Made by a program: the position numbers and the translations under genes | Notes under the pieces: generated by a model | The model's database searches: none | What the model was told of the DNA's origin: nothing | What the model saw: only the letters and a program-made list of their open reading frames with translations | From: a virus | DNA length: 64,000 nucleotides | IMG/VR virus record: IMGVR_UViG_3300009130_001805 | Span: 14,878-78,877 of that record | Direction: 5' to 3' (one strand) | Part shown: piece after piece, positions 1 to 64,000 of the stretch | How positions within the stretch are numbered: position 1 is the stretch's first letter | Layout of the letters: each line of letters starts with the position of its first letter

Positions 1-542
1 TAACCAATCTCACCAACAGGGTTGTTGCCTAGATCTTCTATCAAATCTTTGATGTCTTCGTATATATTCTCGGGGCCAGAATTGCCTTCTATATAAGAAA
101 TTTGGTTATTGTGCGCTTTATCTGCGACCGCTATGATCTCTTCTATACTGCAGTTTTTAAGAGATTTCATTTGCTCCGCAGTATTTAGCGAGCTATTATA
201 GTACTGCCTTCTTACGGTAAATGTTTTTAGATCTTTAGCATACTGATCTATTAGCGATTCGTTGACTTGGCTATCATAGAGATTGCTTACAAAATCATAG
301 GCATCCATTTTTTCATCCAAAAAACAGATGCTCTCTTCTTCTAATTTGGCTGTTAGTGTCGTTGCATCTAGTCTTTCACCTTTTTCTATAGACTGCTTAA
401 GATGGTAGAATATTTTTTTGAGGGAAGATGATGTAAAATCTTCATCTCCAATAAACCTTGCTAGGTCGTAATATTTGTCGGGGAACTTGAGTAGGCCAGC
501 TAAAAGTTGACGCTCAAGTTTTGGTTTATGTATTAAAGCCAT
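1..542 (-). CDS. dnaB: Replicative DnaB-like helicase, N-terminal part (runs off window start)
   Basis: Manual translation from ATG at 542: MALIHKPKLERQLLAGLLKFPDKY...IGDEDFTSSSLKKIFYHLKQSIEKGERLDATTL...QYAKDLKTFTVRRQYY, matching the DnaB N-terminal domain pattern; open to the window edge; next to recA-like gene. Confidence 0.8.
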   Translation of the reverse strand, partial: MALIHKPKLERQLLAGLLKFPDKYYDLARFIGDEDFTSSSLKKIFYHLKQSIEKGERLDATTLTAKLEEESICFLDEKMDAYDFVSNLYDSQVNESLIDQYAKDLKTFTVRRQYYNSSLNTAEQMKSLKNCSIEEIIAVADKAHNNQISYIEGNSGPENIYEDIKDLIEDLGNNPVGEIG

Positions 543-548
543 AAAACA

Positions 549-577
549 ATGTTATCACAGACTGACAATTTTGTCAA
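549..577 (-). promoter_or_regulatory. Sigma70-type promoter, probably leaderless, for dnaB
   Basis: TTGACA-17-TAACAT, then 6 nt to ATG. Confidence 0.7.
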
Positions 578-867
578 TTTAAATCGTCGTCAAAGTCGGA
601 AAGATCGTCAAAACCTGTTGATGGGCCTAGTGGTCCTCCTTCTGACTCCTCTGCTTGAATTAGATATTTTTCTAGGGCTTTCCTTAGCCCCATTTCGGTA
701 ATTTGAGTATTAAATCTAGATAAAACTAATGGTTGACCATGTTGGTCTACGCAAGCAAGAATAAAACCTCTAGAAGAATCGTCTGCCCCAGTAAACTCTA
801 TAAGTTGGTCTAAAAAGCTCCGGGGGATATTGAAGTCTTCGAATTCGTCTGGATTAATATCTGACAT
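574..867 (-). CDS. Hypothetical acidic protein
   Basis: 97-aa ORF in the operon, preceded by the GTGTAA motif 9 nt before ATG. Confidence 0.7.
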   Translation of the reverse strand: MSDINPDEFEDFNIPRSFLDQLIEFTGADDSSRGFILACVDQHGQPLVLSRFNTQITEMGLRKALEKYLIQAEESEGGPLGPSTGFDDLSDFDDDLN

Positions 868-892
868 TAATAGTAGTTACACTAAATAAAAT

Positions 893-1297
893 TTAAATTT
901 CTAAACCTTGAGATAGAGAGGCTGCTACATCTTCGCCATACTCGCATTCAATTAATTTTATTTCATTTATTTTACAAAAGAACCTCTTGCTTTGATCTCT
1001 TTTTACTTGGTCTAAAAATTTCATCCTACTTTTGTTGTGAAAAAATTTATGGAATTTTGAATGTTGTGGTCCATTTGCTTCTACCGCAAGGGAACGGGTA
1101 TGGTTGTAAAAGTCAAACCTTAATTTAGATCCAACTAAAGGAAATTCTTCATAAACTAAATCATTCTTCCAAATTCTTTGAAGATTTTGTTTAACCTCTG
1201 TCTGAAATTTACTTCTGCTAGGCTCATCCCATTTTATTGAATACTTGGATGCGTTTTTTACTGAAGCGCATTTGCCTGTAGTAGTTTTAAAATTCAC
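893..1297 (-). CDS. PD-(D/E)xK / DUF559-Vsr-like endonuclease
   Basis: EEFPL..LRFDFY...LAVEANGPQH...RDQSKRFFCKINEIKLIE pattern. Confidence 0.7.
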   Translation of the reverse strand: MNFKTTTGKCASVKNASKYSIKWDEPSRSKFQTEVKQNLQRIWKNDLVYEEFPLVGSKLRFDFYNHTRSLAVEANGPQHSKFHKFFHNKSRMKFLDQVKRDQSKRFFCKINEIKLIECEYGEDVAASLSQGLEI

Positions 1298-2421
1298 TCT
1301 TTTTCTTTTATGATAATCTCTTTAAAATAAGAGGTTAAGAAGTTTGCTAGGCCTGAGTTTTCTTCTAAAAATAAATTAAGCTTTGACTCTCCTTGGATTT
1401 TATCTGGGCAATCAAAGCCATTGTCTTTAAGGAGATTAATAAAGTCTTCGTCAAAGCTAATCCACGCGCCTTTTTGGGAGATGAACTCCCATGCGATAAG
1501 CATGTCTATTAATTCTCTTTCAACCCAAACTGACTTTCCTCCGGTCCTGCCATACCTTACTGGATATTCTATAGTATAGTTAGTTTTTTCGTTCGGAGAT
1601 TTTTTTACGGTAACCTTTACATTATGACCTAGGATTGGATTTTTTTGAGGGTCTATTGGTTGATTAGGCAGGGATAGTATTAAATCTTTTTTAAATCTAG
1701 GCTCAAATTCCAGAATAAAATTAGCAAAGTGAAGTAGTGCATTCCCCCCTGTGGCAGTAGTTTGCCTTATTGGGGCTTTGCTGTAAGGGTCAAGTTTTAT
1801 GTCTGCGCGAACTTGAGATATAAATATTGCCATGTGGCCTCTTTTAGCTAAGGCAATGCTCATTTTTTGCATAAACTTTGCACCCAAAAGAGCGCCTCCC
1901 GCTACTTTATGCGCATCGTCAAAAGATTTATTGAGATCATCCTTCATAATTAATCCATCAATAGAATCTAAGATAAAACAATACCTTACATTTTCTGGAT
2001 TATCCATTATTAGTGTGCGCATTATGTCTAAAACAACCTCGAATATATTACTCTCAAAAATAAAACATGATCCTGAGTCCCACTCTTCATCGCTAGAACA
2101 AAAGTTTATTCCAGACCTAGTTTTCATTTCCTTGCTTAACCGACCTTCTGCGGTAATATAAAGACCTCTAGAATTGGGCTGCTTTAGGAAATTTTTCATA
2201 ACCTCTAGAGATTCCGAAGATTTGCCTCCTTCATTCATGCCGACAAATCTATGTAGGCCGGGGCCGAAGCCCCCGTTGAGTTCGAAATCCATTTTTAAAC
2301 TTCCGCTGGAAATTTTATAACTTATTTCTTCTTCAAAATTATAATGGTGTTCTTTATTTTGCTTTAAAAATCCTTTGAGCACCGATTTAGTAGACTGTTC
2401 TTCTTTTAATTTTGTAGCCAT
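1294..2421 (-). CDS. recA: RecA/UvsX-like recombinase
   Basis: ISSGSLKMD..LNGG, Walker A GMNEGGKS, Walker B FILDSIDGL, IFISQVR, TGGNALLHFA. Confidence 0.9.
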   Translation of the reverse strand: MATKLKEEQSTKSVLKGFLKQNKEHHYNFEEEISYKISSGSLKMDFELNGGFGPGLHRFVGMNEGGKSSESLEVMKNFLKQPNSRGLYITAEGRLSKEMKTRSGINFCSSDEEWDSGSCFIFESNIFEVVLDIMRTLIMDNPENVRYCFILDSIDGLIMKDDLNKSFDDAHKVAGGALLGAKFMQKMSIALAKRGHMAIFISQVRADIKLDPYSKAPIRQTTATGGNALLHFANFILEFEPRFKKDLILSLPNQPIDPQKNPILGHNVKVTVKKSPNEKTNYTIEYPVRYGRTGGKSVWVERELIDMLIAWEFISQKGAWISFDEDFINLLKDNGFDCPDKIQGESKLNLFLEENSGLANFLTSYFKEIIIKEKE

Positions 2422-2810
2422 TCTCTTATGTTTTTTGGTTTCTTTATTATATCATAATCCCTACCGCTTTTTCCAATTTCTTTCGCTTCTTTTTTCTTTG
2501 GGGGCTGATAGTTGTATTCCGTATACATTTTTTTTACCTCCTGATCCCCTTCTTGAGTAAAGAAGTGAGCCAAGCTTCTAACCTTATAGTCAAATTCTAT
2601 TTTGCTCCAAAATTTTTGATTAGGATACTTCTTGACTAAGTTAACAAGCATTCCCGCTTCTTTCTTCATTTCAGTGGGGTTTTTCTCCTTGGGGTTTAGT
2701 AGGAGAGAGTACAAAACTTTTCCGACGTTAAAAGTTAACTTTTTGTTTTTGTTATTTTTTTTAGGGCAAGGAACTTCGGAAAGGAATGAGAACTCATCTT
2801 GGTCACTCAT
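2406..2810 (-). CDS. Hypothetical protein
   Basis: 134-aa ORF overlapping both neighbours in the operon. Confidence 0.6.
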   Translation of the reverse strand: MSDQDEFSFLSEVPCPKKNNKNKKLTFNVGKVLYSLLLNPKEKNPTEMKKEAGMLVNLVKKYPNQKFWSKIEFDYKVRSLAHFFTQEGDQEVKKMYTEYNYQPPKKKEAKEIGKSGRDYDIIKKPKNIREWLQN

Positions 2811-3084
2811 ATGGTGATTTTAAATCTTTAGATTTATAGTAGTCCGTCATTAGCATTTTGAATTTAGAACTAGCTATTTGTAGTCTAATTTGCTCTCTCC
2901 TTCTATATTGATCTTTATTATCGTAGGAAGCTGCAATTTGTCTTTGGAGGTGGCCAAGGATGACTGTGCAAGCATAAAGGCGCGCTTCTTTTTCATTATC
3001 ACTTATTTCAGATAAATTCTTTAAAGCCTCTATATACAAGCCTTTATCGTTTTTTTCTGTACCCAAATCTTTTGTTTCACTCAT
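2803..3084 (-). CDS. Hypothetical protein
   Basis: 93-aa ORF tightly packed in the operon. Confidence 0.6.
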   Translation of the reverse strand: MSETKDLGTEKNDKGLYIEALKNLSEISDNEKEARLYACTVILGHLQRQIAASYDNKDQYRRREQIRLQIASSKFKMLMTDYYKSKDLKSPYE

Positions 3085-3085
3085 T

Positions 3086-3583
3086 TTATTCTTTTAACTT
3101 TAACTCCATTTCCTCTACGGACATACCAAATACATCAGACGGGTTGAGTTTTTTCTCTTTAACTAAGCGAATTCCTAAATCTAGCTCTTTGGTTTTTTCT
3201 TTTTTAGCCTCCCCTTCTGGAAGCATATCCACCATGCTTTTTAGTTTATCGATTTCATAATCAATTCTTTCTTCATCACTCATGCTTGATATGCGAGCTT
3301 CTTCTTCAAGCTTTTGCTTAAGTTTTTCTTTGAAGTTGTCTATAAAGTTATAGACGTCTCCCATGTCCTTGACTACCATGAAGTCGTTGATATCAAAGTC
3401 GAAAGTTTGACCTAACGTTGCCTCTAGGGATATTACTATCTCTACTAAATCTAGGGAATCTAGGCCTAAATCTTCTATGAAATCTGTTTTTTCGTTTATT
3501 GAGTCTGGATCTACTTCTAGGCCGCGTTCCTTGCACTGCTTAGAAATAATTTCATGAAGAAGTCTTTTTTCTTTTTTTGTCAT
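3086..3583 (-). CDS. acpP: Acyl carrier protein with C-terminal charged helical extension
   Basis: FIEDLGLDSLDLVEIVISLE phosphopantetheine attachment motif; about 80 extra C-terminal residues. Confidence 0.85.
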   Translation of the reverse strand: MTKKEKRLLHEIISKQCKERGLEVDPDSINEKTDFIEDLGLDSLDLVEIVISLEATLGQTFDFDINDFMVVKDMGDVYNFIDNFKEKLKQKLEEEARISSMSDEERIDYEIDKLKSMVDMLPEGEAKKEKTKELDLGIRLVKEKKLNPSDVFGMSVEEMELKLKE

Positions 3584-3589
3584 TGACCT

Positions 3590-3618
3590 ATATTAGCACA
3601 AGATGAAAATCTTGTCAA
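3590..3618 (-). promoter_or_regulatory. Sigma70-type promoter, probably leaderless, for the ACP-recA operon
   Basis: TTGACA-17-TAATAT, 6 nt to ATG. Confidence 0.75.
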
Positions 3619-3626
3619 GCTTTTAA

Positions 3627-4634
3627 TTACAAAAGAGTTTTAAAGCTTTGGTCTGATAAGTTGTGAGAGCTGTGCAAGGGTATAGCCCATTTTTTCGAAA
3701 GGTAAGATTCTATCTCGTCTTTTTTTGAGTCATCTCCATGAATGACGCACTCAGCAAATTCTCCTGCGGGGAATTGGGTTGAGTTTCTATTTGCAAATAT
3801 TCTTAAGTTAAATGTATCGGAGATATTGTGAGAGTAGGGGGTTGTGGAACTATATTCTCCATCTACAGAGAGAGAAAGCTGTTGGAGAGTCGGATCTAAA
3901 AAGGCGCCAAAAATGTGAAAGCCTCCAAGGTGGTCAGTTGTTCCAAAATCAAGAGTTGATGATCCAGATCCAGATCCGGTTAAATTGGCGCCAGCGAACC
4001 TGTGTAGAAATTTACCTGAAGCTTTCGCGGCAAATTGAAAGTGTGTTCCTGAGCCTCCCTGCCCTATGGAGAATATGGAATCACCTCCGTTGTTGATGGC
4101 TGTAACTTTCGCTACAACATAAATCAAGTATCTTGCGGAGCTGTTAGGAAAACCTGTATTCGAGATATTAGCTTCAAAATAATCTCCTTCTTGAATTACT
4201 GCGGTGGTGTGATTATTGTGAGAGGATGTATTTGCAAAACTGTTTGCGCTACTTTCAAAAGACACGTCGTTGTTATTTCCGCTTTGGTCGTTGAGTTCGA
4301 TAACTTTTTTTAGGGTTGGATCTAGTTTGGTATCGTTTAGGTTAACCCAAAAATTCAAAGGGGAGACTGAATTTTTATGTCTATTGATGCTTAAGTTAAA
4401 TGGGGTTGGCCTAAATCCAGCATCAAAATCATCTTTAATTTCTGCAGCCAAGTCTAGATTGTACAACTTTCTGAAAAGCTCTCTGCCAGTGTGGTTTTGA
4501 AAATAAGTCTCCTTCTCCTCGCCACCCGAAGCGAGTATGTTTTTAATTTCGCTTTTAATTGTGGCGAGCTTGGATTGCATCTCTGGTTTATCTCTTATGG
4601 TGTGAATTTCTTTATTTAACTCCTGCAAGCTCAT
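3627..4634 (-). CDS. LamG/concanavalin-like lectin-domain protein
   Basis: ELNDQSGNNN, beta-rich core, GEFAECVI...EIESYLSKKW ending typical of phage LamG domains. Confidence 0.6.
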   Translation of the reverse strand: MSLQELNKEIHTIRDKPEMQSKLATIKSEIKNILASGGEEKETYFQNHTGRELFRKLYNLDLAAEIKDDFDAGFRPTPFNLSINRHKNSVSPLNFWVNLNDTKLDPTLKKVIELNDQSGNNNDVSFESSANSFANTSSHNNHTTAVIQEGDYFEANISNTGFPNSSARYLIYVVAKVTAINNGGDSIFSIGQGGSGTHFQFAAKASGKFLHRFAGANLTGSGSGSSTLDFGTTDHLGGFHIFGAFLDPTLQQLSLSVDGEYSSTTPYSHNISDTFNLRIFANRNSTQFPAGEFAECVIHGDDSKKDEIESYLSKKWAIPLHSSHNLSDQSFKTLL

Positions 4635-4659
4635 GACTTAGTTTATTCCTGTTTAATTT

Positions 4660-4698
4660 AAAAGGCGGGGAGAGGGACATCCCATTCCTCCCCGCCTT
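4660..4698 (-). terminator. Intrinsic terminator downstream of hsp20
   Basis: AAGGCGGGGAG...CTCCCCGCCTT stem ending in TTTT on the minus strand. Confidence 0.75.
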
Positions 4699-4715
4699 AG
4701 TTTTATATGTAGTTA

Positions 4716-5201
4716 CTACAAAATCTTAATTTTCTTGGGTTTCGCTGGCTCTTTTTTTGGTATCGTTATTAGTAATATACCATTATTGAAATCAGCCTTG
4801 ATTTTTTTAGAATCAGTATTATCTCCTAATTTAAAAGACCTTTTGAATGAAGACCTTTTAAGTTCTTTTCTGATATACCTTGTTTTAGTATCAGTATCAT
4901 AGTTATGTCTTAATCCTGATATGGTAAGGATATCTTTTTCTAGGTCAACCGAAACCTCTTCTTTTGATAGGCCGGGGATCTCTGCCTCAATCGTTATTTT
5001 TTCGTCGTGATCAATAGCGTCAATCTTGGGGTAACTATTTTTTTCAAAAAACTCTAGACCAAACTCTTGACTGAAACTTGGAAAAGCTTTAGAGATTACG
5101 TTATCAAACATCGCATCAAAAGGCGTGAGAAATTCATCTCTACTGAATGATGCTACTGTGGGCGACGCCTTTCGGCTTTTGGTAATAATATTATGTGTCA
5201 T
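4716..5201 (-). CDS. hsp20: Small heat-shock protein Hsp20
   Basis: YPKIDAID..ITIEAEIPGLSKEEVSV..LTISG..SFKRSFKL..IKADFNNGILLITIPK alpha-crystallin domain. Confidence 0.95.
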   Translation of the reverse strand: MTHNIITKSRKASPTVASFSRDEFLTPFDAMFDNVISKAFPSFSQEFGLEFFEKNSYPKIDAIDHDEKITIEAEIPGLSKEEVSVDLEKDILTISGLRHNYDTDTKTRYIRKELKRSSFKRSFKLGDNTDSKKIKADFNNGILLITIPKKEPAKPKKIKIL

Positions 5202-5224
5202 TTTAACTCTGTTTTGATGTTTAT

Positions 5225-5263
5225 AAGCCCTTTTAGGTGCTTGAAAGCCTCTTTTGAGTACTT
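5225..5263 (-). promoter_or_regulatory. Twin bulged-A hairpins in the hsp20 5' UTR
   Basis: AAGU-A-CUC-AAAA-GAG-GCUU and AAGC-A-CC-UAAAA-GG-GCUU in tandem. Confidence 0.55.
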
Positions 5264-5271
5264 CTAATATT

Positions 5272-5299
5272 ATTATAACACAACTCGTGCCAAAATCAA
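5272..5299 (-). promoter_or_regulatory. Sigma70 promoter (extended -10) for hsp20
   Basis: TTGATT-16-TATAAT with TGn immediately before the -10. Confidence 0.65.
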
Positions 5300-5823
5300 A
5301 TTTTATTTTTCGTTAAAATGTATGTTGATACTATTTTTGTATGGTCATTAAAGAAATTATTGATCTCTTTCTCACTGCTATTTGGCCAACACATCCAGTG
5401 CCAATCTTGAAGATCGCTAAAGCCTTTTACTAGAATTATAGCTACGTCAGTTTTTTTTAAATTTTTAAAATTAATTTTTTTAATTAAGAAATTATTTTTG
5501 CGAAGATATTTTTTTAGCTCTAGTGGACAAGTTATCTTTGTGAACTCGTGTGATATAATCCCCATTATTTCTCTATAGTGGGTGTGATCTGAATCTTGGA
5601 TTTCAATGCCTATCTGTATTGGATTTTTATTTATACCGAAGTGGGATAAAGCTTGGCTGATCGCAAGAGGCCCACAGCTCACTAAGTGGCAATACTCGTA
5701 GCCCTTAAGTCTGTAGGCCTTATGTTTTTCAGACTCTTTTGTGAAATACAGTGGGCCGCACCCGAGCGAAAAAAAGAAAAAAGTTAGGATTGTAATTTTA
5801 AGCGTGAGTTTAAGCATATTCAT
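5296..5823 (-). CDS. Putative lipoprotein, C39-like cysteine peptidase
   Basis: Signal peptide with lipobox-like SLGC; SCGPLAISQAL (Cys) and WHW (His); start moved from 5844 to the in-frame ATG at 5823, 8 nt after GTGTAT. Confidence 0.6.
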   Translation of the reverse strand: MNMLKLTLKITILTFFFFSLGCGPLYFTKESEKHKAYRLKGYEYCHLVSCGPLAISQALSHFGINKNPIQIGIEIQDSDHTHYREIMGIISHEFTKITCPLELKKYLRKNNFLIKKINFKNLKKTDVAIILVKGFSDLQDWHWMCWPNSSEKEINNFFNDHTKIVSTYILTKNKI

Positions 5824-5848
5824 ACATGTGAATACACTCTTCATCTTA

Positions 5849-6766
5849 TCACTCCTTTAAGCTTTCTGGTGAATCTTGCCTAATTAAAAAGGGGAAGTTC
5901 TTGTTGAAAGATTTTTTATTTCTTGAAACTTTTAAATTACCTGTGACCGCCGAAGTTTCTATTGGTAGGTTTAATATCTCAGGTATTGATGGGGGTTTGA
6001 TGGATGGATCTAGCGCCCACATAATTCTGTGTTCTTTTGCCCACCTTTCAATTCTCCTCACTGGAACCATTAGGTTAAAACCTTCTCCTGCGCCTCTCAC
6101 TATCATTCCTACGTATTCACCTGTCTGTAAGTAAACTCCACCTCCTGATGAGCCCGGAAATGCTGTAACAGTAGTTTGATCAAATTCAACTTTTCCGTGG
6201 ATTCTGCCAACTTGAGAGATTATACCACTAGTCATACTATTGGACCCCATTTGTCCAAGTAAAGATCCTACGTGAAATAGTCTGGTTCCTATGGGTATGA
6301 TGGGTTCATCTTTGTTTAGATAAAATTTGGCGCTATCTTTGCCATAGTCAAGGGCTCTGACCATGAGTAGAGCTAAATCTTCTCCGTCGTCTGCGTCGCT
6401 GTATTTAATTACAACTGCGTCCATTTTTATTTCTCCGACCCTTCTGCCGCCTTCAATTAATTCTTTAATTATTTGAACGTCTCCAAACTCAACTAATTTT
6501 TTAGGGTTTCCATCTTCGATAACAGTCCTAACAGATCTAAGGTTATCAACAACATGTGCGCAAGTCCAAACAAAGGTAACTGTATCCTTGCCTATTTTTC
6601 TGGTAATGAGTACTCCAGAGCCTTCTGATTTACTGTGGTAGTTTTGAGACCTTATTGTTACGGATATATCTTGTAAGTGTTTTGAAACTTTCCTTCTTTC
6701 TTCTGGATTTATAGCTAAACAGGGGAGTTGCGAGCATACCGCAATAAATAACAATAGAGTTTTCAT
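5849..6766 (-). CDS. Secreted trypsin-like (S1) serine protease
   Basis: Signal peptide; catalytic triad motifs TCAHVV, DLALL, PGSSGGGV. Confidence 0.9.
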   Translation of the reverse strand: MKTLLLFIAVCSQLPCLAINPEERRKVSKHLQDISVTIRSQNYHSKSEGSGVLITRKIGKDTVTFVWTCAHVVDNLRSVRTVIEDGNPKKLVEFGDVQIIKELIEGGRRVGEIKMDAVVIKYSDADDGEDLALLMVRALDYGKDSAKFYLNKDEPIIPIGTRLFHVGSLLGQMGSNSMTSGIISQVGRIHGKVEFDQTTVTAFPGSSGGGVYLQTGEYVGMIVRGAGEGFNLMVPVRRIERWAKEHRIMWALDPSIKPPSIPEILNLPIETSAVTGNLKVSRNKKSFNKNFPFLIRQDSPESLKE

Positions 6767-6839
6767 AACTAGTTGGGTTTTAGGTTTTACTAAGTTCTAG
6801 TTATGATTACACAAGCTAAAAGCCTGTTCGTTTTATTTT

Positions 6840-7853
6840 TTAAAAATCGTCTTCTAGAGATCCGTTTTGCTGATAGTCTCTGGATCTTCTTTCAAAGAAA
6901 TTACCCATAGCTTGAACATCAACAACTTCGCCTAACCAAGGGAAGGGGTTGTTGTCGCTTGGAAATCTATAATCAAGACCTATTGACTCTAGCCGGCGGT
7001 TGCCAATGTAGTGCATATAGTCTATGAACATTTCTGCATTTAAGCCTAATATGCCTGTCGGTAAAACATCTCTAGCATATGCAATCTCAAGCTCTACGGC
7101 TTTCTTGATATGCTCGACAAATTCTTCTTGTATTTTCTTTGTCCAGATAGAAGGGTTTTGCTCTATTAAGGTATTAATTAGATACACTCCGAAAGCTATA
7201 TGAGAGCTTTCGTCTCTTAGGGTATACTTAATTTGATCTGAAATTCCTTGAAGCTTGTTCTGCCTCCCTAATGCGAGTAGCATAGCGAATCCACTAAAGA
7301 AGAAAGTCCCCTCGCAGACAATCCAGTAAGTTAGGAAATTTCTCAAAATTTCTTGCTTGCCTTCTTTGGAGTGAGCGTTAAAATCTTGCCTGCTTATATC
7401 ATTGGTGATCTCCATTAAGAAATCATCTTTAGCTTTAATGCTAGGTATATTTTCGTACGCAGCGAAAACTTCATCTATATCTAGATCTAAACTATCACAA
7501 ATGTATACTACCGTGAGATTGTGAAGACTTTCTTCAAACGCTTGGCGCAATATGTACTGGCGGCATTCAGCGTCAGTAATATATCTAAAGGCACTAAGAA
7601 GAAGATTGTTACCAACCAAAGACTCACTTCCAGCAAAAAATCCAAGACAGCGTTTAACAAGTAATTTTTCATCTTCTGTAATCTCATTGTTTTTCCATTG
7701 TTTTATATCCTGCTGCATTGATATTTCTGTGGGCATCCAGTTGTTTGCGCAGCTCTTAAGAAACAATTCCCAAGCGTATTTGTGTTTATGTGGAAGTATT
7801 CTGTTTACTCCAGCTATATTTTTAGTTAATAATTCTCCGGTTTTGTCTTCCAT
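6840..7853 (-). CDS. nrdB: Ribonucleotide reductase beta subunit, class Ic-like
   Basis: WMPTEI, FFAGSESLV, QAFEESLH, EGTFFFSGF, RDESSH, NFFERR. Confidence 0.95.
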   Translation of the reverse strand: MEDKTGELLTKNIAGVNRILPHKHKYAWELFLKSCANNWMPTEISMQQDIKQWKNNEITEDEKLLVKRCLGFFAGSESLVGNNLLLSAFRYITDAECRQYILRQAFEESLHNLTVVYICDSLDLDIDEVFAAYENIPSIKAKDDFLMEITNDISRQDFNAHSKEGKQEILRNFLTYWIVCEGTFFFSGFAMLLALGRQNKLQGISDQIKYTLRDESSHIAFGVYLINTLIEQNPSIWTKKIQEEFVEHIKKAVELEIAYARDVLPTGILGLNAEMFIDYMHYIGNRRLESIGLDYRFPSDNNPFPWLGEVVDVQAMGNFFERRSRDYQQNGSLEDDF

Positions 7854-7877
7854 TTTTTCTTATGTGTTTATGATTGT

Positions 7878-8306
7878 TTAAATACAACGAATATTTTCTA
7901 AAGAGAGTTTAATATTTTTTTTAATTTGTGGGTCCATGGGTTGGGGTAAATTTTCTGGAGAGAAAAAACCATATTCATCGTGCTCAAAGTTTATCTTGAC
8001 TTTGGGTAGGTAATCAATAGATAGGGCGTATGCCCAAAAGTCGTATCTATTATATGTTTTGTATTTTCTTATAAATATTGGATCTCCTTTGATTTCTATA
8101 CATGTTTCCTCTTTCATTTCTCTTACTGCGGCATCGAGGGGCGACTCGCCTTGCTCGATGCGACCGCCAAATAAAGACCAATTTCCTCCAAATGGAACTT
8201 TTTCTCCTTTATAAAATTCAATTCTCCTGCCTAGAAGGATTGAACTTTTACAAAAAAGAGCAATGGCTGCAGCCTTCTTATTGGCAGCTTTCACATGTTC
8301 CACCAT
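7878..8306 (-). CDS. Nudix hydrolase
   Basis: Nudix box GGRIEQGESPLDAAVREMKEET; EH.EYGFF. Confidence 0.9.
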   Translation of the reverse strand: MVEHVKAANKKAAAIALFCKSSILLGRRIEFYKGEKVPFGGNWSLFGGRIEQGESPLDAAVREMKEETCIEIKGDPIFIRKYKTYNRYDFWAYALSIDYLPKVKINFEHDEYGFFSPENLPQPMDPQIKKNIKLSLENIRCI

Positions 8307-10728
8307 TTGCCATAGCCTCTAGGCTACAAGCAGAAGCTTCTGTGTTTGGTTTGGCTTCGGAGTCTGTTGATTTTTCAACTTTACTTGCAGCCCTATTTCT
8401 TAAGTAGTAAGTTGTCTTGAGTCCAGCTTCCCAGCATGCAGTATAAATATCATTTAAATATTTTAATGATGTGTTTTTATTGTAAAGGTTGAAGCTGATT
8501 GCTTGGTCTAACCATTTTTGTCTGACTGCGTTACACTCTATTAGTTTAAACATATCCCTGTCGAAGGCTGTTTTGTACTTATCTTTTACCCAAGAGGGTA
8601 TTTCACCATTAAGGAGGTTAATATCTCCGTCTACATTTTTAACCATTTTAGATAAATCATCAGACCATAACCCTAGATTTTTCATATCTTTTACAAAATA
8701 AGGGTTTGTTATATAAGAATTTCCGCTTTTATTTTCATAAACAAACAAAACTGAAAAATTTGGCTCGATACTCTGTTCCACTCCATTTATATAGCCAATA
8801 GTTGCAGTCGGTGCGATTGCCATGGTGTTGGAATTTCTCATTCCATGTTCTTTTATTAGACCTCTAACATCCGTCCAATCAAAATTAGTTTTTTGAGATC
8901 GTTTTTTTCCTCGATAATCCATGAGGTTATTCCAGCTATCTAGTGGAAGTATGTCTTGATCCCAGAGTGACCCGGAAAAAGACTTATAAGCACCTCTTTC
9001 CTTTGCAAGCAAAGCGCTAGATCTTATTGCGTGTAAACTAAAATACTCAAATAGTTTGTCATTGAATGACACGCTATCTTTTGAATCTATATTGATATTG
9101 AGAGTATGAAGGACGTCGTGAATGCCCATCATACCAAGGCCTATTGGTCTATGAGTTAGATTTGAATTAGCAGACTCCTTGGTTGGATAAAAATTTAAAT
9201 CTATAACATTATCAAGCATTCTTATTGCTGTAGAAATAGTACTTGATAATAATGTCCAGTCGATATCAACTCGTGATACTGAGCCATCTCTTTTATATAA
9301 GGTTCTCAGATGGTTTAAAAGATTAATTGAACCTAGATTACATACTGCAGTTTCCCCAACTTCCTCCTTCTCTCCATTTTTGTACTTAGAGGGTTTTGTG
9401 TGCAATGTTATTTCTGTACACAAATTAGAGCTATTAACTGGACCTTCGTGCTGATTGGTGTATCTAATATTGCAGGAGTCCTTAAAAGTATTCCACGGAT
9501 GAGAGGTTTCAAATAAAACTCTAAGCATTTTTTTCCACAGGTCTTTAGCTTTAATTTTTCTGAAAGACTTTATCTCGTTATCTTCCGCCTTGCGACAATA
9601 GTAAGCGTATTTTTTGTCAAAATCTGCGCCAAAAAGACTGTGAAGATCTTTGCATTCGCTGGGGTCGAACATATACCAGTCATCTTCATTTTTAACCCTC
9701 CTCATGAATTCATCGGGTATCCAAGAGGCTGTATTCATGTCGTGGCATCTGATTCTGTCGTCACCAGTATTTTTTCTTAGATTCAAAAAATCTTCAAAAT
9801 CTAAATGCCAAGGCTCTAGGTAAGCGCACCCAGCTCCGGGTCTTTTGCCGCCTTGGTTGACTGCAATTAATGTATCATTAAAGATTTTTAGCCAAGGAAC
9901 TAGACCGCTTGATATGCCATTCGTTCCCTTTATGTGAGATCCGGTTGATCTAAAATTTGTTACATCTAGACCTAGCCCTCCGGCATATTTTGATTTTCTA
10001 GCCTCTTGCCAAACTCCATCAAAAATTCCATCTATACTATCATCAAAAGTATTTAGGTAGCAGGAGCTTAGTTGAGAGTGGGTGGTGCCGCTATTAAATA
10101 ATGTTGGAGTCGAGGGCGTATACATGAATTGACTCATTAAATTATAAAACTCAATAGCTTTATCATCTTTATCTTTTTCGTTAATTGCTAGACCCATAGC
10201 AACCCTCATCCAAAAAGATTGTGGAGCTTCAAGTATTTTCCCTTCGGATCTTATTAGGTATCTATCAAAAATAGTCTGTATCCCTAGGTATTTAAAGGAC
10301 TTGTCTCTGGATATACATAAAGACTCTGATAGCTTTTTTAAATCAAAAGATAAAAGATCCTTAGAAAGTCTGCCAAGAGAAACTAGAGATTTGACATTTT
10401 GTATAAAACTCTTTCTGTACTGCAATTCAAAGGCGTCTGAGTCGACACCCTCCTTAAATACTTCTTTGTATAAGCAATTTAATAAAATTCTTGCTGCCGC
10501 GAATGAATAATTCGGCTCTTTTTCTATTTTTTCTCTGGCTGATAGGATGAGAGCCTTATCGATTTCTTGGGTTGTTATTTTGTCAAACAATTGAAGTTTT
10601 GCATCTAAAACAATTTCACTGGCGGATATATCATCTATGTCCTCGCAGGCCCTAATTGCGCATGCGTTAATCTTGTCGACGTTAAACTCTTGCAAGCGTC
10701 CGTTTCTTTTTTTTACTTTAATGTCCAT
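8278..10728 (-). CDS. nrdA: Ribonucleotide reductase alpha subunit with ATP cone
   Basis: VKKRNGRLQEF ATP cone, STPTLFN, SSCYL, SSNLCTEI, AVCNLGS, APTATI, KTTYYLR, C-terminal CESC. Confidence 0.97.
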   Translation of the reverse strand: MDIKVKKRNGRLQEFNVDKINACAIRACEDIDDISASEIVLDAKLQLFDKITTQEIDKALILSAREKIEKEPNYSFAAARILLNCLYKEVFKEGVDSDAFELQYRKSFIQNVKSLVSLGRLSKDLLSFDLKKLSESLCISRDKSFKYLGIQTIFDRYLIRSEGKILEAPQSFWMRVAMGLAINEKDKDDKAIEFYNLMSQFMYTPSTPTLFNSGTTHSQLSSCYLNTFDDSIDGIFDGVWQEARKSKYAGGLGLDVTNFRSTGSHIKGTNGISSGLVPWLKIFNDTLIAVNQGGKRPGAGCAYLEPWHLDFEDFLNLRKNTGDDRIRCHDMNTASWIPDEFMRRVKNEDDWYMFDPSECKDLHSLFGADFDKKYAYYCRKAEDNEIKSFRKIKAKDLWKKMLRVLFETSHPWNTFKDSCNIRYTNQHEGPVNSSNLCTEITLHTKPSKYKNGEKEEVGETAVCNLGSINLLNHLRTLYKRDGSVSRVDIDWTLLSSTISTAIRMLDNVIDLNFYPTKESANSNLTHRPIGLGMMGIHDVLHTLNINIDSKDSVSFNDKLFEYFSLHAIRSSALLAKERGAYKSFSGSLWDQDILPLDSWNNLMDYRGKKRSQKTNFDWTDVRGLIKEHGMRNSNTMAIAPTATIGYINGVEQSIEPNFSVLFVYENKSGNSYITNPYFVKDMKNLGLWSDDLSKMVKNVDGDINLLNGEIPSWVKDKYKTAFDRDMFKLIECNAVRQKWLDQAISFNLYNKNTSLKYLNDIYTACWEAGLKTTYYLRNRAASKVEKSTDSEAKPNTEASACSLEAMANGGTCESCQ

Positions 10729-10736
10729 CGGTTTCT

Positions 10737-10773
10737 TTACACGAATAATAGCATATTATTGGAGAGATATCAA
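10737..10773 (-). promoter_or_regulatory. Tandem sigma70 and GTGTAA promoter elements for nrdA
   Basis: TTGATA-17-TATTAT, followed by GTGTAA 8 nt before ATG. Confidence 0.6.
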
Positions 10774-10789
10774 GAATAAAATTAGGATG

Positions 10790-11485
10790 TTAATAACATT
10801 CTGCATTACTAGGCTTAAAAAATTTGCAACGGTTATAAAGATCATTAAATTGACTGCGCCTTGGGGTGTCGAAATAATCCTCGAGCTCTTTGTTTGCTCG
10901 AATTTTACTTGACTTTTTAACTTTAGAACAATCGAAAGATAAATTTTTCATTTTACTTAATGTTTTGATGTAGTTTGAAAACTCATTGAATGAATCGCAA
11001 ATATTTTCGTATTCAACGATAGCCACATTCTCCTCTGGTAGTAATTTGACTTGGCTATTTATATAAAGAAGGTTATCTTCTTGAACTCTAGCAGCATGCA
11101 GGAGCGTCATTCCATTATGCTTATCAAATCTTTCCCAAGAGGATAAAGTTGATTGCACAATATCTCTTAAGCAAATTATAAAAAAAAGTTTTAAATTAAA
11201 ATTTTTAGAAAATAAATCATTAAACAGTTTTATGTCAAATCTTCTCAAGGGGTCAAGTGGTCTATTGTATGGGAATGACGCTCTTTCTATGTGGTCTAAG
11301 TTTGGATGGGATGTTAAGTAATTATTTATTTCACTCTCCTTGGTTTTATTTGAATGAAATGAAGATTTGTTAGAGAAGTAATCTAGTAATAAATCATGAA
11401 ATACTTTGTCTTGTTTGAATGAGCAAGTTTCTGCGAATAGATGATGCCCTGAGCCTTCATTGCCGATTAAGAACAATATATTCAT
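10790..11485 (-). CDS. PAPS-dependent sulfotransferase-like protein
   Basis: N-terminal LIGNEGSGHH loop (5'-PSB-like), IICLRDIVQS (3'-PB R..S motif), IVEYENI. Confidence 0.65.
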   Translation of the reverse strand: MNILFLIGNEGSGHHLFAETCSFKQDKVFHDLLLDYFSNKSSFHSNKTKESEINNYLTSHPNLDHIERASFPYNRPLDPLRRFDIKLFNDLFSKNFNLKLFFIICLRDIVQSTLSSWERFDKHNGMTLLHAARVQEDNLLYINSQVKLLPEENVAIVEYENICDSFNEFSNYIKTLSKMKNLSFDCSKVKKSSKIRANKELEDYFDTPRRSQFNDLYNRCKFFKPSNAECY

Positions 11486-12132
11486 TGGGCCTTATTGCTT
11501 TTGGTTAAAATTGATTCTGTGGACCCTGAGCAAAATCTATATATATGCAGCGCGTCGTTTTCTAGGTAAATACTAGAGGATACTTTGGGGTAAAGCCTTT
11601 TGAGCCAATCTATGTCTTCCATGGATTGACCTGAGTCCCCGCTTGAATATACGCCTTTAAAAGATTCTGACCGAGCTAGGGAAGATTTCCAAACGCACCA
11701 GTGATATGGTGGGCGAAGGGTGTCTTTATACTTGCCTGTGAAAGGGTTTATTCTTACGTCTTCATGTGGGTTGCCCATCTTTGCGAAAACCTTCGCTTCT
11801 AAACCATCTAAGTAACACTGCTGGTTAAATGAGATTACATCAGTATCTGGGTTGCTGGATATAGCTTTTATTATTTTTTTAATATAATCCTCGGATATGT
11901 CGTCATCATCATCCAGAAATGTGAGATGGCCACCTCTCGCAATATTCATGAGTTCATTTCTTTTTTCAAAAATATGCAATGATTTATTGTCTAGTAATGA
12001 GAGTATCTCTACTTCGTCACTTTCTCCTATTTGAGTTGATAATTTATTTAATAAAGGTAAGAATATCTCTAGCCTACTAGGTATAGATAGAATTAAAATA
12101 CTTAACTTAATGTTGTTGGGATCTTTAGGCAT
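11482..12132 (-). CDS. GT-A (GT2-like) glycosyltransferase
   Basis: LSILILS, KRNELM..ARG, TFLDDDD (DxD), EDIDW. Confidence 0.85.
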   Translation of the reverse strand: MPKDPNNIKLSILILSIPSRLEIFLPLLNKLSTQIGESDEVEILSLLDNKSLHIFEKRNELMNIARGGHLTFLDDDDDISEDYIKKIIKAISSNPDTDVISFNQQCYLDGLEAKVFAKMGNPHEDVRINPFTGKYKDTLRPPYHWCVWKSSLARSESFKGVYSSGDSGQSMEDIDWLKRLYPKVSSSIYLENDALHIYRFCSGSTESILTKSNKAQ

Positions 12133-12796
12133 TGTATTCTCTGGTTATAAAGTCTTGAAAGTATTCTTCCGCATCTAGTATTCTTCCGCATCCAGCATAA
12201 ACCTGACCGACAAAATGCTTGGGGTCTCTAATGCCCGGCAGTGGGATTTTTTGAAAAAAAGTGTCATGTGTGTGGGATTTAGATTTGACTATTGGGTATA
12301 TAATATCTCTTAGGAAATTTTGGTCGACTTGCCAGAAGTTGCCTTTGTGATATTCCTCGCATAAATCTTTCATATTTTTAAGTAGACCATTGCGTACTCC
12401 CCACATGCCTCCGAGGATGGGGACATTATGGAATTGGTGGTCTTTTATGATATGAAAATCTTTATCACTTTTCAACCATTCTTCTACCGCTAATTTCTCT
12501 CTGAACCATAATCTGGAATCACAGTCCCTTACAATAAGGGCGTCAACGCTTTGATCGCTTGCAGCCCAAAATCGCCAAAACATACCTTTCCAGTCGCCCT
12601 CTTCATCCATATTAATAATTTCAACATTATTGAACTCCGAGAGGTAGGTTACTATATGTTCTGGGACGCTTTTTCCTACATAAAATCTGCATACCCAATC
12701 TGGGTAAACAGACTTAGCTAGGGAGGCATTATGTAATGCACCCATAGTATATCTAGGGTTATCACCCCACAGGCTGAAAGAGATTATTTTTTTCAA
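12125..12796 (-). CDS. Putative GT-A-fold glycosyltransferase
   Basis: ISFSLWG..RY..GA..N, MFWRF, VRDCDSR (DxD), ILGGMWG, DQ.FL; lies within the GT operon. Confidence 0.6.
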   Translation of the reverse strand: MKKIISFSLWGDNPRYTMGALHNASLAKSVYPDWVCRFYVGKSVPEHIVTYLSEFNNVEIINMDEEGDWKGMFWRFWAASDQSVDALIVRDCDSRLWFREKLAVEEWLKSDKDFHIIKDHQFHNVPILGGMWGVRNGLLKNMKDLCEEYHKGNFWQVDQNFLRDIIYPIVKSKSHTHDTFFQKIPLPGIRDPKHFVGQVYAGCGRILDAEEYFQDFITREYNA

Positions 12797-13479
12797 AACT
12801 TTTTTAAGCTGAAGGTTAAAAAGCCATCCCCACCTTGTTTTTCTTTACTGGTTAATAGTTTATTGAAATCTACAGCAGGCCAAACATAGGAGCAATTTAT
12901 GTTGAATTTAGAGGATAGGGCTAGCTGTTTACTAATGGTGTTATGTTTATGTTGGGAGTGAGTTGCTATTATAAGGTTTTTAATTATCCCGGTATCTAGG
13001 TAGTCTTTTTTAAGGTCAAGGATAACTTTGTCTTCAGACCCTTGGATGTCCATGTGGAGTAGGTCTATGGAGGTTAAACATTCGTTTTTAAGAATTTGCT
13101 TCAAGTTAAGTTCTGGACCAAATTTTTTAAGATTGGGTTCAATGAATAATCCTCCCCAGTGGCTGGAGCAATTGTAGCCATTAAGCCTGAAGTTATTTTT
13201 ACCCCATTCGTAAAGCGGTTTTTTTAATTCTACGGTTATGTTTCTGCCGTGTGGAAACTTTTGCCTAAAAAGCAAAGACCACATACAGCAATGGCTACCT
13301 AATTCAACCATTGTTGGTGTGTTGCTTTTTATGTTTTTTATAATTTTATAAAATTCGTTTTGTTCAGCATGGGGCATGCAGATACGCTTAAAGCTGTCAA
13401 ATCCGGAGCAGATTTGTGGGTCTTTAAAGTCGGCAAAAAGAAGACCTTTGTATTTGTGTATGGTGCTTGACTTGTTCAC
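12793..13479 (-). CDS. FkbM-family SAM methyltransferase
   Basis: MVELGS..WS, ITVE, IDLLHMDIQGSE, IIATHS. Confidence 0.8.
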   Translation of the reverse strand: MNKSSTIHKYKGLLFADFKDPQICSGFDSFKRICMPHAEQNEFYKIIKNIKSNTPTMVELGSHCCMWSLLFRQKFPHGRNITVELKKPLYEWGKNNFRLNGYNCSSHWGGLFIEPNLKKFGPELNLKQILKNECLTSIDLLHMDIQGSEDKVILDLKKDYLDTGIIKNLIIATHSQHKHNTISKQLALSSKFNINCSYVWPAVDFNKLLTSKEKQGGDGFLTFSLKKF

Positions 13480-14141
13480 TTAGGGAATCCCTCGCTTTGT
13501 CTAGATAGGAAAGTTCTTTTATCTTCTTGGTCTAACTTTTCGTTCCTGAGGTAAAGCAGGTCATAACTTGTTTCGTTGTTTGGTACTGAGTGGTGTCTGT
13601 GTCTGATTATTATGTCGTTAAAATATTTGTATTTACCTGTCTTTTTTAGGACGTCTGTGAATTCTCTATCACACCATAAGGATTTGTAAGAGGGGTGGTA
13701 TATATACCCAAATCGATCATAGTATTTTTTACCTAATATGGATAGAGTATTAAGGTTGGAGCCTTGTATTCCATCGTTAAACCATAACACCCCGTCTGTG
13801 TCAGGGAAGAATTCTTTCATGCAGTTTACAATGATTGAGCCAAAGCCATCTACTTCTGGGTACATGTCATCACTGGCTAACAGACAGATGTCAAAATCTA
13901 CATCGTCCATATCCGCATTGACCGCCTCTATCTTAGATGCATTATCTCCATGGATAACTGTGGTATTACTGAAGCCTCTGAAATAAGCTTCCATCGCTGG
14001 GTTCTGGAATGATGGGTCGTCTTTATCGCAGGATATGATAAACTTTGTGTCTTTATGTCCACACATTCTTTGATACCTCTGGAAGACCTCCATGAACCTT
14101 CCGGCTCTATTTCTTGTTGGGAATTTAATTAGTAACTTCAT
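13476..14141 (-). CDS. GT-A glycosyltransferase
   Basis: KFPTRNR, CDKDD, LASDDMYP, WCDREF, IRHRH. Confidence 0.75.
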   Translation of the reverse strand: MKLLIKFPTRNRAGRFMEVFQRYQRMCGHKDTKFIISCDKDDPSFQNPAMEAYFRGFSNTTVIHGDNASKIEAVNADMDDVDFDICLLASDDMYPEVDGFGSIIVNCMKEFFPDTDGVLWFNDGIQGSNLNTLSILGKKYYDRFGYIYHPSYKSLWCDREFTDVLKKTGKYKYFNDIIIRHRHHSVPNNETSYDLLYLRNEKLDQEDKRTFLSRQSEGFPK

Positions 14142-14781
14142 TTATTCCAATATCGTGGCCAAAGCCTTTTGAGTGAGTGCCGAAAGCGCCAATGTGTTGG
14201 GCGTATGTTTTTTCGCTGCAAAGCAACTTTTTATTTTTATTCTTAAGTAACTCGAAAAGCTCCCAATCCCAGTTAAACGGATCTTTATTATAGTCTACTT
14301 CTCTAAGATATTCGCAGTTAACTAGCGATGCAAAACCACCCAAGGTTTTCTTTTCATTTAATTCGTCATCATAATTTGAAATTATTTGATGGCTTTTTGT
14401 GTTAAATAAAGAGACTACACCTATATCTGATTTAGATGTAGCTTTGGCGTAGCAGGATCTTAGGAAGTCTAACCAACCGGAGAGGTATACCCCATCTGTT
14501 TCGGCCATAAATATGTAAGGATCTTTTGTTTTGTGGTAAACAAAGTTTAATGCCATAAAGCTGTTTGCGTCGCAACCTGCATTTTCTTTAGATTGGAATA
14601 TGTGTATATCTTTAGCCTTGGGGATTTTAAAATTATTAATTAATTTTACAGTCTTTGGGTTAGAGCTAAAATCATCAAATATCCAAAGCGTATCTTCTTT
14701 GGTGAATGGAGATGACGCTAAGGACTCAAGACATTTCTCTAAATAGTCTGGACGATTATATGTTGTTAAGATAAAATTCAT
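14125..14781 (-). CDS. GT2-like glycosyltransferase
   Basis: TTYNRPDYLEKCLESL, IFDDFS, N.G...N, ETD, WDW, AQHIG. Confidence 0.85.
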   Translation of the reverse strand: MNFILTTYNRPDYLEKCLESLASSPFTKEDTLWIFDDFSSNPKTVKLINNFKIPKAKDIHIFQSKENAGCDANSFMALNFVYHKTKDPYIFMAETDGVYLSGWLDFLRSCYAKATSKSDIGVVSLFNTKSHQIISNYDDELNEKKTLGGFASLVNCEYLREVDYNKDPFNWDWELFELLKNKNKKLLCSEKTYAQHIGAFGTHSKGFGHDIGINEVTN

Positions 14782-15517
14782 TATTTGTGAAGTTGAAGTT
14801 GCCTGCCCAATCTTTTACTTTTATTGTCTCTTCGTGATCTTGGGGTGTGATTGAGTGAACACCTCCGATTGCGCCTATGTTTTGGACTCTACTCATTGTT
14901 GGAATAATTTCTTTCCGATTTTTTCTTAAGAAATTGTTAAGTAGAGCATCCCATCCTCCGTATTTGTATTGCACTTGATATATTGATCCTAAAATTAGCT
15001 CTCTATTTTCCCAAGTGCTTTTCATTCCTCCTTTTTCTTCCCATCTATCTATCCATGTCCCCCACCCTTGATTTGAGAATCTATTTTGAAATTCATATGA
15101 AAAGTGAAGTTCCTTGGGTATAGTTTCATTTGGGTTTCTGTAATGACCTGCGCTAACTGTGTAGATCGAGTCATCGTTTTTAAAGTTTTCCCTGCAAAAA
15201 TTGTGAAATAATAAAAAGTCTTGAGCTAGAACTGTATCATCTTCAATCAATATTACATAGTCACAAGATTCGAATCCTTCTTTGAGTGCGTTGTAGGTAT
15301 TTAATGTATGTCCAACTCTTTGGTTATTTACTGTTAGCTTTACATCGCAAAAATCTATTGATTTAAATAGTGATATTACCTCTTCACTCATTGGCTCGAC
15401 ATGAGGAATGAGGGTTGCGTTTTCTACTCCTATACAACCACTTAAGGAATTAATAACTTTCTTTGTATAGTCAGGTCTATTGCAGGCCGTCATTACGATG
15501 GTGTTACTTATCGACAT
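14756..15517 (-). CDS. GT-A glycosyltransferase (GnT-I/GT13-like motifs)
   Basis: ACNRPDY, ILIEDD, GWGTW, WD, SRVQNIG. Confidence 0.8.
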   Translation of the reverse strand: MSISNTIVMTACNRPDYTKKVINSLSGCIGVENATLIPHVEPMSEEVISLFKSIDFCDVKLTVNNQRVGHTLNTYNALKEGFESCDYVILIEDDTVLAQDFLLFHNFCRENFKNDDSIYTVSAGHYRNPNETIPKELHFSYEFQNRFSNQGWGTWIDRWEEKGGMKSTWENRELILGSIYQVQYKYGGWDALLNNFLRKNRKEIIPTMSRVQNIGAIGGVHSITPQDHEETIKVKDWAGNFNFTNNEFYLNNI

Positions 15518-15816
15518 ATTTTTCCCTTAATGAAAGTTTGTTGATTCTTTACTACAGTTTCTAATTTCGTTGTATAACCAGACCAATTTCTTTTACGGGA
15601 GAGGTGTCCGAGCTTACATAGCCTGTTGAGGCTGCTGCGAACTGTATTCGGGTGGCACTTAATCTCCTTGGCTAAGGATTCTATGTTTAGATGGAACTCT
15701 TTGCCGTTGTATGATTTTCTGCAAAGAGCGTAATATAGCGTGCCGTCTTTGTCTTTTAGGTTGCCTGATACGATGTCTTCATGTAAGGCTTCTGGTATCA
15801 TTCTGAAAAAACTCAT
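15508..15816 (-). CDS. Winged-HTH protein (regulator or replication-initiator-like)
   Basis: LYYAL...IESLAKEIKCHPNTVRSSLNRLCKLGHL; start reassigned to ATG 15816 because the longer ORF overlaps its own promoter. Confidence 0.75.
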   Translation of the reverse strand: MSFFRMIPEALHEDIVSGNLKDKDGTLYYALCRKSYNGKEFHLNIESLAKEIKCHPNTVRSSLNRLCKLGHLSRKRNWSGYTTKLETVVKNQQTFIKGKICR

Positions 15817-15823
15817 TCCGCAT

Positions 15824-15852
15824 ATCTTACTACGAAAACAGAAAGAAGTCAA
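15824..15852 (-). promoter_or_regulatory. Sigma70 promoter for the wHTH-glycan operon
   Basis: TTGACT-17-TAAGAT, 7 nt to ATG. Confidence 0.7.
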
Positions 15853-15928
15853 CAAAAAAATGTGGGAGGGTCACAGAAAATTGTGAGTCACCTACTTTTT
15901 GCTGTGAGTCTCCCTACAAAAAATTGTT
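15851..15928. repeat. 21-bp-phased direct repeats inside an imperfect inverted repeat (iteron/operator-like)
   Basis: TGTG at 15861, 15882 and 15903, TGTT at 15925; TGTGAGTC twice; arms TGTGGGAGGGTCACAG and CTGTGAGTCTCCCTACA. Confidence 0.6.
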
Positions 15929-15995
15929 ACTTCAATATATATTATAGCCTTAATAGAGGAAATATACCCTTTATAGATGATGTCGACTTAAAGTC

Positions 15996-16024
15996 TTGAC
16001 AAACAACTGGAAATAAGTTATTAT
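15996..16024 (+). promoter_or_regulatory. Sigma70 promoter, probably leaderless, for the dut-sigma-ssb operon
   Basis: TTGACA-17-TATTAT, 6 nt to ATG 16031. Confidence 0.75.
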
Positions 16025-16030
16025 AGACGG

Positions 16031-16333
16031 ATGCTACTCAGAAAAGAAAAAGAAAAAGAGAGAATGTTTCTAGTGTCCTGCGCTGATTGGGAATTGGCAG
16101 TTAAGGCTAGGGACGCAGAAGAAGCTTGCACTAAAGCCATAGAAAAAATGCTGGAAGAATACGGGAAAAGAGTTAAGGTCTCGCCCGTTATGCTATCCTT
16201 TGATTTTTCTTCCTACGCAGAAGATGCTGACTCGGATTCAGCAACTAAAATAGTAACTGCCTCATCCATGCTGGCAAACGCTGGTCACCATAAGTGGGCA
16301 AAAGGAATGAACTCTATATTCGGGAACAAATAA
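16031..16333 (+). CDS. Hypothetical protein
   Basis: 100-aa ORF directly after the promoter, abutting dut. Confidence 0.7.
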   Translation: MLLRKEKEKERMFLVSCADWELAVKARDAEEACTKAIEKMLEEYGKRVKVSPVMLSFDFSSYAEDADSDSATKIVTASSMLANAGHHKWAKGMNSIFGNK

Positions 16334-16334
16334 A

Positions 16335-16835
16335 ATGGAAATAAATGTAAACTCAGAAATTAATAGTTTTAATATGCCTGCCAATCCGGGGGATGCAGGG
16401 TACGATATTACTGCACATTCAGACCCGCACATTGAGGGCAAGAAGCACAAGTCTAGCCTGTACTCAGAAATAAGCTATATAGAGTACGATACAGGCGTAA
16501 GCCTATCTCCCAGCGAGAACCAGATATTCACACTACTCTACCCAAGATCTTCTATCTCGAAATACAATCTCTCACTAGCTAATAGTGTTGGAGTTATTGA
16601 CTCAGGCTACATAAACACAATAAAAGTCAGGTTTAAATACTACCCACAACCAGCAGATATATCGCTTGTTGATAACAAAATTTATTTTAAAATTAATAAA
16701 AATAAAATTTATAAAAAAGGGGATAAAATAGGACAACTGATTTTTACTTACCATGTTCACCCTCAAGTAAATAGAGTTAATCAGCTAAACAATACAGTAA
16801 GGGGATTTTCCGGCTTTGGGAGCACAGGTCTATAA
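16335..16835 (+). CDS. dut: Trimeric dUTPase
   Basis: AGYDI, YPRSS, NSVGVIDSGY, KIGQL, RGFSGFGSTG. Confidence 0.95.
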   Translation: MEINVNSEINSFNMPANPGDAGYDITAHSDPHIEGKKHKSSLYSEISYIEYDTGVSLSPSENQIFTLLYPRSSISKYNLSLANSVGVIDSGYINTIKVRFKYYPQPADISLVDNKIYFKINKNKIYKKGDKIGQLIFTYHVHPQVNRVNQLNNTVRGFSGFGSTGL

Positions 16836-17401
16836 TGAACTTTCCTAAAGTCATAGGAGTCTCAGGGGTAGCGCGTTCAGGAAAAGATACATTCTGTGAA
16901 ATAGCTCTTGCTTATTTTTCCCAATGGGGTATATTAGGTCGTAGAGAAGCATTTGCGGATGAGCTAAAAAAAGACTTAGATCAATTCTTGATTGAAAAAT
17001 TTAACATCAGCTCATTTACTACCAACGATGAGGAAAAGAAAATAATCCGCCCAATGATGGTTTCATATGGAGAATCCAAGCGAGACCTCACTAAGGGAAT
17101 GTGCTGGATTGATAAGCTTAAAAAAAATATAGAAAAAAATATAGATCAAAATATAATAACCTTTATTAGCGACGTGAGGTACCCGAACGAATCTAATTGG
17201 ATTAAAAAAGACTATAATGGAACCACAGTACACATCAGTAGGGAAAATAACCTCCCCGCGAACGAAGAAGAGGCATACAATGATCCGTTGGTTCAGGACG
17301 TATCTGAATTCAAAATACAATGGCCTAACTTCGAAAGTGATATAAAATTAGCTAATCCCTATGTGCTCGAAACCCTTCAAGAAATCTCAAGATCCTCTTA
17401 A
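16835..17401 (+). CDS. Deoxynucleoside monophosphate kinase
   Basis: GVSGVARSGKDT, AFADELK, ISDVRYPNE (T4 gp1/T5-like). Confidence 0.9.
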   Translation: MNFPKVIGVSGVARSGKDTFCEIALAYFSQWGILGRREAFADELKKDLDQFLIEKFNISSFTTNDEEKKIIRPMMVSYGESKRDLTKGMCWIDKLKKNIEKNIDQNIITFISDVRYPNESNWIKKDYNGTTVHISRENNLPANEEEAYNDPLVQDVSEFKIQWPNFESDIKLANPYVLETLQEISRSS

Positions 17402-17987
17402 AAATCTTTCAGACTTAGAGTTGATTGAAAATATTCGCAATAAAAAGAATGCAGACCAGTGTTTTAATTCTATAATGTGCAGGCATAATGGCATATACTT
17501 AGACATGGTTCATACCTACAACCAAAGAGTTGATAATGAATCTCACAAGAAAGAGTTAATTGATGAAATGCATTATAATATATATAAAGCCGTAATGAAA
17601 TACGACCCCAGTAAAGGCGCGAAATTTTCCACCCATTTAGGTAATGAAACAAAGTGGATGTGCCTAAATAGGCATAATAAAAATAGAAAAACAAAAACTT
17701 TTTTACTTGACGAAACCACTAAAAGTATGTTATCATGTTCTAATGATGGAGAAATAGCCAGATCAATCAATAACGAAATAATAGAAAAAGTTTTAGAGAT
17801 TGTAGGAGATCATCCAGACAAAAGAGTAAAAAAAATATTTAAAATGAGATATATTATTGGCAATAAAAACAAGGTTATGCCTTGGAAACAAATAAGTAGC
17901 GCTATGGATATAAGCGTTCAAGGTTGTATCAATATTCATAACTCAGCTTTAAACAAGATTAAAACCAAATTAGCAAAGGAGACTTAA
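17361..17987 (+). CDS. Phage sigma70-family sigma factor
   Basis: SDLELI, region 2 KAVMKYDPSKGAKFSTHL, region 4 HTH IFKMRY...WKQISSAMDIS...IHNSALNKIK. Confidence 0.85.
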   Translation: MCSKPFKKSQDPLKNLSDLELIENIRNKKNADQCFNSIMCRHNGIYLDMVHTYNQRVDNESHKKELIDEMHYNIYKAVMKYDPSKGAKFSTHLGNETKWMCLNRHNKNRKTKTFLLDETTKSMLSCSNDGEIARSINNEIIEKVLEIVGDHPDKRVKKIFKMRYIIGNKNKVMPWKQISSAMDISVQGCINIHNSALNKIKTKLAKET

Positions 17988-17988
17988 A

Positions 17989-18399
17989 ATGTTCAATAAG
18001 TTCATCGCAGTAGGAAACCTAACTAGGGATCCAGAAACAAAATCAACAAACTCTGGTCACAGCATTTGTGAGTTCAGAGTCGCCGTAAATAATCCAAGAT
18101 CTAAAGAGGATGTCCTTTTTATTGATGTAGAGACTTGGGATAAGCTTGCAGATATCTGCTCTCAGTACCTTGCTAAAGGCAAGAAAATCATCGTAGAAGG
18201 AAGGCTTAAGAATAATAGCTGGACCACAAAAGAAGGCGAAAAAAGAAATAAAATCTTTTGCGTCGCGGACGATATTCGCTTTGTTGGTAGTAAGTCTGAA
18301 GAAGCGGAATTAACCACTCAATCAAAACCCCAAAGCAAGGCAGCTCCAGCCACAGAATCAGAGGAAGATGTTGCTGCCATGGAAGACATTCCATTCTAA
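17989..18399 (+). CDS. ssb: Single-stranded DNA-binding protein
   Basis: NKFIAVGNLTRDPE, KGKKIIVEGRL, C-terminal EDIPF. Confidence 0.97.
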   Translation: MFNKFIAVGNLTRDPETKSTNSGHSICEFRVAVNNPRSKEDVLFIDVETWDKLADICSQYLAKGKKIIVEGRLKNNSWTTKEGEKRNKIFCVADDIRFVGSKSEEAELTTQSKPQSKAAPATESEEDVAAMEDIPF

Positions 18400-18400
18400 T

Positions 18401-19486
18401 ATGTCTGACTTTGTCTTTAAAGCTCCTTTAAATTCATTAAGCCTTGGAAACGTCTCCTTTAACATACTAAGGGAGGCGTTTCTGCATGGATCTAATGTCT
18501 CGCTTTTTAATATAGGGCAAAACCCAGACCTATCTGCCTACAATAAAATTGACAATGATTTCAAAGATTGGATTATAGAATCTCATAGCAAGAGATACTC
18601 TACTTCAAATAGGGATACCCCAAGCCTCCAGCTCTGGCATATCAATGGGAGCGAAAACAGAATAACTTCTCCGCAAACTCTGTTTACTTTTTACGAAGTT
18701 GATTCTCCCACTGAAACCGAAAAAAATATCGCCAACCTACAGGATAACATTGTATTCAGCAGCTCCTACGCAAAAAGAAACTTTGAAAACTCTGGGTGCA
18801 AAAATGTACATAACATCCCCCTAGGCTTCGATAACGATTTCTATATAACCAACAAAAAGTATTTAGAGGATAAAGTCCATTTTGGATTAATAGGCAAATT
18901 TGAAAAGAGAAAACATACCGCTAAAATCTTAAAAGCATGGGCTTCTAAATATGGAAATAATTATGACTACCAATTAACTTGTTGCATAACCAATCCATTC
19001 TACAAGCCAGAGCAAATGAATCAAGCTATTTCCCAAGCGTTAGACGGAGAGTCCTACGGAAATATATCTTTCTTGCCTTATTTAAAAACGAACTCAGAGG
19101 TTAATGATTTAATGAATGCTGTAGATATAGACCTTAGTGGCTTAAGCGGCGCAGAAGGTTGGAATCTTCCATCCTTTAATTGTACAGCTCTAGGTAAATG
19201 GAGTATTGTATTAAATTGCACTTCTCACTTAGACTGGGCGGATTCATCAAATTGTATACTTGTTGAGCCCGATGGTAAAATACCAATCTACGATAGCGTC
19301 TTTTTCAAGGAGGGCGGAGCGTTTAATCAAGGAAGCATGTATGACATTTCTCATGAAAAATTAATTGAAGCTTTTGAAAAAGCAGAAAAACTAGCTGGAG
19401 TTGAAAACAAAAATGGGATAAAATTGCAGAAAAAATTTACATACAAGAAAACTTTTAGCAAACTATTAAAAATCTTAATTCCCTGA
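18401..19486 (+). CDS. GT-B (GT4-like) glycosyltransferase
   Basis: SSYAK..F, IPLGFD, GKFEKRKH, AEGWNLP; start set to the ATG 1 nt after the ssb stop. Confidence 0.85.
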   Translation: MSDFVFKAPLNSLSLGNVSFNILREAFLHGSNVSLFNIGQNPDLSAYNKIDNDFKDWIIESHSKRYSTSNRDTPSLQLWHINGSENRITSPQTLFTFYEVDSPTETEKNIANLQDNIVFSSSYAKRNFENSGCKNVHNIPLGFDNDFYITNKKYLEDKVHFGLIGKFEKRKHTAKILKAWASKYGNNYDYQLTCCITNPFYKPEQMNQAISQALDGESYGNISFLPYLKTNSEVNDLMNAVDIDLSGLSGAEGWNLPSFNCTALGKWSIVLNCTSHLDWADSSNCILVEPDGKIPIYDSVFFKEGGAFNQGSMYDISHEKLIEAFEKAEKLAGVENKNGIKLQKKFTYKKTFSKLLKILIP

Positions 19487-19511
19487 TTATCACTGCAGTG
19501 TAATAGACTGC

Positions 19512-20315
19512 ATGGTAAGAAAAATACTAATTATGGGTCTTCCGGGCTCCGGAAAGACAACTCTTGCTGAAATTTTAGTAAGAAAACTTAACGCCTCTTG
19601 GTTTAATGCTGATGCAGTCCGTCAAGATATATACTCAGAGCTTGGCTTTGCTGAGTCTGATAGACTTGAGCACGCCAAAAGAATGGGTAAACTTTGTGAG
19701 TGGGCTTCCTTAGGAGGAAATTATTCCATAGCAGACTTTATTTGCCCCACTCAAGATACTAGAGATGCATTCAATGCAGACTTTACTATATGGGTTGACC
19801 GTATCACAGAAGGAAGATACGAAGATACAAACAAAATGTTTGAAAAACCCATGAATTATGATGTTAGATTAATTGAAGGGTCTGCAGAAGAATGGGCTGA
19901 AAAAGTTATTTCTAAATTAAATGAAACAGAAAAATGGAATAACCAAGCCCCCACAGCGCTACTTATTGGTAGGTATCAACCTTTTCATGTCGGCCATAAA
20001 ACTCTTGTAGCCGAATCAATTAAACGTTCAGGGCAATGCTGCATTGCACTTCGAGATGTCGGAGGTATAGACGACAGTAATCCATACGACTTTGAGAAAG
20101 TTAAGGCTGAAATTCATGCTGCTTGCATCGAGTTTGGAGATAAAATAAAAGTTGTTGAACTCCCTAATATCACGGACGTATTTTATGGAAGAGGCGTGGG
20201 CTATAATATAGAGCAATTAGAATTAAGCAAAGAACTCCAGTCTGTATCTGCTACCAAAATTAGAGCAGGAGAAATTGGTCAAGATGGAAAACCTTTAGGA
20301 AAACGCCCGGAGTAA
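19512..20315 (+). CDS. cysC: Adenylylsulfate (APS) kinase fused to an HxGH nucleotidyltransferase
   Basis: N-terminus: MGLPGSGKTT, NADAVR, LGF..SDR, FICP, FEKP. C-terminus: GRYQPFHVGH ... VSATKIR. Confidence 0.8.
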   Translation: MVRKILIMGLPGSGKTTLAEILVRKLNASWFNADAVRQDIYSELGFAESDRLEHAKRMGKLCEWASLGGNYSIADFICPTQDTRDAFNADFTIWVDRITEGRYEDTNKMFEKPMNYDVRLIEGSAEEWAEKVISKLNETEKWNNQAPTALLIGRYQPFHVGHKTLVAESIKRSGQCCIALRDVGGIDDSNPYDFEKVKAEIHAACIEFGDKIKVVELPNITDVFYGRGVGYNIEQLELSKELQSVSATKIRAGEIGQDGKPLGKRPE

Positions 20316-20349
20316 CTTTACTTTTTTTAAAAAAGGCATATAATAAAGT

Positions 20350-20736
20350 ATGCCAATATATCTCTACGAGCATCCAGAGACTCAAGAAGTTATAGAAATC
20401 GTTCAGGGCATGAACGATGATCATACTTTTACTGATAAAGAAGGTGTAGAATGGAATAGAATATATTCTCTTCCTCAGCTTGCTTGCGAGCAAATTAATA
20501 TCGATCCTTGGGATAATAAGTCATTTGTTCATAAAACTGGAACAATGAAAGGCAGTTATGGTGACCTCCTAGACTATAGCGCAGACCTATCAAAACAAAG
20601 AGCGCAAGAGAATGGGGGAGTTGACCCAATCCAAAAGAAGCATTTCAAAGAATACGAAAAAAGAACTGGCCAAAAGCATTTAAAAGACAGAAAGAAAACA
20701 ATTGAAAACAAAAACTTCAAAATAGACTTTGATTAG
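20350..20736 (+). CDS. FmdB-like protein lacking the zinc cysteines
   Basis: MPIYLYEHPETQEVIEIVQGM...W.RIYS start; TATAAT 5 nt upstream. Confidence 0.6.
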   Translation: MPIYLYEHPETQEVIEIVQGMNDDHTFTDKEGVEWNRIYSLPQLACEQINIDPWDNKSFVHKTGTMKGSYGDLLDYSADLSKQRAQENGGVDPIQKKHFKEYEKRTGQKHLKDRKKTIENKNFKIDFD

Positions 20737-23700
20737 CCTTTAAGTTTCTTAATATCTTTTTTCAGTTCTTCAATTTGTTTTTGCTGTTCCTGTATTGCCC
20801 CACATAATACAGGTATGATTTGTTCATAAGAGATTGATAACGTATTCTCTAGCCCTCTTGTTTCTATCTCTTCTTCCCTTGTAGACACAGCTTCAGGTAT
20901 AATTTTCTCAACCTCTTGAGCGATAAACCCGAGACTCGTTTTGTTTTCTTCGTTTTGTATTTTATTCTTGAAAGATGAAGGCTTTAGCTTCAATGCTTTT
21001 TTCAGCAACTCTGCTGAGTTTAGTTTTTTAATATCTTTCTTTAGTCTTCTATCTGATGTTAACTTGACCGAAAGAGCATAAACTCCAGTCTTTTTTATGG
21101 CGGCCATCTCAGTATAACCTTTAGATAAATCATTTACATCCTTGGTTGTACGAAATACGAAATGCCCGTCCGTTGAGGAACCCGGCGGATTAGCTGTATC
21201 AAGGCTCCCATGCTTTCCAGACCCAGCATAAAGACACGCATGACCATTACCATCTGCAATTCTCATATGCTGATTTGTAACAAGCATTTTTTCGCCTATA
21301 TATAAGCCAAGAACCTTACTGTGTTCATGACCTATTCTTAACACATCTCGACCTAATTCTTTACTCGCAGCATTAGCCGTAGCAGCATTATACCCATTAT
21401 CTGAATTTAACTCAGACGGTGAGATGGTCCAGTACCCATTATCTGTGTCTCTATATGAGTCAATGATATAATCACCCGAAGAGGTTGCGGAGCCCGGCTT
21501 TTTTAAAGTTACTTGCCCACCTTCTACTCCAAAAGTGGCATTTACATTGCTTTGGGGTGTAGGGTGGCATACTACTGCATGAAAATGCGCCGTAGCCGCC
21601 GTCGTTTCTTTTGTTGACAACCTAAGTCCATTATCATCATCAAATTCTAGACCGCAATGTCTATTCGGCAAATTGTTTATAAAATCTAAAGCGAACGAGG
21701 TGCTCGGAGAAACCCCGAGGTTAATCTTAATATTTCCATCAGCATCCCTCTCAAGACCCTGCCCCGGATTGACTCCCGCCGAGTTTCCGTTGCTATCAAT
21801 AATTGTAGCTCCGCTGGCTAAAGTAATATTTTTATTAAAAACCGGACTTTCATTAAAAACCGTGCTCTTAGTAAAAGTAGCACTTTCTTTAAATGTTGCA
21901 GCTTTATTAAATGTTGCAGTATTAGAAAATTGAGTTGTTCCACTAAATACAGTAGCTGCTGAAAAACTTGTCGAGCTACTAAATGTGGCAGCATTTTTTA
22001 CTGTTAAAGCTTGTGTGGTAGTAGACCCGGTTAATGTCAAGTCACCCCCTGCGCTTAGTGAAAATTTTCCACCACCACCCGTTATTGCTTTCTGCACAGC
22101 AAGACTGTCTTTAAAATCCGCGCCTCCTTTGTAGTTTATTGCAAATTTTAAACTCCCATCAATATCTCCATCTATAAAATTGTTACTAGTCGTCTCCGTC
22201 GCCCCAGTTAACCGAAGAGTATTTTCTCCGCTTGATTGTTGAGCAAACCCAACTAAATACCCTTTTCTGGCTTTAGCTCCTTTTACTGTAAAAGGATACT
22301 CACTGGTCGGATTCCAGTTAAAAACACCATCAAACCCAATCCCAACAGACCCATCGTTACCTAACTTAATTCCCTGCTTTGTGCCACCAGAATGGGTGAT
22401 AAAATAATTCCCCATTTTTAAGTTTTGCGTGGCTACATGATTTCCCAAGTCATCTCCACTAACCGCAGCATTTACATACTCCCATATGCTATACACCTCT
22501 CCATTTACTAAATTACCAAGTGTCCCATTTGTTCTCTGAATTTTTAAAAAATCATCACTTAAAAAAGTCTTAGGTCCACCTATTAACTGAGGATAATTTT
22601 GTGTCAAAAAACCTCCAGTAGATATACCATCCTTAGATTGCCCCATGTCAGACATTAGAGCTTTCGACATATCCTTAAATTTAACCCTTCTTGCGGATTT
22701 TGAATTATCACTTTCTATAGTACTTAATAAAAATAAATCGTGTGCTGCGGGGATTTCTTTAGTACCTAAATCGTATATATGTCTACCAACATCATTTCGT
22801 ATTGACACAGCCCCTTGTGCAGGCAACGGTTCATTTTCAGATACTGAAGAGTGCCCAGAAACACTTCCATCTGTAAATGTTATAACAGTTCCATTTATAG
22901 ATTCTATTACTTTATGAACACCATTATGCCATACTAATTGCCCAACTACAAAGATCGTATTATTTGGAGGGCTAGATGATACTCCAGCAGCTCCAGCAGA
23001 ACTTCCATCTGTAAATGTTATAATAGACCCACTTATAGAATCTATTTGTTTTTGAACGCCATTGTGCCAAACCGTTTCCCCCACTGAAAAAGATGTGGTA
23101 TTTGATAATTGAAATACAGCAGTATACTCTTTGCTGCTATTCATTGTTATAGCTAAAGGATTAACTGCGCTTTGAAAAACACCTGCCGTATTAGTCCAAT
23201 TAAGAAATTGATACCCTGAACTAGGTGCTGCAGTTAATGTAAGGCTAGTTCCTTCTTCATAACTTCCTGATGTCGCTCCAGATACAGAGCCTCCAGTAGA
23301 AGCAGAGACTTGTAAATTATAAGTTATCGACGGTATTTCCCTAATTACGGCATAGTGCTGAACATTCCAGTCCTGACCTGAGGGGGCGCCAGAGTCCCAG
23401 CGTCCTACGTCGCTTGCGTTATTAGGATTAAAAGTTCTTGAAAGTTGGCTTGGATTAGTGTCGTTATTATAGGTGGTAAGACTAAAGCTATCCTTTCCAA
23501 ACCACCCTAAAAATTCATAACCAGCGGGAAGGTTGGAATATGAATATGTAATCGTAGAGCTACCATCGTATTCTCCAAATCCTGATAGTCTGCCCCAACT
23601 AGAATTCGATGATTGCGGACCACTTGATCCGATTCCCCTCAAAGTGTCTTTTATTTCTACATCACTGTTGCTACCTACTCGAAAAGTAGAAGGATGGCTT

Positions 23701-24557
23701 GGATTGGTGTCGGTATATGTAAAGGTTGAATCAGACCCAATCCACTCAATGATTCCTAATTCTACTGTACCGTCGATAATAATTTTTTCCTCGAAAACCG
23801 CATAAAAACTATTATTCATAGTCACGGTGTGAGAAAAGGTTTTATTAGTAGTTATTTGAGTTCCACTCGCATCACTTCCACTCACCCACTTAACAAATCG
23901 ATGGCTATTCTGTGGTGTCGCTGTAATAACGGCAGTTTCACCTTGTGTGTAAGTAATATCAGAGGTGCCATTTGATACAGCTGAACCGGAAGCATCTGTT
24001 TCCACTGCGCCACCTGCATTACCTCCGATGGTTATGGTATATTGCGGGGTATCTTGCTCAAAAATTGCCTGAATGATCATGTAATCATCCTCATCTACCC
24101 CGATATGAGTAGGAGTTATGTCGACGCTATTGCTGGCAGTTGTGACCATTCCTTCGTCTACAGTACGCGTCAATGGATTCTCTGTTACCACCCGACTTAG
24201 GGTATAATTTGGATGAACATGCGTTCGATCCCCGACTTCAAGAAGATAATCTATTATCCCGAGAGAGAAAAGATACCACCCTTTAAATTTATACCCTGCA
24301 TTCGGCGTTGCCGTAAGTGTTAGCTGAGTATCATCTTTAATATATTCTCTGAAGTCAAGACCGGACGCCACCTTATTTACAGCGTCATCTGCGCCACCCG
24401 GCTGCACTGTCTCACTGAAAGCGGTACCGTCGACCTTAGTTCCATTGACTTGAACCGAGCCCTGACCTATAGCCTCCCCAAACTCTGCTTTGGCGTGAGG
24501 CCTCCATTTCAGTTCGTCAGTCTCATGATTCGGAATATTTACATGTAGTGTAGCCAT
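20733..24557 (-). CDS. Tail fibre with InlB-B-like repeats, beta-helix and C-terminal S74 intramolecular chaperone
   Basis: Repeated T.TA.P..GY.F..W, xxFxxx hexapeptide run, SDRRLKKDI...LGFIAQEV...AIQEQQKQIEEL. Confidence 0.85.
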   Translation of the reverse strand: MATLHVNIPNHETDELKWRPHAKAEFGEAIGQGSVQVNGTKVDGTAFSETVQPGGADDAVNKVASGLDFREYIKDDTQLTLTATPNAGYKFKGWYLFSLGIIDYLLEVGDRTHVHPNYTLSRVVTENPLTRTVDEGMVTTASNSVDITPTHIGVDEDDYMIIQAIFEQDTPQYTITIGGNAGGAVETDASGSAVSNGTSDITYTQGETAVITATPQNSHRFVKWVSGSDASGTQITTNKTFSHTVTMNNSFYAVFEEKIIIDGTVELGIIEWIGSDSTFTYTDTNPSHPSTFRVGSNSDVEIKDTLRGIGSSGPQSSNSSWGRLSGFGEYDGSSTITYSYSNLPAGYEFLGWFGKDSFSLTTYNNDTNPSQLSRTFNPNNASDVGRWDSGAPSGQDWNVQHYAVIREIPSITYNLQVSASTGGSVSGATSGSYEEGTSLTLTAAPSSGYQFLNWTNTAGVFQSAVNPLAITMNSSKEYTAVFQLSNTTSFSVGETVWHNGVQKQIDSISGSIITFTDGSSAGAAGVSSSPPNNTIFVVGQLVWHNGVHKVIESINGTVITFTDGSVSGHSSVSENEPLPAQGAVSIRNDVGRHIYDLGTKEIPAAHDLFLLSTIESDNSKSARRVKFKDMSKALMSDMGQSKDGISTGGFLTQNYPQLIGGPKTFLSDDFLKIQRTNGTLGNLVNGEVYSIWEYVNAAVSGDDLGNHVATQNLKMGNYFITHSGGTKQGIKLGNDGSVGIGFDGVFNWNPTSEYPFTVKGAKARKGYLVGFAQQSSGENTLRLTGATETTSNNFIDGDIDGSLKFAINYKGGADFKDSLAVQKAITGGGGKFSLSAGGDLTLTGSTTTQALTVKNAATFSSSTSFSAATVFSGTTQFSNTATFNKAATFKESATFTKSTVFNESPVFNKNITLASGATIIDSNGNSAGVNPGQGLERDADGNIKINLGVSPSTSFALDFINNLPNRHCGLEFDDDNGLRLSTKETTAATAHFHAVVCHPTPQSNVNATFGVEGGQVTLKKPGSATSSGDYIIDSYRDTDNGYWTISPSELNSDNGYNAATANAASKELGRDVLRIGHEHSKVLGLYIGEKMLVTNQHMRIADGNGHACLYAGSGKHGSLDTANPPGSSTDGHFVFRTTKDVNDLSKGYTEMAAIKKTGVYALSVKLTSDRRLKKDIKKLNSAELLKKALKLKPSSFKNKIQNEENKTSLGFIAQEVEKIIPEAVSTREEEIETRGLENTLSISYEQIIPVLCGAIQEQQKQIEELKKDIKKLKG

Positions 24558-24569
24558 AACTAAATAGAG

Positions 24570-25850
24570 TTACACAAAAAACCTCTCTCCTCTGTCAGAA
24601 ATAATCCAAGCAGATTCATCCCTCAAAAATCTCTCTTCATCGTACATATATATACCATTAAATCCATCATCATCCGGCGCAGAGTCAACTTCAAATTGTA
24701 TAGTCGACATCATATTATCTCCAATTCCTACGTTAAAAGACTGTCCCGCAAGGGTCGCCCCTTTATAAATCATACCCAACACTAAACCATGGCGTCCGTC
24801 ACAATTAGTTTTTCTTTCGTAGCCCCAAATATCATCATTATTGTAAGGGTTTGTCAAGTTCATCTTAGGGTAATAACATCGAATACCAACATTATATGTT
24901 TTATCGTCAGTCAATATCGACTTAAGAGCACCAACCTCCAGCTCTCTAACCAAGACATCCATATTTAAATTAGACACAATTGGAAATCTAATCTTTCTAT
25001 CACCAACATAGTTACTGCCAAACCTCCTAATAGCCTTCCTATTCATACTTAATGAAACATCTACAGACTGTATTGCGGTTTTCTCAAAAGAGACTAAAGA
25101 ATTTCCTCCAATTCCTTTTTCAAAATCTTCATTTAATGACTCGTATATATCAACCCTTATATCTCCCCTTCCAAAAGTTGGAACACTAACGCCATTACTA
25201 AAAGGCCTAACAATTTTAGGGTTTAATGAGGCTCCGGAAAATCTTCCATAAGAAGCGTGATTTGGATCTTCCGTTCTTGGCTTCCCTAAGTAGGAGTTTA
25301 CTGACGGAAGCTCTGCCCCAGTATTAATATTAAATGTCTGAAAGCTCATGTTTGACCCAAGCAAACCAAGCTCAACAGTAGGAAAAGAATCTACGCCCAA
25401 CCTTAAATTATAAGAATTTAAATAACAATTACCGAACCCGATAACATCATCCCCATGATAATTATCTTTAAAATATGCATCCTCACCTTCATTAACGCCA
25501 ACGACAACAAAATCCATTGAATCGTCAATTCTATTAATGTTATTCTGGATCATGTCGTTAAACATTCCATACCAACCATTTGGTCCGTTTACGTAAAATC
25601 CTAAGTTCTTTTCATTATTTCCATCACTTAATAAGTAAGACACCGATAAATTTACATCTGGAGCTTGTAGCACTTGGTTTGCCGCTAACCCAAACTTACC
25701 AACCTGTCCAGCCTTAAACCTGTTTGCCTCAAAATTAAAACCAATAGACTGCACCCTGTCTAGATTCTTAAAGTCTCCAGCGGCATCAGTAAACCCGTGG
25801 CCTTTGCCAACCGCAACAGCCAAACTTGGGTAGTGAAGTCTATTCCTCAT
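24570..25850 (-). CDS. Tail tube paralogue (minor tube protein)
   Basis: Aligns by eye with 25931-28030: MRNR start, LDRVQS, APDVNLSVSYLLSDGNNEKNLGF. Confidence 0.65.
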   Translation of the reverse strand: MRNRLHYPSLAVAVGKGHGFTDAAGDFKNLDRVQSIGFNFEANRFKAGQVGKFGLAANQVLQAPDVNLSVSYLLSDGNNEKNLGFYVNGPNGWYGMFNDMIQNNINRIDDSMDFVVVGVNEGEDAYFKDNYHGDDVIGFGNCYLNSYNLRLGVDSFPTVELGLLGSNMSFQTFNINTGAELPSVNSYLGKPRTEDPNHASYGRFSGASLNPKIVRPFSNGVSVPTFGRGDIRVDIYESLNEDFEKGIGGNSLVSFEKTAIQSVDVSLSMNRKAIRRFGSNYVGDRKIRFPIVSNLNMDVLVRELEVGALKSILTDDKTYNVGIRCYYPKMNLTNPYNNDDIWGYERKTNCDGRHGLVLGMIYKGATLAGQSFNVGIGDNMMSTIQFEVDSAPDDDGFNGIYMYDEERFLRDESAWIISDRGERFFV

Positions 25851-25875
25851 TTGTTATCCTTATTCCTTGTCTATA

Positions 25876-25914
25876 AACAAATACACCACAGCCCGAAGAC
25901 TGTGGTGTATTTTT
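25876..25914 (-). terminator. cUUCGg-loop intrinsic terminator after the major tail gene
   Basis: AATACACCACAGTC-TTCG-GGCTGTGGTGTATT then TGTTT on the minus strand. Confidence 0.85.
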
Positions 25915-25930
25915 TAAAATTTACTTTTAA

Positions 25931-28030
25931 TTATAAGTCTACCCAGTTGTCCCCCGAATCAAAGTAACGAGGATTACGCTTAGATCCGCTTCCGAAAATA
26001 AACAATCCATTACTCTTATCATTTGGACCACCAAGTTGAGCATTAAAAGTGAGATCAACAGTCTTATTGTCTCCAATTGAAGAACTGTAGTTTTCACTTT
26101 CAAGTCTTGCTCCAGCAATAATGTAAACCAATTTCTTCGCTGGCCTAGTCTTAGGATCTGGGCAGCGTGGGTCTTTTGGTTCATTAAGAGCAATAGCTAA
26201 GTTGCATGTAGGATTAGTATAAAGTCTTTCAATTAAGTTAGCTTCTTCAAGCTCAGAAAGAATAGCATTAACTGAAACTGACATAGTTACCGGGAAGTCA
26301 ATTGATCGACCAAACCCAAACTGGTTACCAAGCCTCTGAATAACACTTCTTCCAATCGGGCAACTAAGCGAAAAGCTTTGAATGTGAGATCCGCCTTCTC
26401 CATGGATGTCAGCTAAAAGCGAGCTTTCATTCCCTGATCCGGGCACATCTCCAAGATATAATTCAATATCTCCGGGACGAAGTGCGGAAATTTCTCCAGC
26501 CTCATTGTCTTTTACGGCTGGAGGAAGTTCAAAGTACTCATCACAGATCATCAATCCATCATTGCCTGCACTTTTTCCTTCTGTATCAACAGCGGGGATA
26601 CGCAATCCATCTGCAGTTGCGCTAGCAATAGAATCGCTCTTGATATTAAATCCCTCTACTGTAAGACTTGCTGTTGGTAAACCCCCAACCGCAGCCTCAA
26701 TAGAATAGTCAGTAATATATCCATTCCCTACAGAAATAACGCTCTTATCTGCGTCAGCAGCGTTTGACCCAATAGCATCATCTCCCTCAGGAACCGTAAG
26801 TACGAAATAGTTGTTTCCGTCTTTAGAATCTTCACTTGCGTGCCAACTTAAAGCAGAAGTAGCTCCGGCGAGCGCTGTATTAATATCAGCTGTACCCAAC
26901 TTTGATCCGGGGAGTGATCCTGCATCATTAGTATTAAAACCTAGCAATCTTTCATTTTCTCCGTTTGTTAACAAGTAACTAAAGTCGAGTCCGACTGTTG
27001 GAGCTTCAAGAACAAGACTATCAATTCGACCAAGCTGACCAAATTGATTAACGTCTGTACGATTGATTGTGAAATTATAGTTTGCAGTTTGAACTCGGCT
27101 AAGTTGTGTAACTACCGTTTCTCCATCTGTGCCAGCCGGTACAACGCCAGTCACAGCTGAAATTTCTAGCTCTTCTTCAACGTCTTCAAGACCCACTGTG
27201 CCATCATCAACTTCAAATTGTTTAAGAAATCTTACGATTTCATCAGTAACACCAGCCGCATGCACCGCGTATCCATTTCCAGCGGTAGAAATATCAACTT
27301 CGGTGATGTAACCAACTTCTTCCGTTACTTCTTCCCAATCCGCAGAAGTTCCGGGCAATTGGTTACTTGGTACTCCAGCGCCAACAAATGTTGGTGACAA
27401 AGTTCCTGCCCCCCCGAGGCCAAGGTTAACTCTTTTCCAAATTTTGCCATTGTATTTAACCAAGGGAATATTACCGGGATCTTTTCCGTAGTCAAATTGA
27501 CCATCGACATTTCCTGCATATTCCCATAAAGCTAGCGCGTTTAAATCGGTTGCCGCTCCACCTGTGGCTGCCGAATCAGTACAAGGGGACCAGTCAGCTA
27601 CTGTAGTAGGATTACTTCCAACAGCTGCTCCAGCAGCATTAGTCACAACATATAGAGCAAGAGCTCCGCCAGTTTCATAGGTAACTATCTCTCCGACAGT
27701 GTAAGCTTTAGTTGCATCATAAAGATCAGCTCCGCCATAGCAGTCTTGATCTACTTTACTGATTGTAACAACTCCGCCCTGTCCGCCGCTATCAGAAACA
27801 GTGGTTACACTTTGTTCTCCAACCTTCCATACAGGATAAAAGTTTTCGGAGGTTTGCGCCCGAATTGCACCCTTAGTAGCAGGGATCGTTAATGTTTTAA
27901 TTCCATCGTTAGCTCCCGGCGTGCCTTTACTGGATAAGCCTTTGTTGCCTGCGGATTTAAAGTGGAAAGATGTCGAATTTGGGCTTACAAACAAAGCCTC
28001 ACTCTGATAAATTACTCTATTGCGTGCCAT
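25931..28030 (-). CDS. Major tail tube protein with inserted CBM5/12-like modules
   Basis: Position between neck genes and a strong terminator; beta-rich duplicated tube motifs; YDATKAYTVGEIVTY...W and VKYNGKIWK...DWEEV. Confidence 0.7.
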   Translation of the reverse strand: MARNRVIYQSEALFVSPNSTSFHFKSAGNKGLSSKGTPGANDGIKTLTIPATKGAIRAQTSENFYPVWKVGEQSVTTVSDSGGQGGVVTISKVDQDCYGGADLYDATKAYTVGEIVTYETGGALALYVVTNAAGAAVGSNPTTVADWSPCTDSAATGGAATDLNALALWEYAGNVDGQFDYGKDPGNIPLVKYNGKIWKRVNLGLGGAGTLSPTFVGAGVPSNQLPGTSADWEEVTEEVGYITEVDISTAGNGYAVHAAGVTDEIVRFLKQFEVDDGTVGLEDVEEELEISAVTGVVPAGTDGETVVTQLSRVQTANYNFTINRTDVNQFGQLGRIDSLVLEAPTVGLDFSYLLTNGENERLLGFNTNDAGSLPGSKLGTADINTALAGATSALSWHASEDSKDGNNYFVLTVPEGDDAIGSNAADADKSVISVGNGYITDYSIEAAVGGLPTASLTVEGFNIKSDSIASATADGLRIPAVDTEGKSAGNDGLMICDEYFELPPAVKDNEAGEISALRPGDIELYLGDVPGSGNESSLLADIHGEGGSHIQSFSLSCPIGRSVIQRLGNQFGFGRSIDFPVTMSVSVNAILSELEEANLIERLYTNPTCNLAIALNEPKDPRCPDPKTRPAKKLVYIIAGARLESENYSSSIGDNKTVDLTFNAQLGGPNDKSNGLFIFGSGSKRNPRYFDSGDNWVDL

Positions 28031-28135
28031 TTTATTTTCTTGATTAGGTTATAAAAGGTTGGATTGTTTGAATTTACAAGAAATATATCTTTATGGGAAA
28101 GTTTTTTTTCTTTTTTTTAAATTTTTTAAAAACTG

Positions 28136-29047
28136 TTAGGCTCGGGGGTATCTAAATTTTGAAACCTCAATATCTATGAAACCTATAAATAAACTGGGAC
28201 TAATCTTTGTATCCACCTTATCACTAAGCTTTGAGACCACTACATTTGATATTACATAGGGGCTCTTAATTTCTTCAAAAGGTAGGTCGCAGTATTTATA
28301 TATACTATTTGTAGCGACGCCATTAATTACACTTTTTACGTCCCCAAACTCATCTACAGGGTGATCGTCATATGATACTTGATAAAATATTTCATCCTTT
28401 GAATCATTAAATACGGATAGTGCGCCGTCTAGTTGGTATAAGTTCTCAGCGAATACCACACATCTAAACATTGTTATTGTATTATTCAGACCCCCAAAAG
28501 CCATAGGTTCGTTCCTGCTTCCTTGATTGGCGATGAAAATTGCTGGAACTACTTGAGTATATGGATCAATTGGCGTAACAACCTCAAAAAACCTGCTATT
28601 TGTATCATATTTATCTTCTACAACAAGAGATTCTTCAGATTCATCTGTCGCATATATATTAAAATCTTTAACTGCAACTCCTGATATTGAAACATTTCTA
28701 GCAGATGTTATATCTTTATTAAAAATAACCCTACCATTTAAATAATCTATTGACATTTTAGGGTCTACTCCCGCTCCATCATTAGTTGTACTCCTATTCC
28801 AAGTCGCTCCATCTACAGTAACTTCACTAACTATTGTGGCTCCAGCTATATCTGAATCAAAAACCCACTGCTTATAAGGACTAGAATAAGCAATATAAGC
28901 AGGATCCAACCTTCCATCATTTAAGTATTGCAACTGCATAGTTCCACTTGTAGGTAAATTCCTATAAGCCTCTCCTTTTTTAAGAAGAAAATGATCAAAC
29001 CACAAGGTAAAACTATTTGTAAGAGTGTGCTGGAACAGTGGTTTCAT
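28136..29047 (-). CDS. Neck / tail terminator-like virion protein
   Basis: Immediately upstream of the tube gene; PAIFI...EPMAFGG; C-terminal GFIDIEV. Confidence 0.5.
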   Translation of the reverse strand: MKPLFQHTLTNSFTLWFDHFLLKKGEAYRNLPTSGTMQLQYLNDGRLDPAYIAYSSPYKQWVFDSDIAGATIVSEVTVDGATWNRSTTNDGAGVDPKMSIDYLNGRVIFNKDITSARNVSISGVAVKDFNIYATDESEESLVVEDKYDTNSRFFEVVTPIDPYTQVVPAIFIANQGSRNEPMAFGGLNNTITMFRCVVFAENLYQLDGALSVFNDSKDEIFYQVSYDDHPVDEFGDVKSVINGVATNSIYKYCDLPFEEIKSPYVISNVVVSKLSDKVDTKISPSLFIGFIDIEVSKFRYPRA

Positions 29048-29643
29048 AAAATTAAGTTTTCTATTTTACTTCTAGCGCTTGCTATGATCGCCGACATATA
29101 CTGCACAGGCCTGTAGTTCGCTGTTCTAAGATTATTCTCAGACTGAACGGCGGTTCCAGACCTACTATTTTGAATTGTTTTTTTACTGTATGCGTATTGG
29201 CCTAAGCCGGACATCCCTGCTTCTATCCCTCTCGCCCAACTTCTTCCTGCAGCCCAAGGCATTGGAGTATTCATATATACCTCTTCTATATCAGGCAAGA
29301 AAAACTCAAAATATGTCATTCCAGCTATTGGTGGCGCTAGCCTTACATATGATCTAGTAATTAGTCTCCTGATCGGCTCTACAGGTTTAGTTCCTCCTTC
29401 GAACCCTATAAAGCTAAAAAGATTTCCCTTTCCTCCAAGCGTTCCACTTATGTTAGCCGATCTTGCCCCGCCTTCTATCTCTCTAGTAACAGGATGGGAA
29501 TTAAAATCCCTAAGCATTTCTCTTTTTATTCTTTCAAAAGAAATTCTAACCCTCCTTAAAGCGGAAGGCCCAATAGCTACAGCAACCTGCTTACTTGTAA
29601 GCTGGTTAATATTTTTAATAGAATTTGCTTTAGCCATAATCAA
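29044..29643 (-). CDS. Tail-completion/neck protein (HK97 gp10-like position)
   Basis: Basic ~200-aa ORF between the head-closure-like and terminator-like genes. Confidence 0.45.
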   Translation of the reverse strand: MIMAKANSIKNINQLTSKQVAVAIGPSALRRVRISFERIKREMLRDFNSHPVTREIEGGARSANISGTLGGKGNLFSFIGFEGGTKPVEPIRRLITRSYVRLAPPIAGMTYFEFFLPDIEEVYMNTPMPWAAGRSWARGIEAGMSGLGQYAYSKKTIQNSRSGTAVQSENNLRTANYRPVQYMSAIIASARSKIENLIL

Positions 29644-30092
29644 TCTGCCGGCTGAAGATAAAAACTATAAATATGAGGAGAAAAAACTCCATGAGGCCTC
29701 TCCTGCCCTGTCATTATAAAAGTCTTTCCATCAAAAGTTACTCTTTTTGCATCCTTTAAATACTCATACGCGTCTTGTTTCACTTTTATTCTCACGGACC
29801 CCACAGGAAGCTCTACTTTTATTTGTGCATTTGCTTCATCTACATTTTCTTCGTCCTGATATTTGCCGTATAAAATCGTAGCCTTAAACTCCTGAACCAC
29901 AGGAACATTATCTATACTCTCCTGCTTTCCTCTTACATTGTTGTACAGCATGTTATAGTTTTCATTTTTTGTGGTTATTAAAACCCTTTGGGCTTCCTTG
30001 TAAACGAAAATACTCCTAGAGAAAGTGTCATGCACGGTTTCAACCGCCGCCTTCATTGCCGCCTTCGCAGCGTCTGATATTAAACTTGCCAT
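29640..30092 (-). CDS. Head closure / head-tail joining protein
   Basis: 150 aa with beta-barrel-like RVTFDGKTF...YSFYL; synteny. Confidence 0.5.
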   Translation of the reverse strand: MASLISDAAKAAMKAAVETVHDTFSRSIFVYKEAQRVLITTKNENYNMLYNNVRGKQESIDNVPVVQEFKATILYGKYQDEENVDEANAQIKVELPVGSVRIKVKQDAYEYLKDAKRVTFDGKTFIMTGQERPHGVFSPHIYSFYLQPAD

Positions 30093-30154
30093 AAATTATT
30101 TTACACTTAAATTGAATTTTTTCTCACTGTCTTTATTATTACTTAGGAATAAGG

Positions 30155-30445
30155 ATGCAAGCAAGCGATTTTTTAGCAGATATCTGTAGTAAGAACACTA
30201 CGACTCTCTTTAAAGGTTTTCTACACTTAGTGGAAGATCTTAAAAGCGAGCACGACTCTAATTTTAAAAAACTTAAGGAGGCTTTGCCCGAAGAATATCA
30301 CAGCTTAATAAATCAAGCAGACTATTTTGACGACGCTAAAATGCAACATCTTAGAAAAAGAATTCTAGATGTAGGCAACGAGAGTTTAAGAAATATTTTA
30401 TACGAAGTTGAGAATTTTACTATAACTTTTGATTTTGGAAATTAA
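30155..30445 (+). CDS. Hypothetical helical protein
   Basis: 96-aa ORF after a TTGAAT-16-TATTAT promoter. Confidence 0.65.
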   Translation: MQASDFLADICSKNTTTLFKGFLHLVEDLKSEHDSNFKKLKEALPEEYHSLINQADYFDDAKMQHLRKRILDVGNESLRNILYEVENFTITFDFGN

Positions 30446-30467
30446 TATATTATAAGGAAAAAGGAAA

Positions 30468-31265
30468 ATGGCAGACTCAGATACAAAAAAAGAACAAAAA
30501 ACGATTTATAGCTTCTTGGTTGAAAAAGAAGAAGAAGTCGAGCAGACTGAAACCAAGAAGGTCAAAAACGAAGACACTGGTAAGACGGAAGAAGTCAAAG
30601 AGACCCGCAAGGTTAAAGAAAGCGTGCCCTATAGAGTTATCATCCGACAGCCCGGCAGAAGGGAAATGGAAGAAGCGGACATGGAGTACAGCATAGAGAT
30701 GAGTAAATGCATCAAGAACGGCATTCTCACAAAAGCCATGCTTGCTAAACAGTACAGTGATACAGGAGGGTTAATGACAGAAGAGGATGCTAAATTTCTA
30801 GACAGAAAATACGGCACCCTTGCAGATCTTCAAAATAAATTTACCAAACTTAGCGCCAAACAAAAGCGCACAGACGCAGACGAGCAAAAAATTAAAGAAA
30901 TTACAGAGGAGCTTGCTGCGACAAGAAAAGTGATTATCGACCTAGAGACAAACTACTCCTCTCTATTTAATCACACCGCAGATTCGAAGGCTCAAAACAA
31001 AGCCATCATGTGGTATCTCGTCAATCTCACTTCAATCAAAAAGGATGAAGATGAAGACGAAATGTTAGAGCCTTTATTTAAAGGAGAGTCTTTCGAAGAA
31101 AAGAAAGATTACTACTATGATCTTGAAGAGACTGGAGAAGACGAAATTTTTAATCTAGTTAATAATAAACTTACCACCCTTTTAAGTTTCTGGTATTTTA
31201 GCACATCAGCAACGAAAGATGACTTTGAGCGTTTAGAAAAAGACATCGAAGAAGGTAACGTTTAA
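30468..31265 (+). CDS. Putative tail assembly chaperone 1
   Basis: Acidic coiled-coil protein upstream of the TMP. Confidence 0.5.
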   Translation: MADSDTKKEQKTIYSFLVEKEEEVEQTETKKVKNEDTGKTEEVKETRKVKESVPYRVIIRQPGRREMEEADMEYSIEMSKCIKNGILTKAMLAKQYSDTGGLMTEEDAKFLDRKYGTLADLQNKFTKLSAKQKRTDADEQKIKEITEELAATRKVIIDLETNYSSLFNHTADSKAQNKAIMWYLVNLTSIKKDEDEDEMLEPLFKGESFEEKKDYYYDLEETGEDEIFNLVNNKLTTLLSFWYFSTSATKDDFERLEKDIEEGNV

Positions 31266-31278
31266 ACTCTAAAATCAT

Positions 31279-32304
31279 GTGGCTGAGTCAACTGAGCCAG
31301 AGAGCTTCTTTAGGAAGATCTTTAGAGATATATCTAGAGGCTTTTCTAAAGAAAAGCTAGGTAATGATATTATATACATAAAACATCTTTCCCAAGATGA
31401 TCAAGTTGAGCTTGATGATATTGAAGATGAATACCTAAAGGCTGCAAAAAAAAGAGGCCTACCATCCGAGCAGGAAATGCTTGACCTCCTAAAAGAACAG
31501 GGTGTCTGGGGTGATAAAGAAGAGGATGAGATAGCTGCAGACAGATTATTCATACAAACTCTTACTGACGCAAAAAGAACGCTTGTACTAAAGAGTCAAA
31601 TAGACAAGAAGAATCAACAGATTGAAGAAGCCTCAAAAGAGCTTGAAAAAAAAGTTCACGATAGATATCAAGTTTTAGGTAATACTGCTGAAAAATATGC
31701 AAAAGAAAAATCCAATGACCACTATATAATTCGTTCGTTTTTTAGTAATAAGAAATTAGATAAACCAATCTTTACTGAAAAAGACTTTTGGAGTCTAGAT
31801 GACCGCCACCTACAAAAGGCGGTAGTTAAATACAACTCATTTTTTTCATCTTTTTCTGAGGATAATATTAGGCATTTATGTCTACAGGATTTTTATTATT
31901 CGTATTTCCCTTTTTCTGAATCTCCGGTAGATTTTTTTGGGCAAGCGATTGTAAATTTAACCTATAATCAATTAAGGCTTATAGTATATACTAAAATTTT
32001 CAAAAATATCTTTGAGAGAAATGACGCTATACCTTATCAAATAAAAAAAGATCCAGACGCCTTATTAGACTTTGGCAGTATCTCCGAAGAAACCAAAGAA
32101 AAAATTAAAGAAAAAATGGATGTTGATGGTGCTACAAGTTTCGTTGGCGCAACGAAGGAAGACCTTGATTATCTTAACCTTAGGGAGAAAAAAGAAGGTG
32201 ATAGTGTAAGGACTGTATCACTAACAGAAGAGGCCAAAAAGAAAGGTGGAAGCTTAAACATGGAAGACCTAATGCGGATGCAGGGAATGGATGTAGGAGA
32301 TTAA
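31279..32304 (+). CDS. Putative tail assembly chaperone 2
   Basis: Coiled-coil protein immediately upstream of the TMP; GTG start. Confidence 0.5.
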   Translation: MAESTEPESFFRKIFRDISRGFSKEKLGNDIIYIKHLSQDDQVELDDIEDEYLKAAKKRGLPSEQEMLDLLKEQGVWGDKEEDEIAADRLFIQTLTDAKRTLVLKSQIDKKNQQIEEASKELEKKVHDRYQVLGNTAEKYAKEKSNDHYIIRSFFSNKKLDKPIFTEKDFWSLDDRHLQKAVVKYNSFFSSFSEDNIRHLCLQDFYYSYFPFSESPVDFFGQAIVNLTYNQLRLIVYTKIFKNIFERNDAIPYQIKKDPDALLDFGSISEETKEKIKEKMDVDGATSFVGATKEDLDYLNLREKKEGDSVRTVSLTEEAKKKGGSLNMEDLMRMQGMDVGD

Positions 32305-32357
32305 TTTAGTAAAGACGCTTTTTTCTGTGTAATTCCCCGTTGGAAAAAGGAATTAAA

Positions 32358-35300
32358 ATGGCACGCCCAGTAAGGATACCAGCACAGCAACAAGGATTTG
32401 AGAAGTCCGTTATGGACGCCGTTAATCGGCTGAACAGAAGCGGACAGCTCAAACTTAATGTAAACTCTAGATCTTTTACCCAACCTCTGGGGAAGATCAC
32501 TGCCAGCGCGGATGAGTTTACAAAGTCTCTCGAAGCTTCTAATGCTCGTGTTATTGCTTTCGGGGCTTCTGTAGGAATCATTAATGCGGTTAGCAATGCT
32601 TTTAAAAGTTTGGTGATCCAAACAATGGAAGTCCAAAAGCAAATGGCTGAAATTAACGTCGTTATGCAGACAGGAACCGAAGGGCTTCAGAAAATGCAGA
32701 CTGGGTTATTTAAAATAGCCAAAGAAACTGCTCAATCTTTTAGTGTTGTCACCGAGGCTGCTCTTGAATTTTCGCGTCAAGGCTTGTCTATGGAAAAAAC
32801 TCTTCTTGCTACAAAGCAAGCCATGATTCTTACTAGAATTACAGCTCTGGATGCTGCCGAAGCTGTAAAAGGTCTTACTGCTGCGGTCAATGGATTTGTA
32901 GATGCAGGCATTAGCCACACTCAAGTTGTTAACAAAATGTCTGCTGTCGATGTTAATTTCGCAGTCAGTACGGAAGATTTAATTCACGGTCTTGAGCGAG
33001 CTGGAGCTGTTGCTCAGGACGCTAAAGTAAATTTTGATGAGCTAATGGGCGCCATTACTGCTGCGCAGCAAATAACCGCTCGAGGTGGTAATGTAATAGG
33101 TAACTCATTTAAAACTATTTTTACCCGTATACAAAGAAGCTCCACAATAAACCGACTAGAAGAGCTTGGCATCGCTGTTAAAGATCTGGAGGGTCGTACG
33201 CTTCCTGCGATGAAAATACTAAAGGAGCTTGCTATAACATATGACGGCTTAGCAGATTCAACAAAAGCTGCTGTAGCCGAGCAAGTCGGTGGGGTTTTCC
33301 AGATTAACATTTTAAAAGCTGCCCTTAAAGACCTTGGCAGGGAAAATAGCGTATTCGCTAGAGCTACAGAAATATCTAATAGAGCTACAGATGAAGCCAC
33401 AAAGAAAAATGAAGCCTTAAATAAGACTCTTTCAGCTCTTGCGGCCCAAACAGGCACATCAATCCAGCAGCTTTCAGAAGCTATTGGAAAGCTCTCAATG
33501 GGAGGAGGAATTGAAAAAGTTTTAAAAACTATCAATACTATCGCAGAAGGAATGTTCAAAGGCATAGAGTCTGAAGGCATTGGTGGAGATCTAGCTAGAG
33601 GACTGCTAAAAGGTATGGGCAATATACTTTCTGGGCCCGGATTAATACTTGTGGGCGGCATGTTTGTTAAACTATTTGGTGAGGTTACAAAGTTTGCCAC
33701 AAAAAGTATGGCTAACATTATTGGGATTACCACTCAAAAGCAAAAACAAAAAGCGGTAGAAGAAGCGATCCTTAAGGTTATGATGGAAAATGAAGGCATT
33801 GAAGCTTCATTGCTTGCGATGGGTAAAAACAGAGTTCTGCAAGAAGAGCATGTACTGAAACTTATAAAACAGCAAGCAGCTGCTGCTCGAGAAAGAGCTG
33901 CTATAGCTGCGGCAGTTGCCCCGGGCCTAGTTAGGTCTGGAGTTAAAGGGCCTAGTCTTTCAATTAAGGGTGGCGCTGCTGGAGGAATCATTCCAGCTTC
34001 TGAAAGAAATGCAGAGAGAAAAGGCGCAATATCAGCTGGATACTCTCCCGGAAAAGTTTCTTCTACAAAAATAAAAGGAGTTGGAGATGTCGTATATAAC
34101 AAAGCTGAATCGATAAAAGAATTTCCGGGTATGCAGCAAAAGGCTATCATGCCTCCAGAGTCTAGCAGAGCTGGCTCTAAATATGCAAAAGCGTTCAAGA
34201 AAGCTCATGGATTTGACCCCTATGCGCCATCAGGCTTTATTCCTAATTATGGAATTGTTGGCGCTCGTGGCTCAGCTTCACTAGCTTTATCCAGAACAAA
34301 TATGGTGACCCATGGAACCGGGCGAGGGCAAAATACTCGTGCCATGGACAAGAAGTATGGAGAAAGCGGAGAAAAGTTATTTGCAACAGAGACTGCTAGA
34401 TTTGTAAATAAAAACACTCCAGAAGAAAAAAGAAACCTATTAGGCAGGATAATGACACGCTTGCTAGACAAAGGAATTGTTAACTTTACTCGCCCCGGAT
34501 ATTTTCAAAAAGAGTCTTTTAAAACAAATAGAAGAAGCTCCGAAAAAGATTTCGATCAATTCGAGAGGCATATGGTCAAACAATTATCTAGCGAAGGATA
34601 TAAAAGCACAGGTAGAGTTATAGATCCCAAAACAAGAAAAGTCGAAGCAGGAAACAATCAATACCCTCAAGATGCTTTTGCCAAAGGCAAGGTTCCTCGA
34701 GAATTTAAAATTAATAGAATTGACGAGAAAGACATATTAAGTAAGTCAATAAGAAGGACTACCGATCTCGACCCTCAAGACATCCTTAATGGCAAATATA
34801 CAAGGGGAGATATTACAAAAGGCAATGAATTTATACAAGTCTTAAGAAATAACTTCGGCCCAAGCTCAGGCAATCACGATGAAATCTTAATGGGTTTAGT
34901 AAACAAGTTTCAAAAGTCTAACCTAGATTCAGCTTTGAATTTATTACGCCAGAAAAAGATTGATGTTCCCGCTGGAGAAGAAGCTTACACTGCCGCTATT
35001 CATGGCTTACATCGGGGCTTTATTCCTAACTATATTGGAAGAAGGCGTATGCCGTCAAAAGCGCATCTCGAAAAAGCAAAAAAATCTATAGATATATACA
35101 GAAAGCTTACATTAAGCAGAAAAAGATCAAGAGACTACGACGGGAACCTTGCCACAGAAATTAGTAATGCTTGGGGACTTAAAGACCCAACTCACTCTAC
35201 AATAGTAAAAACTTTCGGAAGGATTAAAACCGATAAGTCGGCCCACAAAACTGTCAACGAGGAAGTTCTTGACATAATGGCAAACCCCGCAAAATATAAA

Positions 35301-38300
35301 GACCTTTTTAAGAAAAATAATTTACCTGCACCAGACTGGTCGGCGAGCCAAGGCAAATCTGCACTAAACCTTTTTACAAAAGAAGGAAAATTTGGCACCC
35401 TAGATAAGGTAAAAATGGGCCAAAAGAGCAAGCTTGATGGAGACGACTGGGAGCAGACGGTAAGGGATATTTTTAAGAAAGGAATCAAATCTGGCTCAAT
35501 AACCGACCTTAATACTATTAAAAAGAATTTTCCTTTAGACTTCAAAGGTGACAAGGGATTTCTCGATGCAACTCTAAATGTTCACAAGCTGAGAGTTATG
35601 CACCATAAAATTGCGAGAACACTAGCTCAACAAAACCCCTCTGCACTTAAAAGATTACTATTAAAAGGAAAGGATTTTGATGGGGTTGAAGCTCTTGGAG
35701 GGTTGGCGGAAATCTCTAAAGTTTCTTCTGGCATTAGAAGTCTTTCTAGAATGAAAAATAGTCGCTCTTTATTCCCTGAAGGTAAATTTGTCGGAGGCGT
35801 CGGGCAATCTACTGAAGATTTTTCTAGAAACATGCAAAAATGGTATGATGGATTAACTCCTGCCCAACAGAGTACAGCTCAATCGTCCCAAATGAGTGGA
35901 TCTTGGAAGGTTCAATCTCCCCAAGAGTATCAAATGGCCGCAAGCGGGTTTGTGCCAAACTTTATTAGGATGATAAACCCATCAAAAGACAGAAGTTTTT
36001 TGCTTAAAATGTGGCAAGATAAGCTCAAGAAAGCAAAAAGCATTAGTCGTTCAGGCAAACCTAGAATAGAAACAGACCCTCAAGTTTCAAAACTTAACGC
36101 TGAAGCAAATCACATATGGGATCAAATACAATTACTAAAGAAGGGTAAGCCATATTCTATTCCTAATTTTGCAAACATATCAAAAATTAGAGAGCTAGCC
36201 AAGAGGGGTAAAGGTGGAGAAAAAGCTAATGCTCAAAGAATGCTAGAGAAGTTTTCTATAAAATCTAAAGGCATGTTTGATGATATGATTATTGATGATT
36301 TCTTAAGGGATCCAAAGATGTCATATAAAGGGCCTTGGGGGGACACAGTAACAGATTACTTATTAAGCAAAGGTTACGATAAAAATCAAATATTAAAAGC
36401 CTCAAAAAGTCCTAGTTCATATGCCCGCGCCGCAGGAGGTGTGATCCCAAATTTTGTCCGCTGGATTAAAAATCCCAAAGGGGGCAAAGACCTTCCCAGT
36501 CCAGATATAGATCCAAGAACAGGTAGGCCAAGCGGAATATACACCAGCAGAGATATCCACGAAATGAAAGCCAAAGGCTACATGCGAACAGACGAAAAAG
36601 GCTGGCACTATGTAGGAAAAGGAAAAGTTAAATCCGCAGAAGCTAAGATAAAAGAAGAGCGCCGTTTGATGGCCATGGCTACGATTGGCCTCAGGGGAAG
36701 CGGAAAAGCTTGGATGCATCCAAAAACAGGCAAAATGTATACTGGGTCCGACCACCAACAAATTGCTGCAGATAACGGCTTATTTAACAATGGCATGGTT
36801 CGTGACTATGTTCGAATAACAAAATCAGACCGCTCTCTTTACATAGATAAAAAAGGCCTTGATGTTAGTTCTGAGGCGATGGGTAAGCTTAAAAATATAG
36901 CTCAAGACGATTACTATAAAATCATAGAAGACCGAGGCATACTGGGCGAAAAAGTATTATTTGACCCAAAAACAGGACCCTTCTCTGGAGGACACGTTCC
37001 TAATTTCGCAATGGCGGATGTGATAAGAAAATATCAATCAAGAAAATCTTCCAGATTAAATAAAGATCAATTTAACGCTACAAGCGCTGCGCTAACTAAA
37101 TTTAATGCCGTTAATGGATTGTTTGCTCGTACGGCCTTAGCTGGAACTAGCAGAGTTAGACTCACTGAAAGAAATTTTAATAAAGTTAGGCAATTCATTA
37201 ACAGTAAAGAATTTAGACAATTAGACAAATTAACACAAAATAAAGTACTTGTCGATTTAAAATCTCAGTCCCAGTCTTTAGGATTGCCAGATGTTACTAG
37301 GGGCTACGGCCAGCATCGCAACCCTCTATTCGAAGGTCGAATTGCCGCCTCAAGCGGATTAATCCCGAACTTTTCAAACCCCCTTTCTCAGGCAATATCT
37401 AGAGAAAAAGCTGCGGGCGTGCCTGAAAACATGATAAGAATTTCTCAGTCTGACAGGCTTAAGGGGCCTAAAAACCCTAGTGGGCTTGCAGTAATAAATA
37501 CTAGAGATGAACCGATGGGGATAAATCAAGGTATCAATAGATCTATTTCAATGGGGATTGACCCTAAGAGCCATGGAGCAAGCCAAGGCGTTGTTCCTAA
37601 TTTTACAAATCCTCTTGCTCCCGGTAGCGTTGGACCCGCCGGCAGTCAGCTTTCAGATATATTAAAAAAAATAGGGGTATCAGGAAACCAATTAGTTTCC
37701 ATCCTTACTCAATTAACTCCGGAGTTTAATAAATTTAGAGCCAACTTAAGTTCGGGCGGTACAGCAGCCAATCAACACGCCAGAAAAGTTACCTCAATGA
37801 TTTCAAGTCTTGGGCTGGAAGAAGCCCAGACTAAACAGCTTATGAGGGAATTTTCTAATTTGGGCACCACTGCCAACACGGGGGCAAGCAAGCTAAAATC
37901 TTTCATAAGTCAGCTGGGCGCCAAATTAGGCCAAGGCCCACTTGGTCAAGCCGCCTCTGATGTAATGAAAAGCGGGCCAGTTCAAGCTGTAGCAGGTTCA
38001 GGCGGAATGTTTTCTATGTTCAATCAGGGCCTTCAAGGGAATGTAACTCCATCCACTTCTAGGGCCGGTCGAGCGGGGCAAGCTGTCAATAAGTTACATG
38101 GTAAAGTCTCAAGCCCGGGAATGCAAATGGGAATGATGATGGCTCCCATGATGACTGAAATGATGGCGGAGAGCATCAGGGGCAATAAACCAAAATACGA
38201 AAGAAGTAAAGCTTCAAGAGCAACGACAGGCGCTATATCTGGGCTCGGAGATATTGCTATGTATACAGCAATGGGAAGTATGTTCGGGCCTTGGGGAACG

Positions 38301-41300
38301 GCAATAGGAGCTGCGGTTGGCGCAACAATTGCATTAACAAAAGTTTTTAACGAAGCTTCATTATCACTAGAAGATATACAACAAAGGAACGCCAGTTACG
38401 CCGCAGAAATGCAAAAAGTCACGGGCTCCATACAGGGTTATGAAAAATCAGTTGCTGCAGTTAATCAAGCCAGAAAGTCAGGAAACTTTAACGCCACAGT
38501 AAGAGCTTCTCAAAATGAAATGAACGCCCGCGCAGATCTGAGATTGTCAATGGGCTCTAGCTTTGCGGATAAATATATAAAAGAAACTGATAAAAATAAG
38601 AAAGCAGAATTAGCTCTAAAAGCTTTTGATGCGCAGGCTGCAGTTTCCTCCCTAGCGTCCTCCGAAGAACTTATCAAAGGACTCTCAGAACAAGATTTAG
38701 CGGGTTGGTCCCTTGTAAACTTTGGCGGAGAAGCTAGCGATGATATCAGACAGGCTGCGAATGATAACAGCAAAAACGCACAAGCATACCAATCTGCAGA
38801 AAACTCAATGATGAGAGCGGGTCGAAACTTGCAATCACTTGAAGGCGTTCTAGATGACCGAGGCAAGGAAGAATTAAAAGACTTTTTTAACGACGACAGA
38901 TTCAACCGACTTGCAACGGGAACTGGGACAGGCCCGAGCTACTCGAACGACGTAGCTGAAGATATGGCAGAAGAACTCAGCGAATTAATGCTTAGGCTTC
39001 AAGGCAATATAGATGACGATATTGGAGGTGAAAACCTAGCTCTTATTCAAAAACAATTACGTGCATTTTCTGACACAATAGGAGATCTAGATGAATCAGA
39101 TGAAATTCAAGCTACCTTTGGCAACTTAAAGAAAGGTATGGATTTGCGAGTAAGAGAAGAGCTTGATCTTCGAAGCAAGCATGCAAGACAATTAATGCAG
39201 GAATTTAACCGCTTTGAAAGGCAACTCTCTGTGGTTTTCGCGGATATAACTCATCAATTTAAATCCATAGACATTATGGACGGTGCAATCTCTGCCGGGC
39301 AAAGACAGAGTTCAGAAATGATGATGAGGTCTGTTGAATCTACTGGAATGCTCGGACTAGAGACTCAAGCTAGGCTGCGCGGAAGTTTACAATCAGACCA
39401 GATTAGCTCAAAATACTCGCAAGAAATTTCTGGCGCTCGCAGAGACGCTCAATTAGGATTTTCTAAACAGTTAAGCGGCAAGAATTTTTCTGAAGCCCTA
39501 ACCGGCTCCCTAGGTGACCCAAGCAAATCAGGTAAAACCATGCTCCCTAAAGTGATGGGGGAATTTCTTAAAGACTCTAGTCAGTCTATTGAAGAAAGAG
39601 AGAAATTAATGCAGGGAGAAATTACAGACGGCTTCAAAAATTTTGTTTTAAATAGAACTGAAGATTTAAACTTTAAAGCATTAAAGGATGAAATTGAGAG
39701 TGAAGGTTTTTCTAAAATAGACAAGCAAATATCTGACTCTGAGGGGCTGCTAGCAAAATACAGGAAGGGTAATGACGGAAGGACAGAATTTCAAGGAGGC
39801 AAGTCCGAATCCATATATAGAAGTCAAGGAGAGGGCATGCCGGGAGTGGGCCAAGATCTTATAAATAAAGGAGGTACGGTAGCAAAAGATTTTGCATTTA
39901 AAGGAAGTGGGAGTTCATATGAATCGCTAAGTCATCTTTTCGATATTAAAGGTCAGGAAGGAAAAGGCTCTATAAATAATGCGAGAATACGAAGAAACTT
40001 AACTTTTACAGACACTGAAAAGGATTTAAACGACATTTCGTCGGGAGGAATAAATTATTTTAACGATACGATAAAGCATCTTATAAAAAAATCTCTTGGA
40101 TCCGACCCGAAAGTTGCAGGCTTTGAAAATGTAGACGAGATCAATCAGGCTTTTGATGATTTCATGCAGCGAAAAGTTACAGAGACGGCCACGATAGTAG
40201 GCGCAGGAGTATCCTACTCAGAACAAGGGACTTTAGATTTTTCTGATGTGTTAAATGATGAGATCAAGTCACAAGTAGAATCCATTAGGCAAAGCGCTAT
40301 AGACAAAATTAAAAAAGGGAATGAGCTGGATCAAATAAAGTCAATGCTTGACCCATCGAGCGATGGATTTTCAAAAGACATAAAAGAGATCTCAGAGTCA
40401 TTAAAAACGACAGATGTAGGAAAGGAGCTTTTTAAAAGTCTCGAAGAGTTGGACCGAGTACAATCTCTTTTGAAGCAAAGAATGGCCGCAGAAGAAGCTT
40501 TACTAAAACAACAGACTGAATTTGCTATTGCTCAAGCTGGGATAATGGACGCAAGCCAAGCTCAAATTAGAGAAGCACAAAGAAGTCTCTCAAGAGTAGA
40601 ATTAAATAATCAAGGGCAATTTGTTAACAAAGGAATAGAAGCTGAAAAAAGAGCTTTGAAGGCTGCCAATGCTAGAGAGCTTGAAATGTCAGCAGCTCAA
40701 GCTAATTATAATAATATAGGGCTAACATCTGGAAGCAAAGAGTTTCTTGCTACCCGAGCGGTAGAAGATAAACGAAAACTTCAAGAGCCAGCATTAATTG
40801 CAAAAGAAACAGAGATAGCATCTGAAAAAATTAATCAATTATTTACTCCAGAAAAATATGCTACACTCCTTCCTCCTGCTTTAGAGCTTGGAGAAGTGGC
40901 AAAAGAAAGAGCGGCTGATTTAGAGCGCCAGAGAAAAGACAATGAAAAAAATATTGAAATATTCAAGAGATCTTTCAGAACAGTCATGGGTGTCGCTGAA
41001 GATGCGGAGATTGAAGGCAAGGGAGGCGTTAAGGCTCAATACACAGAAGCATCCACGACAGACAAACCACCATCACAAGCCCAAACTGACGCATATAATA
41101 ATTTAATTAATGCCGAATCAAAAAGAGGTTTCTTAGCTGATCAACAAAGCAAAGCAGGAGGCCCACATACAAAAGTAGTCCTAGATGCAATGAACTCCTA
41201 TCAAGAGGATATCACTGCTTATAACGACTCATTCAAAGGTATTTCTGACGCTTTCAAAAATGCTCCACGCGACAATGAAAAAGACCTGAGTGCAGCCGTA

Positions 41301-44300
41301 GAAGGCCTGAAGGCTAGCATTGGAGAAGAGATATTAAAATTTTATAGCAAAGATACTGCATTTGGTACTAAAGATCAATTTCAAAATTTATTAAAAGGAG
41401 CAGGGGAGGGCACTGCTGACTATCAAGCCCTACAGGTTGCCAACAACCAATTCCAATCCAATAAAGAAGCCTTTATAACTAAAAATGGTGAAGCTAATAT
41501 TGGAAAATTGGGGGAAAATTTTGAGGATATGCTCAATGAAGCGACAACATCAGTAGCAAACCTCAGAGAAGCCTTCCAACAAGCGGGTAAGGATGCTTCA
41601 GCTGCGGAGAAAGAAATCGCCCTACAAAGAATCGCAAACGACAAAGCTGCTACTGCTGCTACAAAACTTGCGGCACGAACTAGATCTGTAGCAGACAGCA
41701 TGACCGATCTTGGTTCAGCCTTGTCCCACATTAATGAACTTAGCTTGCAATTCATACAAGCTTCCCTTGATACAGATATGGGTCAAGCGGGAATGACTTC
41801 CTCGCAGATCTCCAAGAGGCAAAGAGATTTTGATTTAATTCGCGAGGTATCACAAGGTCGAGACCAATTACAAAGACAAAGCAAAGAAGCCACGTCGAGT
41901 TTTATTAGCCAAATTCAAGGGTTAGACATTGACGATTCAATCAAAAAAGAATTTCTTGGCAATTTCGATAACAAAGAAACTAAAGCAGGGATTGTAAATG
42001 CAGAAAGCTTCAAAGCCGCTGCGGAAAATGTTCTAAGCAACACTAATTTTTATTCTGATGCAAAATTTGCACAAGGGGTTCCAGCTTTTGGTAAAAAAGG
42101 AGCCAGCGAGGAAGACATAAACAATTTCGCAAACAACACTTCCGCCCGAGAAGCGCTAAGAGCAGAAATTGAGAAGTCAACAAATGCTATTAAATTAAAT
42201 GAACAAACAATTGGTAGAGAAGTTTCTTATAGACAAAGACTTAATTCTCTATTAGATCAAAATGCTAGATACATGCAAAGCTTTGGGGCAGGAGTCTCTG
42301 GAGCAATGAGCTCAATTAAGGAGAGATTAGAAAACTTCCGCCGTACCGAAGGAGAAACCTTAGTTAGTTCGATGAACGAAGGATTCAAGAGAAATGCCAT
42401 GGGCGACTACGGAGAAGGAGAAAGTTTCTTTTCTATAATAAATGATCGCAATAGAGAGATCGTAGCCCAAAGAAATGCAGACGCTGCTACAAATATTGTA
42501 TTTGGAGACCAAATTGGAAAAACATTGGAGGCTTTTGGGGTTGAGGGTGCCGCTGAAAAATATGACATGGGCAAATTCTGGGACCCAGAAGGTAACGAGC
42601 AAAAGCGTGCAAACGAAAAAATGCTCACAAGCTTTAATGAAACAGGAAGCCTTGGAGACGACAGTCTAGATTTCTTAAGAAGCGATCTTTTAAGCTCAAA
42701 AGATATTCAAGCTGTAACCGCAGATAATACCCGTAAAATGGTTGAGCTACTTCAGAGCATGAAAGAGCAAGGTTTCGCGGGTGGAAATATGGGGGACGGC
42801 TCTACAGTCATGAGCCAAGAAACCGCCACAAAAGAAGGGCAGCAAAGAATGGTTGGGGCATTAAACAACCAAACAAAACAAGACGCAACAAACACAGACT
42901 CGCTCAAGAGCACTGTCACTCAATCAAGCAGTGATAGCGCAGGCGTAATTAGCACCATGCTTGGATCTGCGATTGGTACGTTTAAAAGCGTAAGCGGAAT
43001 TAATAACGATTTCCAAAGCGGGCAGTGGGGCGACGCAGGAAGAAGTGTTTTTGACGGAGCAAGGGCTGCTACTACAAAAGTCGGAGATTGGCTTGATGAT
43101 GATGAAAAGAAAGCTTTTCGCGGAGGATATATTTCAAGATTTAACTTCGGTGGGCGCGTTCCTCAATTTGGAGGAGATCATAATACCGATAATGTTCCTG
43201 CATTACTTACTGGAGGAGAATATGTTATAAGAAAAGATTCGGTAGAAAAATATGGAAAAGATTATTTTGAAAAACTTAATAAAGGATTAATCCCTAAAGA
43301 ATTTGAAGACGGGGGTGATGTCAAGAAGGCGGAAAGAAGCTGGCTTTCGAAGAAAATAACTAAAATGCAAAGTAATTTTTCTAACGAAATGAATCAGTTC
43401 AAAAACATGAAGCAGGGCATGGAGGCAAGCGAAGGAAGTTTTGCTAGCATGTTTGGAAGTGGCAAGACAAATCGCCGATCCAAAGTAAACATGGGTATGA
43501 CCAAAAATGAAGGTACTGGCAGTTTTTGGACTCAACCAAAAGTTTCTAAGGACGATTTTGGTAATGACGTGGTTGAGCTTAACAGTGATCTCACCGGCCC
43601 TGCAGAAACTGAAATGAACTGGAGTAACATTGGAAATGCAGCACAACAAGGTTTAAACTTAGTAGGTAACGTTGCTAAAGGTTATCAAAACTATAAACAA
43701 GGTAAAAAAAATAGAGCCGCCGAACTAGCCAAAGCAAGAGCGCAAGAAGACGAAAAACGTAGAAAAAGAGATTATCAGCTACTTAAACCTTTAGAGTATT
43801 ATGATATGGCTGCAACTCAAATTGATCTAGGCGGACTATCAGGAAAAAGTTCAATTGACCAAGGCAAGCTTAGGCTTTCTGCCGCAGCAATGACCGGACA
43901 AATTCAAGGAGATCGATACGGAACACTTTTAGTTAATGTTCAAAGAGCTACTCATCAAAATAAAATTAATGATAGACTTTTTGATATTGAATATGCAAAA
44001 CAGGCAGCCTACGCAAAAGCAGTTGATAAGTACGAAAAGAAAAAAATGATTGCTGATTCTCTGATTCAAGTTGGTGGGTCTATAGCTAGTTTTGCTGGAG
44101 CTGGACAATTCATGCAAGTAGCAAACATGACAAAAGATTTAGCGGGAGGAGCACAAGCTTTATTTGGAGTTCAAGACCGAAGCCAAGTAAAGCCAGCAAG
44201 CCTCAGTGAAGTCATGAAGCAATCCAAAGAAAGAAGAGAAGATTTTTCTGGCCCAGCAATGGATATCCATCAGTACGGAAGTTTTCAAAGATTGCAACAA

Positions 44301-45617
44301 AGATACGCAAATGTTAAATCTGGATCCACTAGTGGAGCAGATTTATACCTTGGAGGATTTGAGTTAACCCAACCCGGACAGAGAGTAAGAAACCCAGCTT
44401 TATATGGTAAGACGAGAAAAGAAAGACAAGGAAAATTTTTAGGAGGATTAATAAAGCTCGCCGGAGGCGGAACTGTTAATTATGACGCTTCAAGAGTTAC
44501 AAGGTCTTCTCGCCCCGATGTGGCTGGCTCAGAAAGGTCAGGAAGGGCGATGACAGGATATGATACAAAAGGTAGAGATATATATAACTCTTTTGCGATG
44601 GGAGGCCAAGTCCCGACACTTCAGAAAAAAGATATTTCTATTGGGCATGATTTAATAGATAGAATCTCTACCCCAGATAGCTTGAATCTTAACCTTGATG
44701 ACTTTGAGGTTCAAGAGGTGGATAATGCTTTTCAGCTTCCTGATTCTATTCTCAATTCTGTTTCTAATAAAGGTTCTGTTTTTAATCCCGCTATAATTTC
44801 TACGATGGCAAAAGGGTTTGACTATCTTGCCTCAAGAAAGCAAAAGGGTGGAGATATAACTGCCCCGCTAGACCCCATGGGAATGCTGGCGCTAGCGCTT
44901 GGCGGAGTAGTTAACTCTTCAAAAAAAATTGCATCTTCTGTTTTAGGTTTAGCAAAAGGAGGTTTAACAAATTTAAAAATCAAACCTGATCTTTCTACTG
45001 GGGTCACTGCTCACTTATTAAGTACCTACAAAAATAGTAATCGCCATGGCAAGGCAGGCGCAGACTCTATGTTCTCACAACTAGGAGCAACGATAAAAAC
45101 CGCAGGACTAAGACATAACAATGAAAATCAAACTACAGGCAAAATACAGAAATCTCACATCCTTAGCGAAAAGGCTCTCGGAGGCCCCATTGAATTACAA
45201 GCGCTAACAAAATATTCTTCTGGAGGCAATGTAACCGGAGGTTCTGGAGTAAGAGATGATGTCCCTGCTCTCTTATCTGAGGGAGAGTATGTTATAAGAA
45301 AAAGCTCTGCCCAAAAATATGGAGCAAACTTTCTCAACCAACTTAATGCGGGTACTAAAGCGGTTAGCAGATTTGCTGAAGGCGGGGCAGTTGGGGAAAC
45401 AGAATCTTCTCCGTCCATCTCTGAGTCTAAAGAAGTCACTCATAATATATCTCAGAATTTTACTTTTAATATTTCAAAAGATGGGTCAAGCTCCGAAAGT
45501 GAAGAAGGTGACGACATGAGCGAAAACGAAAGAGAAAAAGAATTTGGAAGAAGGGTGCGCGTAGCCTGCCTTAAGGTTATAGAAGAAGAGCGCAGAATTG
45601 GAGGCTTACTGCATTAA
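32358..45617 (+). CDS. Giant tape measure protein (~4,419 aa) with inserted cargo array
   Basis: TP901-type core (EAALEFSRQG...ELMGAITAAQ..TARGGNVIGNSFKTIFTRI), long helical body, two lambda gpH-like D.VPALL..GEYVIRK motifs; start set at ATG 32358 behind AAGGA. Confidence 0.9.
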   Translation: MARPVRIPAQQQGFEKSVMDAVNRLNRSGQLKLNVNSRSFTQPLGKITASADEFTKSLEASNARVIAFGASVGIINAVSNAFKSLVIQTMEVQKQMAEINVVMQTGTEGLQKMQTGLFKIAKETAQSFSVVTEAALEFSRQGLSMEKTLLATKQAMILTRITALDAAEAVKGLTAAVNGFVDAGISHTQVVNKMSAVDVNFAVSTEDLIHGLERAGAVAQDAKVNFDELMGAITAAQQITARGGNVIGNSFKTIFTRIQRSSTINRLEELGIAVKDLEGRTLPAMKILKELAITYDGLADSTKAAVAEQVGGVFQINILKAALKDLGRENSVFARATEISNRATDEATKKNEALNKTLSALAAQTGTSIQQLSEAIGKLSMGGGIEKVLKTINTIAEGMFKGIESEGIGGDLARGLLKGMGNILSGPGLILVGGMFVKLFGEVTKFATKSMANIIGITTQKQKQKAVEEAILKVMMENEGIEASLLAMGKNRVLQEEHVLKLIKQQAAAARERAAIAAAVAPGLVRSGVKGPSLSIKGGAAGGIIPASERNAERKGAISAGYSPGKVSSTKIKGVGDVVYNKAESIKEFPGMQQKAIMPPESSRAGSKYAKAFKKAHGFDPYAPSGFIPNYGIVGARGSASLALSRTNMVTHGTGRGQNTRAMDKKYGESGEKLFATETARFVNKNTPEEKRNLLGRIMTRLLDKGIVNFTRPGYFQKESFKTNRRSSEKDFDQFERHMVKQLSSEGYKSTGRVIDPKTRKVEAGNNQYPQDAFAKGKVPREFKINRIDEKDILSKSIRRTTDLDPQDILNGKYTRGDITKGNEFIQVLRNNFGPSSGNHDEILMGLVNKFQKSNLDSALNLLRQKKIDVPAGEEAYTAAIHGLHRGFIPNYIGRRRMPSKAHLEKAKKSIDIYRKLTLSRKRSRDYDGNLATEISNAWGLKDPTHSTIVKTFGRIKTDKSAHKTVNEEVLDIMANPAKYKDLFKKNNLPAPDWSASQGKSALNLFTKEGKFGTLDKVKMGQKSKLDGDDWEQTVRDIFKKGIKSGSITDLNTIKKNFPLDFKGDKGFLDATLNVHKLRVMHHKIARTLAQQNPSALKRLLLKGKDFDGVEALGGLAEISKVSSGIRSLSRMKNSRSLFPEGKFVGGVGQSTEDFSRNMQKWYDGLTPAQQSTAQSSQMSGSWKVQSPQEYQMAASGFVPNFIRMINPSKDRSFLLKMWQDKLKKAKSISRSGKPRIETDPQVSKLNAEANHIWDQIQLLKKGKPYSIPNFANISKIRELAKRGKGGEKANAQRMLEKFSIKSKGMFDDMIIDDFLRDPKMSYKGPWGDTVTDYLLSKGYDKNQILKASKSPSSYARAAGGVIPNFVRWIKNPKGGKDLPSPDIDPRTGRPSGIYTSRDIHEMKAKGYMRTDEKGWHYVGKGKVKSAEAKIKEERRLMAMATIGLRGSGKAWMHPKTGKMYTGSDHQQIAADNGLFNNGMVRDYVRITKSDRSLYIDKKGLDVSSEAMGKLKNIAQDDYYKIIEDRGILGEKVLFDPKTGPFSGGHVPNFAMADVIRKYQSRKSSRLNKDQFNATSAALTKFNAVNGLFARTALAGTSRVRLTERNFNKVRQFINSKEFRQLDKLTQNKVLVDLKSQSQSLGLPDVTRGYGQHRNPLFEGRIAASSGLIPNFSNPLSQAISREKAAGVPENMIRISQSDRLKGPKNPSGLAVINTRDEPMGINQGINRSISMGIDPKSHGASQGVVPNFTNPLAPGSVGPAGSQLSDILKKIGVSGNQLVSILTQLTPEFNKFRANLSSGGTAANQHARKVTSMISSLGLEEAQTKQLMREFSNLGTTANTGASKLKSFISQLGAKLGQGPLGQAASDVMKSGPVQAVAGSGGMFSMFNQGLQGNVTPSTSRAGRAGQAVNKLHGKVSSPGMQMGMMMAPMMTEMMAESIRGNKPKYERSKASRATTGAISGLGDIAMYTAMGSMFGPWGTAIGAAVGATIALTKVFNEASLSLEDIQQRNASYAAEMQKVTGSIQGYEKSVAAVNQARKSGNFNATVRASQNEMNARADLRLSMGSSFADKYIKETDKNKKAELALKAFDAQAAVSSLASSEELIKGLSEQDLAGWSLVNFGGEASDDIRQAANDNSKNAQAYQSAENSMMRAGRNLQSLEGVLDDRGKEELKDFFNDDRFNRLATGTGTGPSYSNDVAEDMAEELSELMLRLQGNIDDDIGGENLALIQKQLRAFSDTIGDLDESDEIQATFGNLKKGMDLRVREELDLRSKHARQLMQEFNRFERQLSVVFADITHQFKSIDIMDGAISAGQRQSSEMMMRSVESTGMLGLETQARLRGSLQSDQISSKYSQEISGARRDAQLGFSKQLSGKNFSEALTGSLGDPSKSGKTMLPKVMGEFLKDSSQSIEEREKLMQGEITDGFKNFVLNRTEDLNFKALKDEIESEGFSKIDKQISDSEGLLAKYRKGNDGRTEFQGGKSESIYRSQGEGMPGVGQDLINKGGTVAKDFAFKGSGSSYESLSHLFDIKGQEGKGSINNARIRRNLTFTDTEKDLNDISSGGINYFNDTIKHLIKKSLGSDPKVAGFENVDEINQAFDDFMQRKVTETATIVGAGVSYSEQGTLDFSDVLNDEIKSQVESIRQSAIDKIKKGNELDQIKSMLDPSSDGFSKDIKEISESLKTTDVGKELFKSLEELDRVQSLLKQRMAAEEALLKQQTEFAIAQAGIMDASQAQIREAQRSLSRVELNNQGQFVNKGIEAEKRALKAANARELEMSAAQANYNNIGLTSGSKEFLATRAVEDKRKLQEPALIAKETEIASEKINQLFTPEKYATLLPPALELGEVAKERAADLERQRKDNEKNIEIFKRSFRTVMGVAEDAEIEGKGGVKAQYTEASTTDKPPSQAQTDAYNNLINAESKRGFLADQQSKAGGPHTKVVLDAMNSYQEDITAYNDSFKGISDAFKNAPRDNEKDLSAAVEGLKASIGEEILKFYSKDTAFGTKDQFQNLLKGAGEGTADYQALQVANNQFQSNKEAFITKNGEANIGKLGENFEDMLNEATTSVANLREAFQQAGKDASAAEKEIALQRIANDKAATAATKLAARTRSVADSMTDLGSALSHINELSLQFIQASLDTDMGQAGMTSSQISKRQRDFDLIREVSQGRDQLQRQSKEATSSFISQIQGLDIDDSIKKEFLGNFDNKETKAGIVNAESFKAAAENVLSNTNFYSDAKFAQGVPAFGKKGASEEDINNFANNTSAREALRAEIEKSTNAIKLNEQTIGREVSYRQRLNSLLDQNARYMQSFGAGVSGAMSSIKERLENFRRTEGETLVSSMNEGFKRNAMGDYGEGESFFSIINDRNREIVAQRNADAATNIVFGDQIGKTLEAFGVEGAAEKYDMGKFWDPEGNEQKRANEKMLTSFNETGSLGDDSLDFLRSDLLSSKDIQAVTADNTRKMVELLQSMKEQGFAGGNMGDGSTVMSQETATKEGQQRMVGALNNQTKQDATNTDSLKSTVTQSSSDSAGVISTMLGSAIGTFKSVSGINNDFQSGQWGDAGRSVFDGARAATTKVGDWLDDDEKKAFRGGYISRFNFGGRVPQFGGDHNTDNVPALLTGGEYVIRKDSVEKYGKDYFEKLNKGLIPKEFEDGGDVKKAERSWLSKKITKMQSNFSNEMNQFKNMKQGMEASEGSFASMFGSGKTNRRSKVNMGMTKNEGTGSFWTQPKVSKDDFGNDVVELNSDLTGPAETEMNWSNIGNAAQQGLNLVGNVAKGYQNYKQGKKNRAAELAKARAQEDEKRRKRDYQLLKPLEYYDMAATQIDLGGLSGKSSIDQGKLRLSAAAMTGQIQGDRYGTLLVNVQRATHQNKINDRLFDIEYAKQAAYAKAVDKYEKKKMIADSLIQVGGSIASFAGAGQFMQVANMTKDLAGGAQALFGVQDRSQVKPASLSEVMKQSKERREDFSGPAMDIHQYGSFQRLQQRYANVKSGSTSGADLYLGGFELTQPGQRVRNPALYGKTRKERQGKFLGGLIKLAGGGTVNYDASRVTRSSRPDVAGSERSGRAMTGYDTKGRDIYNSFAMGGQVPTLQKKDISIGHDLIDRISTPDSLNLNLDDFEVQEVDNAFQLPDSILNSVSNKGSVFNPAIISTMAKGFDYLASRKQKGGDITAPLDPMGMLALALGGVVNSSKKIASSVLGLAKGGLTNLKIKPDLSTGVTAHLLSTYKNSNRHGKAGADSMFSQLGATIKTAGLRHNNENQTTGKIQKSHILSEKALGGPIELQALTKYSSGGNVTGGSGVRDDVPALLSEGEYVIRKSSAQKYGANFLNQLNAGTKAVSRFAEGGAVGETESSPSISESKEVTHNISQNFTFNISKDGSSSESEEGDDMSENEREKEFGRRVRVACLKVIEEERRIGGLLH
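34233..37604 (+). repeat. Eight G-x-(I/V)-P-N-(F/Y) peptide repeats within the TMP
   Basis: GFIPNY 34233, GFIPNY 35016, GFVPNF 35946, YSIPNF 36153, GVIPNF 36438, GHVPNF 36990, GLIPNF 37356, GVVPNF 37587. Confidence 0.9.
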
Positions 45618-45622
45618 TTATT

Positions 45623-47614
45623 ATGAGCATTCGTTCTAGCTTAGGCTCTTATGAGCAGAGAGTGCTAATCAACAACACTTTTATACCCGGCGTAATAAGT
45701 TTTGATGCGTCATACCAAACCTCCGAAGTTCCTGTAAACGCAATCGGAAAAGGGTATGCCCAAAGCTTAATCGAGTCTCCTCCAGCAGGAGCCTTTAGTA
45801 TGACAAGGAACCTTATCTACGCCGACCCATTAATAAATTTTACAGGAGACAACCCAATGAAAATAAGAGTTGTTTATCCTGATGGCAGCAATGTCGGAGA
45901 TGGATCTTTAGACATCAAGGACGCCTATCTAGGCGAATATTCAGTCAACTGCTCAATAGGAGATTTACCTAAAATATCAACGACTTTCGATGTTTATGAT
46001 GAGATGGGGTCTACTATATTTTTTGATGATAATTATATAGACCCAAATTTTTTAAATCGCTCCGTATGGAAAAATGAATCAGTAGAAATCAATCCCGATA
46101 CTAATGGCTTTCCCACTGAAAGTCCCCGAGGATTAGCAGAGGCAGCTGTAATCAAATTTGGAAATGACTCGACTGGCAAATCAAGAATTAAAGCGCTCTT
46201 GCAAGGAGCAGCAATGCAAGACTCTTTTCTTTTAAGCTTTCAAGTTAAACCTATAACCACCCCATTAGGAAGCCAGCTATCTATATATCTAACTGGTTGC
46301 AATGCCGGCTCAAAAGGCAGGAAGGATATCGACATAAATCAACTCACTGAAGGGGAGTGGACAAAAGTTAGCGTAGAATTAGTTAGGGATCAAACAGACG
46401 GCATAAGTGCAAACCCAGATCTAATCATAGAAGGAACTCCGGACTTAAAGCTTGGATTATTTAATTTTAACTTTATTAAAACTGAAGAATTAGAAATTCC
46501 AGAGAAAGAAATTATTCCTACTATGGGAAGCATTCATGTATCTTGCGATGGGAGTGAAACAAACTCAGTCACTAGTTTCAACTATTCTATAAGCATAAAC
46601 CGAAAACCTTTTCATGTCGTCGGTGACCTCAAGCCGAAAGAGATAGAAACAATATACCCATTTGCTATTTCTGCAGACTTCACTATGGAATTGAACGATT
46701 ATGAAGTTCGGAATATGAAAGACGTATTTACCGGAAGGAGAGAAAGAGACGTCAATATCAAAATAAAAGGGAGGCAAAATACAATCAATGCAGAATCTGA
46801 ATTCTCCCATATAACAGATACTATGAGTAGGCCTGACAGCAGGCCATTTAATAGCTTACTTAATGGACTTACTTCTAAAGATTCTACAAATCTTTTTAGC
46901 GACACAAATTACGGTGGAACACCGATTCCAGTAACACCCAGTTCGCCAGCTAAAGGAGCTAGCGTATGGAGAATTTTTAAGAAACGAGCTTTTAAGAATG
47001 ATCGCTCTTTTTTAGTCGGCGTAATAGGCAGATCAATTAAAGATTATTTCGGTTTTGGAACTCCTTATACATTTTCGACTCATGCATGGGTTCCAGCTTT
47101 CATGAATGCAGGTAATGATTTTCAACAAATTACTGCGGGACAATATGATAGCTCAAGCTTGACTAGCATAGATCAAATTTTAGTTAAAATTGGAACTCCA
47201 GAAGTCATAGACATAGCAGACCCCTCAAGCGTTAATCCAATAAACAATTTTGACTTAGAATTTTGGCAGAGACCATCTATAAGTTTTACTCCATCCGCAA
47301 GCGATTCAACCACTCACCCTGACTTTTTTGTAATTTATTCTGTGGATCTTCCTGATACCCTTGACGCTTATATTTATCTTTCTTCTCTGCAAATCGAAAA
47401 CGCGTCAAAACCTTCTTCTGTTGGTGAAGACACAGTTTTCAATCTTTCAGTAACAAACGCTCAACTGGTCGGCGAAACTTTTGGTGGAGATTCAAATGAT
47501 GGATCAGTTGTTAATTTATCTTATAAAGGCTATATTAATAAACCCCCTCCAAAGTGCGTTGGCGGCGGATCAACAATGGAAAGCTTTAAAGAAATTAATT
47601 GGGACGCAGTATGA
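45623..47614 (+). CDS. Tube-fold tail tip/hub protein with inserted jelly-roll (CBM-like) domains
   Basis: GVISFDASY / SVTSFNYSISINRKP tube-like halves; inserts ending in WTKVSV and WQRPSISF...IYLSSLQIE. Confidence 0.55.
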   Translation: MSIRSSLGSYEQRVLINNTFIPGVISFDASYQTSEVPVNAIGKGYAQSLIESPPAGAFSMTRNLIYADPLINFTGDNPMKIRVVYPDGSNVGDGSLDIKDAYLGEYSVNCSIGDLPKISTTFDVYDEMGSTIFFDDNYIDPNFLNRSVWKNESVEINPDTNGFPTESPRGLAEAAVIKFGNDSTGKSRIKALLQGAAMQDSFLLSFQVKPITTPLGSQLSIYLTGCNAGSKGRKDIDINQLTEGEWTKVSVELVRDQTDGISANPDLIIEGTPDLKLGLFNFNFIKTEELEIPEKEIIPTMGSIHVSCDGSETNSVTSFNYSISINRKPFHVVGDLKPKEIETIYPFAISADFTMELNDYEVRNMKDVFTGRRERDVNIKIKGRQNTINAESEFSHITDTMSRPDSRPFNSLLNGLTSKDSTNLFSDTNYGGTPIPVTPSSPAKGASVWRIFKKRAFKNDRSFLVGVIGRSIKDYFGFGTPYTFSTHAWVPAFMNAGNDFQQITAGQYDSSSLTSIDQILVKIGTPEVIDIADPSSVNPINNFDLEFWQRPSISFTPSASDSTTHPDFFVIYSVDLPDTLDAYIYLSSLQIENASKPSSVGEDTVFNLSVTNAQLVGETFGGDSNDGSVVNLSYKGYINKPPPKCVGGGSTMESFKEINWDAV

Positions 47615-49965
47615 ATTACATTAATTACAGTGAATGCATTGTCACCCTGAACAATCGCCGAGTATTTGCCACTAAAGCCTCGATTTCGGTAAACAACAAT
47701 GTTAAAGGCACTAGAAATATTGACTCTACTCCTCATAGGCAAGTTATGTCTAGCCCTATACAAGGCAAAATGGATTTAGACTTTTACATCACAGATGAAT
47801 TTGAAGATCTAAACCCAATGAGAATTTCAAATTGTTCCGTGGAGGCGAACATAGTTAGAAACTCTAATTTTAGTAGCTCCAGACAAAACCCATTAATAAA
47901 CGAATACGAGCGGAGCTCTAAATACCCCAGAGGAAACTACGGAGAGTTTTCTTCAAATAACCAAATGCTTGCAGGATGGAATTTTAAAACTAGCCATAAG
48001 ACTATAGAGGTAAAAGTTGGACTTCCTGAATTCAAAGAGGGTGGGGCAAATTATCAGGGGCATGGAATAGGTAATGGCTCAGCATTGGTTATAATAAATA
48101 AAAGAGACAATCATCCCGATTGGGACAGCGAAAATAATTACGCCGAAAAAGATGTAGTAAAATTCGGCCAAAATTGGTGGAGAAGTTTATCTAACAATAA
48201 AAATTCAATGCCTCAATTAGGTTTAGATTGGGAAATTTACCCCAAAAACTGGGACTCTGATAGTGATTACAAACTCGGGGACATAGTATCCTATAACAGC
48301 ATTCACTGGAGAGCTAAAAGAGCAAGCAGAAACATAGATCCTGCAACTGGAGATTACTGGGAAAAGTATCACAGTTTACTCGGCGCTGGCGCAGCAGAAA
48401 TTTCTCAAAAGGATATTTTTGAAGTTGGGGAAAATTATATGGTAGAGATCATTGCCAAGTCTAAGATTGGCAAAATGAACACAGCCATCCGAGTAAACGA
48501 TGCGAATGAAGTGGGCATTTTGTCCGATCAATATCAGACTTATTTATTTGAAGTTACCGCCAGCAGTAAAGACTTAAGGTTTCAATTTAAAGGAGATGAT
48601 TTTTTTGGCCAGACAGTTTATATTGGGTCGGTTAAGGCTTACTTGAAGAAAGGCGATAGATTCCACGATGGATTTTCTGGATCTATTGGAGCCTTAACTT
48701 TTAGCGATGCCTACATGACTAAATTTTCTTTTTCGGCAAGGCCTTTTTCTCCCATTTTAGCTAGCGCATCATTCGATATATATGGGCCAGTATCAGGTCA
48801 ACCTTCTAGAGATAGCTTTTGCGAAGGGAATTCAAATTTTCATAATAATGGAATACTTAATGTAAATGACAATGAAGAAATTTTTGACTCTAATATTCCG
48901 CACTCCGCGAAGAGTTTATTTTATTCTCTTACTGATGTAGGCATATCAGACAGCCTTGAATTTTCATATAACCTTTCTATAGGCCGGAAAGCTAGTCATC
49001 AAATTGGAGATTTATTTCCCCGTACAGTTACCAGAGGAAGTAGTTCTGTCTCTATGACCCTCAGGGGAGAAGGCCTGAAAGACGCCTTATCGTTTAACGG
49101 CAATGACGCATCAATCTCAATCTCATTATTTGATATGTCTGGAAACAAAATTCAGTCGCCAAGCAAAGGTTTCTTGCTCGACTTTGACGCTTCTAGAGCT
49201 GAAAAATTAAAAGCTCTTATAAACGGTTCATACTCTTTTATTGATAGCGACGATTCTAAAACTTTTAATAGCGGAATTGCGTTCAAAGGTGAGTCGGCTA
49301 TTTTTTCCTCAGGAGACTCCATAAAGATAACAGATTCGGCTGCAGGAGATTTAGATCTAGCAATTTCTGGGGATTTAACATTGGAATGTCTATTTAAAAT
49401 TAATGATACCAACATCCCTTCAGGCTGGGTAAGAATTGTAGGTCGAGGAGGCAACGCAACAAGAACTTATGGTATCTGGTATCACTTCCCCCTTCAGACT
49501 TTTCTTTTTCAGCAGTATGGGCCAGACGGCCAGATAAATAGTTGGACAAATAGGCCAGACCACGGGCTTACCGTAGGCGACAGCTTGGCTCAAGACCCTT
49601 TAGACGGCTCTCACATACGAACAAATACTTGGTACCATTTAACAGCAGTAAGAAATGCGGCTCAAAACAATCTATACATCAATGGCAAGTTGGCTGCATC
49701 CTCTTCTAATGAAGGAATTACCCCTTGGACTAATTATGGAGTAGGAGAAGAGTTTACCTTAGGCCACAGTGGAATGCCCGGTGATTCGGGGCATGTAGGA
49801 GAAATTTCTACTTGCAGATTATATAATAGATCATTATCTGAACAAGAAATTAAAAAGAATTTTACAAACTTTTCATGTGATGGAAAAATTATTAGTCAAG
49901 ACCTTTCCGTTTCTGCTGGAGATGTCCTTCAGGGCTCAATAACAGTTGAAGAAGAATTGATATAA
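47611..49965 (+). CDS. Tube-fold tail protein with CBM5/12-like repeats and a LamG domain
   Basis: WDSENNYAEKDVVKF..WWRS and WDSDSDYKLGDIVSY..HWRA; LamG TLECLFK..WYHLTAV..LYING..RLYNRSLS; ATGA overlap with the upstream stop. Confidence 0.65.
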   Translation: MNYINYSECIVTLNNRRVFATKASISVNNNVKGTRNIDSTPHRQVMSSPIQGKMDLDFYITDEFEDLNPMRISNCSVEANIVRNSNFSSSRQNPLINEYERSSKYPRGNYGEFSSNNQMLAGWNFKTSHKTIEVKVGLPEFKEGGANYQGHGIGNGSALVIINKRDNHPDWDSENNYAEKDVVKFGQNWWRSLSNNKNSMPQLGLDWEIYPKNWDSDSDYKLGDIVSYNSIHWRAKRASRNIDPATGDYWEKYHSLLGAGAAEISQKDIFEVGENYMVEIIAKSKIGKMNTAIRVNDANEVGILSDQYQTYLFEVTASSKDLRFQFKGDDFFGQTVYIGSVKAYLKKGDRFHDGFSGSIGALTFSDAYMTKFSFSARPFSPILASASFDIYGPVSGQPSRDSFCEGNSNFHNNGILNVNDNEEIFDSNIPHSAKSLFYSLTDVGISDSLEFSYNLSIGRKASHQIGDLFPRTVTRGSSSVSMTLRGEGLKDALSFNGNDASISISLFDMSGNKIQSPSKGFLLDFDASRAEKLKALINGSYSFIDSDDSKTFNSGIAFKGESAIFSSGDSIKITDSAAGDLDLAISGDLTLECLFKINDTNIPSGWVRIVGRGGNATRTYGIWYHFPLQTFLFQQYGPDGQINSWTNRPDHGLTVGDSLAQDPLDGSHIRTNTWYHLTAVRNAAQNNLYINGKLAASSSNEGITPWTNYGVGEEFTLGHSGMPGDSGHVGEISTCRLYNRSLSEQEIKKNFTNFSCDGKIISQDLSVSAGDVLQGSITVEEELI

Positions 49966-52900
49966 TGAGTTATAGCACTACAGATTCGAATATAAATATT
50001 TCTACTGCAAACTGGGCAGAGGGGATGAGTTATAAAAAATATGATATAATAAATGGGTCAAATACATCTATTTTTAGTAGTGCCTCAAATGAGCTCTTCG
50101 TTTCTTCTGATAACTTTACTGTGACAGATTCATACGCTCGGATACACTCGGGTGTGCCCAAAGTCATAGGGTATAGTAAGCCTTTTTTAATGAAAGACTT
50201 ATCTACTGGTTACTGTCTTTCATTTTCTACTTGGTCAACAACTCCAAACAGCGCATTGGGTCAACCTTTGGTTCAAGACGGCAGACCCTCTAATCTTCCA
50301 GACCCTTCAACTTGCCAATCAATAAAAGTAGAACTTGAGATACTCAGTTTCAGTCAGACGTCCATACAGCCAAATATTGAAAAAAATATATCAATTTTAA
50401 TAAACGAATATGCAAAAACTCCTGCCCGAGATGCTTCTAGCGCAATAAAAGTTAGTCAGGTTTTTACTGCAGAATACTTTCAGCCAAACTCAAGAGTCTA
50501 CAATGATTCATATCATGAAACTGGAGGGATTTTTGGAAGAATTAAAATAACCAAATCGTTCTCCCCAGATGGTTCCGTTGCAAATTATTACTTCGACAAC
50601 TTTTCTCTCTCTCAGCTTGATGAGCACGAAAATGATCTATACTTTTACTCTATGGAGGAGCATGTGTCTGACTCTAGCAATTCCCCGTTTTTTCATATGG
50701 CAGGAAGCGGGCTTAATCGCGACTCTTTTTTCGATATTCAGCCTGACAGCTCTATAGGCGGCCAAAAAATTTCGATACTAGACTCATCGAACTGGAATAC
50801 AATTGGCAATCCTGACTTTAAAACTTTGTATGACGGAAGATCGATTTGCTTAATGAATGCAACAAGCAACAACCCTTGCTCAATATATTCTAAAATGGAA
50901 AATCTTGTTGTTGGTCAAGAGTACCGAGTAGATCTATCTTTAAACCCCGTAAGGGAATCTAAAAAATCTTATTCTAACTGGTCTGTTGGAGAACCAAATG
51001 ATTGGGGAGGGGGCCAAGATTTTGCTTATATTGTAAAAAAATCCGGGTTTAATGCTGGGGTTTGGGATGACAAAAATGCCACTGAATTTTCTGAGACTAC
51101 GGATTTAGATAGAAAAAAAGCTACTGGGTTCATTGTTCAGCATGGAGGCCCTTATTCTTCTAACTATGAAGCTGTTATTTTTCAAAGCTCAGATGAGAGG
51201 TCATGGGCTAATGCTAGAAGTTTAGCTAGATCAAACAGCTATACGTCAGATCTGGCTGTAGTTTTAGTTCCGGAGCAGCAAACTGCATTTGAAAGTCTTG
51301 TTAGTACTTTAAATACAGATTATGATGAATTTTACTTTTGGATTGGGTTAACAGATACGGCTACAGACATAACAAAAGGTTTTTGCGAAGAAGGGGTAAC
51401 TATCAGTCCATCTGGATCATGGATGTGGATTGAAGGAACCCCTCACTCCTCTTCTATAGGATTATCTAGAGATGCAGAAAAATTTTCCAATTCTCCATAC
51501 GGCGCAAATATAAAAATTTACGGAGAAAATTATGTCGAATCTGACCCTGCAACCTATGTCGTACATCACGAAGGCCTTAAGCCCGGAGATTTCACTTTTC
51601 ATTTTACTGCAGAAAGTGAACACTTAAACATCTCCATAGAGTCTATACAACCACCGTCTAAAGCAGGAATATTTGAGGAAAATAATGCGTCTTTACTCGG
51701 AATTTCTCCTTCTACGGTCTTTGGCGATGACGTTTCTATTGAAAATTGCATTCGACTAAATCATATTATAGTTAGCAAGGAGATGTCCCTATGGACTCGA
51801 CACTTTACCCCGAACCCATCATATGGTTCAAGCATTAGATTAAAAGCTAATAATTCTGAATTAATTTTTGGAGATGGATATAGCGAGATTAGGCCTAAAA
51901 ATCTCAATTCCGTATTAATGGAGGCAGAACTTAGCTTCGAAAATAGAAATAACTTAGAAACAAAAGCTATAATTCATTTTTTGGAAAATACTCAGGGGTA
52001 TAAAAAATTAAAATACCGTGCGCCTGCGCCATTCAACAAGCTTCAATCCTTTACTTGTGATTCCTTTAGTCACACTTATAACGACTATGATGACAACTCT
52101 CTTTCTGTTAGGCTTGTTAAAGATGATGGATTTATATTAAACAGATTCAATGACTTTTTAATGCCCCACCCGGGAGACTGGAAAGACTCAAGTAGTTATT
52201 TTGAAAATGATATAGTTATTCATCAGAGCAAAAGCGCTGACGGCTCCATAAGTTCCCCAACGACCAGAGCGTTCTTTTACGCTTTTTCTGAAAGCAAAAA
52301 TAATGACCCTTTGTTTTCAAGCACAACTTGGACTAAAAATCATTTTTTCTGGGTTCCATCTCAAAATAATACTTTTAACAGGGAGTCGAGAAAGCATAGC
52401 ATATCTATGGAGAATGATTTCGTTGGAAGGTCTAGCGACGGAACATTCCCAAACCTTTTAGAGCTTGATCTAGTCTTTGATGCTCGCACTGACTTTGAGG
52501 CTAGAGCTATTATGCATTTTCTTACAAATAAAATGGGTCACATTCCATTTTTATTTAACTTGCCAGAACCTTATAGCAACTTAAAGACCGAGCCATTAAG
52601 GGATTCTCTTGGTAGGGTTCCTAAAATATCAGGCGCCGCAGGCGAAGTTTCAGTAAAAGGCTCTGAGACTACACTGCTTCTTGAAAATCCTTTAATGACT
52701 CCTTCAGGTTCCGCAAACCCCGGGCATGAGCTTTTATTAAAAAATCAAGTTATAACCATACCTAGCTTGCCTTCCAATAAAAATAAATTTTATATATCTA
52801 AGCCTGCGCAAATAAACGGCGCCACTCAACTAACTGTCCACAACCCATTCTACTCGGTGGAGAACATTGGAGGCAGAGAGATAAATATCCATGTTCAACA

Positions 52901-53072
52901 GAAAGCTTTTTATTGCGATCAGTGGTCAATGAATTACAAATCTTTTAATAATAATTCCGTCAGAGCTGTTTTTAAAGAAATAGCTATTGCTCCTACTCTC
53001 GTATCTGAATTTATCGACATAACAATTGGTGACGATGAGACGAATCAATATATAGATCTTTCCTCTTATTAA
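49965..53072 (+). CDS. Lambda gpM-like minor tail protein, tandemly duplicated, with lectin inserts
   Basis: FGDGYSEI.PKNLNS...L.FENR..KAIIHFLE...G, repeated as L.FDAR..RAIMHFL...G; C-type lectin motifs. Confidence 0.75.
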   Translation: MSYSTTDSNINISTANWAEGMSYKKYDIINGSNTSIFSSASNELFVSSDNFTVTDSYARIHSGVPKVIGYSKPFLMKDLSTGYCLSFSTWSTTPNSALGQPLVQDGRPSNLPDPSTCQSIKVELEILSFSQTSIQPNIEKNISILINEYAKTPARDASSAIKVSQVFTAEYFQPNSRVYNDSYHETGGIFGRIKITKSFSPDGSVANYYFDNFSLSQLDEHENDLYFYSMEEHVSDSSNSPFFHMAGSGLNRDSFFDIQPDSSIGGQKISILDSSNWNTIGNPDFKTLYDGRSICLMNATSNNPCSIYSKMENLVVGQEYRVDLSLNPVRESKKSYSNWSVGEPNDWGGGQDFAYIVKKSGFNAGVWDDKNATEFSETTDLDRKKATGFIVQHGGPYSSNYEAVIFQSSDERSWANARSLARSNSYTSDLAVVLVPEQQTAFESLVSTLNTDYDEFYFWIGLTDTATDITKGFCEEGVTISPSGSWMWIEGTPHSSSIGLSRDAEKFSNSPYGANIKIYGENYVESDPATYVVHHEGLKPGDFTFHFTAESEHLNISIESIQPPSKAGIFEENNASLLGISPSTVFGDDVSIENCIRLNHIIVSKEMSLWTRHFTPNPSYGSSIRLKANNSELIFGDGYSEIRPKNLNSVLMEAELSFENRNNLETKAIIHFLENTQGYKKLKYRAPAPFNKLQSFTCDSFSHTYNDYDDNSLSVRLVKDDGFILNRFNDFLMPHPGDWKDSSSYFENDIVIHQSKSADGSISSPTTRAFFYAFSESKNNDPLFSSTTWTKNHFFWVPSQNNTFNRESRKHSISMENDFVGRSSDGTFPNLLELDLVFDARTDFEARAIMHFLTNKMGHIPFLFNLPEPYSNLKTEPLRDSLGRVPKISGAAGEVSVKGSETTLLLENPLMTPSGSANPGHELLLKNQVITIPSLPSNKNKFYISKPAQINGATQLTVHNPFYSVENIGGREINIHVQQKAFYCDQWSMNYKSFNNNSVRAVFKEIAIAPTLVSEFIDITIGDDETNQYIDLSSY

Positions 53073-53085
53073 TTTATTATAATGT

Positions 53086-55821
53086 ATGGCGAATGTAAGA
53101 AAATCAAAAGGCTATATCGACACTGTTGATTTTGGCAGTGTTACCTTTGGCTATGAATTTTCTGGCACGATTCCACTTAATAATTCTTCTAATATCCCAT
53201 TAAAGCTAACTGCATTAATAGAAGGCGATGATTCAAGTTTTTTTTCAATAGAAGGAGAGCAGGTATTTCAGTTTTTTATTCCGGCGAGATCGACTTATAA
53301 CCTACCAATATCTTTTCTACCAAATTCAGCAAGATCATTTTCTGCGACAGTTAAATGTTCATTCAATAATTCAACTGTAAAAATTAACGGAGCGGACTTT
53401 CATTATATAGAATTAAAAGGTCAGGGCGCTGCAACCGCTCCGAACAAACCGTCTTTCACACTAAAGCCAGATGAATACCCTTTTGACTCTAGAAATATAA
53501 TTACAAATATAACCCTTCGCCCAGATGTAGACAGGTATGAGATTTATTACTCTTTAACTCCAAGTTCGACACTTATAAAGGCAGAAGGTTACAATGGAAC
53601 TTCAAGTGAATTTACTTTTTTAGGTTTGGATTTTGATACACAATACCATATCCTAGTGAGGGCGATTAATATCCATGGCTCTACAGACTCAGATAGAGTT
53701 ATGATTAGAACTAAAATTCACACTTTAAATATAGAAATAGGAGGTATCGTCCCAAATTTAAATGTCTACGAGAAAGTGCTCGGCCAAGGCAGTGATATTT
53801 ATTACTATAATGACGTAGCTCTTTCAATATTACAGTCCTCTATTATTTACTGCGACAAGTGCAACACCGCAGATGAGCGTGCATTTAACAAAGGTTTGCC
53901 ATATAGATTCGAAACAACCTACACGCCTTCCATGCCTGATAATCCATCTTTCTCTCAGGCCAAGCCAGCTTTATCAACAGGCCCAAAAATAATGGATCAA
54001 ACAAGGCATCTTCCCCTTAAGATTGATATTTACGGCCAAGTTCTTGGCTCTGGAGGAGTTGGGGGAAACGGAGGCGGTCAGAACATTATTAATTCTACAT
54101 ATATTACTCCGCCCAATTTAGTTCGGACAGAAGGCCTTTCATCGTCTTTTGATTCTACTGGCAAAAAGCCGGGTATTACAGGCCCACAATTTCTAGAAGG
54201 CGGAGATGCTATTAGCATAGAATATGATTGCGAACTTAATATTCACTCCACAGGTAAAGTCAAGGGCGGTGGAGGTGGAGGCTATGGAGGAGGTCCTTCT
54301 TTTCACACTGGTTATGGTGGGGCATCTGATAACGGAAGTGTCGGCTATGGAGACGGCGCAATGGCACTTGATGTTGCCTCAGCTAACATATCAAGTGCAA
54401 TAAATGGACAATTTACCCCAACTCATTACCACGGCAGAAGAGGAGACGCTCAAAATACAGATATGCTAAACTGGATTAACAATGGAAATCTTTCATCAAA
54501 AAGTATTGACTCTGCTTGGCATTTAATTGATCATGGGGCTCAAAGAGTGGCAGATGATGACAGCCCACCAAACAAAGATCATATAGATTTCTTTCACCGC
54601 ACTGCAACTTCTTGGCCTTCCGTCTGGAGAGGTGGTACAGCTTTGGGCTCTACAAACCCAGATGGCAGTACACCCGCTAGGTCAAGTATATTCCTAGGTG
54701 GAGGTGGCGGGGGAGGAGGCCAAGGCTTTGCTGCAGGAAAAGGCGGCAAGGCTGGCAGCTGCTCCCTTTCTAGACAACGAAGCCATCAAACCGGAAGCGA
54801 GGGTGGTAATGTCGCATATGGGCATACAGGCCAAGTTCTGCAGGGCTCAATGCAATTCCAAAAAGGAGACAACGCAACAAAAGATGTGCCCGGCGGGCCG
54901 AGCCAACATTACAAAAGTGCATTATATCGCATTCAAAGCGAAGGAATGAGCGCAGATGCATTAAGGGCAAAAGGCCCATATCCCTCTGAGGATGGAGAAA
55001 GACAAAGATTTGGCCAAGGGCTTTGGTCTTTTTTCGTATATGTTCATGTAAAAAAACGCAGATGGCGAAGAAGGGTTCGCACCCGCTCTCACTTTAATAC
55101 TGGCAGGGCTATAATGGACATTAGGGGCGGAGCTGGAGGTTCCTATGGATTGTATGGAGAAGAGAGGCCTGCAGATTCTTTCTTTTGCTCTGGCGGAACT
55201 TCGAACATGAATAAATTAGGTGCCAATAATGCATACCGAGATACAAGAAATTTGGGTAAAGACAACTTTTTTAGAGGTTATATAAAAACCGATATTTCTG
55301 TGGATGATGTTATGGCATCTAACCCCCTTATTTCAAGAGCAGACGTCTGGAATATTTTTAACTTTAAATATCTTGGTTCTGATATTATAGCACTTTATGC
55401 TTTTGGTTCGGAACTTTCTATTGACGTTGGAAGCACTTTTGCCCATAGTTTCTCCACATCTTTTTCTACCGCAATTTTCATGGATAAAAACGCATCCAGT
55501 CCGGGCTATTGGAATCAGCCCAGTATAATTAAAAAACCTACATCAAAGCTTTCGAGCCCTTGTCGACTTCAGTTTCCCAGCGGGACATTTTCTTCTTATT
55601 CCGTGAATGATACAGGAATAATAGGAACTGTAAAACCTCACGGATTCCCCGGGAAGGCAATAGTCTTAAATGGCAATAATGTATCAGGAACCGGCTGGAC
55701 CATAGGATGTCACAATGATGATCGAATTGCTGGTCTGGTAGTACCCGGCAGGGTTCCTAGATTAAATAAAAGAACCGTTTCGAACAAAGTTTACAACAGA
55801 GAATACAGGAGCTTCTTCTAA
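53086..55821 (+). CDS. Virion/tail protein with Ig-like (ASH), FN3 and Gly-rich regions
   Basis: DFGSV...N.S..PL...F.P; FLGLDFDTQYHILVRAIN..G; GGGGG runs. Confidence 0.65.
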   Translation: MANVRKSKGYIDTVDFGSVTFGYEFSGTIPLNNSSNIPLKLTALIEGDDSSFFSIEGEQVFQFFIPARSTYNLPISFLPNSARSFSATVKCSFNNSTVKINGADFHYIELKGQGAATAPNKPSFTLKPDEYPFDSRNIITNITLRPDVDRYEIYYSLTPSSTLIKAEGYNGTSSEFTFLGLDFDTQYHILVRAINIHGSTDSDRVMIRTKIHTLNIEIGGIVPNLNVYEKVLGQGSDIYYYNDVALSILQSSIIYCDKCNTADERAFNKGLPYRFETTYTPSMPDNPSFSQAKPALSTGPKIMDQTRHLPLKIDIYGQVLGSGGVGGNGGGQNIINSTYITPPNLVRTEGLSSSFDSTGKKPGITGPQFLEGGDAISIEYDCELNIHSTGKVKGGGGGGYGGGPSFHTGYGGASDNGSVGYGDGAMALDVASANISSAINGQFTPTHYHGRRGDAQNTDMLNWINNGNLSSKSIDSAWHLIDHGAQRVADDDSPPNKDHIDFFHRTATSWPSVWRGGTALGSTNPDGSTPARSSIFLGGGGGGGGQGFAAGKGGKAGSCSLSRQRSHQTGSEGGNVAYGHTGQVLQGSMQFQKGDNATKDVPGGPSQHYKSALYRIQSEGMSADALRAKGPYPSEDGERQRFGQGLWSFFVYVHVKKRRWRRRVRTRSHFNTGRAIMDIRGGAGGSYGLYGEERPADSFFCSGGTSNMNKLGANNAYRDTRNLGKDNFFRGYIKTDISVDDVMASNPLISRADVWNIFNFKYLGSDIIALYAFGSELSIDVGSTFAHSFSTSFSTAIFMDKNASSPGYWNQPSIIKKPTSKLSSPCRLQFPSGTFSSYSVNDTGIIGTVKPHGFPGKAIVLNGNNVSGTGWTIGCHNDDRIAGLVVPGRVPRLNKRTVSNKVYNREYRSFF

Positions 55822-56927
55822 TGGCAGAGACATTTTCAGCAGAAACATTAAAAATTAACGCATCGCTTTTTGACTTTAATCCGGATACGCTTGTGGAGTT
55901 TTATGAGGTTAGAGTGAAAAGAACAGACACCATAAACCAGATAGACACATTCCGCTTTCACGCCGGAATCAATCAAGAAGGAGTAAATAAAGAAGGCGGA
56001 GAAAAGGTATATGGAGTTAAATGGCAAGGGAATGTATACATTTCAGTTCCACTAGAAACGGAATCTTTTGAGGCGAGAGGTGATGGCAGGCTACCTAGGC
56101 CACTAATAAGATTTGCGAACATAGAAGGTTTTTTCTCTGCGGCAGCAAGAGAATATGGAGACTTTGTAGGAGCTAAGGTAATACGCAAAAGAACTTTCGC
56201 AAAATATCTAGATTCAGAAAACTGGCCAAAGGTTGACGGCAAGCATATGAATCCATTATCTGCGACAGGAGAGGGAGATCCCAATTCACATCTTCCAGAT
56301 GATATGTTTTTTGTAAACAGAAAACTTTCTGAGAATAAAAATCTTTTAGAATATGAACTAGTTTCACTACTTGAGCTTGAGGGAGTTTACCTTCCTGCAA
56401 GAATCGTGCTTTCTAATTATTGCTCTTGGGTATATCGCAGCCCTGAGTGCGGCTACGGTCACAACCACTCTTCTCGGGTTAAGCAAGTCCGATCCGGACT
56501 TCCTGTTGCAGACAGAGAAGATAACTTACTTGCAGAAGCTTGGGCTCAAATAGGCACTAACGATCAAAGAAGGTCTTTTGCCTCTGAAACTTCTCAGCTG
56601 TGGAGGTCTGGTAGAAATTATAAGAAGAACGATTTTATTTTTCTAACCTCGGGCAAAAGACTAGATAGAAGAGATGACCCAACGCAGACCTCGTATTTAC
56701 TTCGCATGTTTTATGTCTGCAAAGAAGATCATGTGGCCAGCTTAGAAACGCACCCCTTTTACAATAAAGAACTTTGGGTTCAAGACCAATGTTCTAAAAC
56801 AGTGCATGGCTGCAAGCTTAGGCATGACCCAAAAAATACCAACGAAAATCCTGACCATAGAGATGAATCTAATAGACCTCCGTTGCCTTTTGGCGGCTTC
56901 CCGTCTACAGACAGGTACAGTTTCTAA
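55821..56927 (+). CDS. Lambda gpL-like tail tip protein
   Basis: LPRPLIRFAN, GAKVIRKRTFAKYLD, four Cys (CSWVYRSPECGY ... CSKTVHGC), PFGGFP. Confidence 0.9.
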   Translation: MAETFSAETLKINASLFDFNPDTLVEFYEVRVKRTDTINQIDTFRFHAGINQEGVNKEGGEKVYGVKWQGNVYISVPLETESFEARGDGRLPRPLIRFANIEGFFSAAAREYGDFVGAKVIRKRTFAKYLDSENWPKVDGKHMNPLSATGEGDPNSHLPDDMFFVNRKLSENKNLLEYELVSLLELEGVYLPARIVLSNYCSWVYRSPECGYGHNHSSRVKQVRSGLPVADREDNLLAEAWAQIGTNDQRRSFASETSQLWRSGRNYKKNDFIFLTSGKRLDRRDDPTQTSYLLRMFYVCKEDHVASLETHPFYNKELWVQDQCSKTVHGCKLRHDPKNTNENPDHRDESNRPPLPFGGFPSTDRYSF

Positions 56928-57724
56928 TGAGAAAAGAACTAAAAAAAGAGATTATTTTTCATGCCAAAGAGTCTCCCAATGAGGAGGTTTGCGGGCTTAT
57001 CGTTCAAAGAGATTTAATTAATTTTTCTTTAGTTAGATGCAAAAACATTCACCCTAACCCAAGAGAATGTTTTACTATAAATCCAGAAGAAATCATACGG
57101 CATAATAGTTATGGCAAAGTGGTTGCTATTTATCACTCACATCCAACTACTAAAGCAAATCCCTCGCCATACGATGTGGCAAATTGCGAAGAGATTGGAA
57201 TACCTTATTATATATACAGCGTAAAATATGATTCTTTTTATTGTGACATCCCTATGTCTTTTAAGCCAGATCCTCTTTTTGACAGAGTGTATCTGGAAGA
57301 TATTTATAATTGTTTAACATTCATAAAAGATTACTATATTCAAGAAACTAGCTGGCTTCCTTCTTATGAAGCGAGATTAGAAAAAAAAGAAAAGTGGTCA
57401 GAAGATGCAAACTTTCAAAAACATGGCTTCCTAGAAAGAGACGACAAGAGAGCTTCTTCAGAGCTTGTAGTCAAATGGATTGAGGAAAATGACTTTTTTG
57501 ATACAGGGAGCCAGACATTACAAGAAATAAAAGATGGGACATTAAAGCGTCATGACCTACTGATATTTAACTTCTTTGAAAGCTCTTTTTATCATTTTGG
57601 AGTATATACTGGCAATGGAGAATTTGTACATCATCCAATTTTTCAGCTACCGCAGAAGTCTTGTTATGAAAGATATCAGAAACAAGTGTATAAAACATAT
57701 AGAATAGTGGATTCTAAGGTATAA
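56927..57724 (+). CDS. Lambda gpK-like JAB/MPN plus NlpC/P60 protein
   Basis: EEVCG, YHSHP...PS..D; NCLTFIKDYY, HFGVYTGNGEFVHH. Confidence 0.92.
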   Translation: MRKELKKEIIFHAKESPNEEVCGLIVQRDLINFSLVRCKNIHPNPRECFTINPEEIIRHNSYGKVVAIYHSHPTTKANPSPYDVANCEEIGIPYYIYSVKYDSFYCDIPMSFKPDPLFDRVYLEDIYNCLTFIKDYYIQETSWLPSYEARLEKKEKWSEDANFQKHGFLERDDKRASSELVVKWIEENDFFDTGSQTLQEIKDGTLKRHDLLIFNFFESSFYHFGVYTGNGEFVHHPIFQLPQKSCYERYQKQVYKTYRIVDSKV

Positions 57725-57732
57725 GGATAGTA

Positions 57733-58704
57733 ATGTTAAAGGTATGTTTACATGGGTTGCTTGGCAATGAGTTTGGAGAAACTTGGGACTTAAAGGTTTC
57801 ATCGGTTTCTGAGGCCGTTCGCGCTATAGAAGCAAACACTAATAAACTTTACAAATTTTTAAGAGAAAAAGACAAAGAAGGCATTGCCTACAAAATTATT
57901 GCAGGCGATCCAGAGAACCCCCAAAGTCAGATTTTATCCGAAACAGATCTTCAGTTAAATATTTCTTCTAAAAAAGAAATTCATATCATACCTTGTGTTA
58001 GTGGTGCAGGAGACTTTTTAATGGGTTTATTAAGTGTTATAATGGGCTTAATACTTATAGTTGTTGGTCTATTTTTCTTTCCTGTAGGCGGATGGCTTTT
58101 GGTTTTGGCAGGAACAATGATGTTAATTGGGGGTATTATGCAAATGCTTACTAAACCGCCAAGCACTGAAGACTATCAAAGCCAGCGATCTCCTTATAAA
58201 ACTTCAACCACTTCTTTTTCTTTTGGGCAAGTCCCAAATATTACAAATCAAGGCTTGCCTGTGCCCCTTGGGTATGGCCATGCAACAATCGGAACGAGAA
58301 CCACTTCTGTATTTGTAAGATCTGACAGGTATTTTGGTGAATCTTCAGAAGAGGGTACTTTTGGCATACAAGTGGAAGGTCTTGATAAAAATAATGGATA
58401 TGCCCCCGGCTATTTTACTAAAACTGTTAGCGCTGATAATCCGCAAAATAATCTCCAAGCAGGTAAAGCGCCCCAAGGTGAGGGAGGCTATTATCCGGGA
58501 GAGTTTGGCACATTCAGGGTTAAAGATACTTCTGGGACTAGTGCAGTAGAAGATGATGTTGAAATTAAAAGTTTTTTCCGTCCGGGTACAACCTCATTTA
58601 ATACTTTGCAAGTTGGCATTAAGTATGGAGCAAAATTTGGATTTTCTTCTGATATGGTATGCATAGATGAAGTAGACCCGGGACAACAGAGCGTAAGATC
58701 ATGA
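57733..58704 (+). CDS. Lambda gpI-like tail assembly protein, copy 1
   Basis: LHGLLG..FG, S.SEA.RA, IHIIP..SGA, hydrophobic helices, QG.PVP.GYG. Confidence 0.88.
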   Translation: MLKVCLHGLLGNEFGETWDLKVSSVSEAVRAIEANTNKLYKFLREKDKEGIAYKIIAGDPENPQSQILSETDLQLNISSKKEIHIIPCVSGAGDFLMGLLSVIMGLILIVVGLFFFPVGGWLLVLAGTMMLIGGIMQMLTKPPSTEDYQSQRSPYKTSTTSFSFGQVPNITNQGLPVPLGYGHATIGTRTTSVFVRSDRYFGESSEEGTFGIQVEGLDKNNGYAPGYFTKTVSADNPQNNLQAGKAPQGEGGYYPGEFGTFRVKDTSGTSAVEDDVEIKSFFRPGTTSFNTLQVGIKYGAKFGFSSDMVCIDEVDPGQQSVRS

Positions 58705-60845
58705 ATGTAAAATTGCATGGCCTGTTAGCTCAAAAATTTGGGGAAAATTTTTTCTTAAATGTAGATTCTATATCCGAAGCAATTAGAGCAATCCAAGCAA
58801 ATACGGGTAATTTTTATGACTTTTTAAAGAAAAAAGATGCAGAAGGCATTTGTTATAAAGTTGTAATTGGTGATGACGCTTTAAAGGATGGCATACCCCC
58901 AGAAGAGCTTTCGCTTAAAAGAGGCCTTTTTGGGAAAACAGTAAACATTATCCCCGTTCCACAAGGCGCAGAAAATTTACAAGCTATACTTAATATAATT
59001 ATTGGAATAGTGTTGGTTGTCGCTGGGATTATGTCAGGAAATCCTATGCTTATTATTGCTGGAGCCATGATGATTATTGGAGGTATAATGCAGTTGATAA
59101 CAAAACCACCTAAGCCTCCCGCCCCCGGAAGAACCCCATCTAGAGTTACCACTCAGTCTTTTGAATTTAGTGGCCCTACATCTACAATGAAACAAGGCGT
59201 GCCTGTCAAGATAGGCTATGGTCAATTAAAAGTTGGATCAAATGTATTATCTACTGCGTATAGAAGCACTTCTTACTTCTCAGAGTACGACGCTTCAACT
59301 TCTTCAGGCAGCCCAAACTTTCTTCCTCAAAAGGGGGATCAAACCCATGCAACTCCCGTAAATTGGAGTAAAAAGCCTCCTAGATATGGCAATGTAGCTG
59401 GGATAATAGATTCTGCCCAGAAAGGAAATACTGCCGATGAACATTCTGCTCCAGAAACCCCTCCCGGCGGCCCCCTTATGTTTCCAACTTGGAGCGCTTA
59501 TCTTACCGGCTTATCAACAATGTTTGATTTAAGAGAAATCGGAGGCACTCTGTATTTTGTTGACAAAGACGGAAACAAGGTTGATGAAAATCTTAAAGTT
59601 ACATCAGACACGCCAACCGAAAAAGAGAGAGCAATTGAAAATTGGCTAAACTCTCGACAGTTCACATCTTCTGGAAACTCTATTCCGGTTTATGAATCTG
59701 GCTCTGCAATAAGGCTGGGTGGAGATAAAGTTTCAAGAGCCGGACCCTCTTCTTCTGCCCTTATGGCAAGAAGTCTAGTGGTCTCATACGATAAAACTAC
59801 TGCAGACTCAGACAGAGAAACTGACACATATAACTCTGTATCATTCCGCTGGTCTCCTCCCTCCTCTTCTTCCGTAAAAGTTTCAAAATATCATCTTAAA
59901 ATATATCCAGTAATTCAATACCAATATATATTAGCTTTTAACGAAAAAACTGCCAGTCCGGGGGCAAAAGAATTAGACCTTCCTGATGCAGAAGCATTTT
60001 ACGAGCTTGATTTTGTTCAAAACAATATAGATCACAACCCCGGGCAAGAAGTAAGCCAAGAAGTTCTAACTGCAAAAGAATTTCGTACTATAGCTAATGG
60101 AGAGGAAGAAATTGGGCTGGCTTATAATGATAGCAAAAATTATTCTTGGATGATAAAAGACACTCTAGATCATTCAATCATAACAAGTAGTATTGACACT
60201 ATGGGATGCAACGTTAATTATTTTTCAAAAGAATCGACATCTACATCATTAACTCTTGACAACAAAGATCCAATAACAAAATGGATGAATCTTAATCCCT
60301 CGAAAAAAGGCGTATCACCTTACAGTGAAGTACCGCTTATTTTAATTGGAGATAATAGCGGCCTACACGGAGCGCGAGAAAGGCTTATAAGCAAGCAAAC
60401 TGAAGGCGATCACGAGATCGCTCCAGATACAGGAAAAACAAATGGTGTTTTTTGTGACAATGCACTACTAATAGATGTAACTTCTTCCGCAGCTTTTTCT
60501 GGGAATAAAACTTCATCCCATTACAGACCCTCTGAATATAATAAGGAAACAGATTTTGATCCAACCAGCCCTACTCTAAATTACTCTGTATACGACCTTC
60601 TTGATGACGATGGTGGCGTTGTTTCATCTCAATTAAAACTACAAGAAAGCACTTGGGACGATGGATCTAGGAATTTTAAAATTTATATGGACGCAAGATT
60701 TATGGTGGCATTTTCTATTGAAGTGGAGTTTGACGATGGCACAAAATCTTCTGTATCAAATACGGTTATGGAAAATTCAGAAATCATGAGCATTAGAAGT
60801 TCTGCTGAAAGTGACTATTCATCTACAATCACATTATCGTCATGA
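58701..60845 (+). CDS. Lambda gpI-like tail assembly protein, copy 2, with long C-terminal extension
   Basis: Same N-terminal motifs (LHGLLA..FG, IIPVPQGA, QGVPVKIGYG) plus about 520 extra residues. Confidence 0.85.
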   Translation: MNVKLHGLLAQKFGENFFLNVDSISEAIRAIQANTGNFYDFLKKKDAEGICYKVVIGDDALKDGIPPEELSLKRGLFGKTVNIIPVPQGAENLQAILNIIIGIVLVVAGIMSGNPMLIIAGAMMIIGGIMQLITKPPKPPAPGRTPSRVTTQSFEFSGPTSTMKQGVPVKIGYGQLKVGSNVLSTAYRSTSYFSEYDASTSSGSPNFLPQKGDQTHATPVNWSKKPPRYGNVAGIIDSAQKGNTADEHSAPETPPGGPLMFPTWSAYLTGLSTMFDLREIGGTLYFVDKDGNKVDENLKVTSDTPTEKERAIENWLNSRQFTSSGNSIPVYESGSAIRLGGDKVSRAGPSSSALMARSLVVSYDKTTADSDRETDTYNSVSFRWSPPSSSSVKVSKYHLKIYPVIQYQYILAFNEKTASPGAKELDLPDAEAFYELDFVQNNIDHNPGQEVSQEVLTAKEFRTIANGEEEIGLAYNDSKNYSWMIKDTLDHSIITSSIDTMGCNVNYFSKESTSTSLTLDNKDPITKWMNLNPSKKGVSPYSEVPLILIGDNSGLHGARERLISKQTEGDHEIAPDTGKTNGVFCDNALLIDVTSSAAFSGNKTSSHYRPSEYNKETDFDPTSPTLNYSVYDLLDDDGGVVSSQLKLQESTWDDGSRNFKIYMDARFMVAFSIEVEFDDGTKSSVSNTVMENSEIMSIRSSAESDYSSTITLSS

Positions 60846-63800
60846 CTAAAAAATTAGAATCCACCGCAAATTTAATCGTTGTCGATCTTTTGGCAGAAGG
60901 CGAGATCGCTGGCCTTGTTGATCAAAATGGGGATTTAGTTTCTGGCAGAAATCGTCCGGGCAGAAAAGGTTATGTAGATTCCTCCGGACTACTTCAAGGG
61001 GCGTATGATAAAAGTTCTGGCCCAATTTTAGATGAAACAAATTCTTCTGCAAATCCATTTAGGTATAAAGGAATTTTCCTAAATGACACTCCAGTAATAA
61101 CCACTCCGAAAGGTCCTGCGTCGTTAGGCAGAGAGCAGGTGAATTTTCGTAGATTTTATTCAGAGATTAGATTTGGGCATCAAGAGCAAGAGCCATTCAA
61201 TCTCCTCGGTTCTCAAAACACAATTTCAAAAGGAGAGAATTTAATTGGCCCACTGGCAAGTTCTTTTACACGTCAAGACCAGCTTTCTGAAAGCTCCAAC
61301 TCGGTATACCACACCGTAACTAACATAAATGTTACTGAAGTTATTGTTACCGTAAATATACCGCAATTATATAAAGTTGAAAGTGTCCACGAAGAAACTC
61401 TCGGAGATATGAAAGATTCCGAAATAGAATTTTTTATTGAATATGGAATTGAAGGAGAGCCTTTAAGAAACTATAGAGGAAGCCATGTCCCAAGCTCATA
61501 TTCCCTCGGAGATTCTCCAATTAAAATTAAAGGTATAGCTGCGGGCGCTCCATACTTTGTTGACTTCTTAATAAGGATTGGCGATCTTAATTACGATTCT
61601 GGCGTGGCGGGCCAACCTATTCAAGGACTAGCAAATCCTTATAAAAAAAATAGAGTTATCAAGCTAACTAGAGCTACGAGAGAAAAAGACCCAGAAGAAG
61701 AAGCTACTGAGGGTGACGATACCGCAGATCATAATAGAAGCATCAGGTGGCAGGCGGTTGTAGAAGTTGTTCCAGAAAACTTTAATTACGGAAACTCTGT
61801 AGTTGTTGCATCTCAATTCGACGCAAGATATTTTGACAGAATCCCTGAGCGAAGTTTTAATTGTAAACTCATGAAGATTCCAGTGCCATCAAATTATGAT
61901 CCTGAATCTAGAAGGTATAAGGGGCATTGGGACGGGACTTTTTCAACCGAAAAATATTTATGGGAAAATGGTCAAACAGGAAAATATTGGACAAATAATC
62001 CTGCTTGGATATTTTACGATATAATGACCAACAGGAGATATGGCGTTGCTAAATTTCTTGATCCAGACTTTGATCCTGCAGCTCAAGTGGACAAATGGAA
62101 TCTTTACGAGATATCAAAAATTTGTGACGAAATTGTATTGACCGGAACGAGCCCTAGGTATGGCTGGTCAAAATTAGAGACATTTAAAAACAAACTGAAG
62201 TCTGGCTCCAATAATTACATGGATTTAAAAGTTATTGAAACCAGTGACGATAATGATTTAGTTAAAAAGTTTGGAGATGCAAATGCAGGTGGCTCTCCAA
62301 ATATGCTAGATTATACAGGCCAAGAAATTGTAATTAAGACTTGTGATAATAATATATATAAAAGAAAGATTGTTTCTAGCTCTTACGAAAAAGCGGCTCA
62401 AATAGGGGGTTCATCAACTACAAGCATTAGAGATTCTGGATTAATTGCAGCAGGCAGTACTGGAAGTTCAACAAGGAGATCATTAAGTGGCGACGGTTCA
62501 GGCGGAGGCATCCTCCTTAATACTGGAGTAAATTCATCTGGATCCCTTTTGAATTTAGGAGAAAAAGAACAAAGATGGTTAATTACAGGGTCTTTGCGCA
62601 CTGGTGAAAATACGTCGTCAAAATATGGCGCTTCTTTCGCGGGCGCATTCGGAACAGGATCGATGACCAACGGAGATATGACCATCACAAGTGGAGTTTT
62701 AAGCTGGACGGCGAATCAGTCAAATTCGGGTCTTAATGCAGCCACACGAGGAGAAGGCACAGGAGGATCGGAATTCTTTAAGAGATATCAACAGGTAGGC
62801 GAACATGCGAATGCAGGTGCAACAGCCATTGCTGCTTGGGGTGTCAGAGAAAGCTCAGAAGCAAGAATGATTGGACCTCGCTCTGGCGATCCAGCAGGAG
62901 GAGGATCTGGAGCAGGCGTTTTGATTTTTGTTTATGAATTCAGGATGACGGAGTATGATATTGATAGTTTTGAAGGCTCCATGATGATTGCTGTAGATAA
63001 TAATTCAATCGTTACTACAAATGGCCGAAATCGCCAATCAATTAATGGGTGGGGCACAGAAAAGAGATACACTATTCGCTCAGAAGATTTAAACCAAGGT
63101 TATAATAGAATTTTTATTGCTGCAGAAAACTATGCCTCCAGCGCAGCGATCTCAGGTAATTATTTTGGCCTTCGAGTTAGATTTGTCAACTGTAGTGCGC
63201 TTCCTAACCCAAATCTGGGCAGCGGACCTAGGTCGACTTTTGTCGCTAATGGAGAAAGAGACCCGAAGTGGAGATTTTACGCAGATGCATCCACGTCCGT
63301 AGCCGCAGTAACTACATCTCAAGTAGGGCCAGTAAACTATAGAGATGTTACATCTAATGGATATGGAGCGCCCTTTATGTCTCCAACTTTAACTAGTGGC
63401 ACAACTTTTCCTGCAGGAAATTATTATTTTAACCCTAATCAAAATATTACTCTATCTGCTGCAGATGTAGATCCCGCAAGCAGTATCACGAAGATAAGTT
63501 TTGATGTTTTTGCAAAAAATTTAAGGACTGGGGATAAGCTTTACGTTTATACAAAAAGCCAGAGCGGGAGTTGGCAGTCAAAGGAAATTAGTTACACTTC
63601 TGTAAGTGCTGGGGCTGGCGCTATAAGAACTAGCCACACTTTTACACCTGCGGATTTAGGTTTTAAAGCGGGAACGAATTATCTTCGATGGAAATTAGTG
63701 CTTGGCTCGGCTTTTGAACTTACTACGGTTTTACAGGGCACTCCCGCAACCACTAACGGCTACAATACAGTTGCACCCATGCTAAGGATTATAAATATTG

Positions 63801-64000
63801 AGATTTCTAAGGGAACGCTGTTAGGATGGACCCACACATCTAGCTTGACAATAGATGGAGGGATATTAGAAAACGAATTTGAAGATGAAGAAGTTTGCGC
63901 TGAAGCTGGAGTAAAATTCACAGGAGACTACGAAGTAGCAGAGCCAAGATTTGCATGCAATGTGGTTATCCAAGACAAACAAGAAGCGGTGCAAGTTCTT
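60842..64000 (+). CDS. Lambda gpJ-like central tail fibre (runs off window end; absent from the ORF track)
   Basis: Manual translation: MTKKLES...DLLAEGEIAGL...IFLNDTPV...YDPESRRYKGHWDGTF...WTNNPAWIFYD...DKWNLYEISKICDE...EPRFACN; no in-frame stop in the parts translated (start region and 62102-64000). Confidence 0.92.
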   Translation, partial: MTKKLESTANLIVVDLLAEGEIAGLVDQNGDLVSGRNRPGRKGYVDSSGLLQGAYDKSSGPILDETNSSANPFRYKGIFLNDTPVITTPKGPASLGREQVNFRRFYSEIRFGHQEQEPFNLLGSQNTISKGENLIGPLASSFTRQDQLSESSNSVYHTVTNINVTEVIVTVNIPQLYKVESVHEETLGDMKDSEIEFFIEYGIEGEPLRNYRGSHVPSSYSLGDSPIKIKGIAAGAPYFVDFLIRIGDLNYDSGVAGQPIQGLANPYKKNRVIKLTRATREKDPEEEATEGDDTADHNRSIRWQAVVEVVPENFNYGNSVVVASQFDARYFDRIPERSFNCKLMKIPVPSNYDPESRRYKGHWDGTFSTEKYLWENGQTGKYWTNNPAWIFYDIMTNRRYGVAKFLDPDFDPAAQVDKWNLYEISKICDEIVLTGTSPRYGWSKLETFKNKLKSGSNNYMDLKVIETSDDNDLVKKFGDANAGGSPNMLDYTGQEIVIKTCDNNIYKRKIVSSSYEKAAQIGGSSTTSIRDSGLIAAGSTGSSTRRSLSGDGSGGGILLNTGVNSSGSLLNLGEKEQRWLITGSLRTGENTSSKYGASFAGAFGTGSMTNGDMTITSGVLSWTANQSNSGLNAATRGEGTGGSEFFKRYQQVGEHANAGATAIAAWGVRESSEARMIGPRSGDPAGGGSGAGVLIFVYEFRMTEYDIDSFEGSMMIAVDNNSIVTTNGRNRQSINGWGTEKRYTIRSEDLNQGYNRIFIAAENYASSAAISGNYFGLRVRFVNCSALPNPNLGSGPRSTFVANGERDPKWRFYADASTSVAAVTTSQVGPVNYRDVTSNGYGAPFMSPTLTSGTTFPAGNYYFNPNQNITLSAADVDPASSITKISFDVFAKNLRTGDKLYVYTKSQSGSWQSKEISYTSVSAGAGAIRTSHTFTPADLGFKAGTNYLRWKLVLGSAFELTTVLQGTPATTNGYNTVAPMLRIINIEISKGTLLGWTHTSSLTIDGGILENEFEDEEVCAEAGVKFTGDYEVAEPRFACNVVIQDKQEAVQVL

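Follow-up and report, generated by a model that had tools for sequence, protein, structure and literature searches.

A phage gene in the window (the whole 64,000-nucleotide stretch of DNA that was analyzed) joins a trimmed APS kinase-like domain to a very small HxGH nucleotidyltransferase (NT) domain, and it probably encodes a self-sufficient miniature PAPS synthase; both catalytic activities and the sulfated product are inferred. To our knowledge, two forms of ATP sulfurylase have been described, Sat and CysDN. With slightly less confidence, we favor the view that the NT domain is a minimal ATP sulfurylase of a third class, derived from NMN adenylyltransferases (NMNATs), and that it serves as a source of PAPS when accompanied by the kinase and as the "missing Sat" when it stands alone beside AprBA. 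Domains, conservation, nearest relatives, and genomic associations are direct observations, from which the activities, above all the activation of sulfate by NT, are inferred. The family is frequent in Alphaproteobacteria, and no published description of the module was found in the literature.

In the proposed scheme, the C-terminal 128-residue HxGH domain would convert ATP and sulfate to APS and pyrophosphate, and the N-terminal trimmed APS kinase would phosphorylate the 3'-OH of APS to yield PAPS. Formation of PAPS by the kinase half would pull the unfavorable sulfate-activation step forward. The phage might then spend the PAPS on its own sulfotransferase-fold enzyme, which is encoded in a nearby glycan-tailoring operon. 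The stand-alone NT that is found beside APS reductase in SAR11 bacteria appears to run in reverse, from APS and PPi to ATP and sulfate.

The fusion gene

The gene is an exact ATG-to-stop open reading frame (ORF), and phrog_10255 spans its product from end to end (E = 4e-52). Homologs of the fusion number in the thousands, and an AlphaFold (AF2) model of the protein has a pLDDT of 94 and a pTM of 0.72, with each domain at pLDDT 94. Because the PHROG match is full-length, the homologs are so numerous, and both domains are modeled with a pLDDT of 94, the fusion is neither a chance event nor a miscalled ORF. The first-pass annotation of this DNA had proposed precisely this joining of an APS kinase-like P-loop domain to an HxGH domain, and the motifs that it quoted are present, GRYQPFHVGH at residues 153-162 and SATKIR toward the C-terminus (Table 1). 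Conservation within the family was read from an alignment of 50 diverse homologs, and a separate NT-only alignment was also used.

Table 1. Positions of the fusion gene, its domains and motifs, and two other genes in the window
Feature	Position	Strand	Basis
Whole gene, 267-aa APS-kinase/mini-nucleotidyltransferase fusion (candidate PAPS synthase)	19512..20315	+	ORF, phrog_10255, AF2 model
APS-kinase-like P-loop domain with shortened lid, residues 1-139	19512..19928	+	Pfam, PDB sequence matches, Foldseek
P-loop GLPGSGKTT, residues 9-17	19536..19562	+	Read from sequence; family conservation
Mini HxGH nucleotidyltransferase domain, residues 140-267, candidate ATP sulfurylase	19929..20315	+	AF2 pLDDT 94, fold comparison, identity to SAR11 NT
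HxGH motif H159-V-G-H162 inside GRYQPFHVGH	19986..19997	+	Nearly invariant in family; invariant in NT-only alignment
Family-specific loop YGRGVGY, residues 225-231	20184..20204	+	Consensus YGR[D/G]VGY; preceded by PNIT, residues 218-221
SATKIR, residues 246-251, ISxTxxR-type pyrophosphate-binding motif of HxGH nucleotidyltransferases	20247..20264	+	Sequence; family conservation
Sulfotransferase-fold gene, 231 aa, last of a glycosyltransferase/methyltransferase operon	10790..11485	-	ESM Atlas only
Glycosyltransferase-like gene, 372 aa, upstream neighbor, ends 25 nt before the fusion	18368..19486	+	phrog_2170

The kinase domain

The kinase half is nearest to true APS kinases in both sequence and fold, and APS kinase activity itself is inferred. 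Its significant PDB sequence matches are exclusively APS kinases, as are all of its top 50 Foldseek matches (E about 4e-9). The Pfam APS_kinase model (PF01583) scores 48.1 bits, well above its cutoff of 21.1, with residues 5-87 only corresponding to model positions 5-92 of 152. The cutoff of the CysC equivalog (TIGR00455 and related NCBIfam models) is not reached (44.7 versus 138.7 bits), and the match is restricted to residues 5-88, approximately the first 60% of the model.

Within the P-loop, K15 is invariant among the 50 diverse homologs, and G9, L10, G14, and T16 are nearly so. Residues D34, F46, and R51, also nearly invariant in this set, align with D480, F492, and R497 of Mycobacterium tuberculosis CysC in the PDB sequence-search alignment. 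In CysC, Asp480 is catalytic, Phe492 stacks on the adenine, and Phe492 and Arg497 hold the adenine of APS (PMC4373884). The LDGD motif reads FNAD in the phage protein, such that the first Asp is replaced by Asn, and D34 is by alignment the second, catalytic Asp. The lid is approximately 20 residues shorter than that of CysC, where this region bears the catalytic Lys562 and a second stacking residue, Phe576 (PMC4373884). A conserved RYxDTNxxFExP element (R102, Y103, D105, and T106) may substitute for the missing part of the lid, a suggestion made without residue-level structural superposition.

The nucleotidyltransferase domain

The NT half descends from archaeal or NadM-type NMNATs, not from Sat, and its resemblance to its relatives is limited to the ATP-binding half. 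Pfam, NCBIfam, and PDB sequence searches match the domain, weakly, to NadM/archaeal NMNAT and CTP_transf_like families. The best folds in VIA-align are those of NadM, archaeal NMNAT, and PPAT, with Z scores of 10-10.7 (10.7 for 2qjt and 10.4 for 1f9a), and Foldseek matches the archaeal NMNAT 1ej2 with an E value of 1e-4. The suspicion, raised from the motifs alone, that the domain stands nearer to NMNAT than to Sat is thus borne out by sequence, profile, and fold comparisons, which agree. Archaeal and NadM NMNATs (1f9a, 1ej2, 2qjt, 2qjo), the closest relatives, share GRxQPxHxGH, an NPF element, and SxTxxR with the NT domain. However, the domain departs from them after approximately 70 residues, and the NMN-binding half is replaced by PNIT...YGR[D/G]VGY. 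In the PDB profile search, the match to NMNATs covers only NT positions 15-71 of 127 and leaves the NMN-binding half unmatched, and the NCBIfam cutoffs for NMNAT families are missed by far (29 versus 397 bits for NF003786, and 20 versus 181 bits for TIGR01527).

The YGRGVGY loop that takes the place of the NMN-binding half is the most conserved peptide pattern of the family, and was picked automatically. Its residues G226, R227, and G230 are invariant and Y225 and Y231 nearly so; in SATKIR, R251 is invariant and S246 nearly invariant among the 50 diverse homologs. The phage domain is 48-56% identical to stand-alone NT proteins of SAR11, including those linked to apr genes, and it retains every residue that is invariant among these proteins in the NT-only alignment.

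Sat (PF01747), as exemplified by the enzymes of Allochromatium vinosum and Thermus thermophilus (1v47), belongs to the same superfamily as NT and shares HxxH/HxGH and ISGTxxR-type motifs with it, but NT is approximately one third the size and lacks both the QxRN loop and the N-terminal PUA-like domain. Among ATP sulfurylase folds, 1v47 compares best in VIA-align (Z 8.4 over 119 residues, rmsd 3.5), and others score down to 5.5. Because these values fall below those of NMNAT and PPAT, the similarity is one of superfamily level. No homology to Sat was detected by hhalign or PDB profile search: alignment of NT with four SAR11 Sat sequences gave a probability of 0.9% over 23 columns around HxxH only, and Sat is absent from the profile search with the NT domain at E values up to 10. 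The Pfam family PF01747 likewise does not match the fusion protein. Relative to Sat, the NT domain is an analogue and not an orthologue.

In Sat, the QxRN (RNP) loop that precedes HxxH binds sulfate and the alpha-phosphate of APS (PMC3779200). GRYQPFHVGH instead has its Arg and Gln in another register, as in archaeal NMNATs. The YGR[D/G]VGY loop (GRG in the phage protein) resembles the GRD loop of Sat by eye only, and no alignment showed it to be equivalent to VGRDHAG. Nothing in the sequence or fold of NT can be shown to bind sulfate.

Genomic context in phages and bacteria

A sulfotransferase in the same genome was part of the original case for a PAPS synthase, and this claim holds only as a lead. 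ESM Atlas places the ORF of the sulfotransferase-fold gene (Table 1) with Sulfotransfer_3 clusters by structure (TM 0.71) and with a viral Sulfotransfer_1/_3 cluster by features (score 0.96), but Pfam, PHROGs, and PDB sequence searches returned no match for it. It is the sole sulfotransferase-fold gene in the 78.9-kb record and is located 8 kb from the fusion. Its product is likely the consumer of PAPS.

The product of the gene immediately upstream of the fusion matches phrog_2170, a glycosyltransferase (E = 9e-18), and has no Pfam match. Because the RecA-like protein of the phage has no close cultured relative, and because a quick NT-domain tree of weak resolution groups the window with phages alone, in a clade not nested within SAR11, we do not call the virus a pelagiphage. 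A scan for promoters and terminators did not rise above chance, and a hairpin that abuts the fusion start codon does not recur within the window.

The association with sulfotransferases is found well beyond this phage. The fusion has a TPR-Sulfotransfer_3 gene (E = 1e-42) as its immediate neighbor in Bradyrhizobium and other Alphaproteobacteria. When the 138 ORFs that flank 47 alphaproteobacterial loci were tallied without bias, with GC3-aware gene calling for the high-GC loci, sulfotransferases proved to be the only recurrent functional family (eight, versus at most three for any other). Sulfotransferases also recur beside the fusion in SAR11 and in phages. A sulfotransferase-like gene occurs within 8-10 kb, and often as the adjacent gene, in 13 of the 80 cellular loci and in 9 of the 80 viral ones. 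The iterative sulfotransferase HMM had the window's own sulfotransferase-like ORF as a seed, and the match of this ORF there is not independent evidence. In complete genomes of Sano/Salvo-type phages, no sulfotransferase is detectable.

Distribution in SAR11 genomes

The NT domain also occurs without its kinase. In three SAR11 loci (L163-L165), an NT-only gene of 126-130 amino acids is located immediately upstream of genes for AprM-like, AprB, and AprA proteins, of which AprB and AprA exceed their NCBIfam cutoffs. These NT-only proteins share 72-74% sequence identity with the NT domain of a SAR11 fusion. In sulfur oxidizers, the position upstream of aprMBA is occupied by sat, as in A. vinosum, where sat is co-transcribed with these genes (PMC3779200). 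Sat was not found in the SAR11 genomes with an apr-linked NT-only gene. One tight SAR11 clade of the NT tree unites the NT-only genes linked to apr with the NT halves of those fusions that have a sulfotransferase-like neighbor.

Co-occurrence was assessed in 101 Pelagibacteraceae genomes that are at least 85% complete, with statistics that lack phylogenetic correction. Twenty of them have an NT gene 1.4-4 kb away from aprA. Of the 52 genomes with AprA, 51 have the family, as do 48 of the 49 that have AprA and lack Sat; Sat itself occurs in only five of the 101. CysD is found in five genomes and the NT family in 61, without a single co-occurrence. Sulfotransfer_3 matches are found in 22 of 40 genomes with kinase and NT, in 4 of 5 with CysDNC, in 1 of 19 with NT only, and in 3 of 35 others. 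In 21 sulfotransferase-bearing genomes, kinase and NT occur without Sat or CysD, and sulfotransferase-bearing SAR11 genomes never have CysDNC and kinase plus NT together. Candidatus Pelagibacter ubique lacks cysDNCHIJ and sat and has aprBA, cysQ, and a "cysC" gene with the strain distribution of aprA (PMC5069961). Assimilatory sulfate reduction is missing from all 135 of 135 complete Pelagibacter genomes, and their hypervariable region has sulfotransferases (preprint 10.64898/2026.04.03.716430).

The idea put forward in the first-pass annotation, in which a small, non-orthologous ATP sulfurylase is joined to an APS kinase, thus gains support from comparative genomics because of the sulfotransferase neighbors, the aprMBA position, the exclusivity toward CysD, and the phage's sulfotransferase-fold gene; catalysis is inferred. 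For ATP sulfurylase function of NT in particular, the support is indirect only, and consists of the sat-like position, the genomes with AprA and without Sat, and the CysD exclusivity.

DUF2061 is present in all five SAR11 genomes that have CysDNC and never adjoins cysD or cysNC, such that a tie to conventional sulfate-activating genes is unsupported by adjacency. Fused forms of DUF2061 among longer proteins amounted to two matches, which were uninformative.

Relation to known enzymes

The metazoan enzymes PAPSS1 and PAPSS2 (PDB 1x6v, 1xjq) share with the fusion an N-terminal APS kinase and a C-terminal adenylyltransferase, and the kinase halves are homologous. They perform the two-step chemistry that is proposed for the fusion, from sulfate through APS to PAPS. 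However, PAPSS proteins comprise approximately 620 amino acids and have a Sat-type sulfurylase with a PUA-like module and QxRN and GRD loops, whereas the second domain of the fusion is far smaller and NMNAT-derived; the kinase lid of the fusion is also approximately 20 residues shorter than that of PAPSS.

CysDN and CysC, including the CysN/CysC fusion, apparently fill the role that kinase and NT have in SAR11. Nonetheless, CysD has a PP-loop ATP pyrophosphatase fold and is driven by the GTPase CysN, whereas the NT fold is unrelated and no GTPase partner was seen.

NadR and the phage protein NARP3 Bas30_86 (PMC13464706) resemble the fusion in that a P-loop kinase and an HxGH adenylyltransferase act sequentially in one phage-encoded chain. 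They differ in their opposite domain order, their RNK-type kinase, and their product, NAD+. In this comparison, the phrog_3462 match to the fusion is confined to the P-loop.

Alternative functions

Several points stand against the preferred reading as a whole: the nearest relatives of NT make NAD, NT shows no detectable sequence relationship to Sat and lacks its QxRN loop, ATP sulfurylases rank below NMNAT and PPAT in the fold comparison, and enzymatic data are lacking for the entire family. A cofactor or NDP-X pathway was at first considered likely and a PAPS synthase improbable, but that pathway was dropped as an explanation once the cellular gene contexts were in.

The alternative that survives best, though we consider it unlikely, is that the kinase is a true APS kinase acting on host APS from CysDN, Sat, or AprBA, and that NT is not a sulfurylase and has some linked role, such as sensing or regulation, binding of APS or PAPS, or an APS:phosphate adenylyltransferase-type activity. 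Sulfotransferase associations alone require only the conversion of APS to PAPS, because APS can come from AprBA in SAR11 and presumably from CysDN in Bradyrhizobium-type genomes; AprA is indeed present in 33 of the 40 SAR11 genomes with kinase and NT. Fungal ATP sulfurylase (PDB 1m8p, 1i2d) even supplies a precedent, in the form of an APS-kinase-like domain that is non-catalytic and binds a sulfate nucleotide. However, HxGH, SxTxxR, and the family-specific Arg loop are invariant in NT, which argues for catalysis, and NT is kept everywhere in phage and fused forms. Moreover, NT alone adjoins aprMBA in Sat-less genomes, where the gap in the pathway is an APS-consuming enzyme. Finally, the six SAR11 genomes that carry true fusions lack matches to AprA, Sat, and CysD alike, and therefore show no known source of APS on which a kinase could draw.

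It is also conceivable, but improbable, that NT adenylylates NMN or a similar compound and that the kinase acts on a nucleoside or on the 3'-OH of an ADP-linked product, in the manner of NadR or CoA synthase, for NAD salvage or counter-defense. In sequence and in fold, NT is matched best by NadM and archaeal NMNATs, and phages are known to encode NadR-like kinase-NMNAT enzymes that regenerate NAD+ (NARP3; PMC13464706). In the complete Sano/Salvo-type genomes, where no sulfotransferase was found, the fusion overlaps a gene of the NADAR family, which is linked to NAD and ADP-ribose. On the other hand, the NMNAT match covers only the N-terminal 45-70 residues that bind ATP and scores far under the family cutoff, and the kinase half is APS-kinase-like and not RNK-like. 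Unlike those of NMNAT, the genomic contexts of the NT family concern sulfur, not NAD: the 47 alphaproteobacterial loci have no recurrent NAD-salvage neighbor, whereas sulfotransferases and aprMBA recur.

Even less probable is the activation of a sugar or alcohol by kinase and NT (X to X-phosphate to NDP-X) for the upstream glycosyltransferase and the nearby glycan operon. The short distance to that gene on the same strand is compatible with such a role, as are several SAR11 copies located among epimerase and GT2 polysaccharide genes, and the sugar- and glycerol-phosphate activators HldC and TagD, both HxGH enzymes, appear in the fold list (Z 7.5-7.7). However, the kinase is specifically APS-kinase-like and has the residues that hold the adenine of APS, glycosyltransferases are not recurrent neighbors outside SAR11, and neither the apr-linked NT-only genes nor the complementarity with CysDNC would be explained.

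That NT is a RibL-like FMN adenylyltransferase and provides AprA with FAD is scarcely tenable: AprA is an FAD enzyme with an NT-only gene in its operon, and the FMNAT modules of FAD synthetases are among the fold matches, but their Z score of 6.7 is weaker than those of NMNAT, PPAT, and ATP sulfurylase. This reading also leaves unexplained why NT is fused to an APS kinase, why sulfotransferases are its neighbors, why it occurs in AprA-less genomes and phages, and why it is exclusive with CysD.

Implications

If the miniature PAPS synthase reading is correct, the NT domain would be a third form of ATP sulfurylase at one third of Sat's size, and a central step of the sulfur cycle would gain a new class of enzyme. 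A PAPS synthase of 267 residues could also serve in enzymatic PAPS regeneration. Phages would carry a one-gene module for sulfate activation that makes glycan sulfation independent of the host, and NT, fused to or paired with the trimmed APS kinase, would supply sulfotransferases with PAPS in many phages as well as in SAR11 and other Alphaproteobacteria. In SAR11, it would account for the PAPS that sulfotransferases in the hypervariable region for surface glycans use in the absence of cysDNC, a source that published genomics leaves unexplained. The NT proteins would also fill a second gap left by published SAR11 genomics, the conversion of APS from AprBA to sulfate without sat, such that the stand-alone NT completes the oxidation of sulfite to sulfate, with a gain of ATP, in the most abundant bacteria of the ocean.

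The fusion gene and its surroundings

The fusion is encoded by a 267-codon ORF, and its product contains a P-loop and both motifs quoted in the first-pass annotation (see table). Because phrog_10255 spans the phage protein end to end (E 4e-52), homologs number in the thousands (more than 7000 matches in a search of 5.8 billion proteins), and AlphaFold predicts both domains with a pLDDT of 94, the protein is not an artefact. At E<1e-30, 136 clusters were found among 50%-identity representatives.

Immediately before the start codon is a hairpin with a perfect 5-bp stem, GCAGT-GTAATAG-ACTGC, of which no second copy was found elsewhere in the window; the codon has no recognisable Shine-Dalgarno sequence. 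The 128-aa ORF downstream, whose product starts with MPIYLYEHPE, has only a weak match to phrog_385, 'transcriptional regulator' (E 0.0045). A gene for a 208-aa protein is situated between those for the dNMP kinase and SSB; judged by a weak match to Sigma70 region 2 (E 0.002), the protein is possibly a phage sigma-like factor. The structural-gene region contains a giant 4425-codon ORF with a TTG start, followed by large ORFs of 663-1053 aa, and PHROGs gave no match for two of the large ORFs neighbouring it.

Locations of features discussed in the text
Feature	Location	Strand	Remarks
Fusion ORF	19512-20315	+	ATG at 19512, stop at 20315
Glycosyltransferase-like gene	ends 25 nt upstream of fusion ORF
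Gene block holding the fusion	16031-20736	+	other products: dUTPase, dNMP kinase, sigma-like protein, SSB
P-loop GLPGSGKTT	residues 9-17 of phage protein	+
GRYQPFHVGH	residues 153-162 of phage protein	+
SATKIR	residues 246-251 of phage protein	+
Hairpin	19495-19511
128-aa ORF	20350-20736
208-aa protein	17361-17987	+
Giant ORF	32340-45617	+
Sulfotransferase-fold gene	10790-11485	-	only such gene in the record; recognised by ESM Atlas alone
Operon of overlapping genes	10790-15855	-	sulfotransferase-fold gene is the last member
Fusion in Xylella phage Bacata (L001) and Stenotrophomonas phage Bhz60 (L002)	about 6001-6741
SAR11 apr neighbourhood	L121:8834-9556, 9597-9980; L163-L165
NT domain within a 465-aa SAR11 ORF	G036:C11:36283-36624

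The kinase half

The N-terminal half had been described as a CysC-like P-loop domain, and database comparisons bear this out. Pfam APS_kinase is matched above its cutoff at residues 5-87, a match limited to the first 60% of the model. The PDB sequence matches and top Foldseek matches are all genuine APS kinases; the protein falls far under the cutoffs of the NCBIfam CysC equivalogs. In CysC structures, Asp480, the second Asp in the LDGD motif, is a candidate for the catalytic base, the adenine of APS is sandwiched between Phe492 and Phe576, Arg497 touches the adenine, and the lid contributes Lys562 (PMC4373884). HMMER alignments pair D34, F46 and R51 in the phage sequence with Asp480, Phe492 and Arg497, and all three are almost invariant across 50 aligned, diverse full-length homologs. 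Unlike CysC, the phage protein has Asn as the first Asp of LDGD, and its lid is about 20 residues shorter, with a conserved RYxDTNxxFExP in its place. The kinase half is probably a trimmed but active APS kinase, its activity being inferred.

The NT half

The first-pass impression that the C-terminal motifs look more like NMNAT agrees with weak matches of this part to NadM and archaeal NMNATs. Modelled separately (pLDDT 94), the NT half matches the archaeal NMNAT 1ej2 in Foldseek (E 1e-4) and, in VIA-align, NadM (Z 10.7), PPAT and archaeal NMNAT (both Z 10.4), Thermus thermophilus ATP sulfurylase (Z 8.4) and other ATP sulfurylases (Z 5.5-6.9). Searched against the PDB, an NT-only sequence profile retrieved NadM and archaeal NMNATs alone, and these just within the ATP-binding first 45-70 residues; profile-profile comparison with SAR11 Sat revealed no similarity past the P.H..H motif (probability <1%). 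We therefore conclude that the NT domain derives from NMNAT-like enzymes whose acceptor-binding half has been replaced. That place is taken by an invariant, family-specific element, PNIT...YGR[D/G]VGY..E, which the GRD loop of Sat resembles by eye only. On the modelled fold and the sequence, then, sulfate is neither demonstrated nor ruled out as the acceptor.

The NT domain also occurs within a 465-aa ORF of one SAR11 genome, and in P0265 it is joined to a partial chorismate synthase, which may be a chimeric gene call.

Contexts in Alphaproteobacteria

The fusion is widespread in Alphaproteobacteria (42-59% identity), including Bradyrhizobium, Xanthobacteraceae, Hyphomicrobiaceae, Acetobacteraceae, Inquilinus and many Pelagibacteraceae. 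A TPR-Sulfotransfer_3 gene (E 1e-42) adjoins it in Bradyrhizobium and others, in two tandem copies at L118 and L136, and a sulfotransferase-like gene directly adjoins it in two SAR11 single-cell genomes (L133, L135). An unbiased count of Pfam families in 138 ORFs that flank the fusion at 47 loci outside SAR11 showed sulfotransferase to be the sole recurrent family among the 141 seen, with 8 members versus at most 3 for any other. Three ORFs that flank the fusion in alphaproteobacterial loci match arylsulfotransferase (ASST; PF14269/PF05935), another sulfate-related neighbour, which transfers sulfate independently of PAPS.

In SAR11, the family is also linked to APS reductase. Genes on the same strand at L121 encode, in order, a cystathionine-beta-lyase-like protein, an MFS transporter, the fusion, CADD, a SorU-like cytochrome c, an ankyrin-like protein, a QmoC/AprM-like protein, AprB (193 bits) and AprA (999 bits), the last two exceeding NCBIfam cutoffs. 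At L163-L165 the order is lyase-like, MFS, CADD, an NT-only gene (126-130 aa, without kinase), AprM-like, AprB and AprA. In Allochromatium vinosum, sat is co-transcribed with aprMBA at the place matching this NT-only gene (PMC3779200). The NT-only proteins are 48-50% identical to the phage NT domain, with every invariant residue in common, and form one tight clade with NT halves of fusions beside sulfotransferase-like genes. The conserved C-S-lyase-like, MFS and CADD-family (TIGR04305) genes, with the SorU-like cytochrome c at L121, make this neighbourhood look like an organosulfur-to-sulfate module.

Phyletic pattern in Pelagibacteraceae

Among 101 Pelagibacteraceae genomes at least 85% complete, 61 carry the family, 52 carry AprA, 5 carry Sat and 5 carry CysD. 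AprA and the family occur together in 51 genomes, the family only in 10, AprA only in 1 and neither in 39 (Fisher p = 3e-17); 48 of the 49 genomes with AprA and without Sat have the family. The NT gene lies 1.4-4 kb from aprA in 20 of the 101. CysD never occurs with the family, and is confined to genomes whose kinase matches fall in CysN/C-sized ORFs. Sulfotransfer_3 is found in 22 of the 40 genomes with kinase and NT (21 sulfotransferase-bearing genomes have this pair without Sat or CysD), 4 of 5 with CysDNC, 1 of 19 with NT only, and 3 of the remaining 35; two genomes with an NT match and an ambiguous kinase half were left out of these classes. The one NT-only genome with a match encodes a CysC-like protein separately, close to its sulfotransferase. 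This pattern is predicted both by non-orthologous displacement of CysDN and CysC by kinase and NT and by an NT that acts alone on APS. The statistics ignore shared ancestry, and absences are soft in incomplete genomes.

In most Pelagibacter genomes, kinase and NT are separate ORFs of ~135 aa in different frames, with an overlap of ~34 nt (for example, L157, L158, L160, L161, L162 and L166), which may be either two coupled genes or the product of a programmed frameshift; in a minority they are fused, as in the phage. Candidatus P. ubique has AprBA and lacks cysDNCHIJ and sat (Smith et al. 2016, PMC5069961); in that study, 'cysC' occurs in exactly the five strains with aprA, and cysQ in every strain (Table 3). 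Assimilatory sulfate reduction is reported missing from 135 of 135 complete Pelagibacter genomes, whose hypervariable surface-glycan region is populated by sulfotransferases (2026 preprint, 10.64898/2026.04.03.716430).

Phage and viral relatives

Relatives with annotation, 36-40% identical, come from phages of Xylella, Xanthomonas and Stenotrophomonas. In Sano/Salvo-type phages, a NADAR (COG3236) gene overlaps the fusion from upstream. A gene annotated as cysteine dioxygenase lies ~3 kb upstream of the fusion in Bacata and Bhz60, with a MazG gene nearby. In 9 of 80 uncultured viral loci, a sulfotransferase-like gene is found no more than 10 kb from the fusion (directly upstream in L041 and L065). 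None is detectable in the complete Bacata and Bhz60 genomes, the two checked. The NADAR overlap and the absence of a detectable sulfotransferase in these phages are the main misfit with sulfate activation.

A gene for a two-helix DUF2061 membrane protein (PF09834, E 3e-16) comes after the fusion in 53 of the 80 viral loci (within L020-L082), in many of them directly; L134 shares such a small-membrane-domain link, and proteins P0121, P0167, P0185, P0199, P0204 and P0216 carry a DUF4118 membrane domain fused with the kinase half. The role of this link is unexplained; it may tether the enzyme to the membrane or connect it with the uptake of sulfate. No DUF2061 was found in the window's own record (78.9 kb, estimated 56% complete).

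The sulfotransferase reported in the same genome corresponds to a single gene, subject to the limit of its recognition (see table). Its operon also encodes an HTH_36 protein, GT-A-type glycosyltransferases (Glycos_transf_2, MGAT2/GNT-I-like), a weakly matched FkbM-like methyltransferase and two ORFs without any family, and is a likely user of PAPS. In a weakly resolved tree, the phage NT falls in a phage-only clade; the phage host is not established.

Proposed function

The chief alternative is that only the kinase works in sulfur metabolism and that NT has another, linked role; we consider this improbable, and an NMNAT role in NAD metabolism, sugar activation and an FMNAT activity less likely still. 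A full-text literature search of limited coverage found no paper assigning sulfate activation to the NT family, which is not proof of absence. The earlier proposal of a non-orthologous ATP sulfurylase remains the favoured one, on the strength of genomic contexts and with catalysis inferred: a sulfate-activating NT, and thus a one-gene phage PAPS synthase, is the most economical reading of all contexts, and we hold it to be reasonably probable. The NT domain would interconvert ATP and sulfate with APS and PPi. Where the domain stands on its own next to AprBA, it would carry sulfite oxidation to completion; when coupled to APS kinase, it would supply PAPS for sulfotransferases. The phage enzyme may then be a one-gene PAPS synthase that serves the sulfotransferase-fold enzyme of the phage's own glycan operon.

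Follow-up and report, generated by a model that had tools for sequence, protein, structure and literature searches.

A tape measure protein with an array of basic modules fenced by a short recurrent peptide in an uncultured phage lineage

The tape measure gene and its surroundings

The window analysed here is a 64,000-nucleotide stretch of DNA from an uncultured marine phage (positions 14,878 to 78,877 of IMG/VR record IMGVR_UViG_3300009130_001805), and its open reading frame at 32358-45617 on the plus strand encodes a TP901-type tape measure protein (TMP). The protein is identical to database protein P0002. PHROG TMP families match it with an E value of 2.4e-50, and PF10145 (PhageMin_Tail) scores 77.5 bits against a gathering cut-off of 33.2 (E 1.6e-21). 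The PF10145 match, at residues 127-318, is the canonical TP901-type core that a first-pass annotation of this DNA had placed ahead of an array of short motifs, and it is the sole part of the TMP that is common to cultured phages (29% identity or less). Lambda-like gpM, gpL, gpK and gpJ genes follow downstream on the same strand and mark the region as a tail gene module. The features outside the array are as follows.

32340-45617, plus strand: open frame of the TMP, beginning at a TTG upstream of the ATG
32358-45617, plus strand: TMP gene, 4,419 amino acids counted from the ATG
32718-33293, plus strand: TP901-type PhageMin_Tail core (PF10145), residues 127-318 of the TTG-start translation (P0001)
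37605-38339, plus strand: Gly/Ala/Met-rich basic region after the array, with a hydrophobic stretch; helices start here
38340-43109, plus strand: acidic ruler, residues 2001-3590, pI 4.9
43110-45617, plus strand: C-terminal region of the TMP, with two copies of a G-G...D-x-VPALL-x-GEYV motif
49965-53072, plus strand: gpM-like gene
55821-56927, plus strand: gpL gene
56927-57724, plus strand: gpK-like gene encoding JAB and NlpC/P60 domains
60842 onward, plus strand: gpJ-like gene

An acidic ruler had been proposed to resume behind the array. It does so, but not immediately, as about 240 basic Gly/Ala/Met-rich residues intervene. The profile of this intervening region matches coiled coils only, and the AF2 model has helices past the last motif. 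Hydrophobic peaks of the TMP lie at residues 425-435 and 4173.

The motif array and its modules

A search for [IV]PN[FY], which does not demand the glycine at -2, finds exactly eight sites in the translated ORF 32340-45617, at residues 634, 895, 1205, 1274, 1369, 1553, 1675 and 1752 (nucleotides 34239, 35022, 35952, 36159, 36444, 36996, 37362 and 37593). Shuffling the same protein 2,000 times gave 0.04 sites on average and never more than 2. The spacings are 783, 930, 207, 285, 552, 366 and 231 nucleotides, the values given in the first-pass annotation, and the degenerate GGIIPA that it placed before the first copy is found at residues 549-554. The longer form it proposed, G-x-(I/V)-P-N-(F/Y), describes seven of the eight copies; the remaining one, YSIPNF, lacks the glycine. 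The motif is confined to TMPs: a search of the whole record and of 402,074 amino acids of neighbouring ORFs found no other copy. Between the copies lie seven unrelated, strongly basic modules, each fenced by the same short peptide, with a further module (m0) ahead of the first copy.

33984-34001, plus strand: motif 0, degenerate GGIIPA
34002-34232, plus strand: m0, universal first frame module, 77 amino acids, family 4, very conserved
34233-34250, plus strand: motif 1, GFIPNY
34251-35015, plus strand: m1, cassette of 255 amino acids, family 22, with a PD-(D/E)xK-like signature
35016-35033, plus strand: motif 2, GFIPNY
35034-35945, plus strand: m2, cassette of 304 amino acids, family 23, orphan domain
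35946-35963, plus strand: motif 3, GFVPNF
35964-36152, plus strand: m3, cassette of 63 amino acids, family 7
36153-36170, plus strand: motif 4, YSIPNF, without the glycine
36171-36437, plus strand: m4, cassette of 89 amino acids, family 3, common, at array positions 1-7 in relatives
36438-36455, plus strand: motif 5, GVIPNF, left breakpoint of an m5+m6 indel relative to L002/P0004
36456-36989, plus strand: m5, cassette of 178 amino acids, family 24, rare
36990-37007, plus strand: motif 6, GHVPNF
37008-37355, plus strand: m6, cassette of 116 amino acids, family 6, pI 11.2
37356-37373, plus strand: motif 7, GLIPNF, right breakpoint of the m5+m6 indel, pLDDT below 50
37374-37586, plus strand: m7, universal last frame module, 71 amino acids, family 1
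37587-37604, plus strand: motif 8, GVVPNF, end of the array, pLDDT below 50

The segments had been described as mutually unrelated and rich in lysine and arginine, and both descriptions stand. No pair of families in the window reaches 80% hhalign probability, every module has a pI of 9.7-11.2, and the array carries a net charge of +88, as against a pI of 4.9 for residues 2001-3590. The modules are also not plain helical TMP repeats since structure prediction gives compact domains. In both stretches modelled with AlphaFold the domains have a pLDDT of 80-95 and the motifs between them fall below 50, so that the motifs are predicted to sit in disordered linkers between independently folding domains.

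The first frame module, m0, has 58 locus homologues at 46-67% identity (mean column identity of 56% in alignment A5) and has no match in PDB or PHROG. The last, m7, has 57 locus homologues and is modelled as a small alpha/beta domain (pLDDT about 90) in which R-E, A-G, N-P-x-G, V-x-N and D-E-P are nearly invariant. Nothing annotated matches m2 to m6. For m2 there are only 2 matches among 1.84 billion representatives, none in Pfam, PHROG or the Atlas, and a weak hhalign link (85%) to family 19; m5 matches neither the Atlas nor PHROG, and m6 is modelled as a helical bundle that is confident in part.

Among the variable cassettes family 2 is the commonest, and m1 belongs to it as a divergent member (98.8% in hhalign of family 22 against family 2). 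D150, E160, K162, K174, S175 and R177 never vary in alignment A2 of this family. At a shared identity of only about 21-25%, at least 90% of 20 sequences also have E114. The invariant D-x9-E-x-K, together with the upstream acidic residue, fits the PD-(D/E)xK catalytic pattern. Fold searches with m1 (AF2 model with pLDDT 72.5 and pTM 0.74) gave nothing significant and recovered no nuclease fold. Only 3 of 93 module representatives match Pfam, and SNase and CI-type HTH domains occur inside cassettes of relatives. The nuclease-like D...ExK triad of m1, these domains in relatives and the basic charge of all cassettes make it likely that the cassettes act on nucleic acid.

Variation of the array among relatives

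From marine and other environments, IMG/VR has more than 511 contigs that encode relatives; the array is present in no cultured phage of INPHARED, and no published description of this TMP architecture was found. All 120 giant relatives examined carry 3-17 copies of the motif directly after the core, with the first at residues 540-655. The consensus drawn from 790 distinct instances is A-S-x-G-[FL]-[VI]-P-N-[FY]-A, with glycine at -2 in 93%, phenylalanine (85%) or tyrosine (15%) after the asparagine, and alanine next in 50%. The glycine, proline and asparagine are invariant even where the TMP cores of the phages compared have only about 25% identity. At the position of motif 0 the glycine and proline are invariant throughout the family, and many relatives have the canonical G-x-I-P-N-F there.

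The motifs are separated by segments of about 170 families, arranged in 99 architectures among the 120 proteins. Modules m0 and m7 are nearly universal while the others are shuffled, and the basic character extends family-wide (pI above 8 in 90% of 731 modules). The region is thus not colinear among homologues: the number of motifs and the identity and order of modules vary, and the flanks and frame modules are conserved. Within the array, 68% of HSP ends lie within 10 residues of a motif, compared with 12.8% at random. A relative that is 88% identical (L002/P0004) lacks m5 and m6, with an exact in-frame junction inside the motif. Related phages therefore gain, lose, replace and reorder modules in frame at the motif, and the earlier proposal of interchangeable cassettes is supported by this turnover, with its homology breakpoints on the motif. 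TMPs with longer arrays tend to be longer overall (Spearman 0.85 between the two lengths).

A possible carrier role, its alternatives and its relation to known systems

The explanation that we favour, and hold to be rather probable as a whole, is that the stretch of the TMP from its N-terminal TP901-type core to its hydrophobic, coiled-coil ruler serves as a "cargo rack". The rack would be a chain of independently folding basic domains of 63-304 residues, joined by disordered linkers that each bear one linear motif of roughly 10 residues, and framed by m0 and m7. The motif is where cassettes come, go, change place and are exchanged without loss of the reading frame, and selection on the peptide keeps it. 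Each cassette would be handled alike, by one conserved partner or one conserved chemistry, both during packing of the TMP into the tail tube and during its ejection, before the DNA, into the host envelope. The array lies towards the head, in the N-terminal part of the TMP, and the cassettes would accordingly be the last to leave the tube, beside the leading end of the DNA. The module array and the exchange at the motif make it probable that the tail brings a variable set of preformed proteins into the host. A precedent is the giant TMP of phage P23-45, the N-terminal part of which is a working virion RNA polymerase (PMC10770324). It counts against the rack that a tube lumen of about 4 nm is too narrow for folded domains of 250-300 residues from several copies of the TMP; the cassettes would have to pass unfolded, as is assumed here. 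A more specific and more tentative version would make PNF the universal handling tag of a natural, programmable delivery rack, in which any basic domain between two tags is threaded unfolded and is then either gripped by a conserved host periplasmic chaperone or PPIase or cut at N|F. One phage protein would in this way deliver up to about 16 different and quickly exchanged effectors, many of them from families with no occurrence elsewhere.

How the motif is kept and read bears on this proposal. It was earlier suggested that the linker could be a recombination anchor for cassette exchange, and the breakpoints of both the indel and the replacements do fall on it. At the DNA level, however, the synonymous codons of the motif (CCT/CCA/CCG/CCC, AAT/AAC, TTT/TTC) occur in the same proportions as in the rest of the gene, and the eight copies in the window have no extended nucleotide identity in common. 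In-frame survivors of any recombination would map to the linker anyway. Since the synonymous sites vary freely, selection acts on the peptide and not on the DNA, and a mainly DNA-level anchor is very improbable. Alternatively, the motif could be a processing site, cut at or near P-N|F by a protease or by asparagine-dependent self-cleavage, which would make the array a true polyprotein that frees up to eight separate proteins after ejection. The cutter could be the gpK-like JAB+NlpC/P60 protein of the tail module (56927-57724), another phage enzyme or a conserved host enzyme. The motif stands at each cassette boundary. Like protease sites, it lies in predicted disordered linkers, and conservation of the junction peptide extends to either side, from about P6 to P2'. 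Only F or Y follows the asparagine. N-termini with F or Y are ClpS N-degrons, and units freed in this way would be short-lived. For polyvalent virion proteins, cleavage into units is presumed to follow delivery (PMC5512222). Against cleavage, no peptidase domain, whether a dedicated protease or of the MPTase type, was found in the TMP (Pfam E 0.1 or better) or in the 93 cassette representatives. The gpK-like protein is the only peptidase-like product among the tail genes, and its type is found in all lambda-like tails, with or without the motif. Self-cleavage at asparagine normally requires a structured pocket rather than a disordered linker. Since no other virion protein contains the motif, it does not serve as the phage's general maturation site. 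Processing is thus possible but doubtful. Protein splicing by an intein was rejected since F or Y, rather than Cys, Ser or Thr, follows the asparagine and the cassettes start with varied residues.

About as tentative is a role for the motif as an uncleaved docking peptide for one conserved partner; the invariance of G, P and N despite core identities of about 25% speaks for strong conservation of that partner. In one version a host periplasmic chaperone or PPIase of the SurA or FkpA type would grip the linkers and ratchet the unfolded chain out, after which the cassettes refold; in the other, the motif would be bound by a tail assembly chaperone or the tube lumen so that tube polymerisation passes the non-helical cargo. 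WEYIPNV, a peptide from phage display that is a ligand of the SurA P1 domain (Kd 1-14 uM; PDB 2PV1; PMC11401910), shares Y-I-P-N with [FLY]-[IV]-P-N-[FY], although the likeness spans only 4-5 residues and the first aromatic of Ar-x-Ar-x-Pro is replaced in the motif by glycine or a polar residue. According to work cited in PMC5099701, genome injection by HK97 depends on its TMP, PtsG and the periplasmic chaperone FkpA. Confinement of the motif to TMPs fits docking, as do the lambda-like tip genes, which point to diderm hosts; the only genome matches, however, are MAG bins, and no co-varying phage partner was identified. An unlikely alternative, though less so than the DNA anchor, is that the cassettes are host-entry adaptors or ruler filler rather than enzymes or effectors, with variable segments that match envelope or inner-membrane factors or tune tail length, and that the motif is merely a flexible hinge. 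TMPs set the dependence on host inner-membrane proteins, as with HK97 and PtsG; host-range determinants typically turn over fast, most cassettes have no recognisable catalytic family, and array length scales with TMP length. A hinge, however, would not need an invariant G-x-x-P-N-F, the cassettes are compact rather than extended helices, the invariant polar residues of m1 form an enzyme-like pattern, relatives carry SNase and HTH cassettes, and the uniform basic charge is left unexplained.

With respect to the cargo rack, comparison with known systems gives both likenesses and differences. TMPs are usually regarded as rulers and channel formers, and TP901-family TMPs, such as those with wall-hydrolase motifs of the mycobacteriophage TM4 type and T5 pb2, carry one or two known muralytic motifs. 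Like these, the window TMP has a PF10145 core and lies in a tail module, and their accessory activity is used at entry; unlike them, it has seven cassettes (up to about 16 in relatives), most of them from families not known before, as well as frame modules and the fencing peptide. In Thermus phage P23-45 the 5,002-residue TMP gp96 holds a virion RNA polymerase in its N-terminal portion (PMC10770324), and it too is a giant siphophage TMP with an N-terminal non-ruler domain, thought to act at or after ejection beside the entering DNA. However, gp96 has one fixed enzyme and no repeated fencing motif where the window TMP has a variable array, and the D-x-D-x-D signature is absent from the window TMP. 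Polyvalent proteins combine 2-15 unrelated domains per polypeptide, with proposed host entry together with the DNA and a role in conflict (Iyer, Burroughs, Anand, de Souza, Aravind 2017; PMC5512222), and their architectures are likewise shuffled between relatives. They differ in having recognisable conflict domains and pervasive MPTase peptidases for processing, whereas no MPTase was found in the window TMP, most of its domains belong to no known family and a conserved linear motif fences each unit. None of the listed conflict domains was found in the TMP (Pfam E 0.1 or better) or in the 93 cassette representatives, although a peptidase or conflict domain may be hidden among the domains of unrecognised family. 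TMPs are nowhere mentioned in the polyvalent-protein paper. Sle1-type effectors of actinobacterial contractile injection systems (PMC13277306) resemble the rack in having a TMP-derived carrier with an exchangeable domain, packaged in a tail-like tube, but have a single C-terminal functional domain in a contractile bacterial nanomachine and no motif-delimited array.

In this reading, a large uncultured phage lineage uses its TMP as a carrier of exchangeable domains with a single fixed grammar, in which a frame module comes first, tags then alternate with cassettes, and a second frame module closes the series. If the cassettes are delivered, they would amount to a new and highly varied store of phage effectors for the first minute of infection: the 120 proteins hold about 170 families, most without relatives outside these TMPs. 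Delivery would also make the reader of the short, defined peptide (protease, chaperone or tube) directly searchable and would offer a natural design rule for loading siphophage tails with proteins of other origin. That the cassettes are uniformly basic suggests a physical rule for tail-tube cargo.

The tape measure gene and its tail module

The window forms part of a 78.9-kb IMG/VR viral record whose completeness is estimated at ~56% (CheckV). The product of the open frame at 32340-45617 is a tape measure protein (TMP). Translation likely starts at the ATG at 32358, giving a protein of 4,419 aa that is present verbatim as entry P0002 in the protein collection. Residues 127-318 match Pfam PF10145 (PhageMin_Tail, E 1.6e-21), the N-terminal 470 aa match PHROG TMP families (E 2.4e-50), and every testable feature of the TP901 TMP family was found. 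Lambda-like tip genes lie downstream on the same strand.

The TMP open frame and the lambda-like tip genes
32340-45617, + strand: TMP open frame, a single frame of 4,425 codons
49965-53072, TMP strand, downstream: gpM-like minor tail protein
55821-56927, TMP strand, downstream: gpL
56927-57724, TMP strand, downstream: gpK-like protein with JAB/MPN and NlpC/P60 domains
from 60842, TMP strand, downstream: gpJ-like protein

The gpK-like gene is the sole peptidase-like gene seen near the TMP and would be a candidate for any TMP processing. The gpM-like protein is enlarged to 1,035 aa, of which the Phage_min_tail domain takes up only aa 614-714 and leaves the remainder unexplained. Between the TMP and the gpM-like gene, a 788-aa protein (47599-49965) carries a Laminin_G_3 (ConA-like lectin) domain and a CBM5/12 module, an unusual spot for a carbohydrate binder in a lambda-like tail module. 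A probable tail fibre or spike of 1,274 aa (20733-24557), encoded on the opposite (-) strand upstream of the tail module, combines InlB B-repeat (Flg_new_2) domains with an intramolecular chaperone (Peptidase_S74) at its C-terminus. Immediately upstream of the TMP are three ORFs of 96, 265 and 341 aa (30155-32304), among which the tail tube and assembly chaperone are expected. Neither Pfam nor PHROGs gave a match for these or for the 663-aa ORF directly downstream of the TMP (45623-47614).

Cassette exchange at the fencing motif

Past the TP901-type core, the TMP carries an array of modules (m0-m7) fenced by a short peptide (motifs 0-8). Exactly eight [IV]-P-N-[FY] sites occur in the window TMP (0.04 expected in a shuffled protein), and their positions and spacings agree with those of the first-pass annotation. 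The GGIIPA at 33984-34001 is by its sequence a true, degenerate ninth copy: its G and P do not vary in the family, and the canonical motif takes its place in many relatives. With TMP residues 540-1790 as the query, 146 related proteins of 2,434-5,299 aa were found. All 120 relatives examined carry the motif (3-17 copies, median 7), and the first copy is mostly at aa 540-655, directly after the core. The consensus of 790 distinct instances is A-[SA]-x-G-[FL]-[VI]-P-N-[FY]-A, with G at -2 in 93% under a search pattern that had no G requirement. In IMG/VR, at least 511 of the candidate stretches encode relatives, some of them ~2,000 aa long with a minimal array (core, m0, one cassette and m7). 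Other relatives (L036, L037, P0096 and others) have 11-17 motifs and arrays of up to ~2,300 aa. PNF motifs also recur far downstream in a few proteins (P0096, aa 3047-4465; P0103, aa 2776-3782), and some TMPs may thus hold a second array inside the ruler. The array matched none of the INPHARED cultured phages, where the core alone matched at no more than 29% identity, and among 185,579 species genomes the family was present in ten MAG bins of mixed taxa only and in no isolate.

Between their motifs the 120 relatives have 731 segments, which fall into ~170 families (93 singletons) and are arranged in 99 different architectures. By family label the window array reads m0(4)-22-23-7-3-24-6-m7(1). 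The two outer modules act as a frame: in almost all relatives the array opens with family 4 and closes with family 1 (the latter found in 83 of the 120 and last in 76). The remaining families change place (family 3 occurs anywhere from array position 1 to 7), and module orders are permuted even between the close relatives P0118, P0119 and P0120. In profile-profile comparison most module families are mutually unrelated, and the earlier description of the segments as mutually unrelated is borne out for the window's own modules, no pair of which is related at a probability of at least 80%; m0-m7 homology was rejected (hhalign below 80%). Family 22 (window m1) is a divergent form of family 2, the commonest variable cassette (98.8%), and families 17, 18, 19 and 23 form a loose group. 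Families 48 (2+10) and 46 (7+1) are fusions in which two cassettes were joined after motif loss.

Cassette exchange occurs at the motif. The relative P0004 (locus L002) is 88% identical to the window TMP over aa 1-1372; the alignment ends at motif 5 and restarts at motif 7, and the junction (end of m4, G-G-H-V-P-N-F, start of m7) is an exact in-frame absence of m5 and m6. When the window is compared with locus L003, three additional cassettes lie between motif 3 and m3. Overall, 68% of the 331 HSP ends inside the array fall within 10 aa of a motif, compared with 12.8% of random positions, and the median distance to a motif is 6 aa (40 for random positions). The cassette interpretation put forward by the first-pass annotation is supported, since homologues vary in module number and order and their breakpoints lie at the motif; delivery, cutting and effector activity are putative.

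A 3,966-nt marine metagenome contig from another study is ~96% identical and collinear over m1-m7, so the present module order is stable within the population. Over 33000-38600, seawater metagenomes from at least three studies (2019-2024; runs X1-X6) contain this phage or strains that are 96-100% identical to it. Other contigs from these samples match it only in short conserved pieces of the core, m4 and m7 before diverging, a pattern that would be expected of mosaic relatives living alongside. An apparent joint in the runs (33438 to 37497), with a shorter side of 22 letters at 80% likeness, was taken for a cross-match from another phage and not counted.

Charge and identity of the modules

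The segments between motifs have pI values of 9.7-11.2 and the array a net charge of +88, whereas residues 2001-3590 have a pI of 4.9; the contrast first drawn between Lys/Arg-rich modules and an acidic ruler therefore holds. About 240 basic Gly/Ala/Met-rich residues lie between the array and the acidic ruler. A pI above 8 is found in 90% of the 731 modules. Because it is common to unrelated families, the basic charge looks like a requirement of the carrier and not of any one function.

In m1 (family 2/22), where sequence identity is only ~21-25%, D150, E160, K162, K174, S175 and R177 never vary and E114 hardly does. The pattern D-x9-E-x-K, which follows a helix that carries an acidic residue, resembles that of PD-(D/E)xK nucleases. 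PDB profile searches with m1 and m0 returned nothing, and a fold search with the m1 model gave no significant match. The fold search with the model of aa 1548-1850 likewise gave no significant match, but it was swamped by the helical tail and is not informative on m6 or m7. In the profile search of the PDB with the alignment of m6, m7 and the post-array part (A4), m6 and m7 matched nothing and the helical post-array part alone matched, to coiled coils. In the AlphaFold model m7 is a small alpha/beta domain and the sequence after motif 8 is helical.

The whole TMP and each window module matched nothing past the core in Pfam and PHROGs (leaving aside two weak PHROG matches at E 0.016 and 0.086), so that m2-m6 are without a family match in either. 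No protein shorter than 2,433 aa, and hence no stand-alone relative, matched m2-m6. Among 1.84 billion representatives m2 had two matches only, both pieces of TMPs; m2 and m5 gave no usable match or cluster in the ESM Atlas, and family 2 had no stand-alone relatives among proteins of 128-576 aa. Across the family, 3 of 93 cassette representatives match Pfam and 9 match PHROGs (DUF7178, PGDYG, a probably spurious RhoGAP, phrog_3842, phrog_419, phrog_4502 and polynucleotide kinase). The cassettes of relatives include a staphylococcal-nuclease domain (within families 10 and 48) and a CI-type HTH (within family 17).

The motif as a peptide under selection, and known systems

At the motif codons, the choice among synonymous alternatives mirrors that in the remainder of the gene, and the eight window copies lack extended shared nucleotide identity. 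Selection is thus on the peptide, and a recombination anchor at the DNA level, one of the roles initially proposed for the motif, is disfavoured. Two AlphaFold models, one of m1 and the motifs on either side of it (20 sequences; pLDDT 72.5, pTM 0.74) and one of aa 1548-1850 (54 sequences; m6, m7 and the first part of the ruler), place each motif at pLDDT <50 between compact parts at pLDDT 80-95, which suggests a short linear motif located in a linker between domains. Apart from the TMP, no real ORF of the 78.9-kb record contains G-x-[IV]-P-N-[FY], and the motif is likewise missing from 402,074 aa of non-TMP ORFs from 80 related loci. It is therefore not the phage's general maturation signal, and a general virion maturation site was rejected. 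An intein was rejected for want of a nucleophile after the Asn, as was 2A-like skipping, a process of eukaryotic ribosomes whose motif differs.

Siphophage TMPs fill the tube lumen with the C-terminus at the tip and are expelled ahead of the DNA. The array would then be a cargo rack within an ejected protein, and from its place in the head-proximal part it would exit last, adjoining the DNA end. The cassettes would have to travel unfolded or loosely packed, because several folded copies of 250-300 aa would exceed the ~4-nm lumen. The tube wall is electronegative, and a uniform positive charge would suit it, or DNA binding. P23-45 is a precedent: its giant TMP bears an enzyme in the N-terminal part, and this enzyme can work after ejection (PMC10770324).

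An invariant tag would have to be read by something conserved, and two readings carry roughly equal weight. The motif may be a cleavage site and the array a polyprotein, as the first-pass annotation proposed. This agrees with the processing that has been suggested for polyvalent proteins (PMC5512222), and cleavage after the N would leave F or Y at the new N-termini. Alternatively, the motif may be an uncleaved docking peptide. It resembles in sequence the SurA-P1 ligand WEYIPNV (Kd 1-14 uM, PDB 2PV1), with which it has Y-I-P-N in common (PMC11401910), and HK97 injection needs its own TMP and the periplasmic chaperone FkpA (as cited in PMC5099701). The docking partner could instead be encoded by the phage, such as a tail chaperone or the tube.

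Mycobacteriophage and T5 TMPs have muralytic motifs. The P23-45 TMP carries one activity, an RNA polymerase (PMC10770324), and the CIS Sle1 effectors are also a single TMP-borne activity (PMC13277306), whereas the window TMP has a multi-cassette array. Like polyvalent proteins, the array has many unrelated, shuffled domains that would probably enter the host together with the DNA. Recognisable conflict domains and MPTase peptidases define that class, and the paper describing it does not mention TMPs (PMC5512222); neither feature was detected in the window TMP or in the 93 cassette representatives. Literature searches found no published description of the motif or array. The new element is the array's grammar, in which frame modules stand at the ends, each junction bears a fencing peptide and exchange takes place exactly there. 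The uniformly basic cargo and the large stock of domain families seen only here are also new.

The C-terminal part of the TMP (43110-45617) contains two copies of a G-G-rich stretch (aa ~3598-3681 and ~4289-4382), each continuing into D-x-V-P-A-L-L-x-G-E-Y-V-I-R-K...Y-G...L-N-x-G. Each copy cross-matches the counterpart of the other copy in P0004 (39-43% identity), and a PNF-like G-G-R-V-P-Q-F (aa 3603-3609) precedes the first.
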